Origin: Myxococcota bacterium
GTDB taxonomy: Bacteria > Myxococcota_A > SURF-8
Length of the DNA: 64,000 nucleotides
Direction: 5' to 3'
Assembly (NCBI GenBank): GCA_965140415.1
Contig: OZ223209.1
Location: 3,200,001 to 3,264,000, forward strand
The translations under genes and the position numbers were made by a program. This document shows positions 1 to 64,000 of this stretch, one piece after another; position 1 is the first letter of the stretch, and every line of letters starts with the position of its first letter. Under the pieces are notes generated by a model. The model saw only the letters and a list, made by a program, of their open reading frames with translations, was not told where the DNA came from and did no database searches.

Positions 1-1
1 C

Positions 2-1393
2 ACGACTCCCAGTGAATATCTACGGAATAACCCTTCGGAAGGATTGGTCTATATGCCGACTACGAGTTATTTCGAGATGAGCCAGTGGACATTAAATCAT
101 GAGGATAATCGTACATTGGAGCAGTTGAGCCATATGCACGAAGAAGAATTGGGACATAAAAGAGAAGTGTTCATTAAGGGAGGTTTTTTCCGAAACTTCT
201 TTTTGCGATATCCCGAATCGAATCACATGCACAAACGTATGCTGGAGGTCAGTCGCAAGGTTCATCTTTCGGGGCTGGAAGGTCAACCGCGAGACGAGGC
301 GAAACGGGAGTTGTATCAAGCGCAGTGCAACTGTGCCTACTGGCATGGCATTTTTGGCGGTCTGTATCTGCCGCACCTGCGAGATGCCATTTATGAGCAT
401 CTCATCAAAGCCGACTTCATGACGGAAAACCGCGACTTAGCAACGGATAATTACGATCTGGACTACGATGGCAAACCGGAAATCAGGCTTTTCAGTCAAT
501 GGTTGATCGGTCTTCTGTCCCCATTCGACGGTGGTACGCTTATCGAACTGGATGTTGCGGAACCGAGTTTCAACCTGATCAACACATTGGCGCGCAGACC
601 GGAAGCCTATCATTTTCCGCCTGTCATTCAGCATGAAGCTGGAGAATCCACCAGCATTCACGATCTGGAAAAGCAATTGACAGATGAGCAGAGAAAGCAG
701 TTGTTATACGACTCGACGCGACGCTCCTGCTTCCGCGATACGATGTTGCCAATCGATCAGTCACCGACGGCAGAGGATCTTCGAGATCTGCGATATGTGG
801 ATCTTGGCGAACTGGCCACGCTGAATTACACCGGAGTCGACAGTGAAACCTCAAACGAAGTGATCGCGGAAATGTCTGCAAAAGCGACACTACCCGATAG
901 TAGCGAACTGAACATTGTCAAACGCTTTGCATTGCCTAAAAACCGGGCTCGCATGGCCGTCACCTATGAATTGACACCGGCAAACGGAAAAGCCATTGCC
1001 GGTCGATTTGCAACCCAGCTGAACATTGCGCTCCCTGCGGCGCTGGGTCAAACCAGCCCCTTTATTGTGGATGGCAACCTGTTGGAAGGTGTTGGACTGC
1101 TGGAATCGGGTGAAAAGCAGGCTGCAAAGCAGTTCGTGATCCATGAGACGGAACATCGGCATGTGGATTTCCAGGTTGACATTGACCGGGATATGGATAT
1201 CATCTGGCATCCGATTGAAACGGTTTCCCAATCCGAATCCGGTTTCGATCGTAACTACCAGTCAACGGCTATCTGGCTGCTTATGCCGCAGACGTCCATT
1301 GCGGAAAAGACGACGTTCACAGTGTACTTGACAATACAGGACAACCAGGAGAAGGCCCACAAGGCGGGCGATACATCCTGCGCAAACGATTAA
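2..1393 (+). CDS. GH57 alpha-amylase/4-alpha-glucanotransferase, C-terminal part (5' truncated by window edge)
   Basis: Frame is open from position 2. Motifs SYFEM, FFRNFFLRYPESNHMHKRML, QCNCAYWHGIFGGLYLPHLR, NTLARRPEAYH and PIETVSQSESGFDRNYQ are typical of this family. Confidence 0.9.
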   Translation, partial: TTPSEYLRNNPSEGLVYMPTTSYFEMSQWTLNHEDNRTLEQLSHMHEEELGHKREVFIKGGFFRNFFLRYPESNHMHKRMLEVSRKVHLSGLEGQPRDEAKRELYQAQCNCAYWHGIFGGLYLPHLRDAIYEHLIKADFMTENRDLATDNYDLDYDGKPEIRLFSQWLIGLLSPFDGGTLIELDVAEPSFNLINTLARRPEAYHFPPVIQHEAGESTSIHDLEKQLTDEQRKQLLYDSTRRSCFRDTMLPIDQSPTAEDLRDLRYVDLGELATLNYTGVDSETSNEVIAEMSAKATLPDSSELNIVKRFALPKNRARMAVTYELTPANGKAIAGRFATQLNIALPAALGQTSPFIVDGNLLEGVGLLESGEKQAAKQFVIHETEHRHVDFQVDIDRDMDIIWHPIETVSQSESGFDRNYQSTAIWLLMPQTSIAEKTTFTVYLTIQDNQEKAHKAGDTSCAND

Positions 1394-1488
1394 TATCACT
1401 GGATATCGTTTCAGGTCACTAGATCTTGAGCGATCCAGATTGGTGATAAAACCAAGATTTTACTGGTTCGAGGAATGAGGAAACCGAC

Positions 1489-2112
1489 ATGCTACCTTTC
1501 AGTTACAACCAAGATCGCTGCTTAATCTTTCCAGTGGATCCGGGTAGTCTTTATGCCTACTGGGACTACAGTGAAGAAAGCTGGCAGGACATGGACCAGA
1601 ACAACGTCAATCTGATCCTCCAGATGGAGCGTCAAGACGGCGAAGTGTTCACGATTCAGGTTCGTCGTGAGAGCAGGAGCTATTGGTTTAAAGATCTATC
1701 TCCTTCCACTTTCTACCGTTTGGTTCTATTGACGGTAGATTCCCAAGGAGAGAAAAAGGTTTTCCTTAAGTCCTCTCCTGTTCGTATGCCTCCCAATCAG
1801 GTGTCCACACATACCGAAGCGTCATTTAAAACGTTTTCCCTGGAAGAACCATTGCCCGAGTTGCCTGCGGGACGAGAAAATGGATATGTCTACAATCCGA
1901 GTTGGAGAGCAGAGTTGCTTGAAGCCAGATCGAAAGGCCACATCGAGCCGGAAGACGACTGGCGCACACCAGACGAATTGATGAAGCTCAGCGAAGCGCA
2001 AGGTGTGGACCGAGAACCGAAGTCGATATTTTACAGCGAACAAACGGGAACCGACTTGTTTGTAAATGCCGCATCCAGCGGTCGGCTGCCCCGCTTGCCC
2101 GAAAAAGAATAA
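1489..2112 (+). CDS. DUF4912-domain protein (glycogen cluster associated)
   Basis: PVDPGSLYAYWD and RSYWF motifs; lies directly upstream of the GH57 branching enzyme. Confidence 0.75.
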   Translation: MLPFSYNQDRCLIFPVDPGSLYAYWDYSEESWQDMDQNNVNLILQMERQDGEVFTIQVRRESRSYWFKDLSPSTFYRLVLLTVDSQGEKKVFLKSSPVRMPPNQVSTHTEASFKTFSLEEPLPELPAGRENGYVYNPSWRAELLEARSKGHIEPEDDWRTPDELMKLSEAQGVDREPKSIFYSEQTGTDLFVNAASSGRLPRLPEKE

Positions 2113-2128
2113 AGTGAAGGATTGAATC

Positions 2129-3724
2129 ATGAGCAAAGGATACTTAGCCCTGGTACTGCACGCGCATCTTCCCTTTATTCGTCACCCGGAAAACGACGAT
2201 CACCTGGAAGAGCGCTGGTTGTTTGAAGCCATTACCGAAACCTACATCCCGCTGCTACACGTTTATGAAGGACTCGTTAAAGATGGGGTTCCGTTTAAAA
2301 TCACCATGTCCGTCTCTCCTCCATTGGCAAATATGCTTGCCGATGAATTGTTGCAGCAGCGCTATCTTCGTCATTTGGATAAGTTGATCGATCTGTCCGA
2401 AAAGGAAATCGATCGCACTCGCAAGGAGGCCAATGATTTCACTGGCTTGGCGGAGATGTATTTCCATTTGTTCAAGAAAACGCGCCACACCTTTGCCGAA
2501 ATCTACGACTGCAATCTGTTGAACGGATTTCGGAAGTTTATGGAATCGGATAACTTGGAAATCATCACATGTGGTGCGACTCATGGCTTTCTGCCAATGA
2601 TGCGTCACCATCCGGAGTCGATTTGTGGTCAAATCCATACCGCTGCGGATGACTATGAACGTCATTTCGGCAGACGCCCGATGGGAATCTGGTTGCCGGA
2701 GTGTGGATATTTCAAGGGACTGGATCGCTATGTGGCCGAAGCGGGAATCCGCTATTTCCTTGTAGATACTCATGGTGTTGAATTTGCCGAGCCGCGACCG
2801 GTCAACGGGGTATACGCTCCGATCATGACACCCTCAGGCACGGCTGTATTCGCGCGCGATCATGAATCCTCCAAACAGGTATGGAGTTCGGAGGAAGGTT
2901 ATCCGGGAGACTTCGACTACCGGGAATTTTACCGGGATGTCGGCTTCGACCTGCCCTTCCCTTATATTAAGAATTACATCCATCCGGATGGTATCCGGCT
3001 GAACACCGGCATAAAATATTTCCGTATCACAGGAAAAGGCGATTTGAATACTCGTAAGCCGTACAACTACGACGTTGCCCGAGATCGTGCAGCCGAACAT
3101 GCAAGCAATTTCATTTTCAACCGGGAACGACAAATCGAGTGGATCTCCAGTGGCATGGAAGGCAAGCCGATTATCGTTGCGCCCTACGATGCGGAATTGT
3201 TCGGCCATTGGTGGTTTGAAGGCCCGGACTGGATCAACTACCTGCTACGCAAGGTAGCCTACGATCAGCACACTTTCGAAATGAGCACGCCGCGCCATTA
3301 CCTTCAAGAAAAGCCGAAGTTGCAGGTTTGCACTCCGGCGGATTCCTCATGGGGCGACAAAGGCTACTATGAAGTATGGGCCAATGGCGCCAACGAGTGG
3401 ATCTATCTGCACCTGCATCAAGCCGCAGAGCGAATGGTGGAACTTGCGCAGCATCCGGATCGTGGCTCGGAAACTGTCGAACGAGCGGTGCGCCAGGCGA
3501 TGCGTGAACTGCTTCTGGCGCAAAGTTCCGACTGGGCTTTCATTATCACAACCCAAACCGCCGTTGACTATGCCGTTCAACGGACAACGGTTCATCTTGA
3601 GCGATTTAACACGTTGTATTCCCAGATCAATCAGGGTAATATAGATTTAGGGTTTTTATCGGATATCGAAAGCAAAGACAATCTGTTCCGCGACATCAAT
3701 CCGGACATCTATCGCCCTCGATAG
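2129..3724 (+). CDS. GH57 1,4-alpha-glucan branching enzyme (DUF1957)
   Basis: HAHLPF, WLFEAITETYIP, GIWLPEC (nucleophile), PYDAELFGHWWFEG (acid/base), ELLLAQSSDWAF. Confidence 0.95.
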   Translation: MSKGYLALVLHAHLPFIRHPENDDHLEERWLFEAITETYIPLLHVYEGLVKDGVPFKITMSVSPPLANMLADELLQQRYLRHLDKLIDLSEKEIDRTRKEANDFTGLAEMYFHLFKKTRHTFAEIYDCNLLNGFRKFMESDNLEIITCGATHGFLPMMRHHPESICGQIHTAADDYERHFGRRPMGIWLPECGYFKGLDRYVAEAGIRYFLVDTHGVEFAEPRPVNGVYAPIMTPSGTAVFARDHESSKQVWSSEEGYPGDFDYREFYRDVGFDLPFPYIKNYIHPDGIRLNTGIKYFRITGKGDLNTRKPYNYDVARDRAAEHASNFIFNRERQIEWISSGMEGKPIIVAPYDAELFGHWWFEGPDWINYLLRKVAYDQHTFEMSTPRHYLQEKPKLQVCTPADSSWGDKGYYEVWANGANEWIYLHLHQAAERMVELAQHPDRGSETVERAVRQAMRELLLAQSSDWAFIITTQTAVDYAVQRTTVHLERFNTLYSQINQGNIDLGFLSDIESKDNLFRDINPDIYRPR

Positions 3725-3738
3725 GTAGGAGTGCATCC

Positions 3739-5226
3739 ATGACACGGAAGATGAAAGCATTGCTGGTCAGTGCGGAGGCCATTCCGTTTTCAAAAGCGGG
3801 TGGTCTGGGAGATGTTGCGGGTGCGTTGCCTGTTGCGTTGGCCGCCCAAAAAGTCGATTGTCGCTTGATCACTCCTTTGTATGGTTTCATCGATAAGGGT
3901 TCGTACCGAATTCGAAAAGTCGCCGGTCTCGATCCGATATCCATTCCTGTCGGCGACAGAACCTTCGAGGTGACATTTTACCGATCCAATTTCCCAAACA
4001 CAAAAACCCAGGTATTCTTTGTGGGTTGCAAGGACTTGTTCGATCGCGACGGCATCTATACCGATCCGGTCAACAGCCAACCCTATGACGATACTCCCAC
4101 TCGTTTTATCCTCTTTTCAAAAGCGGTAATCGAGTTTCTAAAACAAGAAGTGTTCCTTCCGGACATTCTGCATTTGAACGATTACCATACCGCTCTAATC
4201 GCTCCGATGCTGAGGACTCTGCCGCAACCGGAAGCGTTACGCAGCATAAAGCTGCTCTTCGCCATCAATAATGCACAATACCAAGGCCAGGAAGATCAGC
4301 ACTACATCTACGAAGCGGGATTGGACTATCAACTCGCATATGCCGGTGGTCCATTGGAGTTTTATGGTGGTTTCAATTTTATGAAATCAGGCATCGTGCA
4401 TGCGGACAAGCTGGTAACGGTTTCTCCGACCTATGCCAAACAGACCATGGAAAGTTCAGAAGCGGGTTTTGGTCTTGAGGGGGTTTTGGCAAGTCGCAGT
4501 AAAGATTATGAAGGCATTCTCAATGGTGTTGACTACAGTTTGTGGGATCCCAAAAACGACAAGCTGATTCCAAAGAATTACAGCGCCGGATCGCTTCAGG
4601 GAAAGCAGAAAAACAAAGCTGCGTTGATTAAGAAATGCGATTTCAGAGACTTCGACGTCAACAGACCTTTAGCCGGTATGGTTACGCGTTTAGTGGAACA
4701 AAAAGGTCTGGATTTGTTACTCGATGCACTACCCGGCCTACTTGATCTCGAACTTAACATTGTGATTCTGGGGAAAGGTTCCCCGCGAATCGAACAAGAA
4801 TTACAGGCAGCCCAGCAACGCTATTCCAATCACTTGGCTCTCTTCCTCGATTTCGATGAACCTCTCGCTCACCTGATCGAAGCCGGCAGTGATTTCTACC
4901 TGATGCCATCTCGTTTTGAGCCTTGCGGTCTGAACCAAATGTACTCATTACGCTACGGCACCTTGCCTATCGTTCATCACACGGGTGGTCTTGCCGATTC
5001 CGTACTGGATTATTCTCCCGAGACAAACAGCGGATGGGGCTTCAGCTTTGCGCGCTTTGAAACATCGGAACTAATAGAGGCCGTTAGTAGGGCCTGTCAG
5101 GCATATCGGGATAGTGAAGGCTGGAAACGGCTTATGAAACGAGCGATGGGTCTGGATTTCAGTTGGGACAGCAGTGCGGAAAAATATAAAGAACTCTATC
5201 ACAGAATGATCAATGTCCAGTCATGA
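3739..5226 (+). CDS. glgA: Glycogen synthase (GT5)
   Basis: KAGGLGDV, TVSPTYA, GILNGVD, PSRFEPCGLNQMYSLRYGT. Confidence 0.96.
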   Translation: MTRKMKALLVSAEAIPFSKAGGLGDVAGALPVALAAQKVDCRLITPLYGFIDKGSYRIRKVAGLDPISIPVGDRTFEVTFYRSNFPNTKTQVFFVGCKDLFDRDGIYTDPVNSQPYDDTPTRFILFSKAVIEFLKQEVFLPDILHLNDYHTALIAPMLRTLPQPEALRSIKLLFAINNAQYQGQEDQHYIYEAGLDYQLAYAGGPLEFYGGFNFMKSGIVHADKLVTVSPTYAKQTMESSEAGFGLEGVLASRSKDYEGILNGVDYSLWDPKNDKLIPKNYSAGSLQGKQKNKAALIKKCDFRDFDVNRPLAGMVTRLVEQKGLDLLLDALPGLLDLELNIVILGKGSPRIEQELQAAQQRYSNHLALFLDFDEPLAHLIEAGSDFYLMPSRFEPCGLNQMYSLRYGTLPIVHHTGGLADSVLDYSPETNSGWGFSFARFETSELIEAVSRACQAYRDSEGWKRLMKRAMGLDFSWDSSAEKYKELYHRMINVQS

Positions 5227-7429
5227 CGAATTGAAACAGTCGATCCTGGAACGGCTCGCTTTTTTCGGGCCGATCATGGATCAATTTGAAATGGGCCTGA
5301 TGCTCATCGATCCGCATGATACCATTCACTGGGCGAACCCTTATCTTCTGAAGATGGAGCTTTGCTGCCAGGATATCGAGCAAGTCATCAAAGGACGTCC
5401 TAGCCGAATCGAGTTCGCACGCTGCGGCGATTGCTCGCTTATCGACATTTGCAAAACACCGGACATTCCAACGCGATTTTGCAAACGTCATGAAAACAAG
5501 AGCGGTCCTCCAGGACGTTCTTTCAATGTTATGTGTCACGCCATTTTCGACGCCGAGGATCAACCGGCTTTCTACATTCAGATCATTCGTGACGAAACCG
5601 ACCAGGAAGAGGCCTATCGATCCCGCCAAGAACTGCAAATGATGATGTCCAACGTGTTGGACAATACCGCAGATGCCGTGTTGACACTCGATCAAAAGCG
5701 CATCATTTACTCGTGGAACCGGGGTGCATGGCAGGTTTTCGGATATACGAAAAGCGAGATGCGAACCCAGCATGTCGAGAAATTGATCCCGGAAGAAGAG
5801 GAAAGCCGATTACAGTTTCAGCGTATTCAGCGTCTACTGGATGAGCAGGGGTTCGTTCGAAATCAACGAGCGCGGATGATCACCAAGGACCAGCGCATCA
5901 TCGATGTTGCGGTCACTCAAACCGCCATGCAGAACCTGCATGGTGAGCCACTGGGATTTTCGCTGATCATTCGAGACATCAGTAACGTCGTCCATCTGGA
6001 ACACTCATTCGAACAGAAGGTGGACCAGCTTACCAAGCTATTGCAGATCGATGACATTATCCGCAAGGCAAAAACGCTGGAAGAGATTTATACCGCCATT
6101 CTGGTGGCGGTAACCGCTGGAGAAGGCTTGCGTTTCAATCGCGCCTTTCTCTTTGCCGTTTCTTCGGACAGTCAGGCGCTGAGTGCGGTATTGGGCGTTT
6201 CGCCTCAGCGTCTTGAAGGCGTTTATTATGACGAGGACGGTGTTGATCGCGATCATTTGACATTGGCTGAAATCATCCAGTTGCATCATACTCAGGCGGC
6301 AGAGGGGGAAACGCATCCTTCTCTGGATCTGTCCGGCTTGACAATTTCCATGAAAGACACGGAAAATCCGATCATTCGATGCTTGCTGGAAAATCGACCT
6401 TTTCTGTACATTAAAGGCGGGGCCGACGATGCTCCGCTCGCCGATCTACTGGAAACGATTCAATCCGAGCAGTTTGTTTGTGTGCCCTTGATCTGGCAGG
6501 ACCAGCGCCTGGGTATCATTATGGCAGACAACGACTTGTCGCAGCAATCAATCAGCATGGAAGCGATCCAATTCCTGATCAGTTTTGCCAACCGGGCTGC
6601 CAGCGCAATTTCTAACATTCAGCTACAGGAGGATTTGCAGGCGAAGGTTGAGGAGCTTAAGAAAGCCTATCAACAAGTGACGGAAATGCAGGGAATGTCT
6701 CTGCAACGTGAACGCCTGGCTGCGCTTGGTGAAATGTCTTCTAAAGTGGCGCATGAAATTCGTAACCCGCTGGCGTCGATCGGTGGTTTTGCTCGCCTAT
6801 TAAGAAAAACGAGCACTTCAAATGAAAACATCCATTTCTTGGATATCATTTTAAGTGAAACAACTCGACTGGAAGGTATTCTGGAAGAAGTGCTGGGCTA
6901 CGTCAAACCTTCGGTAACCGACATGACCCCATGCAATCTTAATATTTTGCTCAACGAATGCCGGGAACTGGCGGAGCAACAACGACATTCTACCTATTTA
7001 AGGCACCCGGACATTACCATTAACATGAATCTTGACCGAAATCTGCCTACCGTGACCTGCAATGAGCATCGTTTGAAACAGGCATTTTTGAACTTAATTC
7101 AAAACGGAATGGAATCGATGAGTGGCAGTGGTGAACTGACGATAAGTTCGAAGCAAAGTGAAAATCATGCAATCGTTTCCATTTCCGACTCTGGAAGCGG
7201 TATCAGCCAATCCAACCTGCGCAACTTGTTTAAGCCTTTCTTTACAACCAAAAGCAGAGGTGTAGGATTGGGATTGTCCGTCACCCGGCAAATAATAGAT
7301 TCTCATAATGGGAAAATCGAGGTTGACAGCACACTTGGAAAGGGTACAACATTTACGATAACCATACCGTTTAGGTATAAGGAGGGCATACACGATGAGC
7401 TCACAAAAGAAGAAGCTTCTTATCGTTGA
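5213..7429 (+). CDS. PAS-PAS-GAF sensor histidine kinase
   Basis: H-box AHEIRNPL, N-box NLIQNG, DSGSGI, FFTTK, GVGLGL; PAS (WNRGA) and GAF (GLRFNRAFLF) segments; start overlaps the end of glgA. Confidence 0.93.
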   Translation: MSSHDELKQSILERLAFFGPIMDQFEMGLMLIDPHDTIHWANPYLLKMELCCQDIEQVIKGRPSRIEFARCGDCSLIDICKTPDIPTRFCKRHENKSGPPGRSFNVMCHAIFDAEDQPAFYIQIIRDETDQEEAYRSRQELQMMMSNVLDNTADAVLTLDQKRIIYSWNRGAWQVFGYTKSEMRTQHVEKLIPEEEESRLQFQRIQRLLDEQGFVRNQRARMITKDQRIIDVAVTQTAMQNLHGEPLGFSLIIRDISNVVHLEHSFEQKVDQLTKLLQIDDIIRKAKTLEEIYTAILVAVTAGEGLRFNRAFLFAVSSDSQALSAVLGVSPQRLEGVYYDEDGVDRDHLTLAEIIQLHHTQAAEGETHPSLDLSGLTISMKDTENPIIRCLLENRPFLYIKGGADDAPLADLLETIQSEQFVCVPLIWQDQRLGIIMADNDLSQQSISMEAIQFLISFANRAASAISNIQLQEDLQAKVEELKKAYQQVTEMQGMSLQRERLAALGEMSSKVAHEIRNPLASIGGFARLLRKTSTSNENIHFLDIILSETTRLEGILEEVLGYVKPSVTDMTPCNLNILLNECRELAEQQRHSTYLRHPDITINMNLDRNLPTVTCNEHRLKQAFLNLIQNGMESMSGSGELTISSKQSENHAIVSISDSGSGISQSNLRNLFKPFFTTKSRGVGLGLSVTRQIIDSHNGKIEVDSTLGKGTTFTITIPFRYKEGIHDELTKEEASYR

Positions 7430-7778
7430 CGATGAACCCAATCTTCGGGTTCTGTATGAAGCGGAGTTTCGACAGGAAGGCTATGAAGTCGTACTTGCTT
7501 CCGACGGTCCCGAAGCCATAAAAATGGTGGAGAAGGAAAAACCCGACCTGGTCGTTTTAGACATTCGCATGCCGGGAATGGATGGTATCGAGACCATGAG
7601 CGAAATTCTCGGTCGCGACAACCAATTACCCGTAATCATCAATAGCGCCTACAGCCACTATAAAGAGAATTTTATGAGCTGGTCTGCCGACGCCTATGTG
7701 GTGAAGTCTTCCAATACAGACGAATTGAAGGAAAAAGTGGCCGAGCTTCTTGCTGCCACTCCAGAAAACACCTACTGA
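7395..7778 (+). CDS. Single-domain response regulator (receiver only)
   Basis: LIVDDE, LDIRMPGMDG, YVVK; 127 aa with no output domain. Confidence 0.93.
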   Translation: MSSQKKKLLIVDDEPNLRVLYEAEFRQEGYEVVLASDGPEAIKMVEKEKPDLVVLDIRMPGMDGIETMSEILGRDNQLPVIINSAYSHYKENFMSWSADAYVVKSSNTDELKEKVAELLAATPENTY

Positions 7779-7813
7779 GATCACGCAGAAAAGTAGAAAG
7801 ATCGGGTGGATAG

Positions 7814-9043
7814 ATGAGAAGTTACTGGTCCAGCCTTTTTAGAGACACGTTAACGATGATCCTGGCCGGTGGGCGTGGCGAACGATTGTCTCCATTGACC
7901 TTGCCGCGTTCCAAGCCATCGGTGCCTTTTGGTGGAATGTATCGCATTATCGATTTCACACTTTCGAATTGCGTCAATTCCGGTTTTCGTAGAATCTATC
8001 TGTTAACTCAGTACAAAAGCCAGTCTCTCGACGAGCATACGGCAAGAGGCTGGAACCTGTTCTCTCACGAATTGGGAGAGTTCATGTACAGCGTTCCTCC
8101 GCAACAGCGCTACCGAGATCGCTGGTATATGGGGACTGCCGACGCCATTTTCCAAAACTTGAACTTGCTTGCCAAGCACCAGCCTAAGTATGTGCTGGTA
8201 CTATCCGGCGATCACATCTATAAAATGGACTACTCCAAGATGCTTGCCTACCACGTCGAAAAAGGGGCAGACATCACGATCTCGACTATTCCCGTCACGA
8301 AAGCCGAAGCGACCCGCTTTGGAGTCTGTGGTGTTGACGCGGACAACCGGATACTGAAATTCCAGGAAAAAGAAAACAATCCGATGGAAATGCCCAATCG
8401 TCCCGGCTGGTGCATGGGAAGCATGGGTGTTTACATTTTCAATACCGAAGTATTAGCCAAAGAAATCTCCCGAGACGCCAAACAAAAGTCAGAGCACGAT
8501 TTCGGGAAAAACATCATTCCGAACGTTTTGAACAGCGGGCGTGTGTTCGCGTATGAATTCGAAGATTTGAATCGGAAAAACAAACCTTATTGGCGAGACA
8601 TCGGAACCTTGGACAGCTATTTCGACGCTTCGATGGATCTTGTCTCAATCGACCCTGAATTCAACTTGTACGATTCCGACTGGCCCATTCGAACGTATAT
8701 CGGCCAGTACGCTCCGACCAAAACCGTCTGGCGAGGGGAAAAACGCCGTGGTCAACTTATCGAATCCATGGTTTGTAACGGAGTTATCGTTTCCGGTGGT
8801 GAAGTCATTCGCTCTATCCTGAGTTCGGGAGTTCGCATCAACAGCTACTCTCACACTGAAGAATGCATTCTTTTCAATGATGTCGATGTCGGTCGAAACT
8901 GTCGTATGCGGCGTGTCATCATAGATAAAAACGTCTCCGTTCCGGAGAATACCGTCATCGGTTACGATCACGATCAAGACCGAAAACGCTTTATGGTGAC
9001 GGATAACGGCATTACCATTATCCCCAAAGGCTATATTTTCTAG
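7814..9043 (+). CDS. glgC: Glucose-1-phosphate adenylyltransferase
   Basis: ILAGGRGERL, KPSVPFGG, GTADAI, LSGDHIYKMDY, DFGKNIIP, YWRDIGT. Confidence 0.97.
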   Translation: MRSYWSSLFRDTLTMILAGGRGERLSPLTLPRSKPSVPFGGMYRIIDFTLSNCVNSGFRRIYLLTQYKSQSLDEHTARGWNLFSHELGEFMYSVPPQQRYRDRWYMGTADAIFQNLNLLAKHQPKYVLVLSGDHIYKMDYSKMLAYHVEKGADITISTIPVTKAEATRFGVCGVDADNRILKFQEKENNPMEMPNRPGWCMGSMGVYIFNTEVLAKEISRDAKQKSEHDFGKNIIPNVLNSGRVFAYEFEDLNRKNKPYWRDIGTLDSYFDASMDLVSIDPEFNLYDSDWPIRTYIGQYAPTKTVWRGEKRRGQLIESMVCNGVIVSGGEVIRSILSSGVRINSYSHTEECILFNDVDVGRNCRMRRVIIDKNVSVPENTVIGYDHDQDRKRFMVTDNGITIIPKGYIF

Positions 9044-9145
9044 CAAGAAAGATTCAATTTCTATCGGGGAAAAGAATTTTCCCGACAGAAGTTGAATTGA
9101 AAGAGTTGCAAGTCTGGGCGCTACAATCGACGCATATATCCAACT

Positions 9146-10618
9146 CTAAAATGTGTACGAAACCGAAGCGGAGATGAAGTGATAATCCGCTAAATAGGTT
9201 CCGGCGTTGGAAGGTGCCGCGGGTTTGCCAAGATACTGTTCCGCGCATAAGTCTTCATCGTCATATGGAGCGACGCAAGCCGAACCGGGAACCTGCTGGA
9301 ACACCTGGGATTCTTCTTCTGTTACGGTCACCGGCATCTGGAAAACATATGTATAAGACGCTGAGATGTCCGCACCGAAGAACATAACCGAAAATCCGCC
9401 GCTCACACCCAATCGATGCGAACCGAAAAAGTCGATGTACGAATTCTCGTCGGGCGCGGAAGGACTTTCGTAGAAGCCGCCTACTCTAACCGTGAACCAT
9501 TCCGGAACGGCATTGAAATCGGCCCCCAGACGTATGCTGTAAGTATCTTTCCAGTTTTTGGAAATATCGATTTTGTCGATGTAGAGTTCCTGACCTAGCA
9601 CTTCCGTTAACAGATTGTTGCCGTCCATGCGGTACTTGTCCACCAGCGACCAGGCTTCATACCCGAAGTCCAGTTCAATGTCGAAACGTTCGGTTTCACC
9701 TTCCAGGTAGATGTAGCGAAGTCCCAGTCGCAGTTTGGGCGGCAGTGTCATAGAGAATGTGACATCGTTGGTTTCCACACCGTTTCGGGACATTTTTACC
9801 GGATCGGTCAAATCAAGCTCAATCGCATCGACTTGTAGCGTACAATCCGCTTTCAGATAAACCGGAATCAACCTTGCGGAGAGGCCGATATCCAAAAAGT
9901 CGAATGGACGGTACCACATGCCCAGAATGCCTGAAAATCCGACGTGGTCGGTACCGGAGATTCTGCTGATCATATCGAATCGGCTTGAAACGGGATTGAC
10001 AATGCGAGGGGTTACGTTTCCATCGATTGCCAACTCGAAATTCATCTGCAACAGATCGACCCATTGCAGACTGATCCCGATTCCGAATACGTCATTGTAT
10101 TTCCAGGCTACGCTAGCAGAATAATAAAGAATAAGAACGTCACGCTCGATCAACATATAGCGCTGGCCACCGTCTTCAGGGAACTTCTGTGAAGCCGTTC
10201 CAGGAGGTCCATACACTCCCAATGCGAATCCCCAATCATCCAGACCGAAATCGGATGAAATACCCAGCATCGATCCAAGAATCTGCCACTTCTTGGAGTT
10301 TTCAACCGGATCGAAAGTGATGTACTGAGGAACGCCGTGAAAGGCTTCGCTCCAGTCCAGTGTGGGAGCGCGACGATATTCCTCATTGCTGTAGGTAAAG
10401 CGATTGCCAAGGTAAATTTGAGTGCCACGCATACGAGCCAGGCCTGCCGGGTTGTACTCGATGGCAGACACATCGTCCGCTTTTGCGGTGAAAGCACCTG
10501 AACGACCGGCAGATCTGGCTCCTTGATCGGCAATATCGAAGCCGCCCGCCCATAACGGGGAGGACATCAGTAACATGACCGGAACCAGCCACAGTGAGAC
10601 TATCTTTGATTCACGCAT
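9146..10618 (-). CDS. FadL/OmpP1/TodX-family outer-membrane channel
   Basis: Signal peptide followed by AGGF..QGARSAGRSGA..ADDVSAIEYNPAGL hatch motif; terminal SYTF. Confidence 0.85.
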   Translation of the reverse strand: MRESKIVSLWLVPVMLLMSSPLWAGGFDIADQGARSAGRSGAFTAKADDVSAIEYNPAGLARMRGTQIYLGNRFTYSNEEYRRAPTLDWSEAFHGVPQYITFDPVENSKKWQILGSMLGISSDFGLDDWGFALGVYGPPGTASQKFPEDGGQRYMLIERDVLILYYSASVAWKYNDVFGIGISLQWVDLLQMNFELAIDGNVTPRIVNPVSSRFDMISRISGTDHVGFSGILGMWYRPFDFLDIGLSARLIPVYLKADCTLQVDAIELDLTDPVKMSRNGVETNDVTFSMTLPPKLRLGLRYIYLEGETERFDIELDFGYEAWSLVDKYRMDGNNLLTEVLGQELYIDKIDISKNWKDTYSIRLGADFNAVPEWFTVRVGGFYESPSAPDENSYIDFFGSHRLGVSGGFSVMFFGADISASYTYVFQMPVTVTEEESQVFQQVPGSACVAPYDDEDLCAEQYLGKPAAPSNAGTYLADYHFISASVSYTF

Positions 10619-10683
10619 TGTGATGATCCTTGTTTGCTTGGGATGACATCGATCGATTCTCCTGTAGAGCGAGAAGGAATCGC

Positions 10684-11658
10684 TTAATACTCCGAACAGT
10701 CAATGGATTTTATGGGATTGAATTTATCCGTAATCTCCACGGCATCGAAGAAACCCTGCAAACGGTATCCGGGTTTTCCTTCGGGAGTCAGGCAGGTTTT
10801 TGCCAGACCAAAGGACTTCACGATTTCACCGAAGGAAATCCAGCCTTTTCCACATGCTCCCTTGCAGTACTGGTTTAGTTCATCTTCATCAAACGAAACA
10901 TCCGGATCTTCCGGCGGAACATCGCAGGTACCGGTAATCGCACACATACAAATATGGTTTCCATCATCGGCGGTGATGCAGCCTTCAAGCGTTCCATTGC
11001 TGATCGAAGTGCAATCTTCACTCAGTCCAGTTCTGATTTTCAGGTTACGAATGGGAATGTTGTTGCGTGGGCTGATATCCGGGGCACAAACCAGCGGTGC
11101 ATCTTTGGGACCGGAATGGAAGTACAGATTGCTGTCTTCCTCACTTTTGAATTGACATTGGTATCCATGGTAAGGTTTTAACGTGATGTCCGCGCTAAGA
11201 CCTTCCAGGATGCAATACGATTCGACTTCGCTTTCACTGGAAGCGCCTTCTTCTGGCTTCAAAGCGTAGGGCTCCTTGGGATCACGCCACCCGGGGCCAA
11301 CAGTAATTCCCAAATTATCAAAGGCCGAAGATGTTCCTTGAATCGCCTCCGTTACTTCAAATATAACGTTAAGCGTATTGTTTTTGACATCGCTTTCCCA
11401 CATGGAATTCAGCATTTGGGCAAATTCTTCGGGCTCATCGATTTCCATGCGAGTCAGGCGGAAAACGCGACCCTGTACGTCTGCCGCATCGCACTCGCAA
11501 AAGGTAGAGCATTCCCCCGTGTTTTCTGGAATGATGATATCCGGTGCTTCCGGTTCGTTTACTTCAACACATCCGCAAAAAAACAGAACCAGCGATACAG
11601 TGAGAGCACTCCAACTCCGCCACGAGGTCGTAGCAATCATGATTGGCCTCCTAAACAA
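10684..11658 (-). CDS. Cys-rich hypothetical lipoprotein
   Basis: Hydrophobic N-terminus ending FCGC (lipobox-like), many Cys residues, co-oriented with the FadL gene. Confidence 0.65.
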   Translation of the reverse strand: MFRRPIMIATTSWRSWSALTVSLVLFFCGCVEVNEPEAPDIIIPENTGECSTFCECDAADVQGRVFRLTRMEIDEPEEFAQMLNSMWESDVKNNTLNVIFEVTEAIQGTSSAFDNLGITVGPGWRDPKEPYALKPEEGASSESEVESYCILEGLSADITLKPYHGYQCQFKSEEDSNLYFHSGPKDAPLVCAPDISPRNNIPIRNLKIRTGLSEDCTSISNGTLEGCITADDGNHICMCAITGTCDVPPEDPDVSFDEDELNQYCKGACGKGWISFGEIVKSFGLAKTCLTPEGKPGYRLQGFFDAVEITDKFNPIKSIDCSEY

Positions 11659-11817
11659 ATAAATGAAAAACCGATTCGGGCGTTTCGAGCTCTCCCTTGA
11701 AAGCCAGCAAAACGCTTTTTGGTTTCACTCCATTGTTGTGTCCGCAATTTCGATGCTATTTAGCGATATACTTACGATGCTAGAAAGCTATCATATTTCT
11801 TCACACTTTGAAAAATG

Positions 11818-11845
11818 TTTTTTCACTTAGATTTTTTCACTTAGA
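11818..11845. repeat. Perfect 2x14-bp tandem repeat TTTTTTCACTTAGA
   Basis: Read directly at 11818-11831 and 11832-11845, upstream of the lipoprotein-FadL pair. Confidence 0.8.
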
Positions 11846-12178
11846 CTAAATTAGCAATGGTTTCAAACTTGAGATGACAACATGACAAATCCACAACACA
11901 GCGATATCGTTTGTGAATGCATTGAGTTTATTGGTCAGAGTCGATGTTTCAAATGCAAACTGCGTATATGAGTTTGACAGGTCAGAAATTAAGAGCCTTT
12001 GGATTTTGTCATCGAGGTGAAAACGAAGACAAGTTGAGTAAATCACAGATGTTGCGATAAGAGGAACCGACAGGTTTTCTAGGAGCAAAATTCAATCCCC
12101 TAAAGAAAGATGGCGCATTCCAATTGTATCGTACAAAAGAAATACGCCATCTTTGGGGAACTTAATAACGCCTATATT

Positions 12179-13807
12179 TTATTCGGGCGTATCACCATCT
12201 AGCAGAGTGTCACCATCTGCCGGAGTGTCACCATCTACCGGCGTATCACCATCTACCGGAGTGTCACCATCAACCGGCGTGTCGCCGTCCACCGGAGTGT
12301 CACCATCAACTGGCGTGTCTCCGTCTATCGGAGTGTCACCATCAACTGGCGTGTCTCCGTCTATCGGAGTATCACCATCAACGGGAGTATCACCATCAAC
12401 GGGAGTATCGCCGTCTACCGGGGTATCGCCATCTACTGTGGTGTCCCCATCGGGATTGCTGTTCGGAGTGCAACCGCCGGGGAAGTCAGGAAGGTTGTCA
12501 CCTTCGTAGTAATTTACAACGTCGAACGGAGGTTCCGACTTCTCAACCATGAAGTCTTTGGATGCGACCGAGCTTCTCAGGTAATAGTTAAAGAAAGCCG
12601 TCGCATAGTAGTTGATCGTCTGCTGTGCTTCCCGCCAGTCAGCATTTTCGGTGGGCGAGCAGCCATCGGTCAGTGCATTGGCAGCATCACCGAAGTCCAA
12701 CTTGTCCGCCAGCGTCATCAGATCCAACTGACACATATCCGAGAAGGTAAAGTGACCGCCGCGCTCCAATTCATACATGTATTTATCCGCACCGGCAAGC
12801 GATTGATAATCACAGTACATCTGGTACCAAGGCAACGTATTGTCCTCGGTGCCACCCATCATCAGCATCGGTGTCGGATACTCGTACAACTTGCAGCCTG
12901 CCATCAGAGAACCGGCACTGATCACCGGAGAATGGGGCACGATGGCTTTGATGCGATCGTCTTTGCAACCAACCGCCACGCTGGTCAGACCGCCAAGAGA
13001 ATGGCCACTCATACCAACGTTTTCGGGGTCCATTGAATTGTAGAAGAAATCGTCTTTGTCTTTGTTAAATGCAAAAAAGGTGTCGAGTAGGAAGGACATA
13101 TCCGCCATGCGTACAACCGCCGAAACCGCCACTTGGCTACTGGAATACCCGTCACGCAGCAATTCCACCAGAGTGTTGTTTTCATGGTCGCTGGAAATAA
13201 CGATATATCCGTGTGAAGCCAAAAACGGGGTGTAGAACGTCGATTGCCAGCGGATGCCGTTGGCACCGTGCGAGAACAGAATGACCGGATACGGTCCGTG
13301 AGAGCGGTCCATTTCTGCATCACGCACAGCAATCGTTTCCAACCCGGCGATATTCGCCTCGCGGATGATTTCATCCTTGCCCTGCATGTCGTAACCGACC
13401 ATCTCATCTTCCAACGTGTAGGTGTACCCTTCCGCGTCCTTGTACTCTTGCTTGGCGGGATACCAGATTTCGGTACGTAGATAGCGCGGGCGCTCCTTGA
13501 CCGCATCCGGGCGGGACTCATCCCAGAGTTCCAGGGTTTTTACACCAACCGGAAACGGTCCCAGTTCGCCGGGATTGGGAGTGGCAGTGGCACTGGCAGG
13601 CTCGAACGGAAGAATTTCCTTTACGATGTCTGCATCCTGCTCCGTATCGCCATCCGTCACGATATCGCCATCGGCAGTATCGCCATCGACTGGATCGTCA
13701 TCGTCACCGCAACCTGTAGCCAAGACAAACAGGCTGAGAATCAGCATGCAGACGAAAGCAAGTCGAGCATTATTCCACCTGAAGTTATTATCCGTTTCTC
13801 TCAACAT
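12179..13807 (-). CDS. Alpha/beta-hydrolase lipoprotein (PAF-acetylhydrolase/dienelactone-hydrolase-like) with acidic repeat tail
   Basis: Lipobox ATGC; LFSHG, GHSLGG (Ser), GGTED (Asp), GGHFTFSD (His). Confidence 0.85.
   Translation of the reverse strand: MLRETDNNFRWNNARLAFVCMLILSLFVLATGCGDDDDPVDGDTADGDIVTDGDTEQDADIVKEILPFEPASATATPNPGELGPFPVGVKTLELWDESRPDAVKERPRYLRTEIWYPAKQEYKDAEGYTYTLEDEMVGYDMQGKDEIIREANIAGLETIAVRDAEMDRSHGPYPVILFSHGANGIRWQSTFYTPFLASHGYIVISSDHENNTLVELLRDGYSSSQVAVSAVVRMADMSFLLDTFFAFNKDKDDFFYNSMDPENVGMSGHSLGGLTSVAVGCKDDRIKAIVPHSPVISAGSLMAGCKLYEYPTPMLMMGGTEDNTLPWYQMYCDYQSLAGADKYMYELERGGHFTFSDMCQLDLMTLADKLDFGDAANALTDGCSPTENADWREAQQTINYYATAFFNYYLRSSVASKDFMVEKSEPPFDVVNYYEGDNLPDFPGGCTPNSNPDGDTTVDGDTPVDGDTPVDGDTPVDGDTPIDGDTPVDGDTPIDGDTPVDGDTPVDGDTPVDGDTPVDGDTPVDGDTPADGDTLLDGDTPE
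12185..12454 (-). repeat. 15 x 18-bp coding tandem repeat encoding (V/I)DGDTP
   Basis: Visible in both DNA and protein; third codon positions vary between units. Confidence 0.95.
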
Positions 13808-13975
13808 ACCGGCACTCCTCTTACTAATGATTTCTTTTCGGTACTTTTAAGTTTTTTGTCGATTCTTTTGATGTTGGTCAGCCGTGGCATCATAGTATAG
13901 TGTATTATAGTGCGGCATGCAACGATGAAGGCAAGCAATTACACACTTTTCAGAAAACTTACGTTTTTTACTCTC

Positions 13976-14911
13976 TTATTCAGTTACGGTCTTCGAGGCG
14001 CCAGGCAAGCGGAAAATCACAAGCCACAGCAACACGGGAACAATTTGAACCAGAGTGAAGTGAATCAATGATGCATTAAAGGCCGCCGCCTGCTCGATTC
14101 CCAAGGCTCCCAGTAAAAACACCGCCGTCGATTCCCGGATTCCAATGCCGCTAAAAGCAATGGGAACGATTGTGCTTAGTGTCATAACCGGTAACGCCAG
14201 AATCGCCAAAATTTCCGCCCCAGGTGCAAAGCTCTTTAAAATGAGAAAGCCCTGGAAGTAGTAAACGGCAAAACTTGCAAATGAAAGCAACAGGTTAAGC
14301 AGAATCGGCTTTGCTTTCGTGTCGGATAGTCCCACCCAGACTTCTGCCAGCTTTGCCTTAACCCCCTCTGCCTGCGCTTTCGATTTGGTAGTAAAGCGAC
14401 CAAGAAAACATAAGGAAATCCAACCACATGGCACTCCTGCCAAGAGTAGCCAGCCCAGCCATTGCAGGTGAACGTCCTCAAGTACGAGCAGGCCGATGCC
14501 GGAAAGCAGCCCAACAGCAGACAAGTCGATCAGCTTGTCTACAATCACTTTGCCTGTCAGGCGAGCTTTGTTTACATTCGTCAAAAACATTGCCCGCGCC
14601 GCTTCCCCCGCCTGCCCAGGGGTAATCGTTGCCAGAACCACCCCATACATGTAGCTTCGAATCGCCTGCCACAATGAAACGGGAGTGACGATATTTGCCA
14701 GGTTGTGCCATTTGGCAATTTTAAAGGACTGCACAACGGGAGTTAACAAGAAACCGAGTAAACATAACCATCCATCGGCATGTCTTATCGATTCAATAAT
14801 GCGCATCGGTTCAACAATTAGAATCAGAAATACAAGCAGGCATATGCTTAAGAGCGCCATTACAACGCTTCTGGTATACTTACCTTTGAAAGGATGGATT
14901 GTTTCTGGCAA
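13976..14911 (-). CDS. Lysylphosphatidylglycerol synthase TM/flippase-like (YbhN/AglD2-type) membrane protein
   Basis: TPGQAGEAAR, DKLID, PIAFSGIGIRE; multiple TM helices. Confidence 0.85.
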   Translation of the reverse strand: MPETIHPFKGKYTRSVVMALLSICLLVFLILIVEPMRIIESIRHADGWLCLLGFLLTPVVQSFKIAKWHNLANIVTPVSLWQAIRSYMYGVVLATITPGQAGEAARAMFLTNVNKARLTGKVIVDKLIDLSAVGLLSGIGLLVLEDVHLQWLGWLLLAGVPCGWISLCFLGRFTTKSKAQAEGVKAKLAEVWVGLSDTKAKPILLNLLLSFASFAVYYFQGFLILKSFAPGAEILAILALPVMTLSTIVPIAFSGIGIRESTAVFLLGALGIEQAAAFNASLIHFTLVQIVPVLLWLVIFRLPGASKTVTE

Positions 14912-14952
14912 CGGGTGATCCTGTGTTCTGCTTAATTTTCTCTGCTACTCTG

Positions 14953-15951
14953 TCAATGGTCTGCGGTTATGGATTCATCGTCATACGAAAAGCGTTCCCC
15001 ATAATACCGTCTTAGAAAGTTCTGCAATTCGATAAAAGCTTTATCTCGGCTCCTTGACATTGTCATGTTTGTGAAATTGAAATAAAGAGTTGAAGGTGAA
15101 AAGGAGAAACCGGAATTATGTACCAGGTAAATGGTTATAATATCATTATTTCCAACCTGTCTGGAAGGCAGTACTTCCTCTTGCAAGTCGGTGGTCGATA
15201 GGATCTCGATAACATAATTTCTCTTTTTCAAAGTAAACGAAAGAAGTTTCGGGGACGTAAACTCATAGTTCGTTCGCCACTCCCGCTTCAGAACGATTTT
15301 AGAAAAACGATGTAAAATGAGTTCGATCCTCTCATCGACATCTTCCGGATTCAATTTCTTAAGAACATCCGCCGTTTCCTTAACGATCTTTGCTGGATGC
15401 CCCTCGATCACTTTCCCGGAGGGAACGTCTTTCTTGATAACGGTCATTGAGTTGGCTAGTACGTCATCTCCGATCGTTACTCCAGGATGGACAAACACAC
15501 CGGCTGGAAGCCAAACTCGACTTCCAATTCGGATGGCCCCGAATTTGGCAGGGTATCCTTTTGTGTAATTCAGAAAAGAGCCATGTGTGAAGAGCATCGA
15601 GCGCGGACCGATGCCGGAATAATCCCCAATAATAACCTCATCATCGACATTGATGATGCATTGTGGTCCGATATAACAATGCTTGCCTACTTTAAGGCCG
15701 AATGCGCCATAGACAAGACAAAAGTTGCTGATTGCAGAATAAGCTTCGAATTCGACGGTTCCTGAACATCGAATCAGCGTAAATGCTCGTATTTCGGCAT
15801 ATTTTCCGAGAAATATTTTGTCTCCGATAACGGAACTGAACCAACCAATACGGACCCCCCGTTCGATATCTGCACCAGCAAATAGGCGTAGCACATGGGT
15901 TTTCAAGAATGGAGGTAAAAGGAAAACGATGGCGAACAGGATCATCCTCAT
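14953..15951 (-). CDS. Left-handed beta-helix (hexapeptide) acyltransferase with C-terminal extension
   Basis: Hexapeptide repeats, FTHG, IGSRVW, GVTIGD, GHPAK; ATGA overlap with the upstream gene. Confidence 0.85.
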   Translation of the reverse strand: MRMILFAIVFLLPPFLKTHVLRLFAGADIERGVRIGWFSSVIGDKIFLGKYAEIRAFTLIRCSGTVEFEAYSAISNFCLVYGAFGLKVGKHCYIGPQCIINVDDEVIIGDYSGIGPRSMLFTHGSFLNYTKGYPAKFGAIRIGSRVWLPAGVFVHPGVTIGDDVLANSMTVIKKDVPSGKVIEGHPAKIVKETADVLKKLNPEDVDERIELILHRFSKIVLKREWRTNYEFTSPKLLSFTLKKRNYVIEILSTTDLQEEVLPSRQVGNNDIITIYLVHNSGFSFSPSTLYFNFTNMTMSRSRDKAFIELQNFLRRYYGERFSYDDESITADH

Positions 15952-17447
15952 GACGTTTCTCTTCCTTTGTCCAAGCCACAACTTTCCGATAGAAGACGCC
16001 GATATCGGTTTTTCCAGTGTGCGGCGATTGCCGCAGGAGAAGCCGTTGAGAATTCATCATTACCGGAGATGTAGTCCAAAAGAAACTCATAGCTGTCGCG
16101 CCAACCGGGAAATAGTTGGCTATCGAAAACATAATTGTGAATTACCGACATAAAGCAGCCACCTTGATGAAGGATGGTTTGCGCCAGCGACTTCAGAATT
16201 TCATGTTTCTCTCCGGTGTTGAAGGATTTGTAACCGAACAGGTGATCATCCATCCAGGCTGTAGGGATTTCAACCAAAGAGAGCTCACGCCTTTCTGAGC
16301 GATTATAGGGAAAGAATGGCGTACTCAGAGAACGGCGAAATCCGACATGATTGGCCATGCCTAACGAGGCATCGTAATGCATGCCGAGTTTCTCATGCCA
16401 TAAAAGTGTGTCTTCTGGGCTTTCCTTTGAAAATCTCCAGTAGTGGTGACGACCACCTTTAATGGGGACTTTTGCGTAGTTTTCAAGGCGTTCCTTTTGT
16501 TTTTTTAGCTCATCAAAGGAGTCGCTAGTGCGATATCCGGCGTGCAAACCGATTTCTGCATCGGAATTTCGAAGCTTTTCAAAGAGAGTTGCAAAACGAT
16601 CTTGAGAAATATCGTAAAAAGGATCAGGGAGACCCTGTGCATATTTCATTAACGATCCTGAACCTGCAAAAAAATAAAACGCCGAGTGAACACCGTACTT
16701 CGCTTCCAGCTCACACCAATCGTCAAAATGCCAGTGGTGCCGTTTTCCGGTCAGAAGATCAAGTGAACTCTTGAACGAACTCAAACCGTTGCGGCGCATA
16801 GCCCGTAATGGTTCAAGCCAGCGAACGACGACTGGATAATCGACATCATGGCTGTAACAGGCAACCGCCTTCTTTTTATCGGGCCATTTTTCTTCTGCAA
16901 CGGGAAAGCCGATGGCGGAAAGATTCGTGTGTAACCAATTGATAATCTCAGATCCCAGAGCTTCACGTATGTGATTGGGAGTCAGTTTGTCCGAATCGGA
17001 GGGAATCGGGCGTCCATGAGTATCTTTGATCCAAGATGATTCGGAAAGGTCTGTAACAAGCCAAAACAGATCGAAGACCAAGTCATGACCAACAGTCAGG
17101 GAATCCCCATTGGAATGGGTATCCGCATTCAATTCAAAAGTCTCCTTTTCCCCTGAAAAAGTCAATATGGGGAGATTGTGCGCTCGACCGATTCCTTCAA
17201 GTCGAAGAGAGTTGGCGTTTTTCCATTTTTTCGTGTCGGCGTATATCGTGCATCGGCATGCGGATGCTTTATTGGATTGGGAGGTGAACGCAATATCGCA
17301 GGGTTTTCCAAAGGGAACCTCGATCCAACACCAGCCGATCGTGCCTAAAATCTGTCTCCATGTCCAGTGGACTTCCGGTCCGTAATTTTCCTCTATCAAC
17401 GGATCGATGCTGATCGTGATTTTGGGATTCGACATGAGATTCGTCAT
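15948..17447 (-). CDS. Polysaccharide deacetylase-like protein (CE4-like)
   Basis: SHDVD, EIGLH, GGRHHYWR, YDASLG, GFRR..PF, EIPTAWMD. Confidence 0.8.
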   Translation of the reverse strand: MTNLMSNPKITISIDPLIEENYGPEVHWTWRQILGTIGWCWIEVPFGKPCDIAFTSQSNKASACRCTIYADTKKWKNANSLRLEGIGRAHNLPILTFSGEKETFELNADTHSNGDSLTVGHDLVFDLFWLVTDLSESSWIKDTHGRPIPSDSDKLTPNHIREALGSEIINWLHTNLSAIGFPVAEEKWPDKKKAVACYSHDVDYPVVVRWLEPLRAMRRNGLSSFKSSLDLLTGKRHHWHFDDWCELEAKYGVHSAFYFFAGSGSLMKYAQGLPDPFYDISQDRFATLFEKLRNSDAEIGLHAGYRTSDSFDELKKQKERLENYAKVPIKGGRHHYWRFSKESPEDTLLWHEKLGMHYDASLGMANHVGFRRSLSTPFFPYNRSERRELSLVEIPTAWMDDHLFGYKSFNTGEKHEILKSLAQTILHQGGCFMSVIHNYVFDSQLFPGWRDSYEFLLDYISGNDEFSTASPAAIAAHWKNRYRRLLSESCGLDKGRETS

Positions 17448-17705
17448 TCCATACTTTCCAAACTATTGGCCAGTAAAGAAGTTGCGTGATTTGAACTGTC
17501 CCTGCTGGGATCTTACGTTAGATACACGCATTTGATACCGCACTTTCAAAAACAAAGCAAGATTGAGCCGAATAACTCTGACCACGTCTAAAGGATATGG
17601 AATTTGCCTCGCATTGAACGAAAATCAAACGACGCAATCAGAAGCGCACTTACCAACACCATCTGGATATTCTTGGTATTCCATGCCTTTTTAGAAGTCA
17701 CGGGT

Positions 17706-19514
17706 TCATTCAACGGACGCCCCTTTTCCTTTGCTGGTTTCTTCAAGTAACCGCTCGATATCCTCCTTTGGCATTGGATAGCCTTTTCCATCGTATCGTT
17801 TCACCAATGCATTATAGAGATTCAGAGCTTGTTCCTTTTCCCCCGCCACATCCATGAACCTGGCATCTTGCAATGAAATCATATAGCTGGAGCGCCACTC
17901 GGTTTCCATTCCTTTACGGTAGGCATCCACCGCTTGCTGCTGTTTGCCTTGCCTGAGCAGCATTACTGCAAGATTTTTCCAGATCTCCGGGCATTGATCC
18001 TGTTTTGCAGCTTCCTCCGTTAAGAATCGACGCGCCAAGTCCTGGTGTTTTCCACCAAGCTCAAATTCGAGAACCGCTTTCTGCGAAATAATTCGAGGAT
18101 CGTGCGGATTGAGTTCATAGGCTTTATTGGCTACCTGCAATGCTTGCTTGCGGTCGCCTTTTTTCATGTATTCCTGCGCCAGATACATCGCAGCCAGATG
18201 ATGATCCGGCCAGGTGTTCAGGGTGTACTCGAACAGAGTGGTGCTGTTTTTCCAATGGCTGACTTGAAACAGAGACAGCATCAGCCAAAGCAGCAGAACA
18301 AAGGATCCAAAAGCGGCAATCGCTTTGCGCTTGAAATCTGTTTGGGCAGAATTAAATACCTGAACTCCTCCCGCTCCGATGAGAATACAAATACCCAGTA
18401 CGGAAAGAAACAGATAGCGATCCGCCCAGTGGATTGCATTCGGCAACAAACCGACGCCGGGAATCAAACAGGCAAAAAACCACAGTATCGGAAAAGACCA
18501 GGCTCGCTTTTTCAACCATAGAACCACAGCTACAACCAGCAAGATAAAAACCAGGAGTAAATCCAGCCACAACCCGCGATCCAGTAACGTTATCTTGAGA
18601 TCGTACAGGTACTGCACTGTCAAGGGGTGAGGCCAGATTGTCAGTTCCAAATAACGGGCGAAACTTTGGCCAACCAGGTACATTCGATTCGGCAGGCTTG
18701 CTTGAAAGGAATCGCCTTCAACCGCCTTAGAAATGCTGCTCATTGCCAGAGAGTTTTGCAGGCTGATGCGAATAAACCAGAGATTGAAGAAAACAAAAGG
18801 AAGATACATCAACCCGCGAGCGATCACACGCTTGGCAGAAAGAGAACGGAGTAATACCAGATCGATCACGAGCATCGCCGCCGGAAAGACGATCGCAAAC
18901 GCTTTGGAGAGACATGCAGCGGTAAAGCAGAAAAAAGCTCCTGCCAAAGCTGCGCTTTTTCTAGATCTTTCGGCATGGTAGGTGAAAAGGTAGAGCCACA
19001 ATCCCGCAAAAAAGAAGGTGCCCATCAGGACTTCTTTTCTGCCGGAGAGCCAGACGACCCCTTCTACATGAATGGGGTGTAAAAGGAATGCAGCCGTGCT
19101 GATCAGGGCTGCGATTCCGGCAAGATCTTTTCCACCACGTTCCGAATTCCAATCCGGCCACAGACGCGCGTACAATTTCCGTAAAAACAGAAAACAGAAC
19201 CAACCTGTCAACATGTATAGGAGCAAATTGACAAGGCGTATGTAGAACGGGTCGGCACCGTGCAATTTGAAATCAACCGCATAGCTGATCCAGCGAAGCG
19301 GAGTATAAGCGAGCATCGCACCGGGAGTGAAGAAAACGCCGATCCGTTCCCAGCTAAGCTGCTTTAACGGTTCGTTATGATAGATGATTTTCGGGTCGTC
19401 GTAACTGATCGATTCGAACGGCAGAGAACTGGCATAAACCAACAGTACAAGCAACACAATCGCCATTGCAGAAAAGAGCAGAAATGTTTTGGACGTAAAC
19501 CCGCGACCCGTCAT
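17706..19514 (-). CDS. TMTC-like GT-C protein glycosyltransferase with TPR tail
   Basis: YDD, YTPL, LHPIHVEGVVWLSGRKE, CLSK, ADRYLF, WKNSTTLF, then TPR-like repeats. Confidence 0.8.
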   Translation of the reverse strand: MTGRGFTSKTFLLFSAMAIVLLVLLVYASSLPFESISYDDPKIIYHNEPLKQLSWERIGVFFTPGAMLAYTPLRWISYAVDFKLHGADPFYIRLVNLLLYMLTGWFCFLFLRKLYARLWPDWNSERGGKDLAGIAALISTAAFLLHPIHVEGVVWLSGRKEVLMGTFFFAGLWLYLFTYHAERSRKSAALAGAFFCFTAACLSKAFAIVFPAAMLVIDLVLLRSLSAKRVIARGLMYLPFVFFNLWFIRISLQNSLAMSSISKAVEGDSFQASLPNRMYLVGQSFARYLELTIWPHPLTVQYLYDLKITLLDRGLWLDLLLVFILLVVAVVLWLKKRAWSFPILWFFACLIPGVGLLPNAIHWADRYLFLSVLGICILIGAGGVQVFNSAQTDFKRKAIAAFGSFVLLLWLMLSLFQVSHWKNSTTLFEYTLNTWPDHHLAAMYLAQEYMKKGDRKQALQVANKAYELNPHDPRIISQKAVLEFELGGKHQDLARRFLTEEAAKQDQCPEIWKNLAVMLLRQGKQQQAVDAYRKGMETEWRSSYMISLQDARFMDVAGEKEQALNLYNALVKRYDGKGYPMPKEDIERLLEETSKGKGASVE

Positions 19515-19571
19515 CCACTCCTCACTTGCTACGATTCGTGGTGGCGGTACAATTGAATGCTTTAACGTGCT

Positions 19572-20168
19572 TCATCGTGCTTTCCAATAGCGGTCCAGAA
19601 ATGCGATCACTTTCTTTTCTGGCCGTCCGCTCCGCTCAGAAAAAGAGCCAACAACATGAACGCCACGCGTCAATCCCTCTGCAAGCGAACGTCGTTTTGT
19701 GGCTTGATCGGAGCAAAATAGCAGTTGCGAGACGTGATCGATCATTCTGCGGTTACTTTGTCCAATCGATATTGATTTCTGCAAATCGTTGCCAACAACA
19801 AGATGAGCCACGGGAATATGTAACTTTGCCGCCGCAAGAGCGGCAGCCAAAGCGGCATTTGTGTTTCCACGCACTAAAACGCCAACCGGTCGATGCTTTT
19901 GTAGTTCACGTTCGAATGCAATTAGTAATTTCCCGGACATCTTCCCGAATGGATCTCCATCGAGAGCTATAAGGCCATTGGATTTTGAAACTGACCGTGT
20001 TGAACCGCTCGCATAGCCAACAGAAAGTACATGTAGATGAATCGGTGCCCTCCCCTGCTTGTTGTGCGCAAGAATCTCCGAACAGATCGCATCACGGATA
20101 CCATCGGAGTCTGCATCAAACACCAGCAGGATCGTTCGTTTTTTTGACTTTTGCATGTGCGCAACCAA
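19572..20168 (-). CDS. Truncated, degenerate UDP-GlcNAc 2-epimerase-like protein (N-terminal domain only)
   Basis: VLVRGNTNAALAAALAAAKLHIPVAH and NRRMIDHVSQLLF match WecB, but the ORF is only 198 aa. Confidence 0.7.
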   Translation of the reverse strand: MVAHMQKSKKRTILLVFDADSDGIRDAICSEILAHNKQGRAPIHLHVLSVGYASGSTRSVSKSNGLIALDGDPFGKMSGKLLIAFERELQKHRPVGVLVRGNTNAALAAALAAAKLHIPVAHLVVGNDLQKSISIGQSNRRMIDHVSQLLFCSDQATKRRSLAEGLTRGVHVVGSFSERSGRPEKKVIAFLDRYWKAR

Positions 20169-20356
20169 CTCAATTCACACGTGTTTCAGTAAATCCATGA
20201 AAGTGATTACAGTATGCCACAGGATACGAGTCGGCGTCCAATTTTTCTACATTTCAATTTTGGCAGAAAAACTGTGAAGAATTAACGAACGCTCTTGTTG
20301 GGTTTAACTTCAAATCAAAGCGAAGAGGTTGTGATCGACGAAAAGGTGATGAAAAA

Positions 20357-20989
20357 TCACGCTTGTATGTGACGCTTCCAGATGTCCATCAACTCTTCGA
20401 TTGCACGTTCGGGATCGGATGCCTGGTTTACGGCCCGCACCACAGCGAAATTGACAGCACCATGCTGCAACACGGTGGCCAGATTTTCCTTGTTGATACC
20501 ACCGATTGCCACAGGTACCAATGGCGTCGCTTCGATAATCCGCTGCATCTGTTCCAGCCCCACCGTTGGGTCCGCGATCTCTTTTGTCGGCGTGGAATAA
20601 ACAGGTCCAACGCCGATGATATCCGGCGCTAACAATCGCGCCTGCTTTTCCTGTTCGGGATTATGAGTGGATAATCCGAAACGTTTTCCGGCAATCGGCC
20701 AAAGTGCCCGGGCTTCGGGCAGGGGCATATCTCCCTGACCCAGGTGAACACCATCCGCATCCACCGCCCGGGCGATTTCTACCGAGTCGTTGACGATAAA
20801 CAGCGTATCCGATCCTTTTGTAATCTCGCGCAGCTTCGTGGCGTTTTGTAGCACCTCGTCTTCCGGAGCGTGTTTCATGCGTAGTTGCAGATAACGCACC
20901 TTGCATTGCACCGCCGCCTCCGCAAGTCGCTCGTATCCCAACAGCGGGTTGGTCAGAATCAGATACAGCCCGAATCGTCGATCATCCAT
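20357..20989 (-). CDS. thiE: Thiamine-phosphate synthase
   Basis: [39 protein letters not shown]. Confidence 0.95.
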
Positions 20990-21752
20990 CGATGTCCTCC
21001 AGAATCAACTGAGATACTTTGCGACCGCTTTTGAACATGCCGCCGAAAATCGGTCCCATGCGGAAACCGCCGCAAACGTTATTGGCCGCCATTCCGGAAG
21101 CGTATAATCCCGGATATAGACGTTTGGTGTTCTCCACCGTGCTGGCTTCGCCGCTCTCCATCCACATCGGCTTTTCTCCCATTACGTCACCGGTGGGAGT
21201 GTCGATTTTCACTCCGGCTTTTTTACATGCCAGGGTAATGATTTCACTGGGATGTCCGGTGCCGTCGAGCACCGCTTTGGCGGTAATCACGAGCGGATCG
21301 ACGTGCATTCCAAAGCGCTCGACCGGTGTCCAGTTGACGACGACACCACAGACTTTCTCATTCTGGAAAACGATGTCTTCGACGCTGACGGCATTGAACA
21401 GCACCGCTCCGGCTTTGCGAGCACCGAAGATCAAGCCGCTGGCGACTTCAACGGCGTCGGCGGTGTAATAGCCTTCTCCGGCAGGCTGGGCGGAAATGGT
21501 GAAATCTTCCAGGATCGAAAGGACATCTTCCTGCACCACGATTTCATTGAACAACATGCCGCCGCCCCAGATGCCACCACCCGGCGCCAGTTTGCGCTCG
21601 AAAATGGCAACCTTTTTACCGGCCTTGGCCAGTTCGCGCGCCGCGACCAGACCGCTTGGTCCTGCGCCCACGATGGCGACATCCACACTGAGGTGCTGGG
21701 TAAGTTTGTCGAAAAAGCGGCTGACGATGGATTGCGTTATTTTCTCTTCCAT
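20982..21752 (-). CDS. thi4: Thi4-family sulfide-dependent thiazole synthase (His-type)
   Basis: [39 protein letters not shown]; true start MEEKIT at 21752, since the longer ORF runs through the riboswitch. Confidence 0.93.
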
Positions 21753-21774
21753 TAGCGATTCCTCTCTGCAAAGT

Positions 21775-21808
21775 AAAAAAGCGAGACCGTTTTTAAGGGC
21801 CTCGCTTT
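21775..21808 (-). terminator. Intrinsic terminator (riboswitch expression platform)
   Basis: Minus strand GCGAGGCC-loop-GGTCTCGC followed by TTTTTT, between the aptamer and the thi4 start. Confidence 0.75.
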
Positions 21809-21823
21809 GCTTGCAGCGTTCGC

Positions 21824-21906
21824 TCGGTTCCCTTGCGCCGGTATGATCCGGATCAGGTTCAATGGGTATGATCTCAGCCTGCGTAAAATGCAGGCACCCC
21901 AACCAG
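21824..21906 (-). ncRNA. TPP riboswitch
   Basis: Minus strand GGGGTGCCTGC..GCAGGCTGAGATCATACCCATTGAACCTGATCCGGATCATACCGGCGCAAGGGAA matches the THI-box consensus; upstream of thi4-thiE. Confidence 0.96.
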
Positions 21907-22090
21907 TCACGATCCCGAATTGTCAAAAAGCGGGTGAAGAATAGCGCCGATATCTTTCAGTAGCAAGGAAAAATGAAAGCGACTGCCGATTTTAGATTCG
22001 TTTCCGATAAATTGCTTGAACTTGTCCGAAAAGAAAGGTCATGATATAGCATACGGAGATCAGCAAAGCATCCTATACCGGAGAATCGCC

Positions 22091-25000
22091 ATGTATCGTT
22101 CCATGAAACTTCATGTCGCACTTTCGATATGCGTCATCTCGCTATTCAGTTCCTTTAACCTGTTTGCCGGTTCATTCGAAGCGGAACTCAACCCAAAAAC
22201 GTTGAGCACAGGTATTCACAATGCAATCGAGCGGCACCCGGAAATATTTCCATTCGGCTTGCACGTTCTGAAAACGTCTCTGGAAGGAACGACTGCCGAA
22301 GTGGTTTTCAATGAAGCACTGCTGCCATATTCGGAAAGCCCGGCCTGGGTCGATGAGATGCTTCACGCACTGTTTCTCGCCATCCCCAGTGCCCGGTCGA
22401 TCAAAGTGTATATTCAACAGGGCGACGAGGTCGTTTCCCTGAATGAATTGGTACGGCTGCGACCCGAATTTCCGGATGAAGACGCCGCCCCCGAGGCTTT
22501 TCTGATCGAACCGGTCAATGATTCATCATTTTTTCCGGTACCGGGGCCATTAAACGGAGTACGCATCGCGGTCAGTCCGGGACACGGCTGGACCTGGACG
22601 GGCAGTGGATGGGGCCTCCAGCGTCATGATATGTACCCGGAGATGCCGTTGCATTTCACTGAAGACATGTCCAACGCCCGTTTCGCCAAGCATGTGATTT
22701 CGGCTCTTGAGCGCACGGGAGCTTATGTCTTCAGCTGCCGCGAACGAGATTTCAATACCAACGAACGAATTGTCGATAACGATGATATAAGCAGCGGTTT
22801 CAGTGCGGGTGAAGGCTGGTACGAAAGCACCTATGCCGGGTTCAACGGTGGAACCTACATGGTTCATCCCACAAGTGGCGATCCAGATGCCCCAGCCGCT
22901 GCTTTCGCACCGGATTTTCCTTATAATGGCTGGTATGCGGTTTACGTCGCCTATCGTGCTGGAGAAAACCGGGCGACCGACGCACGCTATGAAATCCGCT
23001 ATGCAGGAGGCACACAGGTTGTTCAACTCGATCAGGAGGTACAAGACCGGCGCTGGGTCTACGTCGGCAGCTATCCCTTCGAAGCAGGTGGCGAGAACGG
23101 GCAAGGCGTGTGGTTGTCTCCCTACTCACAAGAAGATGGCCAGGTGGTGATTGCAGACTCCGTCAAATTCGGAGGAGGCATGGGATCTCTTCTGCGTGAA
23201 GGCGAGTCCAGCGGCTACCCTCGCTGGGAGGAAGCCTCAAGATACTGGACGGAGTTTGCCGGTGCGCCATCAGAGGTATATCAAGCTCGCTCGACCGAGC
23301 GCGACTCCGACGTGGTGGCGCGTCCGCTATACGCCAACTGGGTCGGTGCAGATGCCTACCTGTCGATTCACACCAACGCGGGCGGAGGAACGGGAACGGA
23401 AACCTACATGTACGACGGCAACGCCACGGCTGGCAGCGAGCAATGGCGCGACATCGTGCATAACAGCATCGTGCAGGCCATCAGAAGCGAATGGGATGAA
23501 AACTGGGTGAATCGCGGTCTGAAAGCGGGCGACTACGGGGAAGTTCGGGAATTGACCTACATGCCGGGTTGCCTGACCGAGATCGGCTTTCACGACAATG
23601 CAGAGGACATCATGCTGTTGGCACACCCCTTGTTCCGGGAAACCATCGGACGTGCCATCGCCTACGCCGCGTTGAATTTCTTCTCTCCCGACACACCGCT
23701 GTACCCTCTTCCGGTTCGGGGCGTGTATGCAAAAGCGGTTTCAGGTGGTGTGCAAGTCGGCTGGCAACCCCAAGACGATACGACATGGGGAGAACAGACC
23801 GAACCAGACTACTACCGTATTCGTATTGCACAGGGGTTATATCCGACGTCGCAGGAATTCGTAACGACGGCGGAAACCTCATACCTGTTTACCGACCTCG
23901 AAGCCGGAGAAGCATACTCATTCACGATTACCGCCATCAACAGCGGCGGCGAAAGCCTGCCCAGTGAACCGGTCGTTGCCCGTGTTTATCCCGACCGCCC
24001 GGTACAAGTTCTATTGGTGAACGGTTTCGACCGCATGGATTATTATATCGATGAAGAAGAGAACACCGGAGAGTACATCCTGATTCACGCGAAAGCAATA
24101 CTTGCTGCTGGTGAATACGGTTTCGTATCCTGTTCCAATGAAGCGGTGAAAGACGGCACGGTGGACCTGTCTTCCTATGCCATGGTGGACTGGTCTCTGG
24201 GTGAGGAAACTCGGCTGGATAACGAGCCGGAGGATTTCATCGCGTTTTCGGAAGAGGAACGCACGAAGCTTTCCGCATTCGTCACCAACGGCGGCGGGCT
24301 TTTCGTAAGTGGCTCGGAAGTCGGCTACGACGTCTCCGAGGTCCACTCCGACGACCTTGCATACATGGCCTTCTACCAATCGGTATTGAAAGCGGTCTAT
24401 GTCAGTGACGATGCCGACAGCTATTCTTTCCAAGGCTCAAGCGGATCGATTTTCGATGGTTTGCAGGGATCTTTCGATAATGGCGAAAACCTGGTTTATG
24501 ATGTCGATTTCCCCGACGTGATCAACCCGATCAACGGAAGCGAACGCTGCATGTTTTACGGCAGCAACGACACACAAGGCATGGCGACCTGTCGTGTGGG
24601 TGGCTCCGAAAACGTTATTTATTTCGGTGTTCCTTTCGAAACGATCCTAACCGATAGCTTGCGTAACCAGATCATGAGCCGCGTTCTTGAAGCCTTGGCA
24701 GGTGACCCCTTCATCGGAGTCGATGGCGACATGGATTCCGATCTTGAGTACGATATGGACAATGAGATCACTGAGTTCGTTGTCGATGGGGATGAAGAAA
24801 TCCCTGTGGATGGCGACATTGAAGAATCGGAACAAGAAGAGGAATGGGAAGAACCCGGCATTGACGGGGATGATGTGGACGAAGACACGGATTTCGCAGA
24901 AGAAGAAAATAGTGAAACGACACCCGCAGATGAGGAGGAAGACATCACCTATTACACTCCGGTAGATGGCGATGTTCCCCTATGTCAACCCGGATATATC

Positions 25001-25159
25001 TATGAAAACGGCACCTGTGTGCTTTACGGCGAAAACGACGACGGCTGTGGTTGCCGAAACAGCCCACAGCCATCGTTTTCATCAATGCTGATATTCTCAA
25101 TTGTTTTGCTGGCGGGTACAATCCGACGCCGCAAATACGGTCATCGCTTCAAAGCTTGA
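22091..25159 (+). CDS. Secreted N-acetylmuramoyl-L-alanine amidase with golvesin/Xly-like domain, FN3, acidic linker and C-terminal sorting tail
   Basis: SPGHG, TED, SIHTNA, TEIGFHDN amidase_3 motifs; VIADSVKFGGG; FN3 (YSFTITAINSGGES); GCGC-TM-RRRK tail. Confidence 0.85.
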   Translation: MYRSMKLHVALSICVISLFSSFNLFAGSFEAELNPKTLSTGIHNAIERHPEIFPFGLHVLKTSLEGTTAEVVFNEALLPYSESPAWVDEMLHALFLAIPSARSIKVYIQQGDEVVSLNELVRLRPEFPDEDAAPEAFLIEPVNDSSFFPVPGPLNGVRIAVSPGHGWTWTGSGWGLQRHDMYPEMPLHFTEDMSNARFAKHVISALERTGAYVFSCRERDFNTNERIVDNDDISSGFSAGEGWYESTYAGFNGGTYMVHPTSGDPDAPAAAFAPDFPYNGWYAVYVAYRAGENRATDARYEIRYAGGTQVVQLDQEVQDRRWVYVGSYPFEAGGENGQGVWLSPYSQEDGQVVIADSVKFGGGMGSLLREGESSGYPRWEEASRYWTEFAGAPSEVYQARSTERDSDVVARPLYANWVGADAYLSIHTNAGGGTGTETYMYDGNATAGSEQWRDIVHNSIVQAIRSEWDENWVNRGLKAGDYGEVRELTYMPGCLTEIGFHDNAEDIMLLAHPLFRETIGRAIAYAALNFFSPDTPLYPLPVRGVYAKAVSGGVQVGWQPQDDTTWGEQTEPDYYRIRIAQGLYPTSQEFVTTAETSYLFTDLEAGEAYSFTITAINSGGESLPSEPVVARVYPDRPVQVLLVNGFDRMDYYIDEEENTGEYILIHAKAILAAGEYGFVSCSNEAVKDGTVDLSSYAMVDWSLGEETRLDNEPEDFIAFSEEERTKLSAFVTNGGGLFVSGSEVGYDVSEVHSDDLAYMAFYQSVLKAVYVSDDADSYSFQGSSGSIFDGLQGSFDNGENLVYDVDFPDVINPINGSERCMFYGSNDTQGMATCRVGGSENVIYFGVPFETILTDSLRNQIMSRVLEALAGDPFIGVDGDMDSDLEYDMDNEITEFVVDGDEEIPVDGDIEESEQEEEWEEPGIDGDDVDEDTDFAEEENSETTPADEEEDITYYTPVDGDVPLCQPGYIYENGTCVLYGENDDGCGCRNSPQPSFSSMLIFSIVLLAGTIRRRKYGHRFKA

Positions 25160-25163
25160 ACCT

Positions 25164-25649
25164 TTACGATCCGTAACTCTGGAATTCCTGCGTCTCCAGA
25201 ATATCTTGCGGGGTTTCATAGAACTTGATGAGGTTCTCGATCAGTTTGTGATGCATTTCCTCTTCCTTGGCCAGCATCGTCAACAGATGCTTCAGGTTGG
25301 CATCGGCGGTTTTCATAGATTCTTCGAGGAAATGGTTGCGAGTGCGATCTTCGAAATCCAACGCCGCTTTCAGTGTATCAAGAATACCCGCTTCCTTTGA
25401 CAGGAAGTGGTCGTCTTTAATGCAGGCTTCCTTGATGATTCCTTTAATATTTTTCATGGATTCGGAAGCCTTGTATTCCAATGTGCTTCCCTTTTTCAAG
25501 GTCTCCAAAAACGCGGCATGCTGCTGCTCGTCTTTGGCCAGATTCATGAAGATTTCCTTCACGGCAGGATTCTCGGCTTTCTCAGCGCTTTTCTTGAAGA
25601 ACGCAAGTCCTTGATATTCAAACTCAATTGCCTGATCCAGAATGTCCAT
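25164..25649 (-). CDS. Ferritin-like/rubrerythrin-family protein
   Basis: Two repeats of A..E...F....LA.(D/E)E..H. Confidence 0.85.
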   Translation of the reverse strand: MDILDQAIEFEYQGLAFFKKSAEKAENPAVKEIFMNLAKDEQQHAAFLETLKKGSTLEYKASESMKNIKGIIKEACIKDDHFLSKEAGILDTLKAALDFEDRTRNHFLEESMKTADANLKHLLTMLAKEEEMHHKLIENLIKFYETPQDILETQEFQSYGS

Positions 25650-26028
25650 CTCGCTCTCCTTGGGATTGGGTTGTCATGATGCTTTGCCTGTTGCGTATTC
25701 GTTTCGAATCGTATCAATAGAGAATCTTTAGGACATTTGCATTCCCTTAAAATTACTTGCACCTTTCTAACAGGCTTTAAATGAATGCAACTGTACGAGT
25801 GACAGCAACTTTTCTTGACAATTATGCAAGGATATAGCATTTTCAAAAGTGACGTTCGTACAAAGTGTCAGAAAAATTGAAAGTTATGGGGCTAGCCACG
25901 GAAAACCGGAAAAGGACTTCCGCGTTTAGCATCGTGGCCTTGTCAGTCCGACTTCATACCTGTACCTGAGCAACTACAGGATTTTCTTATTGGGTCGTTT
26001 CTATTTGTACTAACCGGGAGGTGATTTG

Positions 26029-27810
26029 ATGGGTGAGCATCCGAATCCTTACTATGTTGATGAATCGAAGCCTTGGTTCTCCGAAGAAGCTGGTTGGCCG
26101 GCAGAGGTTCCCAAAAACGTTGAGTTCCCGAATCTGTCGCTGGGGCAGATGTTGCGGGAATCCGCGCAAAAATGGCCCAACCACAATGTGGCCTGGTTTT
26201 TGGACACCTTCATGACTTACAAGCAATTGGATGACTACGTCGACCACTTCGCTTCCGCACTTCATAAACTGGGCGTGCGCAAGGGTGATGTCGTCTCCAT
26301 GTTGTTACCTAACAGCTTCCAGTATCTTGTGGGTTATTACGCAGCAGCCAGAATCGGCGCTGTCGCTTCCGGTGTCAACCCCACCTACAAACCGATGGAA
26401 ATTCTGCATCAGCTTAAAACCGTCAATTCCAAGGTTCTGGTTGTCCTGGATGCCCTGTATGAAACCGCAATTGCCCCCATCATCGAAGAATCCCCGGTGG
26501 AATACGTCGTCTCGACAAACATTACCGACCTGCTTGGACTGTCGCCGATCAAGCGTTTTCTGGGCAAGATGCTGAAAAAGATTCCAACGGGTGCAGTGCC
26601 CGCCGGAACGTTGCAGTTCAAAGATCTTATTAAAACGCCGATCAATCTACCCCAGGTTACGGTGGATGCGTATGATGTCGCCACCTATATCATGACCGGT
26701 GGCACCACCGGCGTTCCCAAAGCCGCGATCTTGTCCCACATGAATTGCGTGGCCAACAGCATTCAATGCGAGAAATGGCTGTATAAAGTAGCGACCGGTT
26801 CTTGCAACGTCGGCGTACTGCCGCTGTTCCACAGCTTTGCCATGACCGCAGTGATGAACTGTAGCGTTCGTGTTGGCGCGTGGATGATGCTCTTCCCGCG
26901 TCCGCCGGAGACTGCTGAATTACTGGAACGCATCGCAGAGTTGGGCGTAGACGAAAAAACCATGTACTGCGGAGCGGAAATCCTGTTCCAGCGCATTGCC
27001 GAGTTCCCTGGTATCGAAGACATGAAGATCAATGGCAAACTGTCGCTGTGCGTCAGTGGAGCCGGGCCGCTGCATCGACCGGTGCAGGAAGCCTTTGAAA
27101 AACGCACAGGCGCTCGCTTGTCCGAAGGTTTCGGCCTTACGGAATCCTCTCCGGTCGTGTCCGCCGGTCCATTCTGGGGAAATCGCATCGTCGGCTCTAT
27201 TGGCCTGCCCTTCCCCGGCACGGAATGGAAAATCATGGATGTCGAGAATTTCGGAAAAGAAAAAGAACTCTGCCCTGTGGGCCAGGAACCGGATCAGGAT
27301 ATCCATATCGGCGAGTTGTGCGTGGCCGGTCCCCAGGTGATGGTCGGTTATCTGAATCGCCCGGATGAAACCGCCGATACCGTTGTGGAATGGAATGGCA
27401 AGAAGTGGCTTCGCACCGGCGACATCGGTTTCCTGGACGAAATGGGCCGAGGCTACATCCGCGATCGTCTGAAGCAACTGATCAAGTACAAAGGCTATTC
27501 GGTATTCCCGAAAGAAGTCGAAGAATTGGTTGGGCAACACGAATCCGTGCTTGAGGTGGCGGTCGCAGGTCTGCCGGACAGTGAAACCGGCGAGCGTATC
27601 AAAGCCTGGGTGGTATTGCGTAATGAGTGGAAGGGGAAAATCAGTGAAGAGGAACTGATGCAGTGGTGTCGCAAGAGCATGACTCACTACAAAGTTCCCA
27701 GCTTTATCAACTTCATCGATGAACTCCCCAAAACGCTGGTGGGAAAAGTGCTGCGTCGCGAGTTGCAGGAAGCCGATCCCATTTACATCGAATACCACAA
27801 AAACAAATAA
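26029..27810 (+). CDS. fadD: Long-chain fatty acid--CoA ligase
   Basis: TGGTTGVPK, GFGLTESSP, LRTGDIG, PKTLVGK. Confidence 0.88.
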   Translation: MGEHPNPYYVDESKPWFSEEAGWPAEVPKNVEFPNLSLGQMLRESAQKWPNHNVAWFLDTFMTYKQLDDYVDHFASALHKLGVRKGDVVSMLLPNSFQYLVGYYAAARIGAVASGVNPTYKPMEILHQLKTVNSKVLVVLDALYETAIAPIIEESPVEYVVSTNITDLLGLSPIKRFLGKMLKKIPTGAVPAGTLQFKDLIKTPINLPQVTVDAYDVATYIMTGGTTGVPKAAILSHMNCVANSIQCEKWLYKVATGSCNVGVLPLFHSFAMTAVMNCSVRVGAWMMLFPRPPETAELLERIAELGVDEKTMYCGAEILFQRIAEFPGIEDMKINGKLSLCVSGAGPLHRPVQEAFEKRTGARLSEGFGLTESSPVVSAGPFWGNRIVGSIGLPFPGTEWKIMDVENFGKEKELCPVGQEPDQDIHIGELCVAGPQVMVGYLNRPDETADTVVEWNGKKWLRTGDIGFLDEMGRGYIRDRLKQLIKYKGYSVFPKEVEELVGQHESVLEVAVAGLPDSETGERIKAWVVLRNEWKGKISEEELMQWCRKSMTHYKVPSFINFIDELPKTLVGKVLRRELQEADPIYIEYHKNK

Positions 27811-27832
27811 CGATCCTCCGGATTGACCCCCG

Positions 27833-27880
27833 AACGCCCCTGAAAACGATGATGCTTTCAGGGGCGTTTCAGTTTACTTT
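27833..27880 (+). terminator. Intrinsic terminator after fadD
   Basis: AACGCCCCTGAAA / TTTCAGGGGCGTT stem followed by a T-rich tail. Confidence 0.8.
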
Positions 27881-28108
27881 TTCATTTTCAGAAATCAATA
27901 GAACCGTAAAAATCACGGGGTTGAAACATCAAATGACGTTCACATCTGCATGAAATATGAAAGCTTCCCGAAGAAATCCTTCTTCATTGTCTGAATTCGG
28001 TAAAATTGGGGTTGCTTTCATCCATAATCTTTAGGATAATTAAGTGTAATATTTCATGAGCATAGCTTGCTGTTCCATTCTCTGTTCAAAGCAGGAGGAG
28101 TCCGTTTC

Positions 28109-28890
28109 ATGGCGCACGTGATTGTCATGCATGGTCGGGATGTAATCCAGAAAATCAAGCTGGAAAAAGTAGAGAACCTGATTGGCCGTTCGCTTGGAGC
28201 CGAAATACCGCTGGACAACGTGCTGGTCAGCCGGCGTCACGCGATGTTGGCAAAAGAGCGGGGAATCTGGATCGTTCGTGAACTATCCGGAAAAAACGGC
28301 ATTTACGTCAATGGGGAACGGGTGCGCAAACACGCATTACGCGATGGAGATCAGATCGGCGTCGGCAAGTATACGATCCGATTCTGGTTTCACGGGATGA
28401 AGTCGAGCGCGATCTGGCCGTTGCCCACGGCAAACCCGGAGCGGACTTTAAGGTGTCTACCGGTGATTTGCTTGGGGGCAAAACCGACAAGGAAGCGGTC
28501 AAGCGTGTTGTGCAAAAAGTGAATTCCTCCGAATCTACAATGCGGCTGGACAAGTCCGAGTTGGACACCCTGCGGCAGCAGATGAATTTACGCCAGAAAG
28601 CCCATTTCGTTGCGGTAACGCAGATGAGTCGGGCGACTTTCCCCTTGGACAAGACGGTCGTCACTATCGGGCGCGACAAGAGCTGTGACATTCCCCTTCC
28701 CGGCGGCCTTTTTGTCGGCAAAGTACATGCGGAAGTAAAATTCAATGGCAAAGCGTGGCTTATCGAGCACATCTCGGGTATGGCCGGTATTAAAGTCAAT
28801 GGCAACAAGGTAACTCAAGCGGCTCTTAGTGACGGCGACGAAGTGAAAATCGGATCGCATTGCATCCGTTTCCTGGACGATATGCACTGA
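28109..28890 (+). pseudogene. Tandem FHA-domain protein split by a 1-nt frameshift near 28383 (pseudogene or sequencing error)
   Basis: FHA1 (IGRS..VSRRHA..NGIYVNG) in one frame; linker LVSRDEVERDL and FHA2 (IGRD..VGKVHA..VNG) in the -1 frame. Confidence 0.8.
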
Positions 28891-28923
28891 TTCTAAAGAA
28901 ACATCTTTACATATTGTTGTCAT

Positions 28924-28961
28924 AAACGAAAAACGGCCCCCAAAGGGGCCGAATTTCGTTT
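28924..28961. terminator. Bidirectional terminator between the FHA gene and metK
   Basis: AAACGAAA-CGGCCCC / GGGGCCG-TTTCGTTT between convergent genes. Confidence 0.75.
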
Positions 28962-28975
28962 GAGTCGTATCAAGA

Positions 28976-30139
28976 TCAGGTCGCGTCGGCTTTGAGATCC
29001 GCAGCTTTTCCGGTCGCTTCCCAGCTCATCTTGCTGACATTTTTTCCAAAGTGACCGTAAGAGGCCGTCTTTTTGTACATCGGCTTCTTCAGGTCCAGAT
29101 ATTCGATGATCTGAGCGGGTTTCAACGGGAAGTGCTTGCGAACCAGCTGGACGATTTTGCCGTCGTCTATGGCGCCTGTGCCGAAGCTATCCACCATAAC
29201 GGAAACCGGCTCGGCTACGCCGATTGCATAAGCCAGCTGCACTTCGCAACGCTGGGCCAGTTTGGCCGCTACGATGTTTTTGGCGATATGACGGGCCATA
29301 TAAGCTGCGGAGCGGTCCACCTTGCTCGGATCTTTACCCGAGAAGCAACCACCACCATGACGAGACCAGCCACCGTAGGTGTCCACGATGATCTTGCGTC
29401 CGGTCAGGCCGCAATCACCCAACGGACCGCCAACCACAAAGCGTCCGGTCGGATTGACGAGAATTTTTGTTTTGGCGTTGACCAGCTTTGGAGGAATCAC
29501 CGGTTTGATGACTTCCTCGATGATGCCTTCGCGGATGGCTTTGTCTTTGGCCTTGTTGCTGTGTTGGCTGGAGATGACGATAGTCGGGATATAAACGGCC
29601 TTATTGTCCTTGAATTCCACTGTAACCTGGGATTTGCCATCCGGTCCCAAGAAATCCAGAATGCCTTTCTTGCGGACGACCGACAAGCGCTTTGTAAGCT
29701 GATGAGCCAGGGAAATCGGCAGTGGCATCAATTCGCGAGTATCGTTACAGGCATAGCCGAACATCAAGCCTTGATCGCCTGCGCCCTGCTCCTTGAATTT
29801 GCCTGTTCCCTCGGTCACGCCCTGGCTGATGTCTGGCGATTGTTTATCGATGCTTGTAATCACTGCACAGGTATTGCAATCAAATCCCAATTTTGCATTG
29901 GTATAGCCGATTTCCTCGATTGTTTTGCGGACCACATCGGGGATATCCACGTAACATTCCGTTGTGATTTCACCGGCAACCACGGCCATTCCGGTCGTTA
30001 CCAGGGTTTCGCATGCTACGCGGGAGTTGGGATCCTGAGCCAACATGGAATCCAATATCGCATCGGAAATCTGATCGGCGACTTTGTCCGGGTGCCCTTC
30101 GGTAACCGATTCAGAACTGAACAAGAAATCTTTCAACAT
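28976..30139 (-). CDS. metK: S-adenosylmethionine synthetase
   Basis: [33 protein letters not shown]. Confidence 0.98.
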
Positions 30140-30561
30140 TAAAGGCCTCCTTGCGGTCTATGTGGTCGTAACAGAAGGAATTCATGCATTCAGTTTGCAT
30201 GTTGCAATCCCTCTTGCGACCTTTAACTAGCTCGTCAATAGGGCGTATTGTCTATCATTGCACATAGGTTTTGTCAAGGATTTGTGACGGTTGACATAAT
30301 GTTGTACTCACATTCTAGTGAATTGCTTTTGCAAATTTCGTTTAACCCGATCGGGCGCACAGGTTTACATGGAAGGCTGTAACTAATAAGTGTAATAATA
30401 TCAGCAATATGCCTTTGGCGATATTTCTTAAGTAGTGTTAAAAAGAAGCTTTCATATTGAGTAAGTCGGAGTATCAAATTTTCTTGACAGTATAGTGAAA
30501 ATCCCCTACTGTTTGCAGTCAATAAACGATGGATCTCTTACCATAACTATTGAGGTATCCC

Positions 30562-30747
30562 ATGTCGTCAATCGAAGAACAGTTCGAAGTTCTATATGAT
30601 TATTTCTCTGAAGATTCGGTCGAAAGTATGTTCAATAATCTTCCCCAGGAAACATTGGACGAAGTCCTTCAGGTGATTCAACTGGTAGATAAACGCTTGA
30701 ATCAGTACAAAAGTCGAATTAAAGAGATGGAAGCTCGGATGAAGTAG
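30562..30747 (+). CDS. Small acidic/coiled-coil hypothetical protein (61 aa)
   Basis: RBS GAGG; upstream TTGACA-17-TACTGT promoter-like sequence; plausible helical protein. Confidence 0.5.
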   Translation: MSSIEEQFEVLYDYFSEDSVESMFNNLPQETLDEVLQVIQLVDKRLNQYKSRIKEMEARMK

Positions 30748-31079
30748 CGGGTCGGCAGTCTTTTTTCAATCTCAAAATCAGATCAAGTTGTGGGGGTAAG
30801 GGAGAGTTGCGATCTGGTCAAGGACTACATCGGAATTAGTGATGTTTCGGTGTGATCTAAAACCCGGATATGAATACGGGTGCTTTCTACTTGCTTTTAC
30901 CTCCCCATCATCTCTTCATCTGCTTTTTTCATAAAAAGCAGTACCCAATTCCGGCCTCATCTTGTATTATCAGTAGACAACATGAAGTATAGTTCCAGAA
31001 TATAAAGAGGCGAGATCGCCGATCTGGCAGCGATTTAGGTTATTCATTCCAACACGATGCTTTGGAAGGGGAACTCTAT

Positions 31080-32435
31080 ATGCAGGCAATCGAACAAGCA
31101 TTAACCTGGTTAAATGGATATCTCTGGGGACCGCCGATGCTTATCCTTCTGTTCGGCACCCATCTGTTCTTTACGTTTCGATTGCGTTTCATTCAACGCT
31201 TTATGGGTTTGGCGATTAAGTTGTCTTTGCGACGCGACCCCAAAAGCCCCGGCGATATCAGTCAGTTCGGCGCATTGACAACGTCGCTTGCCGCAACGAT
31301 CGGCACAGGCAATATTGTTGGAGTGGCTACCGCCGTCGCTTTAGGTGGTCCGGGAGCGGTGCTTTGGTGCTGGTTGACCGGTGTGTTCGGAATTTCAACC
31401 AAGTACGCAGAGGCGTTGCTTGCCGTAAAATACCGGGTTAAAACGGAAGACGGCACCATGCTTGGTGGTCCGATGTACGCGCTTGAGCGTGGATTGAACA
31501 TGAAATGGGCCGGCGTATTATTCGCGCTCTTCACTGCGATAGCGGCTTTCGGTATCGGAAATATGGTGCAAGCGAATTCCTTATCCACGATGGCCGAAGA
31601 ATCGTTGAACATCAGTCCCTGGATTACAGGATTGATTCTGACTGTCTTGACCGCCTCGGTGATTTTAGGTGGCATTAAGTCTATTGCCAAGGTTTGCGAG
31701 CGACTCGTCCCCTTCATGGCTATTTTCTATGTGATTGGCTGTCTGGTGATTCTAACCATGAATTTCAGCGCCATTCCTCATGCCATCAAACTGATTCTGG
31801 ATGCCGCTTTTTCCGGTCAGGCCGCTGCGGGTGGTTTTGTCGGCGCTACGATTATGATGGCCGCCCGTTTTGGAGTCGCGCGTGGACTGTTCTCCAATGA
31901 GTCCGGGCTGGGTTCGGCTCCCATCGTTGCCGCCGCTGCACGAACCCGCAATCCCGTTCGGCAAGCGCTGGTCAGTGCTTCCGGCACCTTCTGGGATACG
32001 GTTGTCGTTTGTGCTTTAACCGGTCTGGTGCTCGTCACAACCGGAGCCTGGGAAAGCGGATTGAAAGGTGCCGCATTGTCAAAAGCCGCCTTCGAAAGCG
32101 TTCCAACCGTTGGTCCCATCTTCCTGACAATTGGTCTTATGACCTTTGTCTTTACCACCATTATCGGCTGGTCTTATTACGGCGAACGAGCCATGGAGTA
32201 TCTACTCGGCAAGAAAGCCATTCTTCCCTACCGGATCGCCTGGGTAACGTTCGTCATGGTTGGCAGTCTTTCCTCCATTCCGGTAGTGTGGAATTTCGCG
32301 GATGCCGCCAATGCCATGATGGCCATTCCCAACCTTCTGGCGCTGCTGCTTCTTAATGGCGTCATCGTAAACGAAACGCGCAAGTATCTTTGGTCCGGCA
32401 AGATCGATGAAATGGACGACGATATCCAGCCATAG
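31080..32435 (+). CDS. Alanine/glycine:cation symporter (AGCS family)
   Basis: GTGNIVGVATA..GGPGAV, GGPMY, RGLFSNESGLGSAP. Confidence 0.95.
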   Translation: MQAIEQALTWLNGYLWGPPMLILLFGTHLFFTFRLRFIQRFMGLAIKLSLRRDPKSPGDISQFGALTTSLAATIGTGNIVGVATAVALGGPGAVLWCWLTGVFGISTKYAEALLAVKYRVKTEDGTMLGGPMYALERGLNMKWAGVLFALFTAIAAFGIGNMVQANSLSTMAEESLNISPWITGLILTVLTASVILGGIKSIAKVCERLVPFMAIFYVIGCLVILTMNFSAIPHAIKLILDAAFSGQAAAGGFVGATIMMAARFGVARGLFSNESGLGSAPIVAAAARTRNPVRQALVSASGTFWDTVVVCALTGLVLVTTGAWESGLKGAALSKAAFESVPTVGPIFLTIGLMTFVFTTIIGWSYYGERAMEYLLGKKAILPYRIAWVTFVMVGSLSSIPVVWNFADAANAMMAIPNLLALLLLNGVIVNETRKYLWSGKIDEMDDDIQP

Positions 32436-32661
32436 TAGCCGGAATAACCTGAAAAGTTCCCTTTCCTTAGTGTAGCATCTGCCACGCTCTAAGACTTCAA
32501 ATGCACAATCACGTCTTGACGCGCCGCGTTCTTGCCAGTATTCCTTCGCGTCATTGTGTAATTCTAGTTTTCTTTCCCTGTTGAAAACCAGCATAATATA
32601 CAGTAATTACTAGTTTTTTATATCGCTATTCTTGAAATATCAAAAAATGCAAAGATTGAGA

Positions 32662-32690
32662 TTGACTCGTCCGTCCGTTTCGGTTAGGAT
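32662..32690 (+). promoter_or_regulatory. Sigma70-like promoter for the TetR operon
   Basis: TTGACT-17 nt-TAGGAT. Confidence 0.5.
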
Positions 32691-32761
32691 AATTTCAGTC
32701 GTAAGGATTTGAAACAGAAACCAGGAAAGCAACCCAACACAAAAGGAAGTCAGCACACATA

Positions 32762-33403
32762 ATGCCATCGGAATTGAGACAACAAGTAGATCAGCAGAAA
32801 AAAGAGCAAACCCGTCAGAACCTGTTGGATGCGGCCAAATCCGTGTTTACGTTAAACGGCTACCACGCCTGCCTGATTTCGGATATCGTTCAAAAAGCCG
32901 GTGTAGGCCAAGGTACCTTCTATCGATACTTCAAGAACAAACGCGAAATCTTCGAAGCGCTGGTCGAGGAATTCATCTCCCAGCTGTTCGACGAATTCTC
33001 GGATATGTCCACCAGCCTTCCGACCAATGTCGGCGACTATCGTGACGCATCCGTCAATGCACTCATGCGTCTTGCTAAAAATGTCGAACAGAACCGAGAA
33101 TTGGTTGTGCTGTTCATGCGTGAAGCACCGGCAATCGACCGGGACTTCGAGAACAACCTGTCCGAATTCTTTAACCAGTTTGCGCAATTGGCCAAATTTT
33201 ACCTGGACCATGCCATTGAACGCGGCTTCGCTCGCCCCTGCAATTCTTTAATCGTCTCTCAGTCGATTGTTGGAATGGGCCTGCGCATGCTGCAACTGTG
33301 GAGCAACGGTCAACTGGCAGGGATTTCTATCGATACCATTATTGAAGAAGTCGTTGATTTCGCCTTCAACGGGATGGGATCAAGACCCGAAATGCAACAC
33401 TGA
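32762..33403 (+). CDS. TetR/AcrR-family regulator
   Basis: ISDIVQKAGVGQGTFYRYFKNK helix-turn-helix. Confidence 0.93.
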   Translation: MPSELRQQVDQQKKEQTRQNLLDAAKSVFTLNGYHACLISDIVQKAGVGQGTFYRYFKNKREIFEALVEEFISQLFDEFSDMSTSLPTNVGDYRDASVNALMRLAKNVEQNRELVVLFMREAPAIDRDFENNLSEFFNQFAQLAKFYLDHAIERGFARPCNSLIVSQSIVGMGLRMLQLWSNGQLAGISIDTIIEEVVDFAFNGMGSRPEMQH

Positions 33404-33449
33404 AACGTCGAGGATTGTGGTTTCAAAGACATAAAACAGGAGAAAATTG

Positions 33450-34280
33450 ATGAAAAACGTAGCAGGAAAACGAGTGTTGATCACCGGAGCCGCCAGCGGC
33501 ATCGGCTACTGCCTGGCCGAAAACTTTGCCAAGGCCGGAGCGTATCTGATTCTTACGGATATCAACGGCGAAGCCCTGACCGAAGCCGTTCGTAAGTTGC
33601 AACCCTTGGCGGAAGGCATCGACAGTTATACCGTCGATGTTTCCAAGCGTGAACAGGTCGAGGAAATGGCTGCCGCCGTCATCGATAACGGCGGGCTGGA
33701 TATCCTGGTCAATAACGCGGGAATCGGCCATTCCGGGGAAATCGCGGAAACGTCGTTGGAGAAATGGCGGCTGCTGGTCGATGTCAACTTCTTCGGACCG
33801 CTGTATCACGTCTACGCATTTCTGCCCTACTTCATGCGCAAGCGAGGCGGTCAAATCGCCAACGTTTCTTCCGGACAAGCCTTCTTCCGGCTGCCCACCT
33901 GGGGCCCGTACGCCGTGATCAAGCTGGCGCTGGGAGCCGCTTCGGAAATCATGCATTACGAGTTGAAGAAATTCGATATCGATGTCACGACCGTCTATCC
34001 GTTCATGGTGAATACGCCTTTCTACAATGAAATCGAAGGCGATACGTTCGGGGCGAAGCTGTCCATGAAATTGCTGCCCTTCTATTCGATGTCCCCGGAA
34101 AAAGTCGGGCGCATCATTTTTAAAGCCATCAAAAAACGCAAAGCAGTAGAGATGGTCAGCGTATTCAACGATGTCGGTTATTACATGCGCCTGATGCCGC
34201 CGGTCGCAGGAGCCGTCAGCGCCGTTACAACGTGGTTTTTAGGGAAAGATTCTAAAGACTTGATGAACGATTTAGCCTGA
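33450..34280 (+). CDS. Short-chain dehydrogenase/reductase
   Basis: TGAASGIG, NNAG, YAVIK (YxxxK). Confidence 0.92.
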   Translation: MKNVAGKRVLITGAASGIGYCLAENFAKAGAYLILTDINGEALTEAVRKLQPLAEGIDSYTVDVSKREQVEEMAAAVIDNGGLDILVNNAGIGHSGEIAETSLEKWRLLVDVNFFGPLYHVYAFLPYFMRKRGGQIANVSSGQAFFRLPTWGPYAVIKLALGAASEIMHYELKKFDIDVTTVYPFMVNTPFYNEIEGDTFGAKLSMKLLPFYSMSPEKVGRIIFKAIKKRKAVEMVSVFNDVGYYMRLMPPVAGAVSAVTTWFLGKDSKDLMNDLA

Positions 34281-34301
34281 GTTGAAATAAAGGAGGAAAC
34301 C

Positions 34302-34805
34302 ATGAAACGCTTGGATGCATTGAAAAGTATGATCGAGGAAAAACGCCTGGGTTTCAAAATGACCGAAACCATGACCGGCGAACATGAATTCGTGGGCGAT
34401 GCCGGAATGGAAGGTCGTCATTTCTTCGAATTCAATGTTGATTGGGGCCCGCGTGAACTGGGCAAGTGGATCAACCCGTTCAACGAGGAGTTTCTCGTTC
34501 AACCCTTGGAAGGAACAGTCACCGTCGGCGGACTTTGCACGGACGCCCCCTGCTCCGGCACGCTGGAGCTTCGCTATTTCAAAGATGCGAAGATCCGCTA
34601 CAGTTTCGAATTCGAGGCACAGGGTACGCGCTATCGCTATCTCGGGGAAAAAGTCAACATCAAGCCCTGGAATCTACCCGTTTCTCACACCACCTGCTTC
34701 GGTACTTTGGTGGAAGCGGACAGCGGCAAGCTGATTTCACGTTCGGTCACGCATTTCCGTCTGCGTACCGCACCGGCTTTCGTAGCCAGCATTCATCTGG
34801 CCTGA
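34302..34805 (+). CDS. Conserved hypothetical beta-rich protein
   Basis: Strong RBS AGGAGG, operonic with the SDR, F.MTETMTG start motif. Confidence 0.7.
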   Translation: MKRLDALKSMIEEKRLGFKMTETMTGEHEFVGDAGMEGRHFFEFNVDWGPRELGKWINPFNEEFLVQPLEGTVTVGGLCTDAPCSGTLELRYFKDAKIRYSFEFEAQGTRYRYLGEKVNIKPWNLPVSHTTCFGTLVEADSGKLISRSVTHFRLRTAPAFVASIHLA

Positions 34806-34923
34806 TTGAATCGACAAGGGGGGAGCCGCCGCACATCGATTGACGGATGCACGTCCGGATCGACTGTCGCGGCGGCTTTGTTTTTTTACATTCCGTTTTT
34901 TTGCCGGTCGTCTTCCGCTCGAA

Positions 34924-36162
34924 TCAAACCTTACCGAAAATAAGCGACGTGTTGATTCCGCCGAACGCGAAATTGTTGTTCATGGCGATCTGCAATTCCG
35001 CCGGTTGCGGTTCGTGCATCACGTGCATCAGCGGCGCGCATTTCGGATCGGGATTCTCCAGTTTGATAGTCGGTGCAATAAAGTCTTCGCGCATCATCAA
35101 TACCGTTGCAACGGACTCGATGACACCTGCCGCACCCAGCGTATGTCCCATGTAACCCTTTAAACTGCTGACCGGGATTTTATCCCCCATAATGCGGTTG
35201 GTGGCAAAGGACTCGGCCCGGTCGCCGATCTTGGTCGCCGTGGCATGAGCATTGATATAGTTCACCTGCTCCGCATTCAGTTGCGCATCGGCTAACGCCC
35301 GAACCATGGAGCCTTGAATACCATCCGGGTTGCCGTTGGTCATGCTGAAGCCGTCGGAATTGGTTCCATATCCCAGAACCTCGGCGTAAATCCTGGCTCC
35401 GCGTTTTTTCGCGTGTTCGTATTCCTCCAGCACCAGGCAGCCTCCCCCCTCCCCAACTACCAGACCATCCCGGTCCTTGTCGAAGGGACGTGGCGAGGCT
35501 TCCGGGCGATCGTTGTAGCGAGTGCTGGTCGCCAGCATGAGATCGAAAATGGCGGCATCCATGTGATGCATCTCTTCGGCGCCGCCGCACAACATGACTT
35601 CCGCCCGGTTCAGCAGAATCTGCTCGTATCCGAATCCGACTCCCTGCGAACCGGAGACACAGGCCGTTGATGAGGCGACCACCGGCCCGTGGGTGTGAAA
35701 CATCACCGCCACGTTGGCCGCGCAGGTGTGGCTCATGAAACTTAGAAAGATGGTCGATGGTACACCTTGCAAGCTTAATTTATCCTCGGCCAGCACCATT
35801 CGGAAAAAACGTTCCTGGCTGTCCGCACTGCCAGAAGACGATCCGAACGACACACCGCAGCGGTCGCTTTCAATGGCAGCGGTTTCCAACCCGGAATCCG
35901 CAATCGCATTCTGAGTCGCCCGACAGGCCAGAATCGACACGCGCCCCATTTTACGCCGCAGTCCCTGCGGGATCTTCTCTTCTTCGATATTCTCACAGAC
36001 CCCGGCCAGGCGGGTGCGCATTTTCTCGACGATGTCCCATTCGGGCATCTTGCGGATGCCGGATCGCCCCTGCTTCAGTCCCTCGGTGAACTCATCCAGG
36101 CTGTTGCCGATTGGAGACAATAAGCCCATTCCCGTAACTACCACTCGCCGTCTATCTGCCAT
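34924..36162 (-). CDS. Beta-ketoacyl-ACP synthase (FabF/ApeR-like)
   Basis: STACVSG (Cys), AHAT and GHTLG (His-His), NNFAFGG. Confidence 0.92.
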   Translation of the reverse strand: MADRRRVVVTGMGLLSPIGNSLDEFTEGLKQGRSGIRKMPEWDIVEKMRTRLAGVCENIEEEKIPQGLRRKMGRVSILACRATQNAIADSGLETAAIESDRCGVSFGSSSGSADSQERFFRMVLAEDKLSLQGVPSTIFLSFMSHTCAANVAVMFHTHGPVVASSTACVSGSQGVGFGYEQILLNRAEVMLCGGAEEMHHMDAAIFDLMLATSTRYNDRPEASPRPFDKDRDGLVVGEGGGCLVLEEYEHAKKRGARIYAEVLGYGTNSDGFSMTNGNPDGIQGSMVRALADAQLNAEQVNYINAHATATKIGDRAESFATNRIMGDKIPVSSLKGYMGHTLGAAGVIESVATVLMMREDFIAPTIKLENPDPKCAPLMHVMHEPQPAELQIAMNNNFAFGGINTSLIFGKV

Positions 36163-36217
36163 AATTCTTCGTGCCTCTCATACACAACGAAATCGATTCC
36201 AATTATCTTAAAAACAG

Positions 36218-36994
36218 CTATTCTGCTCCATCCTTCTGCGCCAATCCAAGAGCTTCGCGATAGCGTCGTTCCAGTTCCCGCGCTGCCTGTCTTTCCTCTC
36301 CTTCGGCAGGTGGGGGGATCGGCTCCCAGAATTCCAGCCGGATTCGGCTTGTACCCGGCGGAGGATAATACCAGGTATCCTCATGTGGAAGGAAAGGAGG
36401 TTCATGTCGAACGAAAACCGGCAGTATCGGAACGCCGGCCATCTGTGCGATCTTAAACGCTCCCGGTTTGAAACGCAACAATCCGCCTTTGGGTGAGCGT
36501 GTTCCTTCCGGGAAAAGCATGAAACTGCGGCCAGATCGCAGCGTCTTTACCGCATCTCGCATCGTTTCCAGCGGAGTGCTGCGGTAATCCGGCGACAGGA
36601 TGTAGCCGCATTGGCGAACAATCGGAGCCAGTGGCAGCCAATGCGTGAGACTGCGTTTGACCATCACGGAAACACCGGGAATTTCCTGCATCAGGTAAAG
36701 CACATCCAATAGTCCGGGATGATTGGCTACAATGACACAAGCTTCTTTTGGGGCTTGTCCTTTAGGATGCTCGTTGACGATCAGACGACTGATGCGCAAC
36801 ATGCCAAGCCAGACGAACAGAAAACCTTGAATCAGAAACCTGCAAGAGCTTTCCGCATGAGGAAAGACCAGAACCTGCATTCGCAATAAAAAAACGGAAA
36901 CCAGCCCAAGAGGCAACACCACCGCCCAAACGGAAAAGACAACCGCAATCAGTATTCCCCGTATTACACGGTGCAAACTCATATTCTCCGACAC
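36218..36994 (-). CDS. PlsC-like lysophospholipid acyltransferase (ApeD-like)
   Basis: ANHPGLLD, FPEGTRS, FKPGAF. Confidence 0.88.
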   Translation of the reverse strand: MSENMSLHRVIRGILIAVVFSVWAVVLPLGLVSVFLLRMQVLVFPHAESSCRFLIQGFLFVWLGMLRISRLIVNEHPKGQAPKEACVIVANHPGLLDVLYLMQEIPGVSVMVKRSLTHWLPLAPIVRQCGYILSPDYRSTPLETMRDAVKTLRSGRSFMLFPEGTRSPKGGLLRFKPGAFKIAQMAGVPILPVFVRHEPPFLPHEDTWYYPPPGTSRIRLEFWEPIPPPAEGEERQAARELERRYREALGLAQKDGAE

Positions 36995-37233
36995 TCCCGC
37001 TCGTTGATGGATTGCAATTTTCGTTTAGTAGAAATCCCCTAACCATCAACTTCCATGGTGGATTTCTCGATACAACGCAAACGAGGTTTGCTGCTGCACC
37101 GCATGACCCCAGAGAATAAAAGAAAACTGTTAAAAAAAGCAAGATCATAAAACCCGTTCAAAAACCTTGCGATTGCCGGTCAATTCAGGTAAATCCCTGT
37201 TGTTGATGTAAGGTAGCATAATGAAGGAGGCTC

Positions 37234-37488
37234 GTGTTGGATTCACAAAGCGCCCTTGAAATCATTCGGAAATACCTGGTTCAGGAGTTCGATCTGGCTG
37301 TGGAGCAAATCGTTCCGGAAGCGAACTTGTTCACGGATCTCGGCCTGGACAGTCTGGATGCCCTGGATATGCTCAGCATGCTGGATAAAGATATGAATAT
37401 TCCGATCGTCGAAGATGAAGTGCAGGAAATTCGCACAATCTCGCATGTCATCGACTATATCCAAAAACACGCTTCAACCACAAACTGA
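37234..37488 (+). CDS. Acyl carrier protein
   Basis: DLGLDSLDALD phosphopantetheine site; RBS AAGGAGG. Confidence 0.92.
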   Translation: MLDSQSALEIIRKYLVQEFDLAVEQIVPEANLFTDLGLDSLDALDMLSMLDKDMNIPIVEDEVQEIRTISHVIDYIQKHASTTN

Positions 37489-37491
37489 GCC

Positions 37492-38352
37492 ATGCTGCTC
37501 TCTCCCTGGCTGCTTCCAATCACACCGGAATCCGATGCTTCCTCATGCTACCTGGCCGACCGCATCCCGGATACATCTCCATGGTTTAACGGACACTTTC
37601 CAAATAATCCCGTTTTTCCAGGTTTGGCTATTCTCGCACAAGTGCATTCCGCCTTACAGAAGCACCTGATTGCCCAGTCTCGTCAATTGCAAACCGGTGG
37701 CCTTGCTCGCGTTCGTTTCAAGCGCGTCGTGCGTCCGGATGAACGCCTGCAAATCCGCTTCAATAAACTCACGGAAAACAAAGAAGCGTTTGAAGTGAAA
37801 GTCAACGATGAATGCTGCGGGTATGGGCAATGGCTGCTTCATCATCATACAGACCTTCCTGTAGCTCCAGTCAGTCTGTGGTCGGATGATCGTCCGTCAA
37901 AACTTGACGGCCTGGGAATCGAGACCGCCAGGCTATTGCCTCACGGTAAGGCGATCCGACTCGCCAGGCATCTTTCCGCCGCCGATTCAAAGGGCGGGAT
38001 CGTACAAGCCTGCGTGGAGAACTCCTGGCCCATGCATGAAAACGGCGTGGTCCCCTGCTTGACCTTGATCGAACTTGTCGCCCAGGCGGTGGGCATGTGG
38101 GCCATCTGGCGCAATCGAGCGGATGGTATTACAAAGCGACAAGGCTATCTTGTCGGGCTGCGTTTCGCTCATTTCTACGTTGAAAACCTCCCTGTCGGAG
38201 CGGACTTGGCGGTTTCGGTACGTCTGGTATCCGAAATTCGCAACTACCTTGTTTTCGAAGTGCTGATTCACCACGGTCATGAGGTCTGTTTCCATGCCGA
38301 AGTACAAGTGGCGGAAGCGGAAGAATCGGAAATAAACGAAAAAGCCGAATGA
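37492..38352 (+). CDS. Double hotdog dehydratase (ApeI-like + ApeP-like fusion)
   Basis: N-half FNGHFPNNPVFPG and VRFKRVVRP; C-half LLPHG, IELVAQAVG, GYLVG. Confidence 0.75.
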   Translation: MLLSPWLLPITPESDASSCYLADRIPDTSPWFNGHFPNNPVFPGLAILAQVHSALQKHLIAQSRQLQTGGLARVRFKRVVRPDERLQIRFNKLTENKEAFEVKVNDECCGYGQWLLHHHTDLPVAPVSLWSDDRPSKLDGLGIETARLLPHGKAIRLARHLSAADSKGGIVQACVENSWPMHENGVVPCLTLIELVAQAVGMWAIWRNRADGITKRQGYLVGLRFAHFYVENLPVGADLAVSVRLVSEIRNYLVFEVLIHHGHEVCFHAEVQVAEAEESEINEKAE

Positions 38353-38506
38353 TATCAGACTAATTACCCATGCTTTGAAATTCCTTCCCGGCAAGCGTCG
38401 CCTCCATTATTGGAATTAGGAATAAAGCTCCTTATTGCTCGTTCTATCTGTTGGAGTGAATGGAGCATCCCGGCTTGATGCCGGTTTAACAAAAGGGAGC
38501 TTGAAC

Positions 38507-38710
38507 ATGAAACGAAATGTTGGCAGCATCGATCGCGTCGTACGAATCACGCTTGGCGCAGGAATCATCGGAGTCGGAATCGCAACCCAAAGCTGGTGGG
38601 GACTACTCGGCATCATTCCCATTGCGGTCGCATTGGTCGGATTTTGCCCGCTCTATCCGGTTTGCGGAGTAAATACCTGCCAGAATAAAGCAGAAAAAAG
38701 CGAAACGTGA
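38507..38710 (+). CDS. DUF2892 (YgaP-like) membrane protein
   Basis: MKRNVGSIDRVVR...GFCPLY...GVNTC. Confidence 0.9.
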   Translation: MKRNVGSIDRVVRITLGAGIIGVGIATQSWWGLLGIIPIAVALVGFCPLYPVCGVNTCQNKAEKSET

Positions 38711-38806
38711 TATCCTGTTTCGCATTCGACTTGACGGATGCCTGATCTGCAACGGCTTTGATTGGGTTTAGCATTAAGCATAAAAGAAAAGTTTGGGAGG
38801 ATACTC

Positions 38807-39385
38807 ATGAGTCGCACACCATCCACCATGCTCGCTCTAGGAACTTCTGCGCCGGAATTTTGTTTGCCCGACGTAAACGGCAAGACAGTATCGTTGTCTG
38901 ATTTCGATGAATCACCGGCGCTGTTGGTGGTTTTTATGTGCAACCACTGCCCTTTTGTAAAACATCTAAAAACCGAACTGGCCCAGCTTATTCGTGAACT
39001 GCAACCGAAAGGTCTGGCAGCAGTCGGTATCAATTCAAACGATTACGCCAACTATCCCGACGACACCCCGGAACTGATGGCCGTTGATGCACAGAACTTC
39101 AATTACAGCTTTCCGTATCTGGTCGATGAAAACCAGGAAGTGGCCAAAGCCTATCGTGCGGCCTGCACCCCGGATTTCTTCCTTTTCGACCGCAACCGGA
39201 AACTTGTGTATCGGGGACAGATGGATGACAGCCGACCGGGGAACGAACTGCCTGTTACCGGCTCCGACCTTCGCACGGCGATCGAAAGCGTTTTGTCCGG
39301 TAAAGATATCAGCGAGCATCAGAAGCCAAGCATCGGCTGCAATATCAAGTGGAAAGCAGGCAACGAACCCGACTATTTTGGATGA
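38807..39385 (+). CDS. Thioredoxin-fold AhpC/TSA (PRX-like) protein
   Basis: FMCNHCPFV, AACTPDFFLF, PSIGCNIKW. Confidence 0.93.
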   Translation: MSRTPSTMLALGTSAPEFCLPDVNGKTVSLSDFDESPALLVVFMCNHCPFVKHLKTELAQLIRELQPKGLAAVGINSNDYANYPDDTPELMAVDAQNFNYSFPYLVDENQEVAKAYRAACTPDFFLFDRNRKLVYRGQMDDSRPGNELPVTGSDLRTAIESVLSGKDISEHQKPSIGCNIKWKAGNEPDYFG

Positions 39386-39444
39386 GCTGTCGTGCGTATC
39401 TTTTGAAGATTCTTAAGGTTATCTGGTTGTCGTAAGATTCGGCG

Positions 39445-39882
39445 TTATTTCCATCCATTGGAAAGATTGTGCCCGCACTTGCCGCAGAATTTTGAAGTGG
39501 CAGGAATCATCGCGCCGCAGCCGGGACAGGCTCGCTCGTCATTCGAAGTCACCTGATCCAGTGGCATGAAAGCGGAGGACGCCATATGACCGGAATCGGA
39601 GCCCAGACGCTCAACTTGTTCCGCATCCGGCAATGAGGTGGCATAAGCGGGCATATCGGCCAGGGTGATCGCCGTACGGTCGATATCCATCGTGTTGTGC
39701 GAGACTCTCTGTCCGCGCTGCTTGCGCAACTGTTGTGCGCGAGGTGAATTATCTAAATCGAGGGTAGAAACCTTTTTCTTCTTCATCAGCATCGAAATCG
39801 CTGCAATTACAACGAGAATCAGCGTAACCACACCGGCAATTTGAAAGATATATTGCTGAAGAAAAGAAATGATCTGCGACAT
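39445..39882 (-). CDS. Membrane-anchored zinc-ribbon protein
   Basis: N-terminal TM followed by KKKK; C-terminal CPGCG..FCGKCG. Confidence 0.75.
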   Translation of the reverse strand: MSQIISFLQQYIFQIAGVVTLILVVIAAISMLMKKKKVSTLDLDNSPRAQQLRKQRGQRVSHNTMDIDRTAITLADMPAYATSLPDAEQVERLGSDSGHMASSAFMPLDQVTSNDERACPGCGAMIPATSKFCGKCGHNLSNGWK

Positions 39883-40179
39883 GATTTCTATCCGTTTTCT
39901 TTTGGGTTGACGTAAGACCGCACAAGACAAACTCGGCAAAATTACGTTTTCGCAAGTTGACAACCAACTCCACCTCTAGTCGTCCAACCCGATACTGCTT
40001 GGGATTGTTTTATTTTGTCATGTGATTTCCAAGGAATCAAGAATTTACCTTTACAAAATTACGGTCGCTTTTAAAGTTGAACCGATCCGATTTGTCCAAG
40101 CGGCAAAAAGCGTCCTTTTGTAAGCTCTTGCTTCTGTGGCCCGAACAGGTATACTGCCACATTCACAAATGGAAAAGGG

Positions 40180-41358
40180 TTGAAAATGGCTGTCGATCAA
40201 GGAATCTGCTATGTGAACACCTCGTTTGGGGCCTGTGGAATCGGATGGCAACCCGACGGTATTGACCTGCTTCAACTGCCGGATCGAGATGCGTCTGCGA
40301 TGCTGGCTCGTTTGCAGCAACTGGCTCCAACTCGTCCTCTAACGGCAGATGCCCCTGCTTTCGTGCTTGATGCGGCGCGCATGATTCAACAGTACTTTTC
40401 CGGCGACATTCCCGATTTCAAAACCGTGCCTGTCGTCTATCCCAAAAATAGCAGTGCTCGTAAAACGTATGACGCGCTTAGGAACATACCAGCCGGAAAT
40501 ACCATTACTTACGGTGAGTTGGCAAAAAGGAGCGGCCACCCGAATGCGGCTCGGGCCGTAGGGCGTCGTATGGCGCAAAACCCGGTCCCGCTGATCGTTC
40601 CCTGCCATCGGGTGCTGCCGAAGTCGGGAGGTCTGGGCGGTTTCAGCGCCGGAGAAGGCGTTTCGTTAAAGGCGCGCATGTTGCATCTTGAAGGCTACCA
40701 TTTCAGTGAAAAGCACCACCGGGCGCTGATGCATTTGAGCGAGTGCGACCCGAAAATGAAAGACCTGAGCCATCGCTACGGTCCATACCTTCCGCTGCTG
40801 GTCGATCCGGGAGATCACTACAGCGCCTTGATCGAAATCATTTTGAGCCAGCAGGTAGCGACTCAGGCCGCGAAAACGATCTGCTCCCGCTTCCGAAAAC
40901 TGACGAATAACAACACATTTCCATCTGCGGAAAAAATCCTTACATTAAGCGAAGAGGATTTCAGGGCAACCGGCATCAGCAAGCAGAAAGCCTCGTACAT
41001 TCGGGATCTTGCAGAAAAGGTACTGCAACAGGAGTTGCCGCTGAAACAGTTGTGGCGCTATTCGGATGAGGAAGTCATTCAGGTGTTGACCAAGGTTCGC
41101 GGTTTGGGGCGCTGGTCGGCTCAGATGTTTTTACTGTTCCAGTTGAAGCGACTGGACCTGCTGCCGGTGGATGACCTGGGATTCCGTAACGGCCTGGCCG
41201 AGTTATATGGCGAGAAGCATATTGCAACCGCCGATGCGATGAAAGCCTTTGCAAAAATCTGGCAGCCTTACCGTTCTGTCGCCTGTTGGTATTTATGGCA
41301 GAGCCGATCCCCACAACGCCGCAACGACCTGCCGACCGAAGGGGCTCTTAACGTATGA
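40180..41358 (+). CDS. Ogt (O6-methylguanine methyltransferase)-AlkA (3-methyladenine glycosylase) fusion
   Basis: TYGELA, ARAVG, VPCHRV, then ILSQQV, VRGLGRWSA (HhH), LPVDDLG, WQPYRS..YLW. Confidence 0.9.
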   Translation: MKMAVDQGICYVNTSFGACGIGWQPDGIDLLQLPDRDASAMLARLQQLAPTRPLTADAPAFVLDAARMIQQYFSGDIPDFKTVPVVYPKNSSARKTYDALRNIPAGNTITYGELAKRSGHPNAARAVGRRMAQNPVPLIVPCHRVLPKSGGLGGFSAGEGVSLKARMLHLEGYHFSEKHHRALMHLSECDPKMKDLSHRYGPYLPLLVDPGDHYSALIEIILSQQVATQAAKTICSRFRKLTNNNTFPSAEKILTLSEEDFRATGISKQKASYIRDLAEKVLQQELPLKQLWRYSDEEVIQVLTKVRGLGRWSAQMFLLFQLKRLDLLPVDDLGFRNGLAELYGEKHIATADAMKAFAKIWQPYRSVACWYLWQSRSPQRRNDLPTEGALNV

Positions 41359-41380
41359 CTTCAATCATGGGAAGATCATA

Positions 41381-42070
41381 ATGCCGAATAATTCCGATGC
41401 ATTGATTCACTTTGTACGAGAGCGTCTGGACGCGATTCGCGATCCGCAGCGTGCAAAGGAAATGGCGGCGTACATGAAAACCGACATGCCCTTTTTCGGC
41501 GTTAAGGCAACGGAACGGAAAAAGATCGAACGACTGATTCCGAAGCATTTTCCGGTTGCAAATCGAAAACAATACGACCGGAACGTGCGCGAGCTCTGGA
41601 ATCAACCGGAACGCGAGTGCAAATACCTAGCAATTTCAACCGCCCGCGCGTTTTCTGCCTATATCGATTCTTCTTCACTTCCGTTGTATCGGACGATGAT
41701 CATTCAAGGAGCCTGGTGGGACCTGGTGGATGAAATCGCGGTGCATCTGGTTGGAGAAGTGCTGAGAAAACAACCGGAAAAGGTGTATCCGCTGATGGAT
41801 GCCTGGATCGAAGATGACGATCTGTGGGTTCGGCGTACGGCGATTTTATGTCAGATTCGTTTCAAGGAAAAAACGGATCGTGAGCGGCTTTTTGCGTATT
41901 GCCTCAATCACGCCCATGAAAAGGATTTCTTCATTCGCAAAGCGATTGGCTGGGCGCTACGAGAGTATTCAAAAACCGATCCAGAAAAAGTATTGGATTT
42001 TTGCGAGAAACACCGTGAAATCCTGGCCGGATTGAGTTATCGTGAGGCGACTCGAAGGATCGCGAGATAA
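41381..42070 (+). CDS. AlkD-like DNA alkylation repair protein
   Basis: AYMK..FFGV, WWDLVD, WVRRTA, FFIRKAIGWALREYSK. Confidence 0.9.
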   Translation: MPNNSDALIHFVRERLDAIRDPQRAKEMAAYMKTDMPFFGVKATERKKIERLIPKHFPVANRKQYDRNVRELWNQPERECKYLAISTARAFSAYIDSSSLPLYRTMIIQGAWWDLVDEIAVHLVGEVLRKQPEKVYPLMDAWIEDDDLWVRRTAILCQIRFKEKTDRERLFAYCLNHAHEKDFFIRKAIGWALREYSKTDPEKVLDFCEKHREILAGLSYREATRRIAR

Positions 42071-42187
42071 AAATCGTAGGAAACAGAAATAATTTCGGGT
42101 GCGCTTGTCTAGCGCCCACATGCAAGACAGCATCCAGGTCGGGGAATCGGCTGAATAAAACACCCGTGGGCCAGGAAGGAAATCTAT

Positions 42188-42616
42188 ATGTCCGTGGCAA
42201 AAGATGGAAACGTCGTTCAGGTTCATTACACCGGAACGCTTGATGATGGTCAGACTTTCGATTCCTCTCGCGAACGCGAGCCGTTGGAATTCACGATCGG
42301 CCAGGGACAGATGATCCCCGGTTTTGAAAAAGCGGTTGTTGGTATGGCGGTTGGTGAAAGCAAAAGCGTTACCATCCCCTCAGAGGAAGCGTATGGTCCG
42401 CATCGCCCGGAAATGACAATGAAAATGGAAAAAGACAAGTTCCCCGACGGTGTAGATCCTCAAGTGGGAATGCAGTTCCAGGTCGGCTCCGAGAGCGGTT
42501 CCACCGTTATGGTGACCGTGGCCAAAGTCGAAGATGACGGCGTGACGTTGGATGCCAATCATCCTTTGGCGGGTAAGGACTTGACCTTCGAAATCGAAGT
42601 GATGTCGATTCAGTAG
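42188..42616 (+). CDS. slyD: FKBP-type PPIase, SlyD-like, lacking the metal-binding tail
   Basis: HYTGTL..FDSS, IPGFE, AYG, DANHPLAGKDLTF. Confidence 0.85.
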   Translation: MSVAKDGNVVQVHYTGTLDDGQTFDSSREREPLEFTIGQGQMIPGFEKAVVGMAVGESKSVTIPSEEAYGPHRPEMTMKMEKDKFPDGVDPQVGMQFQVGSESGSTVMVTVAKVEDDGVTLDANHPLAGKDLTFEIEVMSIQ

Positions 42617-42651
42617 TCGAGAAGTTGTAACTAACGATCCAGGGGAAAGTC

Positions 42652-43200
42652 ATGTATTTCGATGCGATTGGTGAAGTGAACACGCAGAAAACGTTGGAGT
42701 TGGCGGCAGAACGGGCCAGAGAACTTGGAATCAAGGAATTGGTTCTCGCCACGACCAGTGGCCGCACCGCACGGGAAGCGCTGAAGATCTGCCCGGATTT
42801 GTCAATCACGGCAGTCAGTTATCATGCAGGCTTCAAAGAACCGTTCAAGCTTACACTTTCCGATGAAGAACGGAAATCATTGGAAGAGCAAGGGGTAAAG
42901 GTTGTTTGCGCTACCCATGCATTAAGTGGCGTGGAACGAGGTTTATCCCAGAAGCATGCCGGTTTGTATCCGGTGTTGTTGGTGGCGGACACGCTTAAAC
43001 TGTTCGGGCAGGGCTTGAAGGTTGCTGTGGAAGTGTCTATTATGGCTGCTGATTCCGGCGCTTTGTCCGGCAATCGAGTTGTCGCTGTGGGCGGTTCCGG
43101 TAAAGGTTGCGATGCGGCGCTGGTGCTGACCCCGGCCAATCAGAATCGCTTCTTCGACTTGAAAATTCACGAAGTCATCTGCAAGCCGAATCTTTACTGA
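42652..43200 (+). CDS. Pyruvate-kinase C-terminal-like (PK_C) conserved protein
   Basis: NTQKTL, LATTSGRTA, HALSGVER, GQGLKVAVE..MAADSG, HEVICKP. Confidence 0.8.
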   Translation: MYFDAIGEVNTQKTLELAAERARELGIKELVLATTSGRTAREALKICPDLSITAVSYHAGFKEPFKLTLSDEERKSLEEQGVKVVCATHALSGVERGLSQKHAGLYPVLLVADTLKLFGQGLKVAVEVSIMAADSGALSGNRVVAVGGSGKGCDAALVLTPANQNRFFDLKIHEVICKPNLY

Positions 43201-43314
43201 TAGTGGGATTCTGCGTGTCGGACGATCTTATTTGTACGGCTTTTTAAGAAAGTAAAAAAATCTTTAAAAAGCCTTGATCTTTGCAAGATCCTGTTGTACA
43301 ACTCATTTCGCTGT

Positions 43315-43391
43315 TGCGGGGTGGAGCAGTCTGGTAGCTCGTCGGACTCATGATCCGAAGGTCGCCGGTTCGAATCCGGCCCCCGCTACCA
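43315..43391 (+). tRNA. tRNA-Met(CAT), initiator-type
   Basis: 77 nt TGCGGGGTGGAGCAGTCTGGTAGCTCGTCGGACTCATGATCCGAAGGTCGCCGGTTCGAATCCGGCCCCCGCTACCA; 1:72 mismatch, encoded CCA. Confidence 0.96.
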
Positions 43392-43400
43392 AAACACATT

Positions 43401-43440
43401 CGGACCGAAGATGAAACATTCTTCGGTCCGTTTTGCGTTT
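43401..43440. terminator. Terminator between the tRNA and the convergent helicase
   Basis: CGGACCGAAG / CTTCGGTCCG stem followed by TTTT. Confidence 0.75.
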
Positions 43441-45807
43441 ATGAATCGATTCCTTTCCAGAAGTCAGCCACGGCGTTTTCCAATTCTTCTGAGTTCCGAC
43501 ACTCGATGGCCTGTCGCCATTCCTGCGAAAAAAGCTCCTGATAACGGCGATGTGAGAACCGCTCGTCGATCAGCACGACCAGACCGGTATCCGTTTCGCT
43601 GCGAATGACGCGGCCTGCCGCCTGCCATACGCGATTCAATCCGGGAAACTGGTAGGCGAATTCGAAACCGGAGCGATTCTTTTCATCGAAATAGGATCGG
43701 ATCAGATCCCGTTCCATGCAGAGTTGAGGCAGGCCGACGCCGATCACGATCACTCCGCTTAAACGTTCGCCGGTCAAATCGATGCCTTCTCCGAATATCC
43801 CGCCCATAACGGCAAAGCCGATCAGACTTTTTATAGGGGATTCCGTAAAGTTAGCGAGAAACGACTCGCGCTCTTCTTCCGCCATCGAAGGTGTTTGAAC
43901 AGCGTTTGGCATTTGACTTCCAAGGTTTCGAAGCAGGACAGCACGTCCCGCAAATACTGATAGGATGGGAAATACGCCAGGTAGTTTCCGATACGGGAAG
44001 ACACAATGTTGTGCAGGTTTTGGGCGATAACTTCATAAGAATCGGCTCTGCGTTTATAGCTTGTAGCGATGCCATGATGGACAAAGCGCCCCAGGTTCTC
44101 TTTCGGAAATGGCGAGGGCAACTCTCCGCTGGTATCATCCGGTTGGGCTCCATAGAGTTCCATGAAGTAAGGCAAGGGGGAAAGCGTCGCCGAAAAAAAG
44201 ATGGTGGCGCGAAATCGCCCGGTGGCTTGAGCCAGTAGCTCGCTCGGGTCCAGGCAATAAAGCCGTACCCGACAATCGGAGGCAGCCGCTTGCAGGATGC
44301 TGCGATAGTGATCGTCGAACAACTCTTCGGTGCGCAGATAGCGTAACACCTCGAAATAACAATCTAATATTACTTCCATATTAGGACTTTGCGGATTCTC
44401 CAGCAACCATTTTTCAGCGGCGGTGCTAAAGCTTCGCAGCCGCTTGGAGAGTTTGGCTATCGGTTCAGCTTGTATCAAACGCTTTTCAGGTTGAACCTCG
44501 CAGAGCTTTCGAATTTCCAGCATGGATGAGTTGATGTGAGAGACCAACTTCGCGCCTTTAGGCCAACTCTCTTTTAGTTCGCGTTTCAAGGCAAGAAAGG
44601 TCGCCTTGTTCAATTCCGCCGAAAACATGTCGCGTGCGCGATCGGCGAGATTGTGGGCTTCGTCGATCAGCAGGATGAAGTCGGTTTCTCCATTTTCGAA
44701 AAAACGCCGCAACGACACGCGCGGATCGAAGACATAATTGTAATCGCAGATGACCACATCCGCCCAGAGCGAAAGATCCAGCGAGAACTCAAACGGACAA
44801 ACCCTGTGCTTTTTCGCTGTACTTTCAACAACTTCTCTCGTCCACGTGTCTTGCATGAAGAGATCGGCGGTGGCGTCGTTGATGCGATCGAAATGACCGC
44901 GAGCATAGGGACATTCGTCCGGGTGACAGGCGGCTTCCGGTTCGAAACAGATTTTCTCTTTGGCGGTCAAGGTCAGGCTCTTCAATTTCAAACCGGAGCG
45001 GGACATTTCTTCAATCGCCTGCTGAGCGACCGTTCTGCCAATGGTTTTGGCCGTCAAGTAAAAGACTTTCGAAGACAAGCCTTCGCCAAGGGCTTTGACT
45101 GCGGGAAAAAGAACGGCAATGGTTTTACCGATGCCGGTTGGAGCCTGCGCGAAAAGATTATGCTGTTCCTGAATGGAGCGATACACGGCAACGGACAAAT
45201 TGCGCTGTCCCGCCCGATAATCCTGAAACGGGAAACTCAGTGTTTGAATGCTGGAGTTTCTCTTGCTGTGCCATTCTTTAAGCGTTTTCGCCCAGTTGGA
45301 ATACCGTTGCAGCAGATCGAAAAAGAAGTCGGATAACTGCTCGAAGGAAAAGTCGTCGTTGAATTCCTTTGTCTCTGCGCTGTCCAACTGGAAATACGTA
45401 AGCTGTACACCCATTTTCGGAAGCTGATATTCCAACGCGTAGAGATACGCATAGCATTTCGCCTGCGCCCAATGCTGTGGATAGCTATGAAATTCAATCG
45501 TTTCCAGCGCTTTCGAGGTGGTTTTGATTTCGTCGATGACCACGGGATCATGTCCGGAATACACGCCGTCCGCACGTCCCTGTACGCGAATGCCAAGACC
45601 ATCGACTTCGTAAATGGTACTCAATGCCACTTCGGATTGATAACTTTCCGGGCGTGATTTCTGAACTTTCTGATGACCTTTTGTGCCAGCCACCGCGCGG
45701 CTGCTGCCTACGAATTCCGTTCGCAAATCGCCCTGACGAAGCACGAATTCGACTAACTCGCGAACGGAAATAGATAGATCCGGTGTTTCTAAACGTGACG
45801 TCGTCAT
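43439..45807 (-). pseudogene. XPD/Rad3/DinG-family Fe-S helicase with N-terminal PD-(D/E)XK nuclease, 1-nt frameshift near 43900
   Basis: GRADG..IDEIKT, APTGIGKT, Fe-S Cys residues, DEAH in one frame; GGIFGEGID and QAAGRVIR in the next frame. Confidence 0.85.
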
Positions 45808-46634
45808 TCAGAAAATGCCCGCTCGTTTTCAAGGCAGGAGATCGTGGAGAGAATCATGTTTTTCATGCTCACGTTTCCCATGCAGATCAGGCGAACCATC
45901 CAATCTTCTTTAAGTTTTGCTCGCTTCATGATTTCCGTAGCGTTATTACCTTGTTGCCAGAGAAGTTTTACCGAACCGTAAAAATCTTCTAAAAACTGAA
46001 GCTTGGCTTTCATGTGGTCGTGACCTTCAGTCAATCGCGGATGATGGCAGCAGAAAATGGTATCGAATTCGTATGTAAGAATCTTTTGCAGCGAATGGAT
46101 TTGATCCAGAATGCGTTCGTCTGCGCGAAAGAACTTGATGCGGTCAGCCAGATACAGATCGCCTGAAAAAAGCCAGCCCCGATTTTTTTCAAGATAGACG
46201 CAGTGATCTTTGCTGTGACCGGGAGTATGAATCGGCGTCAAGCGATAGTTTCCAAGATCGATATCTTCGTTGCATTCCGACATTTCCATGCGCTCCGCCG
46301 CCCCCCAGACGAAATGCTGATATGGAAAAATTCGCGACGGTTTTTGCATTGATTCAACGGTCAATGAATGCCCAAGTACTGGAATATTATATCGATTTGA
46401 GATTACGGCGGCGTTACCGGAATGGTCTTCGTGATGATGCGTTAACAGAATGCGCTGCGGCTTTTTCGAATCGACCCACTCCAAAACCGCCCGACGCATG
46501 TTGCGCTGCCCGGTGTCGATCAAGGTTGAATTCAGCGAATAAAGATAAACGGTCATCAAAGGAGGCAGAAAAGGACCATATCCCAATTCCAGAGCCTGTA
46601 CTTCCTTGAAATCATGTGCTTTTATAATGTGCAT
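45804..46634 (-). CDS. MBL-fold metallo-hydrolase
   Basis: THHHEDHSG, TPGHS, FSGD. Confidence 0.9.
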   Translation of the reverse strand: MHIIKAHDFKEVQALELGYGPFLPPLMTVYLYSLNSTLIDTGQRNMRRAVLEWVDSKKPQRILLTHHHEDHSGNAAVISNRYNIPVLGHSLTVESMQKPSRIFPYQHFVWGAAERMEMSECNEDIDLGNYRLTPIHTPGHSKDHCVYLEKNRGWLFSGDLYLADRIKFFRADERILDQIHSLQKILTYEFDTIFCCHHPRLTEGHDHMKAKLQFLEDFYGSVKLLWQQGNNATEIMKRAKLKEDWMVRLICMGNVSMKNMILSTISCLENERAFSE

Positions 46635-46821
46635 CGACTTGACTTCTTCTCCACTTACATCCAGAAATCGCCCGTGACGTGTGGTGGTCTGCTTCTATCA
46701 CCTTTGAACTTTATTTCGTTTTCGACCATTCACGCAAGCATAGTATCATAAATATCGATTCCCCCTGCCCTTCTTTTATAGTGAGCCAATAGTTACGGCA
46801 AACGGCTATATTGGACGCGAA

Positions 46822-47025
46822 ACGACCGGTAAACGAACAGTAAATAGCCGCCAAAAGACCGTAAATTGCCAGTGGTCCATTCACGCATGTTGTCAGTTGC
46901 TGTCTGCTGTTATATTACGCTGCGAAGTGCTGCCTCATGCTGCACTATAAAGCACTGTCACTCTTCGTGCCTTTAGTGGCGTTTTACTGGTTGTTTACTG
47001 TGCGTTACCGTGCCAAGGCGGTCGT
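46822..47025 (+). repeat. Imperfect inverted-repeat element built from about 11-bp units
   Basis: 46827-46871 is complementary to 46977-47010. Confidence 0.6.
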
Positions 47026-47134
47026 GCCCGATGCTATCTTATTTACAAGTTCTCTCTCTGCATGAGCATACCAATATATCATGTTCCAGCGTCGAGGAAT
47101 TAAGCGGTGACAGTCAAGCATCCGATTGTTGCAT

Positions 47135-47249
47135 AAAATAAGAACCCCGTAAGCAGTGCGGGCGCCCCCCCAACCTGCTTACGGGGTTTACTACAGGGAG
47201 ACCATCTTATTATTCTAAAACTGGGACTCGCCACGGGCCCTGTAGTGAG
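47135..47249 (-). ncRNA. Candidate small RNA (5' stem + terminator)
   Basis: ACTACAGGG/CCCTGTAGT stem, then a perfect 14-bp stem AACCCCGTAAGCAG/CTGCTTACGGGGTT and a U-rich tail. Confidence 0.5.
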
Positions 47250-47258
47250 TCATATCAT

Positions 47259-47275
47259 ATGAAAAATGCGTGCCA
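47259..47275 (-). promoter_or_regulatory. Sigma54-like promoter
   Basis: TGGCAC-GCATT-TTTCA (consensus TGGCAC-N5-TTGCW, one mismatch). Confidence 0.45.
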
Positions 47276-47892
47276 CCTTTCTAAGCAGTAGTAATTCCAC
47301 AAGATAATTAATATACTTACCTGAAACCATCAAAAACACGCCCGGAAACTCTGACAATCGTGTCGCAGTGTCAAGAGATAGGTAAAGAAAAGCTGTCTAT
47401 CGATGTTTTATTCGGGACTTCCGGCTAAAACTCCTGGAAGAGCAAGCACGACAGATTTGTCATGCTCTCCCTGAAAACGGGCAAATTTGCTTAAGTTACA
47501 ATGACCTGTAAACCGAAGTCATTTAAATCCAGAAGCGCCCCCAATTCCCCAATCTTCTCGTTCTCAAAATCAGCGATTACCAACGATGCCACTCAAGTAA
47601 GCGACTCAAAGTTAAATTATTGCTAAACAGTGGAAATAAAACGCTTTCCCCGCCCGTCCATTCATTAGCTCAATAGAGCACCGTTTTTGTGATACTTTAT
47701 GATAATACTCGATGCAACAAGGTTTTAAGGAAACCGTAGAATGTCCCCAAACAAGTTTCTTTTCAATTGGAAATATTCACGGATCGATTCCCCTCTATCA
47801 GGATGCCAACTCAACTGGCAGATTCAGTACGAAACCAAAACCATTTCCGGTTTTTATAAAAGCAACCGGCACCAACCAATGGAGGATACGAG

Positions 47893-49158
47893 ATGTCCAA
47901 CTGGGATCTGAAAGAATTCAATACCCACCTGCTTCGCTGGGAAGAACGTCGTCAGGCGCTACGTGAGCAATCTCAAAAGCTTAGGGCAAGCAACCTGCCG
48001 TTGAAGTTTTTGCGCCAGCAATCTCACTTCACCACTCCCGCCAGCAATTACGACATGGTATTGAAAGCCGTCGAAAAAGGCAGCTCGGCAACCCGCAAGA
48101 TTCTGGAAAAATTCGATATTTCCACCACTCAATTAGCCGAGACGTTGGATATTTCCACCGCTTTTCTGGAAAGAGAATTGCAGCGCGATCCCGGTGCACC
48201 ATTGGTGATGGTCGATGGCGAAGACGCACAGGCACTGAGAGACGATGTCGTGGAGCGCGGGCGCGCCAATGCAATCCGAATTTTCAAGGAAGCCAACTGG
48301 GGTAAAACCCTGCGTTTTTATCGCCCCAGCGGGCTGAATCTGGATTACTCCTTAAAAGATATCCTGATCGTTCTCACCGAAAGCGCCAAGGGCTTGCCAC
48401 CGGAGAAATTCCCCATCGACGGCATTATCTGGCCCAAGGCCGAACACCCGGAAGAGATCGCCTTGATCGTTGAAATTCTTGGTGAAATCGAACACAATCT
48501 CGGACTTGCTGAGAATAGCATCAAAATGCAGTTCCTGGTCGAATCCGGCTACGGAGCCGCCCAGCTGCCTTCGTTGGTCAAGGCTGCCATCGGTCGTCTT
48601 GCCGGCCTGGTTTGGGGCATTGCCGATTATTCGGCAGACATCGGATTGCCGGAGATCGAAAACGGCCACCCGGTTTGCGACTGGGTCCGTTCGAACATCA
48701 TCAATATGGCAGGAGCTGCCAACGTTCCCGCCATCGATAATATGACCGTCAATTACCCGGTTCCCAATAAAGATCTTTCCTTGGCTGAAAACAGAAAGCT
48801 GATACTGGATCGCACCCGCGAGGTCTATTTGGACGCCGTGCATGGACGCGATCTTGGTATGGATGGAAAATGGGTCGGCCATCCGTTGCAGCTATTCGCC
48901 GTCAAGCTGGCTTATCGCCTGGGACTTACAGAAGAAGATGTCAAGGCCGAAGTCGACAAGATCGACGCCTACACCCAGGCCGTCGATGCCGAACAGGGAG
49001 CGACGATCATCAAAGGCGTTATGAGCGACCGGGCGACCGACCGGCATGCGCGCTTGAAGCTGCGCAAGGCGGTTGCGTTGGGAATGCTGGATGCCCACAA
49101 AGGCGTTGAGCTGGGAATCGTTACACAACAAGAAGCGGATGAACTCAAGCAAGGCTAG
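47893..49158 (+). CDS. mcl: HpcH/HpaI/CitE-family lyase, probable malyl-CoA/beta-methylmalyl-CoA lyase
   Basis: SHFTTPA, MVDGEDA, WPK, LVES, WGIADYSAD, GMDGKWVGHPLQ; first gene of the EMC operon. Confidence 0.75.
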   Translation: MSNWDLKEFNTHLLRWEERRQALREQSQKLRASNLPLKFLRQQSHFTTPASNYDMVLKAVEKGSSATRKILEKFDISTTQLAETLDISTAFLERELQRDPGAPLVMVDGEDAQALRDDVVERGRANAIRIFKEANWGKTLRFYRPSGLNLDYSLKDILIVLTESAKGLPPEKFPIDGIIWPKAEHPEEIALIVEILGEIEHNLGLAENSIKMQFLVESGYGAAQLPSLVKAAIGRLAGLVWGIADYSADIGLPEIENGHPVCDWVRSNIINMAGAANVPAIDNMTVNYPVPNKDLSLAENRKLILDRTREVYLDAVHGRDLGMDGKWVGHPLQLFAVKLAYRLGLTEEDVKAEVDKIDAYTQAVDAEQGATIIKGVMSDRATDRHARLKLRKAVALGMLDAHKGVELGIVTQQEADELKQG

Positions 49159-49185
49159 CTCGAATCCGGCATTAAAGGAGATTCC

Positions 49186-50901
49186 ATGTCGAACGAAAAG
49201 AATGTCGTCCAACTCGATGCTGCGGCTCACGCTCTACAGTTGCTGTTCGATCTGCTGAATTCCGCCAGCAGCGAATTGAAGGCACGAAGCAGTAAGGATG
49301 GCAGGCTGTCCACGTCCTTGTTGGATAAGAACCAGTTGGCCTCCTACGACCTGGCCCTTTGCTATGCCGAAGCCACAGCGGCACGTTTCGTGCTGGACTA
49401 TGCCCGGCGAGTCGAGCAGGCTCGGGGGAACGATCAACCGGAGTTCGCCATAGAGCAAAGGCTGGCCACATTTTTCACGGCGGAGGCGATTCAGTCGATT
49501 CGAGGACGACTCGGAGCCCGTCCTTCCGATTTCGGGCTGACCGGCACTCTTTTGGATACGACCTTCGGCGATGATTCCGTTCATGGCTTTCTGATGCATG
49601 AGCTTTCCGTTGCACATATTGAAGAGCTGGGTCAGCGAATTGCGGAGTTGAATGGCCGCACGGGTGCGTATCTGATTGAGGAAGATCACGAAATGATGCG
49701 CGAGAACTTCCGCAAGTTCGCAAACGATGTCGTCATGCCGCTTGCCGAGTCGATCCATCGCGACGATCTGATCATTCCCGGCGAAATCCTGGAACCTTTA
49801 AAAGAACTCGGCTGCTTTGGTTTGTCTATCCCGGAGCGTTTCGGCGGTCTGCAAAGCGACGATCATGAAGACAACATGGGAATGATCGTCGTTACCGAAG
49901 AACTTTCTCGCGGCTCTCTGGGTGCGGCGGGCAGCTTGATTACTCGCCCGGAAATCCTTGCCCGAGCTTTACTGAAGGGTGGCACCGAAACGCAAAAAGA
50001 AACCTGGCTGCCTAAGCTGGCAATGGGCGAGCCGCTATGCGCCGTGGCCGTAACCGAACCGGACTACGGCTCGGATGTGGCCGGGATGAAATTCAAGGCG
50101 ACCAGAACCGAAGGCGGTTGGCTGCTCAATGGCTCGAAAAGCTGGTGTACCTTTGGCGGTAAAGCCGGTGTGCTTTTGGTGCTAGCCCGCACCAATCCGG
50201 ACATGAAACTGGGACATCGCGGATTATCGATGTTTTTGGTGGAAAAGCCCTCCACCGATGGTCATGAATTCGAGCACGAGCTTCCCAACGGCGGAAAAGT
50301 CAGCGGTCGCGCCATTCCCACTATCGGCTATCGCGGAATGCATTCTTTCGATGTGTTCTTCGAAGACGTCTTTGTGCCGAACGAAAACCTGCTTGGCGGC
50401 GAAGAAGGCGAAGGCAAAGGCTTTTACTTTACCATGGCAGGTTTCAGCGGCGGACGCATCCAAACCGCCGCCAGAGCGGTTGGCGTGATGCAGGCTGCGT
50501 TTGAAAAAGCCGTCAGCTATGCTTCGGAACGCAAGGTATTCGGCAAGCCGATTGGAGAATATCAACTGACGCTCGTCAAGCTGGCCCGCATGGCTGCGCA
50601 CCTATTGGCTACGCGCCAGTTCACCTATTCCGTCGCACGCTTGATGGATCAGGGCCAGGGATCGATGGAAGCGAGCCTGGTGAAACTGTTTGCAGGCCGT
50701 AGCGCAGAATGGATCACACGCGAAGCGGTGCAGATCCACGGCGGCATGGGTTACGCCGAGGAAACCGCCGTCAGTCGCTATTTTCTCGATGCCCGCGTGC
50801 TCTCCATCTTTGAAGGAGCGGAAGAAACGCTTGCGCTGAAAGTGATCGCGCGCTCCTTGATCGAAAACGCCGCAGTCCTTTCCAATCCGGCGGAGGTATA
50901 A
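49186..50901 (+). CDS. mcd: (2S)-methylsuccinyl-CoA dehydrogenase-like acyl-CoA dehydrogenase
   Basis: N-terminal extension, VVTEELSRGSL, GSLITRPEI, IGYRGM, RIQTAARA, DARVLSIFEGAEE; operon context. Confidence 0.85.
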   Translation: MSNEKNVVQLDAAAHALQLLFDLLNSASSELKARSSKDGRLSTSLLDKNQLASYDLALCYAEATAARFVLDYARRVEQARGNDQPEFAIEQRLATFFTAEAIQSIRGRLGARPSDFGLTGTLLDTTFGDDSVHGFLMHELSVAHIEELGQRIAELNGRTGAYLIEEDHEMMRENFRKFANDVVMPLAESIHRDDLIIPGEILEPLKELGCFGLSIPERFGGLQSDDHEDNMGMIVVTEELSRGSLGAAGSLITRPEILARALLKGGTETQKETWLPKLAMGEPLCAVAVTEPDYGSDVAGMKFKATRTEGGWLLNGSKSWCTFGGKAGVLLVLARTNPDMKLGHRGLSMFLVEKPSTDGHEFEHELPNGGKVSGRAIPTIGYRGMHSFDVFFEDVFVPNENLLGGEEGEGKGFYFTMAGFSGGRIQTAARAVGVMQAAFEKAVSYASERKVFGKPIGEYQLTLVKLARMAAHLLATRQFTYSVARLMDQGQGSMEASLVKLFAGRSAEWITREAVQIHGGMGYAEETAVSRYFLDARVLSIFEGAEETLALKVIARSLIENAAVLSNPAEV

Positions 50902-50904
50902 ACC

Positions 50905-52080
50905 ATGTCTTTCTCTTTCACTGCAAACGATCAACGTGAATTGGCCAATTCGGTCCCCGTCGATCTTAAGCAAGCGAGTTTCCCTCAATATGGCCGTTAC
51001 CTGGACGATTTCAACCCAGGAGAGGTTTTCGCTCATCCGCGAGGTTTTACTTTTACCCGCAGTGCGATGATCGCATTCTCACGCACCTTCTTGCAGGCCA
51101 ATCCACTGTATCTAAACGTGGAATATGCCCGCGCGCTGGGCTTTGGCGATCTTCCGGCTTCGCCGCAGATGGTATTCAATGTCGTCCTGTCTTTGGGCGT
51201 GCAAAACGACTCAGAAAAGGCCATGGCGAATCTGGGTTACTATCAGGTCCAATTCCTGCGGCCTGTCTACCCCAACGACACTCTAACCGCCATGACGCAG
51301 GTTGTAGAGCGCAAAGAGCGCGGTGAAGACAAGCCCGGCATCGTGAAAATCCGAACGCTGGGCCTCAACCAGGATGGACAGGTTGTCTTGCAGTACGAAC
51401 GCAAGATCATGGTTCCCTGGCGCGGCAATCGCCCCGGCACAAGTCAGCCAAAGGCAGAATCGGTGCAATTCCCATGGGTCGAGCGAGCGTCCATCGAGTT
51501 ACCTCTGGCTGCTTCAGGTTCTCATGAACAGCTTACTGGAGAGACATACTACGAAGATTTTTCGGTGGGCGACATTATCGTACATCCAAACGGGCGCACG
51601 ATTACCGACGAGCACCTGGCGCTGACCTATCTTACCGGCAATACGCATCCGCTGCATTTCGACAGTGTGTACAGCCAGGGATTGAACGGAAAAATGAGTG
51701 GCACTCCGATTGTCTATGGCGGGCTGGTTTTCGCCTGGCTCGATGGTCTGGCCAGTCGCGACATCGGAGAAAACGCCCTCTGGGAGCTCGGCTTCACCGA
51801 GGGCTACCACACGCAACCTGCCGTCAGTGGCGACACGGTCTATGCGATTTCCCGCATTCTGGCGAAAGAAGATCTGGATGATTCGAACGGAATTCACGCC
51901 GGAATCGTAACGGCACAACTGATCGGCGTGAAGAACATCAGTGGAAAAAATGCGCTGGAAAGCTTTGGAGAAGGTCTCTTTTTAAAAGAAAACAACAAGA
52001 AGAAGCTGGGTAAAGACAAGATTCCGCAAAAGATTTTTGAGATCGAGCGCAGACTGCTTCTTTTAAAACGCCCTCTATAA
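50905..52080 (+). CDS. mch: Mesaconyl-CoA hydratase (double MaoC)
   Basis: GRYLDDF, ANLGY, NTHPLHF, VYGG; operon context. Confidence 0.8.
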   Translation: MSFSFTANDQRELANSVPVDLKQASFPQYGRYLDDFNPGEVFAHPRGFTFTRSAMIAFSRTFLQANPLYLNVEYARALGFGDLPASPQMVFNVVLSLGVQNDSEKAMANLGYYQVQFLRPVYPNDTLTAMTQVVERKERGEDKPGIVKIRTLGLNQDGQVVLQYERKIMVPWRGNRPGTSQPKAESVQFPWVERASIELPLAASGSHEQLTGETYYEDFSVGDIIVHPNGRTITDEHLALTYLTGNTHPLHFDSVYSQGLNGKMSGTPIVYGGLVFAWLDGLASRDIGENALWELGFTEGYHTQPAVSGDTVYAISRILAKEDLDDSNGIHAGIVTAQLIGVKNISGKNALESFGEGLFLKENNKKKLGKDKIPQKIFEIERRLLLLKRPL

Positions 52081-52088
52081 AGGAAACG

Positions 52089-54116
52089 ATGATGGCAGAC
52101 TCGCCCTCCAGCAGCAAACGCGACCGCCCCTGGCTGATGCGAACCTATTCAGGTCACTCTTCTGCACGTGCATCCAACGAGTTGTATCGCACCAATTTAA
52201 GCAAGGGACAAACCGGCCTGTCCGTTGCTTTCGATCTGCCGACCCAGACCGGCTACGATGCCGATCATCCGCTTTCAAAGGGTGAAGTAGGCAAAGTCGG
52301 CGTACCGATCGCTCATATCGGCGATATGGACATCCTGTTCGACCAGATCCCCCTGGATAAGATGAACACGTCGATGACCATCAACGCAACGGCAGCCTGG
52401 CTGTTGGCCATGTACGTCGCCCTTGCGGAGCAGCGGGGCATCGATCCCAAAGAGTTGCGTGGCACGACCCAGAACGACATCATCAAGGAATATCTGTCCA
52501 GAGGAACTCATATCTTTCCGCCGCAGCCTTCCATGCGCTTAACGGTGGATACAATCAATTATGCCGTCTCCAATCTTCCGCATTGGAATCCGATCAACAT
52601 TTGCAGCTATCATTTGCAGGAAGCCAGCGCGACGCCGGAACAGGAACTGGCCTATGCGCTCTCCGCAGCGATTACCGTGCTGGATTCCGTGAAAGCATCC
52701 GGCCAGATCTCCGATCAGGATTTTCCGAAGGTCGTGGGTCGCATCAGCTTTTTCGTCAATGCCGGAATCCGCTTCATCGAAGAAGCGTGCAAGATGCGCG
52801 CATTCACGGAAATGTGGGACACGATTACAAAAGAACGCTACGGCGTGGCAGATCCCAAACTGCGTCGCTTTCGATACGGCGTACAGGTCAATTCACTGGG
52901 CTTGACCGAATCGCAGCCGGAGAACAACGTCCAGCGGATCGTACTGGAAATGCTGTCCGTCGTCTTAGGCAAAAACGCCAGGGCGCGCGCCATTCAACTG
53001 CCCGCCTGGAACGAAGCCTTGGGACTGCCTCGCCCCTGGGATCAGCAGTGGTCCCTGCGCATTCAACAGATTATGGCCTATGAGACCGACCTGCTTGAAT
53101 ACGGAGATATTCTTTCCGGTTCACCCGTCATCGAACGGAAAACCCATACTTTGATCAGCGGTGCCCACAAAGAAATGGCCGAGATCGAAAAGCAGGGAGG
53201 CATGCTGAACGCCGTTGAAAACGGTTATGTAAAACGACGCCTTGTAACCAGTCATTCCGAGCGTTTGCGCGCCATTGAATCCGGCGAACGGGTTGTGGTT
53301 GGCGTCAATCGTTTCAAAGAAACGGCGGATTCGCCATTGGTCGCCGGTTCAGACAGCGGCATCATGACTGTAGACGCCCGTGTGGAGCGCGAACAGATCG
53401 AACGGCTGCAAGCTCACCGGGCGCGTCGTAACCAGGCGGAAGTCGAAGCCGCCCTCGCTCAACTGCGCGATGCGGCATTAACAAACGAAAATATCATGCC
53501 GGCCTCCATTCGTTGCGCCAAAGCCGGTGTCACCACCGGTGAGTGGGGAAACCTTCTGCGAGACATCTTCGGAGAATACCGACCGCCAACGGGAATCGAC
53601 ATCTCCATCCGCCAGATAGACCGAAGCGACAACGAGTTTCGTCTGCGAGATGCCGTACATCAAACTGGTGAAGAGTTGGGACGTCCGTTAAAGATCCTGG
53701 TTGGAAAACCGGGCTTGGACGGTCACAGCAACGGCGCGGAACAGATCGCGGTAAAGGCGCGTGACGTCGGTTTTGAAGTGGTTTACGAAGGCATTCGCCT
53801 GACGCCGGAACAGATTGCCAAAGCCGCCTTGGAAGAAGGCGTGCACCTGGTCGGCTTGTCGGTTCTCTCCGGCAGCCACTGCGAACTGGTAGGCGAAACG
53901 ATGGGTCAGCTACGAACCGCAGGATTGGAAAATCTTCCGGTCGTGGCAGGCGGCATCATTCCTCCTGCCGATGAGCAGTATCTGAAAGAACTAGGCGTTG
54001 CTTCAGTTTACACGCCCAAAGATGCGGATCTGAATCGAATCATGGCGGATCTGATCGCCATCATTCGCAGCAGAAACAAGCTTGCGGCATTACCGGAACT
54101 CATTGAGAATCGATGA
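52089..54116 (+). CDS. ecm: Ethylmalonyl-CoA mutase (B12-dependent)
   Basis: RDRPWLMRTYSGHS, NICSYHLQE, RFRYGVQVNSLGLTE.QPENN, KPGLDGHSNGAEQIA. Confidence 0.95.
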   Translation: MMADSPSSSKRDRPWLMRTYSGHSSARASNELYRTNLSKGQTGLSVAFDLPTQTGYDADHPLSKGEVGKVGVPIAHIGDMDILFDQIPLDKMNTSMTINATAAWLLAMYVALAEQRGIDPKELRGTTQNDIIKEYLSRGTHIFPPQPSMRLTVDTINYAVSNLPHWNPINICSYHLQEASATPEQELAYALSAAITVLDSVKASGQISDQDFPKVVGRISFFVNAGIRFIEEACKMRAFTEMWDTITKERYGVADPKLRRFRYGVQVNSLGLTESQPENNVQRIVLEMLSVVLGKNARARAIQLPAWNEALGLPRPWDQQWSLRIQQIMAYETDLLEYGDILSGSPVIERKTHTLISGAHKEMAEIEKQGGMLNAVENGYVKRRLVTSHSERLRAIESGERVVVGVNRFKETADSPLVAGSDSGIMTVDARVEREQIERLQAHRARRNQAEVEAALAQLRDAALTNENIMPASIRCAKAGVTTGEWGNLLRDIFGEYRPPTGIDISIRQIDRSDNEFRLRDAVHQTGEELGRPLKILVGKPGLDGHSNGAEQIAVKARDVGFEVVYEGIRLTPEQIAKAALEEGVHLVGLSVLSGSHCELVGETMGQLRTAGLENLPVVAGGIIPPADEQYLKELGVASVYTPKDADLNRIMADLIAIIRSRNKLAALPELIENR

Positions 54117-55174
54117 TGATGACAGGCATCGACAGTTCGTCCGACATTTCCACATTGGCCGTTCGCATCCAGCAAGGCGACCGGATCGCAATTGCCAATG
54201 CGTTGAACCTGATGGACGACCGACGTGCCAGTTCCCAAGACCGCGCGTCGATTTTGCTGGATTCACTAATCAACTCAGAATACGAAAATGACCGCCACCT
54301 GATCGGATTGACCGGCCCACCCGGAGTCGGCAAATCGACTTTAAGCTCCGCGTTGATTGCAGCCTGGCGCAAGCAGGGGAAAACGGTCGGCGTGTTGGCG
54401 GTCGATCCTTCCAGTTCCGTAACGGGCGGGGCGCTGCTCGGCGATCGACTACGCATGATGGCGGGCAAATCCGATACCGGCGTTTTCATTCGCTCCCTGG
54501 CGGGACGTGGCGAACATGGAGGTCTGGCCGCTGAAATCTGGCCGATGAGTCAAGTGCTTATGGCCGCGTTCGATCGCATCTTGATCGAAACCATCGGTGT
54601 CGGTCAATCCGAAATCGATGTTGCCACGATCGCCGACACGACCTGTTTCGTAGCGCAACCGGCAGCAGGCGACAGCATCCAGTTTTTAAAAGCGGGAGTC
54701 ATGGAAATCCCGCACATTCTACTCGTCAACAAATCGGACCTTGGAAAAATTGCGGAACAAACCCAAGTGGAATTGCAACGCGCCCTGCCTTCTTTTGAAG
54801 ATTCCGTATCCCTGCGTTGGCGCTCTCAGATCCAATCTGTCAGTGCGCTTACCGGAGCGGCCATTCCCGATCTGGTCGATCAGATCGAACGCCATCGACA
54901 CTGGCTGATCGATCACAACTTGTTACAAACCAGACGTAAAGAGTTTCAGATCGACTGGGTGCTAAAGCGCCTGCAATTGGAATTCGGCTCGTTTGGTATT
55001 GACCGACTTGGTGGAAAATCCAAAATTTCCAAAGCTCTGCTTCATTCCCAGGATTCTCCATTTTCCAGATACCGCATCTATCGACATCAATTGACTGCCG
55101 CCTTTTCGGCGGATGTCGGACAAAATTACAACCACAGCGAAAAGGACTTGAGTGATGACCAAAGATCTATATGA
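54113..55174 (+). CDS. meaB: MeaB/ArgK GTPase chaperone of the B12 mutase
   Basis: [42 protein letters not shown]. Confidence 0.93.
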
Positions 55175-56936
55175 CATCGGTGAAGCTCCCCCATTAGGAA
55201 TCGTCCCCCCAAAAATGCACGCATGGCTGATACGCGAGGAACGATTCGGCGAACCGATGAAAAGTTTTCAGAAAGAAGTCGTAGACGTACCTGAAATCAA
55301 GGACGATGAAGTCCTGGTTTACGTCATGGCGGCGGGAGTCAATTACAATAACGTCTGGTCCGCCCTGGGTACGCCGGTCAACGTCATTCAAGCCCGCCAG
55401 AAGCAGGGAGAAAAGGAAGACTTCCACATCGGCGGCAGCGACGCCAGCGGCATCGTGTACAAAACGGGGAAAAGCGTCACCAATGTCAAAGTCGGCGACG
55501 AAGTGGTGATCCACTGCGGCAGTTGGAGCCAGGATTGTCCCATGGTGCAGCGCGGCGAAGACCCGATGTTCAGCCCGACGTTCCGAATCTGGGGCTATGA
55601 AACCAACTACGGCAGTTTCGCTCAGTTCACTCGCGTTCAGGGACACCAGTGCCTGCCCAAGCCCAAGCATCTAAGCTGGGAAGCGGCTGCCAGCTACATG
55701 CTGGTAGGGGCTACGGCCTATCGTATGTTCCTTGGATTAGGCGACAAGTCATTGAAAAAAGACGACGTGACCCTGATCTGGGGCGGTGCGGGCGGCTTGG
55801 GTTCCATGGCCATTCAAATTGCAAAAGCCGTCGGAGCGATCCCGATTGCAGTCGTCTCCAACGACAACAAATTCGAATATTGCGAAAGCCTGGGGGCGAA
55901 AGGCTGCATCAACCGCACGCATTTCGACCATTGGGGAATGCTGCCCCACTGGAAAGACACCGCAGGCTATGCCAAGTGGTTCAAGGGCGTTCGGAAATTC
56001 GGCAAAGCGCTTTGGGATGTGCTGGGAGAGAAACGCGCACCGCGAATCGTCTTCGAGCATCCCGGAGAGGCGACCATCCCGACATCCCTTTTCGTAGCGG
56101 AGACCGGCGGCATTGTGGTGATCTGCGCAGGAACCACCGGTTACAACGCCACCGTGGATCTTCGCTATCTCTGGATGCGCCAGAAGCGCGTACAGGGTTC
56201 GCATTTCGCCAACGATGTGCAGGCGGACGGATTTAATCGCCTGGTGATCGAAGGCCTGGTCGATCCCTGCCTGTCGAAGTCGTTTACCTACAATGAGTTG
56301 CCGCTTTCTCACCAATTGATGTACGAAAACAAGCACCCGCACGGCAACATGGGCGTGCTTGTCGGCGCGACGGAATTCGGCCTGGGAATTTCGGAAAAGA
56401 CACCTCATCCATCGCCATTCTTCGCTTTGTCAACGGACGATACCCACGACAAAGTCCCCCCGTATCCTCTTTCCACGCCGACTCCGAAATTCATTACGGA
56501 GCCGCTTGAAACGTTGGAACTGGAACTGGTTGACGACGGAACTCTGGTGCGCGATCTCATGCATCCGGGGCTTGTCACCTGCTCACCGAGCGATTCGGTG
56601 AAAGAGGTCGCGACCCGCATGGTTGAAAACGATATCCATGCCGTGGTTGTCGTTTACGATGCGGAACCGGTGGGCGTGGTCTCACAAACCGATATGGTGC
56701 TCGCCCGCCAGGGCCGCAGCGCCGATGCGGTGAAAGGATTGAAAGCCAGCGACATCATGACGCCCGGCTGCGTAACCTGTACGCTGGATACCTCTCTATC
56801 CGATGCCGTTTCCACCATGACCGGGCTGCGCATCCATCGTCTGATCGTGACCAGACAGGATCACGGACAAAATGTCCCCATCGGCGTGATTTCGATGACG
56901 GACATCATCCGCAAACTGGTGGTAGACGCCAACTGA
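55155..56936 (+). CDS. ccr: Crotonyl-CoA carboxylase/reductase fused to a C-terminal CBS pair
   Basis: [40 protein letters not shown]; then a linker and two CBS motifs. Confidence 0.93.
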
Positions 56937-56971
56937 GCAGAATTCCGTTGACGTTCAGTGACGATACGATT

Positions 56972-57000
56972 CCGCCCCGGTTATCCGGGGCGGTTTTTTT
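56972..57000 (+). terminator. Intrinsic terminator of the EMC operon
   Basis: CCGCCCCGG-TTAT-CCGGGGCGG-TTTTTTT. Confidence 0.9.
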
Positions 57001-57013
57001 ATTAAGTGAGCTA

Positions 57014-58987
57014 CTATTGAAGTTCTTCTACATGATGGGCGGGAACCGAAACGCCGTCGATGCTGCGCTCTTGCTCATCGGGATTGAAAGCGACCCGCGT
57101 TCCATCCGGCAAGCGCCAGATCAGCGGCAACACATGATGGTTGCTGTTCAGAATCGAATCCGATACCGAAGTTACCAGATAGTCCGGTGGTTCCGCAGGG
57201 AACAGATCTTCCGGCACCGAAGGTTCTCCGCTTAAGGACGCGGAAATAATTGTAGAAGTCAATCCCCAGCTACGGCGCGCTTCGTCCAGTTCGGGAAGAT
57301 TGTCGCTCAAGAACAAACCGCCTCCGCCAAAGGCCACCACCCAGGCGCCCATATCCACTTCATTTTGCGGCAGGGTGCGCAATAGAGGGGGATCGGGGTC
57401 GCATAGAGTGGCATAACACATCATATAGCGAGCCGAAACCGCACGGGCTTCATTGACGATGAAGTAGTAATTCGCGCCGGTCTGCTCGAAAGCGATATCC
57501 GGTCCCAGTCGCCAGGCATCGACATGTTCGAAGCTGGGTGTGGGAGGCGCGCCGACGGCCAGCAGAATCACCTCTTCTCCGGCAGCTTCACGAATAATCG
57601 ATAGCGCCTGATGGTACGCCTGCATCCCGGTGACATCCTGGCTGCGTCCGCCTTCATACGTTCCGGCGAACAGGAAATCGATTTTCAAGAAGTCATAGCC
57701 CCAGGAAACGATTTGCTGAATGAATCCCGCCAGATGAGCTGCGGCATCCGGTTGCGTAACATCCAGAATGCGCATATCGCCATGCATCGGATGCCCGAAG
57801 CTCGATCCGGTTACGAACCAGTCGGGATGCTCAGTAACCAGATCACTATCCGAATCGACCAGCAACGGAGCCAGCCAGACACCGATTTCAAAGCCCTGCT
57901 GATGCATGTCATCGGCCAGTCCATTCATGCCGGAAGGGAACTTCTCGTTGGGCGTCCATTCACCCCAGGCTTGCTGCCAGCCATCATCCACGACGATTCG
58001 CATTTTCTTATCGCTCGGGATCTGATCCTGTAAAATCGTTTTCGCGATAGCGGCATTGGCCTGAACGTCGGATTCCGTGACTTTGTCCCACAGTTCATAC
58101 CAGGAGTTCCAGCCCGCATCGGCTTTGGCTACAACGGTCTTTCTTCTACTGGGAAGCTCCCGCCCAAATGCTTCTTGTGTCGCGTGCAGATCCTTACCGA
58201 GCCAGATACGCCAGGATTCCGAAGTAACGGAATCCCCACTGTTCAACGAAATGGCCTCTCCGGTTGAACCATTGACCAGACGGACACCCACGGGATGCTC
58301 GGACGTCTCAGAATCGGTGTAGGCTTGCAACCAGGATTTGAAAAGCTGCGAGCTTACGGCTCCGGCAAACAGGCTGTATTCCCCGCCACCCACAGCCGTA
58401 TACCACCAGGAAAGTTCCTTACCGGATCGAACGGTCTCCGTGTTTCCGGTCGCCGCAAGCGCTTCATCCAATTCCTCTTCGGTCGGTTCGGCATTCAAGG
58501 CGATCATACCGCTTTGCGACCAGGATTGAAACCCGTTGGACAGCCATGCGCGAGCGCCGGGAAGCTTTACATGTCCTGTAAAAGAGAAGGCGTTGAGTGT
58601 AACCGCCTGCTCGGCACTGAAGCTCAAGGAGGCCAGTCCATCTTCGTAACTCAATAAAACTTTTCCGAAAGAATCGATGGCGCAGGAAAGCCCTTCATCC
58701 GTTTTCTCGCAGGAAGTGTCGGTTTGCACGTCGTACCACTGGCCATCCAGTTGAACGGCAGGCAGCATCAACCACTCCGCTTCTCCACAACCGACGGAAA
58801 GCGTCAAGCCCGTAGAATCCAGAGTCGCCTGCATCGTATCGCAAGTCGCTTCCGAATCCGTCTCCGACTCTCCGAATTCTTCGGAATCCAAATCACCATC
58901 TGCCACGGTTTCGTCCGAATCGCCACAACCATTGAGAACAAGCAGAACGAACAGAAAGAAAGCGACAACCATCGATTTGACACTCAT
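57014..58987 (-). CDS. GH36/GH27-clan alpha-galactosidase-like lipoprotein
   Basis: Lipobox LNGC; NGFQSWS, GWNSWY, VDDGWQ, GVWLAP, LKIDFL, RLGPD, DPD. Confidence 0.85.
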   Translation of the reverse strand: MSVKSMVVAFFLFVLLVLNGCGDSDETVADGDLDSEEFGESETDSEATCDTMQATLDSTGLTLSVGCGEAEWLMLPAVQLDGQWYDVQTDTSCEKTDEGLSCAIDSFGKVLLSYEDGLASLSFSAEQAVTLNAFSFTGHVKLPGARAWLSNGFQSWSQSGMIALNAEPTEEELDEALAATGNTETVRSGKELSWWYTAVGGGEYSLFAGAVSSQLFKSWLQAYTDSETSEHPVGVRLVNGSTGEAISLNSGDSVTSESWRIWLGKDLHATQEAFGRELPSRRKTVVAKADAGWNSWYELWDKVTESDVQANAAIAKTILQDQIPSDKKMRIVVDDGWQQAWGEWTPNEKFPSGMNGLADDMHQQGFEIGVWLAPLLVDSDSDLVTEHPDWFVTGSSFGHPMHGDMRILDVTQPDAAAHLAGFIQQIVSWGYDFLKIDFLFAGTYEGGRSQDVTGMQAYHQALSIIREAAGEEVILLAVGAPPTPSFEHVDAWRLGPDIAFEQTGANYYFIVNEARAVSARYMMCYATLCDPDPPLLRTLPQNEVDMGAWVVAFGGGGLFLSDNLPELDEARRSWGLTSTIISASLSGEPSVPEDLFPAEPPDYLVTSVSDSILNSNHHVLPLIWRLPDGTRVAFNPDEQERSIDGVSVPAHHVEELQ

Positions 58988-59015
58988 GAGCCCGCCTTTG
59001 CAAAAGAGTATGATC

Positions 59016-59045
59016 CGTGCAGACCGGATTAATCCGGTCTGCACG
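59016..59045. repeat. Perfect 30-bp palindrome
   Basis: CGTGCAGACCGGATT|AATCCGGTCTGCACG. Confidence 0.9.
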
Positions 59046-59095
59046 AGGTACGTTCATGTTTTCCCTAATAATACACTTTCGCGCGGACCGCAAGT

Positions 59096-62000
59096 TTAGG
59101 AGCGTCGGCGCATCTGTCTGCGGTGACGAAATACGATCATCCAGAAGAACAACAGCATCCAAATCGGCGGATTGGCGGGATTGGACTGGCACCCCATATC
59201 GTTCTCACAGCCACCGGGAATCGTCGGATCGATCGGACCACCATTGTCGCCGGAGCTTGAATCGCCATCACTGCTATACTCTTCATCCCCAGGCACGATC
59301 GAGTCGCCATCGACGTCCCCATCTGCAACCGCATCGGATTCGCTGTCGAATTCTACATCACCATCTTCTACCACATCGCCATCCACGGGACCGGGCTTGT
59401 CGATATCGCCATCGACCCAGGGCGTTTCCGAATCTCCGGTTTCGCCTTCAGAACTCTCCTGATCCAGATCACCGTCTACAATCGCCAGGATCTCGAAATG
59501 AACGACGTTGGAAGGAATTGATGTATTACCTGCCCCATCCATTGCGGTTGCGACCACAGCCTGTTCCCCTTGCTGCAAGTCCGATTCGGAAACACAAGAG
59601 AAATCGCCGGAAGCGGATGCTGCGACTGTACATAGCGCAGCGCTCTGGTCTTCCATCCAAACGGTCACGGAAGAAAGCGCTTCGGTTTGTCCGCTGAATG
59701 TCGGGCGCAGTTCCGTCAGTTGTGCGCCATCGGTTGGTGCTTCAATCACAGGTGCGTCTGGCGCGTGCGTATCAAGGTACAATAAGAGGCTTTGAGTCGT
59801 CTCGTTATCTCCGATATCGAGCACGGACAAGCTAGCGGTATACATTCCATCGGGTAGCGGAATGCTCATCGAATCGCGACCGGTCCAAACCTGCTCGATC
59901 TGATCCAGCTTTCCCTGCAACGTGAAACTCGACTCAAACTGCAAATCGTTGGAAACATCACGGATGTTCAATGTCGCCTCATGCAACTCCGAAGAGTCTT
60001 CCAGTTCCGCATGGAACGTGGTTGATTCTCGCAAAGGATTGAACGCCGTTGGTGTCGCGGTGAAACTCGAAATAACCGGATTAGTCAGATCCATATACAT
60101 GACGCCATCGGAAGAAGCGGGCAAGCTGCTGCGCCCGGTATCGTCGTAGGCTTTGACCTGGAAGGTATAGCTTCGGTTCAAAATCAGCGAAACCGGCACG
60201 ATGTAATCCGTAGCCAGTCCCGTATCGACCCAGGATACGATCCGGTTCCCCTGATCATCCAGCACCGAAGCCAGATAACCGCTGGCTCCGGTTACGTCAT
60301 CCCAACTGGCCGCCAGAGCATCCGGTGTTTCCGTGCTGTCGATATCCACGCTAGGATCGACCAGTTGATAATCGGCGCTAAGTTGCACGTCGCGTACTTC
60401 GCCGGGGGCGGAGAGATCCTCCTGGTCGATTAGATGAAGCTGGCCGTCGTCGGTGGCAACCAGAATTTCCAGTTCACCGTCCTGATCGACATCGGCGACC
60501 ACCGGCTCGGAAACCGTAACGGAAAACGGCAAAGCCCACAACAGCGTCTGATCGGAAAGCTGCATCGCCATCAGGAATCCGTCATCCGTTCCGAATATTA
60601 CATCTTCCTCGCCATTTCCATCGATATCGCATACCGTCAAGTTGCTCAAGGTGTTTCCATCGCCCGGATCGGACGCGCCCAGTTCGCCGTTACGTGGCCA
60701 CACACGCCCGGACCAGTCGGCTTGTCCATCCGGTCCGAAAGCCTGCAAGTATCCCATCGTGCTGCTTTTAATGAAACCAAGGCCATCAGGATGCGAATAC
60801 AGCGCCAGCCAGCGTTCCCAGACTTCGTCGGAATAATCGTGGGGAATCGTAAAACTCGGACTTTCAGTCAATAGTTCAAAAAGCTGAATGCCTTTATCCG
60901 CCTGGAAATTGACGATCAGCAGTTCCTGTTCGTCATCGTTGTCGAAATCCGCCAGAATATTGTCTTTGAGCCAGTGGGTGTCGTTCACGGAAGAAATCAG
61001 GCTGCCATCCAAACCATTGTAATACTCGATATTGTAGGTATCGTGAAAAATGACATCCTCCCGACCGTCGCCGGTGATATCCAGTAAATGCGCCCTGTAG
61101 GCTACCCAGCGATAATTCTGCGAGGTCGCCACATTCCAGATTTCGGTCCCATCGGTTCCATCTAGTGCCACCAGGCGCATGTCGGATTCCGCAGGCAGGC
61201 GCGTATCCGCAATCGTCACCACGGCATCTCTCACATCATCCAGGTTCACATCTCCGAAAGCGATGTCCTGCGGCGCACTGCCGTAACCGGTAAACTCTTT
61301 TGTCCAAATCGCCTCTCCCGCTTCGTCTAGCAGGTGAATTTTCGGGTTCACCGCGTCCAGAACATCTGCCGCCGGAATTTCCAGGTTTCCGTCTCCATTC
61401 AAATCGATCGTCATCGAAAACGGTGCGGTTTCGCCTCGATAAGCCCACAAGCGCTCTGGCGGTGTCAACGCGGTCGCGGTTGAAAGATTCAACACTTCGA
61501 ACTCTGTGCTGCTGCGTGTCACAATCAATTCCGAGTGACCGTCGTCATCGAGGTCAGCAACCAGAGGACTGCTTGAGAACGTCCCGCCCTGAAGGTGGGC
61601 CTGCTGGGACAGTGTATTCGATAAAATGTCCAAATAGCCACTGGACCGATAAATCGCCGTCTCGGAAAGCTCTCCCGGCTGGGAGAGTTCATTTCCCAGA
61701 GTCAACAGCACAATCGATTCGCCGTCCGGGATCGGCCAATCCGCGAGCACAATCGGGGATGCCAGATCCGAGCGCACGGCCCGCAGGTGATCGGCTAACC
61801 CGTCGTTATTTTGATCCAGCAGAAAATACAGATCCTGTTTCTGGTCGCCATTGACATCCTGGGCGGCGATTTGTAAGGAATAGTCCCAGACATTCTGATC
61901 CGGCTTATCCTGCGGTCGAACGTAAAAGGGTGCCGCATCGGCAATACTCCAGCGGAAAACGAAGGTCGTTCCCACCAGCGAATAGACCTCGATCGGTCCG

Positions 62001-63253
62001 AATGCAGCAATGGAAGGCGTATTGGCGGGAACGCGCTGGACGATGAGTTCTGCCAGTCCATCATTATCCAGATCCTCTATGCCATGCAGATAGACATTGG
62101 CAAGCGTGGCCTGCACAGCACCATCCGAGGCATCGTATACCGCTAACGTCCACTGATCGGCAACGGAAATGCCATCGTAATCACCGGCAACGGAGCCCGG
62201 CGTTGAATACTCGTTATCCGTGTTATTATATACACTTAGCGCGACATCCACCTGACCGTCACCATTTAAATCGCTTACACTGTTTTCTGCAATGGCAATT
62301 CCCTTTCCCGCTGTTGGGAACCATTGATAGGACCAGGAAACTTCTTTTTTTACGGCGTCGTAAACCAGAACGCCGTAATCCGTGTGGAAGCGGCTTAACG
62401 CTACGATTTCATTCTGCGGGTCATCGTCCACATTCACGATCTGGCTTATCCCCTGAAAATAAGACTGGAAAACAGGAGGTACAATGGTCTGTTCGGTGCC
62501 GTCTTCGCCATTTAGAATCGTGATCTGCGCCGCTTCCCAGAAGACGACCTCCGCGCTGCCGTCGTTGTCCACATCCCCGATGACATAGGCACTGGCATCC
62601 GTGTAGGTTTGGTGCTGGTAGTGCCACAGCTCGTTCAGTTCGGCAGGAGTTTGAAATCCATCCCGAAAGGAAAATGCATGTGTGTACTCGTAGAAACTAC
62701 GCGGTTTGGTGACGAGATCCGGGTAGCCGTCGCCATCGAGATCGCCGACTCTGGCCTGAAATGGTACACTTTTACTGGCACCACTGCCAAAAGCATCGTA
62801 ATACCAAAGAGTTTCACCCGTTTTGCCATTCAGGATCACAACCGCAGCAGGCACATTGGCGCGCAACACGAGCAAGTCCTGTTCACCGTTGCGATCGAAA
62901 TCCCATGCGCCGATGATATAGCTGGCATTCAAGGCGTCGGAAAACCACAGCGTCTGTCCTTGCGGCGTCTTCAGTGCGACCTTGCCACCTACGATCATCG
63001 CAATATCTTTACGGCCATCCCCAGTCAAATCACCGATATAGCTACGAGTTGCGGAAAGACTTCCGCCCAGATAGTAGCTCCATTTCACGGTCGGATGCGT
63101 AATTCCGCCCTGCCCTTGTGACCTTCCCGTAAAACCGGGATCGTGCCGAAAAGTGGGCCAGTCCAGGCTCTGAGAAAAGCCGGGAACGGAAAAGAGAAGA
63201 ACCCAAACGAAGAACAGGGACTTCCCCCAGCTCAGTTTGCTGTTCCGAAACAT
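59096..63253 (-). CDS. Large FG-GAP/VCBS-repeat surface protein with FlgD-like and Ig-like domains, acidic linker and C-terminal sorting tail
   Basis: Signal peptide, WPTFRHD..TG, many D.(D/N)GDG repeats, WTGRD..LPDGMY, DGAGN, GCQ..TM..RHRR. Confidence 0.85.
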   Translation of the reverse strand: MFRNSKLSWGKSLFFVWVLLFSVPGFSQSLDWPTFRHDPGFTGRSQGQGGITHPTVKWSYYLGGSLSATRSYIGDLTGDGRKDIAMIVGGKVALKTPQGQTLWFSDALNASYIIGAWDFDRNGEQDLLVLRANVPAAVVILNGKTGETLWYYDAFGSGASKSVPFQARVGDLDGDGYPDLVTKPRSFYEYTHAFSFRDGFQTPAELNELWHYQHQTYTDASAYVIGDVDNDGSAEVVFWEAAQITILNGEDGTEQTIVPPVFQSYFQGISQIVNVDDDPQNEIVALSRFHTDYGVLVYDAVKKEVSWSYQWFPTAGKGIAIAENSVSDLNGDGQVDVALSVYNNTDNEYSTPGSVAGDYDGISVADQWTLAVYDASDGAVQATLANVYLHGIEDLDNDGLAELIVQRVPANTPSIAAFGPIEVYSLVGTTFVFRWSIADAAPFYVRPQDKPDQNVWDYSLQIAAQDVNGDQKQDLYFLLDQNNDGLADHLRAVRSDLASPIVLADWPIPDGESIVLLTLGNELSQPGELSETAIYRSSGYLDILSNTLSQQAHLQGGTFSSSPLVADLDDDGHSELIVTRSSTEFEVLNLSTATALTPPERLWAYRGETAPFSMTIDLNGDGNLEIPAADVLDAVNPKIHLLDEAGEAIWTKEFTGYGSAPQDIAFGDVNLDDVRDAVVTIADTRLPAESDMRLVALDGTDGTEIWNVATSQNYRWVAYRAHLLDITGDGREDVIFHDTYNIEYYNGLDGSLISSVNDTHWLKDNILADFDNDDEQELLIVNFQADKGIQLFELLTESPSFTIPHDYSDEVWERWLALYSHPDGLGFIKSSTMGYLQAFGPDGQADWSGRVWPRNGELGASDPGDGNTLSNLTVCDIDGNGEEDVIFGTDDGFLMAMQLSDQTLLWALPFSVTVSEPVVADVDQDGELEILVATDDGQLHLIDQEDLSAPGEVRDVQLSADYQLVDPSVDIDSTETPDALAASWDDVTGASGYLASVLDDQGNRIVSWVDTGLATDYIVPVSLILNRSYTFQVKAYDDTGRSSLPASSDGVMYMDLTNPVISSFTATPTAFNPLRESTTFHAELEDSSELHEATLNIRDVSNDLQFESSFTLQGKLDQIEQVWTGRDSMSIPLPDGMYTASLSVLDIGDNETTQSLLLYLDTHAPDAPVIEAPTDGAQLTELRPTFSGQTEALSSVTVWMEDQSAALCTVAASASGDFSCVSESDLQQGEQAVVATAMDGAGNTSIPSNVVHFEILAIVDGDLDQESSEGETGDSETPWVDGDIDKPGPVDGDVVEDGDVEFDSESDAVADGDVDGDSIVPGDEEYSSDGDSSSGDNGGPIDPTIPGGCENDMGCQSNPANPPIWMLLFFWMIVFRHRRQMRRRS

Positions 63254-63495
63254 GGTGCATCCTCCGCGATGATGGTTTGCATGGCCGTATAAACAACCGT
63301 AAATACAGGTATTATCATCTAGCGACAGGCGGTTTCCGGACATCCTTGGCGTGGCCAACTCGGTGAGCCGCTGCTACTGATATGGAACGATTTCGAGGCT
63401 CCGATATTTCCAGAAAAAACGACAATGCCACTCCTTTTTTTGTGGCTCAACTCCCACGGCCTGGAAGTGGCTTGTTTTATATTGAGTGTTTTGGG

Positions 63496-63579
63496 TGACG
63501 GGTGCGCGAAACGAAGCTTGCCCATGTGACCCTCGAACACGGGCAAGCCTGCGGCTTAGCCCGCGCCACCCTTCCGTCA
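63496..63579. repeat. REP-like nested palindromic element
   Basis: TGACGG..CCGTCA outer arms; GCTTGCCCATGTG / CACGGGCAAGC; GGGCAAGCC-TGC-GGCTTAGCCC. Confidence 0.55.
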
Positions 63580-63775
63580 TTTGAAAGTATTTTTCGGCTT
63601 ACGCCTCGCCGCTACAAGAAGACATCACGAATAATGAACAATAACCCCTCTAGCCTTACGTGATCGGAGATCGTGGAAGGCTGTGTGTCTTCAATAAGCC
63701 ACGCACGGCCTCCCGGAATTTACATCCCGTGAGACCTTGGCACATCCCGATTACTCGATAGACCGAAAGATCTTC

Positions 63776-64000
63776 TTACTTTTTCCGTTGCTTATCTAAA
63801 GGCGTGACGCAGGTTCCGATGGCTCGGCACACAAGAATGGGTTCATCCAACACATCGCAGGCGCTGTCATGACCGGGAACGGGAGCGATCACTTTTATGG
63901 CGGTAAAGGACATTTTCCGACTGGTCTTGCCTTCTGCGATGATCTCGCCCGATGCCTCGATGTAATCACCGGCATAAACCGGAGCCAGGAATTCAACTTC
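63776..64000 (-). CDS. kal: 3-aminobutyryl-CoA ammonia lyase (hotdog fold), 3' part; not in the ORF track
   Basis: Manual translation [38 protein letters not shown]...[29 protein letters not shown]. Confidence 0.8.

Follow-up and report, generated by a model that had tools for sequence, protein, structure and literature searches.

The ethylmalonyl-CoA pathway is entered through crotonyl-CoA carboxylase/reductase (Ccr), an enzyme that consumes NADPH and CO2. ECRs are, to our knowledge, the fastest known CO2-fixing enzymes, and they form the core of synthetic CO2-fixation cycles. The sequence-only reading of the present locus had taken known Ccr enzymes to be stand-alone proteins, and this agrees with the PDB, in which all solved Ccr/ECR that were matched are single chains of 410–467 residues, with matches confined to residues 1–427 of the protein described here. 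The structure 4GI2 is cited as that of a primary-metabolism ECR, and ECR tetramers are described as having coupled open and closed subunits, in which the catalytic domains lie peripherally (both in passages of PMC9413435). Among enzymes carrying CBS domains, the inorganic pyrophosphatase CBS-PPase is tetrameric with one CBS pair per subunit, and its activity is set by adenine nucleotides (excerpts of PMC11172384). Full-text literature searches, supplements aside, describe no fusion of Ccr with CBS domains, which upholds the earlier view that the architecture was not known as characterised; they also returned no paper linking Ccr or its pathway to CBS domains, although screening tables in the supplements could mention fusions. 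Regulation of Ccr is absent from the titles and abstract openings of the listed papers on the enzyme and 'allosteric', and a CBS tail is unmentioned in the papers checked on the pathway in Accumulibacter-type bacteria, Competibacteraceae and Defluviicoccus.

Within the window (the whole stretch of 64,000 nucleotides that was analysed), a Ccr-CBS fusion gene was located at 55155..56936 on the + strand, encoding 593 amino acids followed by a stop (ORF listing, translation, Pfam and TIGR01751). The ORF list gives a single ORF at 55152..56936 (+) with 594 amino acids counted from a GTG. As homologues share an MTK(E/D)LY N-terminus, the ATG at 55155 is the likely start, and from this codon there are no internal stops. 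The predicted architecture of a full Ccr, a linker and two CBS domains was borne out by profile searches (TIGR01751, 562.4 bits; PF00571, 86.1 bits), as was the prediction of one uninterrupted frame, open throughout 55155–56936 and followed by a terminator. This intrinsic terminator (56972..57003, +) closes the operon with a hairpin at 56972–56993 of nine G-C pairs and a four-base loop, followed by a T-run; eleven terminator-like sites were detected in 46600–57150, the others having three G-C pairs each. A search of 46000–57500 against Rfam gave zero matches, and no RNA data set was listed as containing the sequence.

The catalytic body (residues 16–413; 55200..56393, +) matches the equivalog model for crotonyl-CoA carboxylase/reductase, TIGR01751, well above its cut-off of 378.55 bits and over model positions 3–397 of 398. 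Pfam places ADH_N at residues 50–171 and ADH_zinc_N at 214–353, consistent with an MDR fold with a Rossmann NADPH domain, and Foldseek aligned the body to the solved ECRs AntE, 9kva and 4gi2 with TM scores of 0.84–0.89; the Rossmann stretch 303–349 is of low confidence in the full-length model. The CO2-pocket residues which had been noted as retained were confirmed to be so, namely the Asn of NYN (N65), the GYE pair (Y148-E149) and the His of GSH (H350). When mapped through P0156, these correspond to Asn81, Phe170, Glu171 and His365 of the Ccr of K. setae (KsCcr). Conservation among the fused sequences was 45/45 for N65, E149 and H350 and 44/45 for Y148 (Phe in the remaining one), and the second-shell residue S95 was present in all 45. 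A Tyr at KsCcr position 170 likewise shields water, according to a passage of PMC6628652. At the level of sequence, the catalytic body is thus shown to carry all published carboxylase determinants. The fusion is also the only Ccr above cut-off in the genome.

The gene is the last of an operon on the + strand with the order lyase-like, Mcd, Mch, Ecm, MeaB, Ccr-CBS. The first gene (47893..49158) encodes a HpcH/CitE-type lyase-like protein of 421 amino acids (Pfam DUF6986, HpcH_HpaI and MS_TIM-barrel), which is a candidate malyl-CoA/beta-methylmalyl-CoA lyase; its NCBIfam malyl-CoA lyase score of 73.8 bits falls far short of the cut-off (500), and a 65% identical counterpart lies at the equal position in the relative G005. 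It is followed by a methylsuccinyl-CoA dehydrogenase-like (Mcd-like) acyl-CoA dehydrogenase of 571 amino acids (49186..50901), which has an N-terminal extension, Acyl-CoA_dh N, M and C domains at 166–558 and 69–72% identity to the genes at the same operon position in six other loci (L009, L012, L017, L019, L029 and L034). Mesaconyl-CoA hydratase (Mch; 50905..52080) was assigned through PF19315 MC_hydratase (86 bits). The ethylmalonyl-CoA mutase-like (Ecm-like) protein (52089..54116) combines a B12-dependent acyl-CoA mutase and its B12 domain in one chain (MM_CoA_mutase and B12-binding) and is 61–75% identical to the ccr-adjacent mutases of other genomes. The MeaB-type G-protein chaperone of the mutase (54113..55174) matches PF03308 MeaB with 242 bits and TIGR00750 with 239.4 bits, just below the cut-off of 240.75, and the end of its gene overlaps the ccr start by 20 bases. 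An ethylmalonyl-CoA neighbourhood of ccr was also found in G005 and in Accumulibacter-type contigs. No isocitrate lyase was found in the one-contig genome, which is rated 93.7% complete. MetK places this genome only roughly, its nearest named matches (67–72%) bearing the labels Proteobacteria, Deltaproteobacteria, Thermodesulfobacteriota, Geobacteraceae and Deferrisoma; the C-terminal tails of unfused Ccr from the same phylum are similar to one from Polyangiaceae, which makes Myxococcota a guess.

The two parts downstream of the catalytic body differ in conservation, with a mean pairwise identity among 45 homologues of 0.78 for Ccr, 0.58 for the CBS pair and 0.35 for the linker. The linker (residues 414–460; 56394..56534, +) is a Pro/Thr/Glu-rich segment of about 47 residues, 43–56 residues long among the 45 homologues and poorly conserved, although a P-Y-P-x-S-x-P-x-P stretch is kept in part and the segment ends in the conserved D461-G462. 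The full-length model was built from an alignment of 45 sequences with about 70% identity and shallow diversity; it reached a pLDDT of 76 and a pTM of 0.64, with pLDDT below 50 in the linker (420–457) and the tail without confident placement. The CBS pair, or Bateman module (residues 461–593; 56535..56933, +), is matched by PF00571 in two stretches (cut-off 24 bits; best stretch 465–517), and the predicted CBS fold elements are present from H465–468 through H581–588 with a pLDDT of about 80. The CBS1 motif reads G507-V-V-S-Q-T-D513, and CBS2 contains C539-x-x-C542, H561-R562 and G577-V-I-S-M-T-D583. Residues G507, D513, G577, D583 and R562 are invariant in the alignment of 45 fused sequences, in which H561 is at least 90% conserved. 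Both motifs hold Ser/Thr-x-x-Asp (S510-Q-T-D513 and S580-M-T-D583), a pattern that matches the Thr-x-x-Asp ribose contacts of CNNM2, where T568 and D571 lie where the last strand ends and in the first helical turn (passages of PMC6429129). As these ribose-binding signatures and the H-R pair are kept, an adenosine ligand is plausible. The ligands of the closest solved CBS pairs in a PDB sequence search were uninformative for the fusion tail, and the protein Atlas gave only generic CBS clusters for it. The reading that we favour by a little over even chances is of a genuine Ccr, the sole one of the organism, with a C-terminal Bateman module, joined by a flexible tether some 47 residues long, that would place pathway entry under adenosine-ligand control.

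The fusion had been seen as unusual, and this did not hold, as all of the best 120 database matches carry it. Of 301 genomes sampled from the window's phylum, 56 have a Ccr, and at least 11 of these have the fusion; its holders include the cultured Caenispirillum and Defluviicoccus vanus, contigs of Accumulibacter-type bacteria and Competibacteraceae, and members of the Actinomycetota and Chloroflexota. The fusion is widespread in wastewater and soil bacteria. Fused sequences form one clade (support 99/88) with two label changes, corresponding to one gain and one loss. The loss is seen in Telmatospirillum, whose enzyme is still 77% identical, so that one lineage at least can do without the tail. 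Long forms with four CBS domains (n = 19) arose by duplication of the CBS pair, their pairs A and B being 45–57% identical in the three compared. The fusion is thus shown to be ancient within one Ccr subclade and to have been maintained by selection; it has passed between phyla and has undergone one loss and one internal duplication. Selection on the tail is supported by the 120 fused best matches, the identity of the CBS pair compared with that of the linker, the single clade, the duplicated pair and a strain variant whose 12-base deletion keeps the frame.

It could be supposed that the fusion is an artefact of a frameshift, misassembly or read-through of two genes, and two observations lend themselves to this: public gene calls include 'CBS domain-containing proteins' of 119–165 amino acids in Accumulibacter, Competibacter and Contendobacter, and two of the 79 genome loci (L041 and L047) have interrupted parts. 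The short CBS calls, however, start at an internal Met within the linker, so that the split-gene reading of Accumulibacter and its relatives was rejected, these proteins being internal gene calls inside fused genes. Public annotations therefore often split the tail off as a separate CBS protein, by which the fusion architecture is hidden. Of the remaining genome loci, 35 are fused in frame and 42 are unfused, and no CBS match was found near the unfused ones in flanks of up to 9 kb per side. Among 78 metagenome loci 77 are a single open frame, and the sole stop in the other (L132) is the natural stop of the gene. The proposed read check across the linker also came out in favour of the fusion: contigs from three public runs of one study span the junction with zero differences, the X1 contig spanning the whole stretch and possibly being its source, the X2 contig covering 55073–56851 and the X3 contig 56157–56556. 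An in-frame 12-base deletion at 56847 was seen as a variant in X3. An artefact is refuted at the DNA level and its probability is negligible. A tail that is real may still have no ligand-dependent role and serve assembly, solubility or co-localisation only, for example by bridging Ccr subunits or tethering the enzyme to others of the pathway. This would fit the doubled CBS pair of the long forms, the existence of Telmatospirillum without a tail, and the common dimerisation of Bateman modules (stated in a passage of PMC6429129). Against it, the ligand-contact positions D513, D583, R562, G507 and G577 are invariant while much of the module varies, and stand-alone Ccr enzymes assemble without a tail (solved structures; a tetramer in the part of PMC9413435 concerned), and we hold a purely structural role to be very unlikely.

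If the tail is a sensor, the signal could also be something other than an adenylate. An allosteric response to SAM, c-di-AMP, NAD(P)H, diadenosine polyphosphate or acyl-CoA would make it a device for second-messenger, redox-cofactor or product feedback and not for energy charge. The S/T-x-x-D motifs specify merely a ribose with free hydroxyls, and other CBS ligands exist, such as c-di-AMP in the receptor DarB (PMC9293649) and NADH in the yeast AMPK gamma (title of PDB 3te5); the pathway has moreover been proposed as a redox sink in these wastewater bacteria (part of PMC12604563). The tail sequence, on the other hand, shows no signature favouring any of these candidates. The invariant R562 and the conserved H561 would equally fit contacts to the phosphate of a mononucleotide, a role that we presume for them from AMPK. 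A non-adenylate ligand is regarded as unlikely. A thiol/redox (or metal) switch, in which C539-x-x-C542 together with C476 of the equivalent CBS1 strand would respond to the change between anoxic and oxic conditions and thereby modify the enzyme, is considered highly doubtful. The C-x-x-C is present in 153 of the 177 short forms that could be anchored (21 have a single Cys and three have none; 11 others were unanchorable), the CBS1 cysteine in 172 of 175, the 45-sequence alignment shows conservation of 90% or more for C476 and C542, and many holders inhabit alternating anaerobic/aerobic reactors. Yet the first Cys is absent in the three four-CBS forms examined and in 24 of the 177 short forms, and C539 is less strictly kept than the Asp residues of the ribose-binding motifs. 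The model also places C542 in strand 541–543 and C539 in the preceding loop, which is not the classical helix-cap geometry of a redox-active pair.

Under the favoured reading of adenosine-ligand control, the motifs make it plausible that the enzyme is allosterically gated, an adenosine ligand being the likeliest effector; the coupling to energy charge proposed in the sequence-only reading would be one form of such gating. The Bateman module would bind a small adenosine-containing molecule, most probably AMP, ADP or ATP, and the ligand would change the packing of the module. Its packing partner would be either the module of an adjacent subunit or the peripheral, mobile catalytic domain that holds its tether. 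The altered packing may then tune the cycle of open and closed subunits on which the rapid turnover of ECR tetramers depends. The outcome would be post-translational control over the entry of carbon and reductant into the ethylmalonyl-CoA pathway, a control that would suit bacteria that go through feast-famine cycles or through alternating anoxic and oxic phases. For Accumulibacter-type bacteria, Competibacteraceae and Defluviicoccus, discussion of the pathway centres on its supply of propionyl-CoA and on its use as a redox sink under anaerobic conditions. PHA cycling as a general rationale for the tail was dropped, as the window genome has no PHA synthase over cut-off (PhaC_N gave no match, and class III PhaC none above cut-off), so that a storage-polymer rationale is not valid for all holders. 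We suggest only tentatively that this is the first natural ECR under direct allosteric control, with an adenylate signal, or an adenylate and a thiol-redox signal, switching the CO2-fixing entry step within minutes. If true, many soil bacteria, as well as the wastewater bacteria that accumulate phosphate or glycogen, could shift acetyl-CoA and reductant among storage, redox balancing and growth while needing no new gene expression. A natural sensor-bearing Ccr would explain post-translational control of the ethylmalonyl-CoA pathway and would offer a handle for switching such enzymes.

In comparison with known systems, the catalytic body is closest to 4GI2 (titled Crotonyl-CoA Carboxylase/Reductase) and AntE (4Y0K), with 55–57% identity over about 405–409 columns, 492–532 bits by sequence, TM scores as given above and the same CO2-pocket residues, and the pathway neighbours ecm, mcd and mch are shared with primary-metabolism Ccr. 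All solved chains end with the catalytic body, however, and carry neither the linker nor the CBS pair. The mechanistic reference for ECRs, KsCcr (6OWE, 6NA3), shares the four pocket positions, with Phe170 replaced by Y148, and its Ser119 corresponds to S95. It is only 39% identical, has Thr82 where Asn66 is found here and is without a regulatory domain. The fusion does not conserve E151, N157 and N218, through which the dimers of KsCcr are coupled, and the half-site mechanism may therefore not apply to the fused subclade. The four-CBS Ccr of Chloroflexota belongs to the same Ccr subclade, and the window pair is 49–53% identical to each long-form pair; it differs in having two tandem pairs, a length of 756–786 amino acids (three examined) and no first Cys of the C-x-x-C, the window protein having one pair. 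The four-CBS adenylate sensors MJ1225 (archaeal) and AMPK gamma match the fusion tail weakly (MJ1225, E 7e-10; AMPK gamma-1, E about 1e-4, to the CBS2 part) and were the top Foldseek matches of the four-CBS tail. They are, however, separate regulatory subunits or proteins, and in the model of the four-CBS tail (P0391 with the 19 long forms; pTM 0.47) each pair folds and no disc like theirs is seen, the rmsd to AMPK-gamma-type chains being about 18 Å. In CBS-PPase the CBS pair is inserted within the enzyme, whereas that of Ccr-CBS follows the catalytic body on a long tether; the two catalytic folds are not related, and no sequence kinship with the fusion tail was seen beyond the CBS family. It is nonetheless CBS-PPase that is the closest functional analogue of the proposed control in Ccr-CBS, to judge from the relevant part of PMC11172384.

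The gene at 55155–56936 on the forward strand was found to form a single ORF (55152/55155–56936 in the ORF listing of the window), with translation from the ATG at 55155 giving 593 residues and no internal stop. Residues 16–413 are covered end to end by TIGR01751, the NCBIfam equivalog for crotonyl-CoA carboxylase/reductase (Ccr), at 562.4 bits (cut-off 378.55), and Pfam detected ADH_N, ADH_zinc_N and, in the final ~130 residues, two CBS domains (86.1 bits, cut-off 24). The two parts are joined by a linker of ~47 residues rich in Pro, Thr and Glu. These matches confirm the arrangement of Ccr, linker and CBS pair in one frame that had been proposed in a sequence-only reading. The terminator also proposed there is present as a hairpin of nine G-C pairs with a T-run at 56972–56993, by far the richest in G-C pairs of 11 terminator-like sites within 46600–57150. 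The first 20 bases of the gene are also the last 20 of MeaB, the gene before it. Contigs of three public sequencing runs, all from one study and the best of them possibly the source of the genome, cross the linker junction with zero differences. The Ccr-CBS gene is real, intact and conserved. It should also be noted that one run (X3) carries a strain variant with a 12-base frame-preserving deletion at 56847, in a variable loop of the second CBS domain.

Upstream of Ccr-CBS, domain and profile matches identified five tightly packed genes on the same strand, encoding an HpcH/CitE-type lyase-like protein of 421 aa with a DUF6986 domain (47893–49158, the first gene), an Mcd-like acyl-CoA dehydrogenase of 571 aa, a mesaconyl-CoA hydratase, an Ecm-like B12-dependent mutase with fused B12 domain and, directly preceding Ccr-CBS, MeaB. 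The six genes form an ethylmalonyl-CoA pathway operon with Ccr-CBS as its last member. The product of 47893–49158 matched the malyl-CoA lyase model weakly (73.8 bits, cut-off 500), has a 65% identical counterpart in the equivalent position of a relative (G005), and has weak matches (27–28% identity) near ccr in three of the 79 best genome loci. This protein could be a non-canonical lyase that acts at the last step of the pathway. The genome, rated 93.7% complete, consists of one contig of 5,975,757 bases, in which one Ccr scored over the cut-off and no match to isocitrate lyase was detected; the fused enzyme is therefore the sole way into what seems to be the only route of acetyl-CoA assimilation in this organism. 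An epimerase gene lies elsewhere in the genome, and no PHA synthase scored over the cut-off in it.

The operon is preceded by a gap of ~1.26 kb (46635–47892), unusually long for a promoter region, which contains only short unannotated ORFs of 56–84 aa and gave no Rfam match. Elsewhere in the window, a glycogen gene cluster (44–9043) encodes a GH57 amylase/4-alpha-glucanotransferase, a DUF4912 protein, a GH57 branching enzyme, glycogen synthase and a nucleotidyl transferase that carries a GlmU-like hexapeptide domain and resembles ADP-glucose pyrophosphorylase; a PAS histidine kinase gene lies mid-cluster. A 392-aa ORF within 40180–42070 combines methyltransferase (Ogt-type) and HhH-GPD glycosylase domains and adjoins a DNA alkylation repair protein, and 43831–45807 encodes a DinG/Rad3-like helicase with a PD-(D/E)XK nuclease domain at its N-terminus.

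The fusion, which had first seemed an unusual architecture, is widespread: MDR and CBS domains were present in all of the best 120 of 8000 scored matches in the protein database, 101 of these (query included) being 571–599 aa and 19 being 732–786 aa in length. The three long forms inspected each consist of Ccr and two CBS pairs, and as their internal pairs are 45–57% identical to each other and 49–53% to that of the window protein, the long form is an internal duplication of the CBS pair. Among species genomes, relatives were encoded on 577 stretches; of the best 79 of these loci, 35 were fused in one frame (32 complete, three cut by contig ends), two had interrupted parts (L041 and L047) and 42 were unfused, with no CBS match in the flanks of the latter. 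Named holders include the cultured Caenispirillum salinarum, C. bisanense and Defluviicoccus vanus, as well as MAGs assigned to Competibacteraceae, Chromatiaceae, Gammaproteobacteria, Rhodospirillales, Mycobacteriaceae and Anaerolineae. Within the order of the window organism, Ccr was found in three of 10 genomes and was fused in all three, one of which shares the whole six-gene operon; in its phylum, 56 of 301 sampled genomes carry Ccr and at least 11 of the 56 are fused, with one more of the 56 cut off at a contig end. Addition of a CBS tail to Ccr is widespread. In a 50%-identity library the entire fused group was a single representative, and the other top-ranking relatives of near-full length measured ~400–450 aa. 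The same library holds unusually long Ccr-like representatives of 37–43% identity, namely P0168 (711 aa), P0201 (591 aa), P0189 (2640 aa) and P0217 (562 aa), which suggest that the family may contain other fusion architectures.

A query with the tail gave 152 matches to short proteins, many of them annotated as "CBS domain-containing protein" (119–165 aa, 55–61% identity) in Accumulibacter, Competibacter and Contendobacter (P0392, P0406, P0422, P0428, P0442 and similar; loci L090–L168) and beginning inside the conserved linker motif. The possibility that the tail is a separate gene there was rejected. Both parts were present in 78 of 79 metagenome loci carrying such a protein, and since Ccr and tail share one open frame in 77 of the 78, the only stop in the remaining locus being the natural gene end, the short proteins are internal-start gene calls. 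Public annotation thus splits off the tail, so that gene calling obscures the architecture. Of the 55 metagenome loci with enough upstream sequence to show MeaB, 45 have it immediately before Ccr-CBS; Ecm lies upstream in 38 of 43.

No paper joining Ccr or the wider ECR enzyme family to CBS or Bateman domains, and so no description of a CBS tail on Ccr, was found in the full-text literature, subscription journals and supplements lying outside the search. This agrees with the sequence-only reading, in which the architecture is not known to have been characterised; in databases the fusion is common. Papers matching the ethylmalonyl-CoA pathway with CBS domain, or Defluviicoccus with crotonyl-CoA carboxylase, were unrelated by title, as were the listed titles of those matching Ccr with Bateman, and among the matches listed for allosteric Ccr regulation none dealt with Ccr regulation by title or opening of the abstract. 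Term look-ups gave no occurrence of "CBS" in a 2025 ECR structure preprint or in three papers dealing with Accumulibacter, Contendobacter and Defluviicoccus (PMC12604563, PMC8956781, PMC9041414). In the latter the pathway is treated as a redox sink under anaerobic conditions and as a source of propionyl-CoA, with a more than four-fold rise of ccr transcripts in Contendobacter.

A maximum-likelihood tree was constructed from the catalytic bodies of 94 Ccr sequences; L007 was omitted because its match was too short, as were the partial loci L013 and L046 and the interrupted loci L041 and L047. The 40 fused rows all fell in one clade together with an unfused Telmatospirillum (support 99/88), the unfused sisters of this clade being from Binatota and Myxococcota. 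The fused or unfused label requires exactly two changes on the tree (5–95% of bootstrap trees: 2–2). The simplest history would comprise a single fusion, its later spread over Chloroflexota, Actinomycetota, Pseudomonadota and the phylum of the window organism, a single loss and a single duplication of the pair, the direction of these events being inferred because the tree is rooted at the midpoint only. The unfused Ccr of Telmatospirillum sp. J64-1 (L040), nested in the fused clade and 77% identical to that of the window, is 423 aa long and stops after the catalytic body, with no CBS match anywhere in its 19-kb locus; it represents a natural tail-less control.

The CBS tail is under selection, with a mean pairwise identity of 0.58 as compared with 0.35 in the linker and 0.78 in the Ccr body. 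Across 45 fused homologues G507 and D513 of the first CBS domain and G577 and D583 of the second are strictly conserved, with a Ser at −3 of each Asp, and these are positions expected for ligand contact. R562 is also invariant and H561 nearly so, a pair that may, as in AMPK, make phosphate contacts. The full-length model (pLDDT 76, pTM 0.64) showed body and tail folded and the linker scoring below 50; in a model of a four-CBS tail each pair was folded, their mutual arrangement was not (pTM 0.47), and rmsd to AMPK-gamma-type chains was ~18 Å. Two Bateman modules usually associate to form a disc (PMC6429129), and in the ECR tetramer the catalytic domain, C-terminus included, lies at the periphery and undergoes a coupled half-site open/close cycle (PMC9413435). 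From this combination of conserved contact positions, module pairing and a peripheral, cycling domain, it is proposed that ligand binding would cause the tethered module to repack against a neighbour's module or the catalytic domain, and that this repacking would modulate the open/close cycle.

Alternatively, the module could act as a thiol or redox switch, a role that would be compatible with the anoxic/oxic life of many holders. A C-x-x-C motif at the start of the second CBS domain (C539-x-x-C542, 56769–56780) is present in 153 of the 177 short forms that could be anchored, and on the equivalent strand of the first a Cys (C476, 56580–56582) is present in 172 of 175; however, the first Cys of the motif is absent from the four-CBS forms inspected. 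These cysteines may form a thiol or metal site. A regulatory role of the CBS tail is likely.

The catalytic body was compared with the Ccr of K. setae (KsCcr), whose CO2 pocket consists of Asn81, Phe170, Glu171 and His365, a Tyr at position 170 likewise shielding water (PMC6628652). Mapping was done through P0156, a KsCcr-type representative which aligns gap-free to the KsCcr chains and reproduces N81-T82, F170-E171 and H365 in its own numbering. The equivalents in the window protein are N65, Y148, E149 and H350, found in 45, 44 (Phe in the other), 45 and 45 of 45 fused homologues, respectively, which bears out the earlier suggestion that the CO2-binding residues are retained. Second-shell Ser119 corresponds to S95, kept in 45/45. 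The window enzyme is thus predicted to be a bona fide Ccr. Its nearest solved structures, AntE, 9KVA and 4GI2 (55–57% identity, TM 0.84–0.89), match the catalytic body only. The fused enzymes also differ from KsCcr in that its inter-dimer coupling residues E151, N157 and N218 (PMC9413435) are at positions not conserved in Ccr-CBS.
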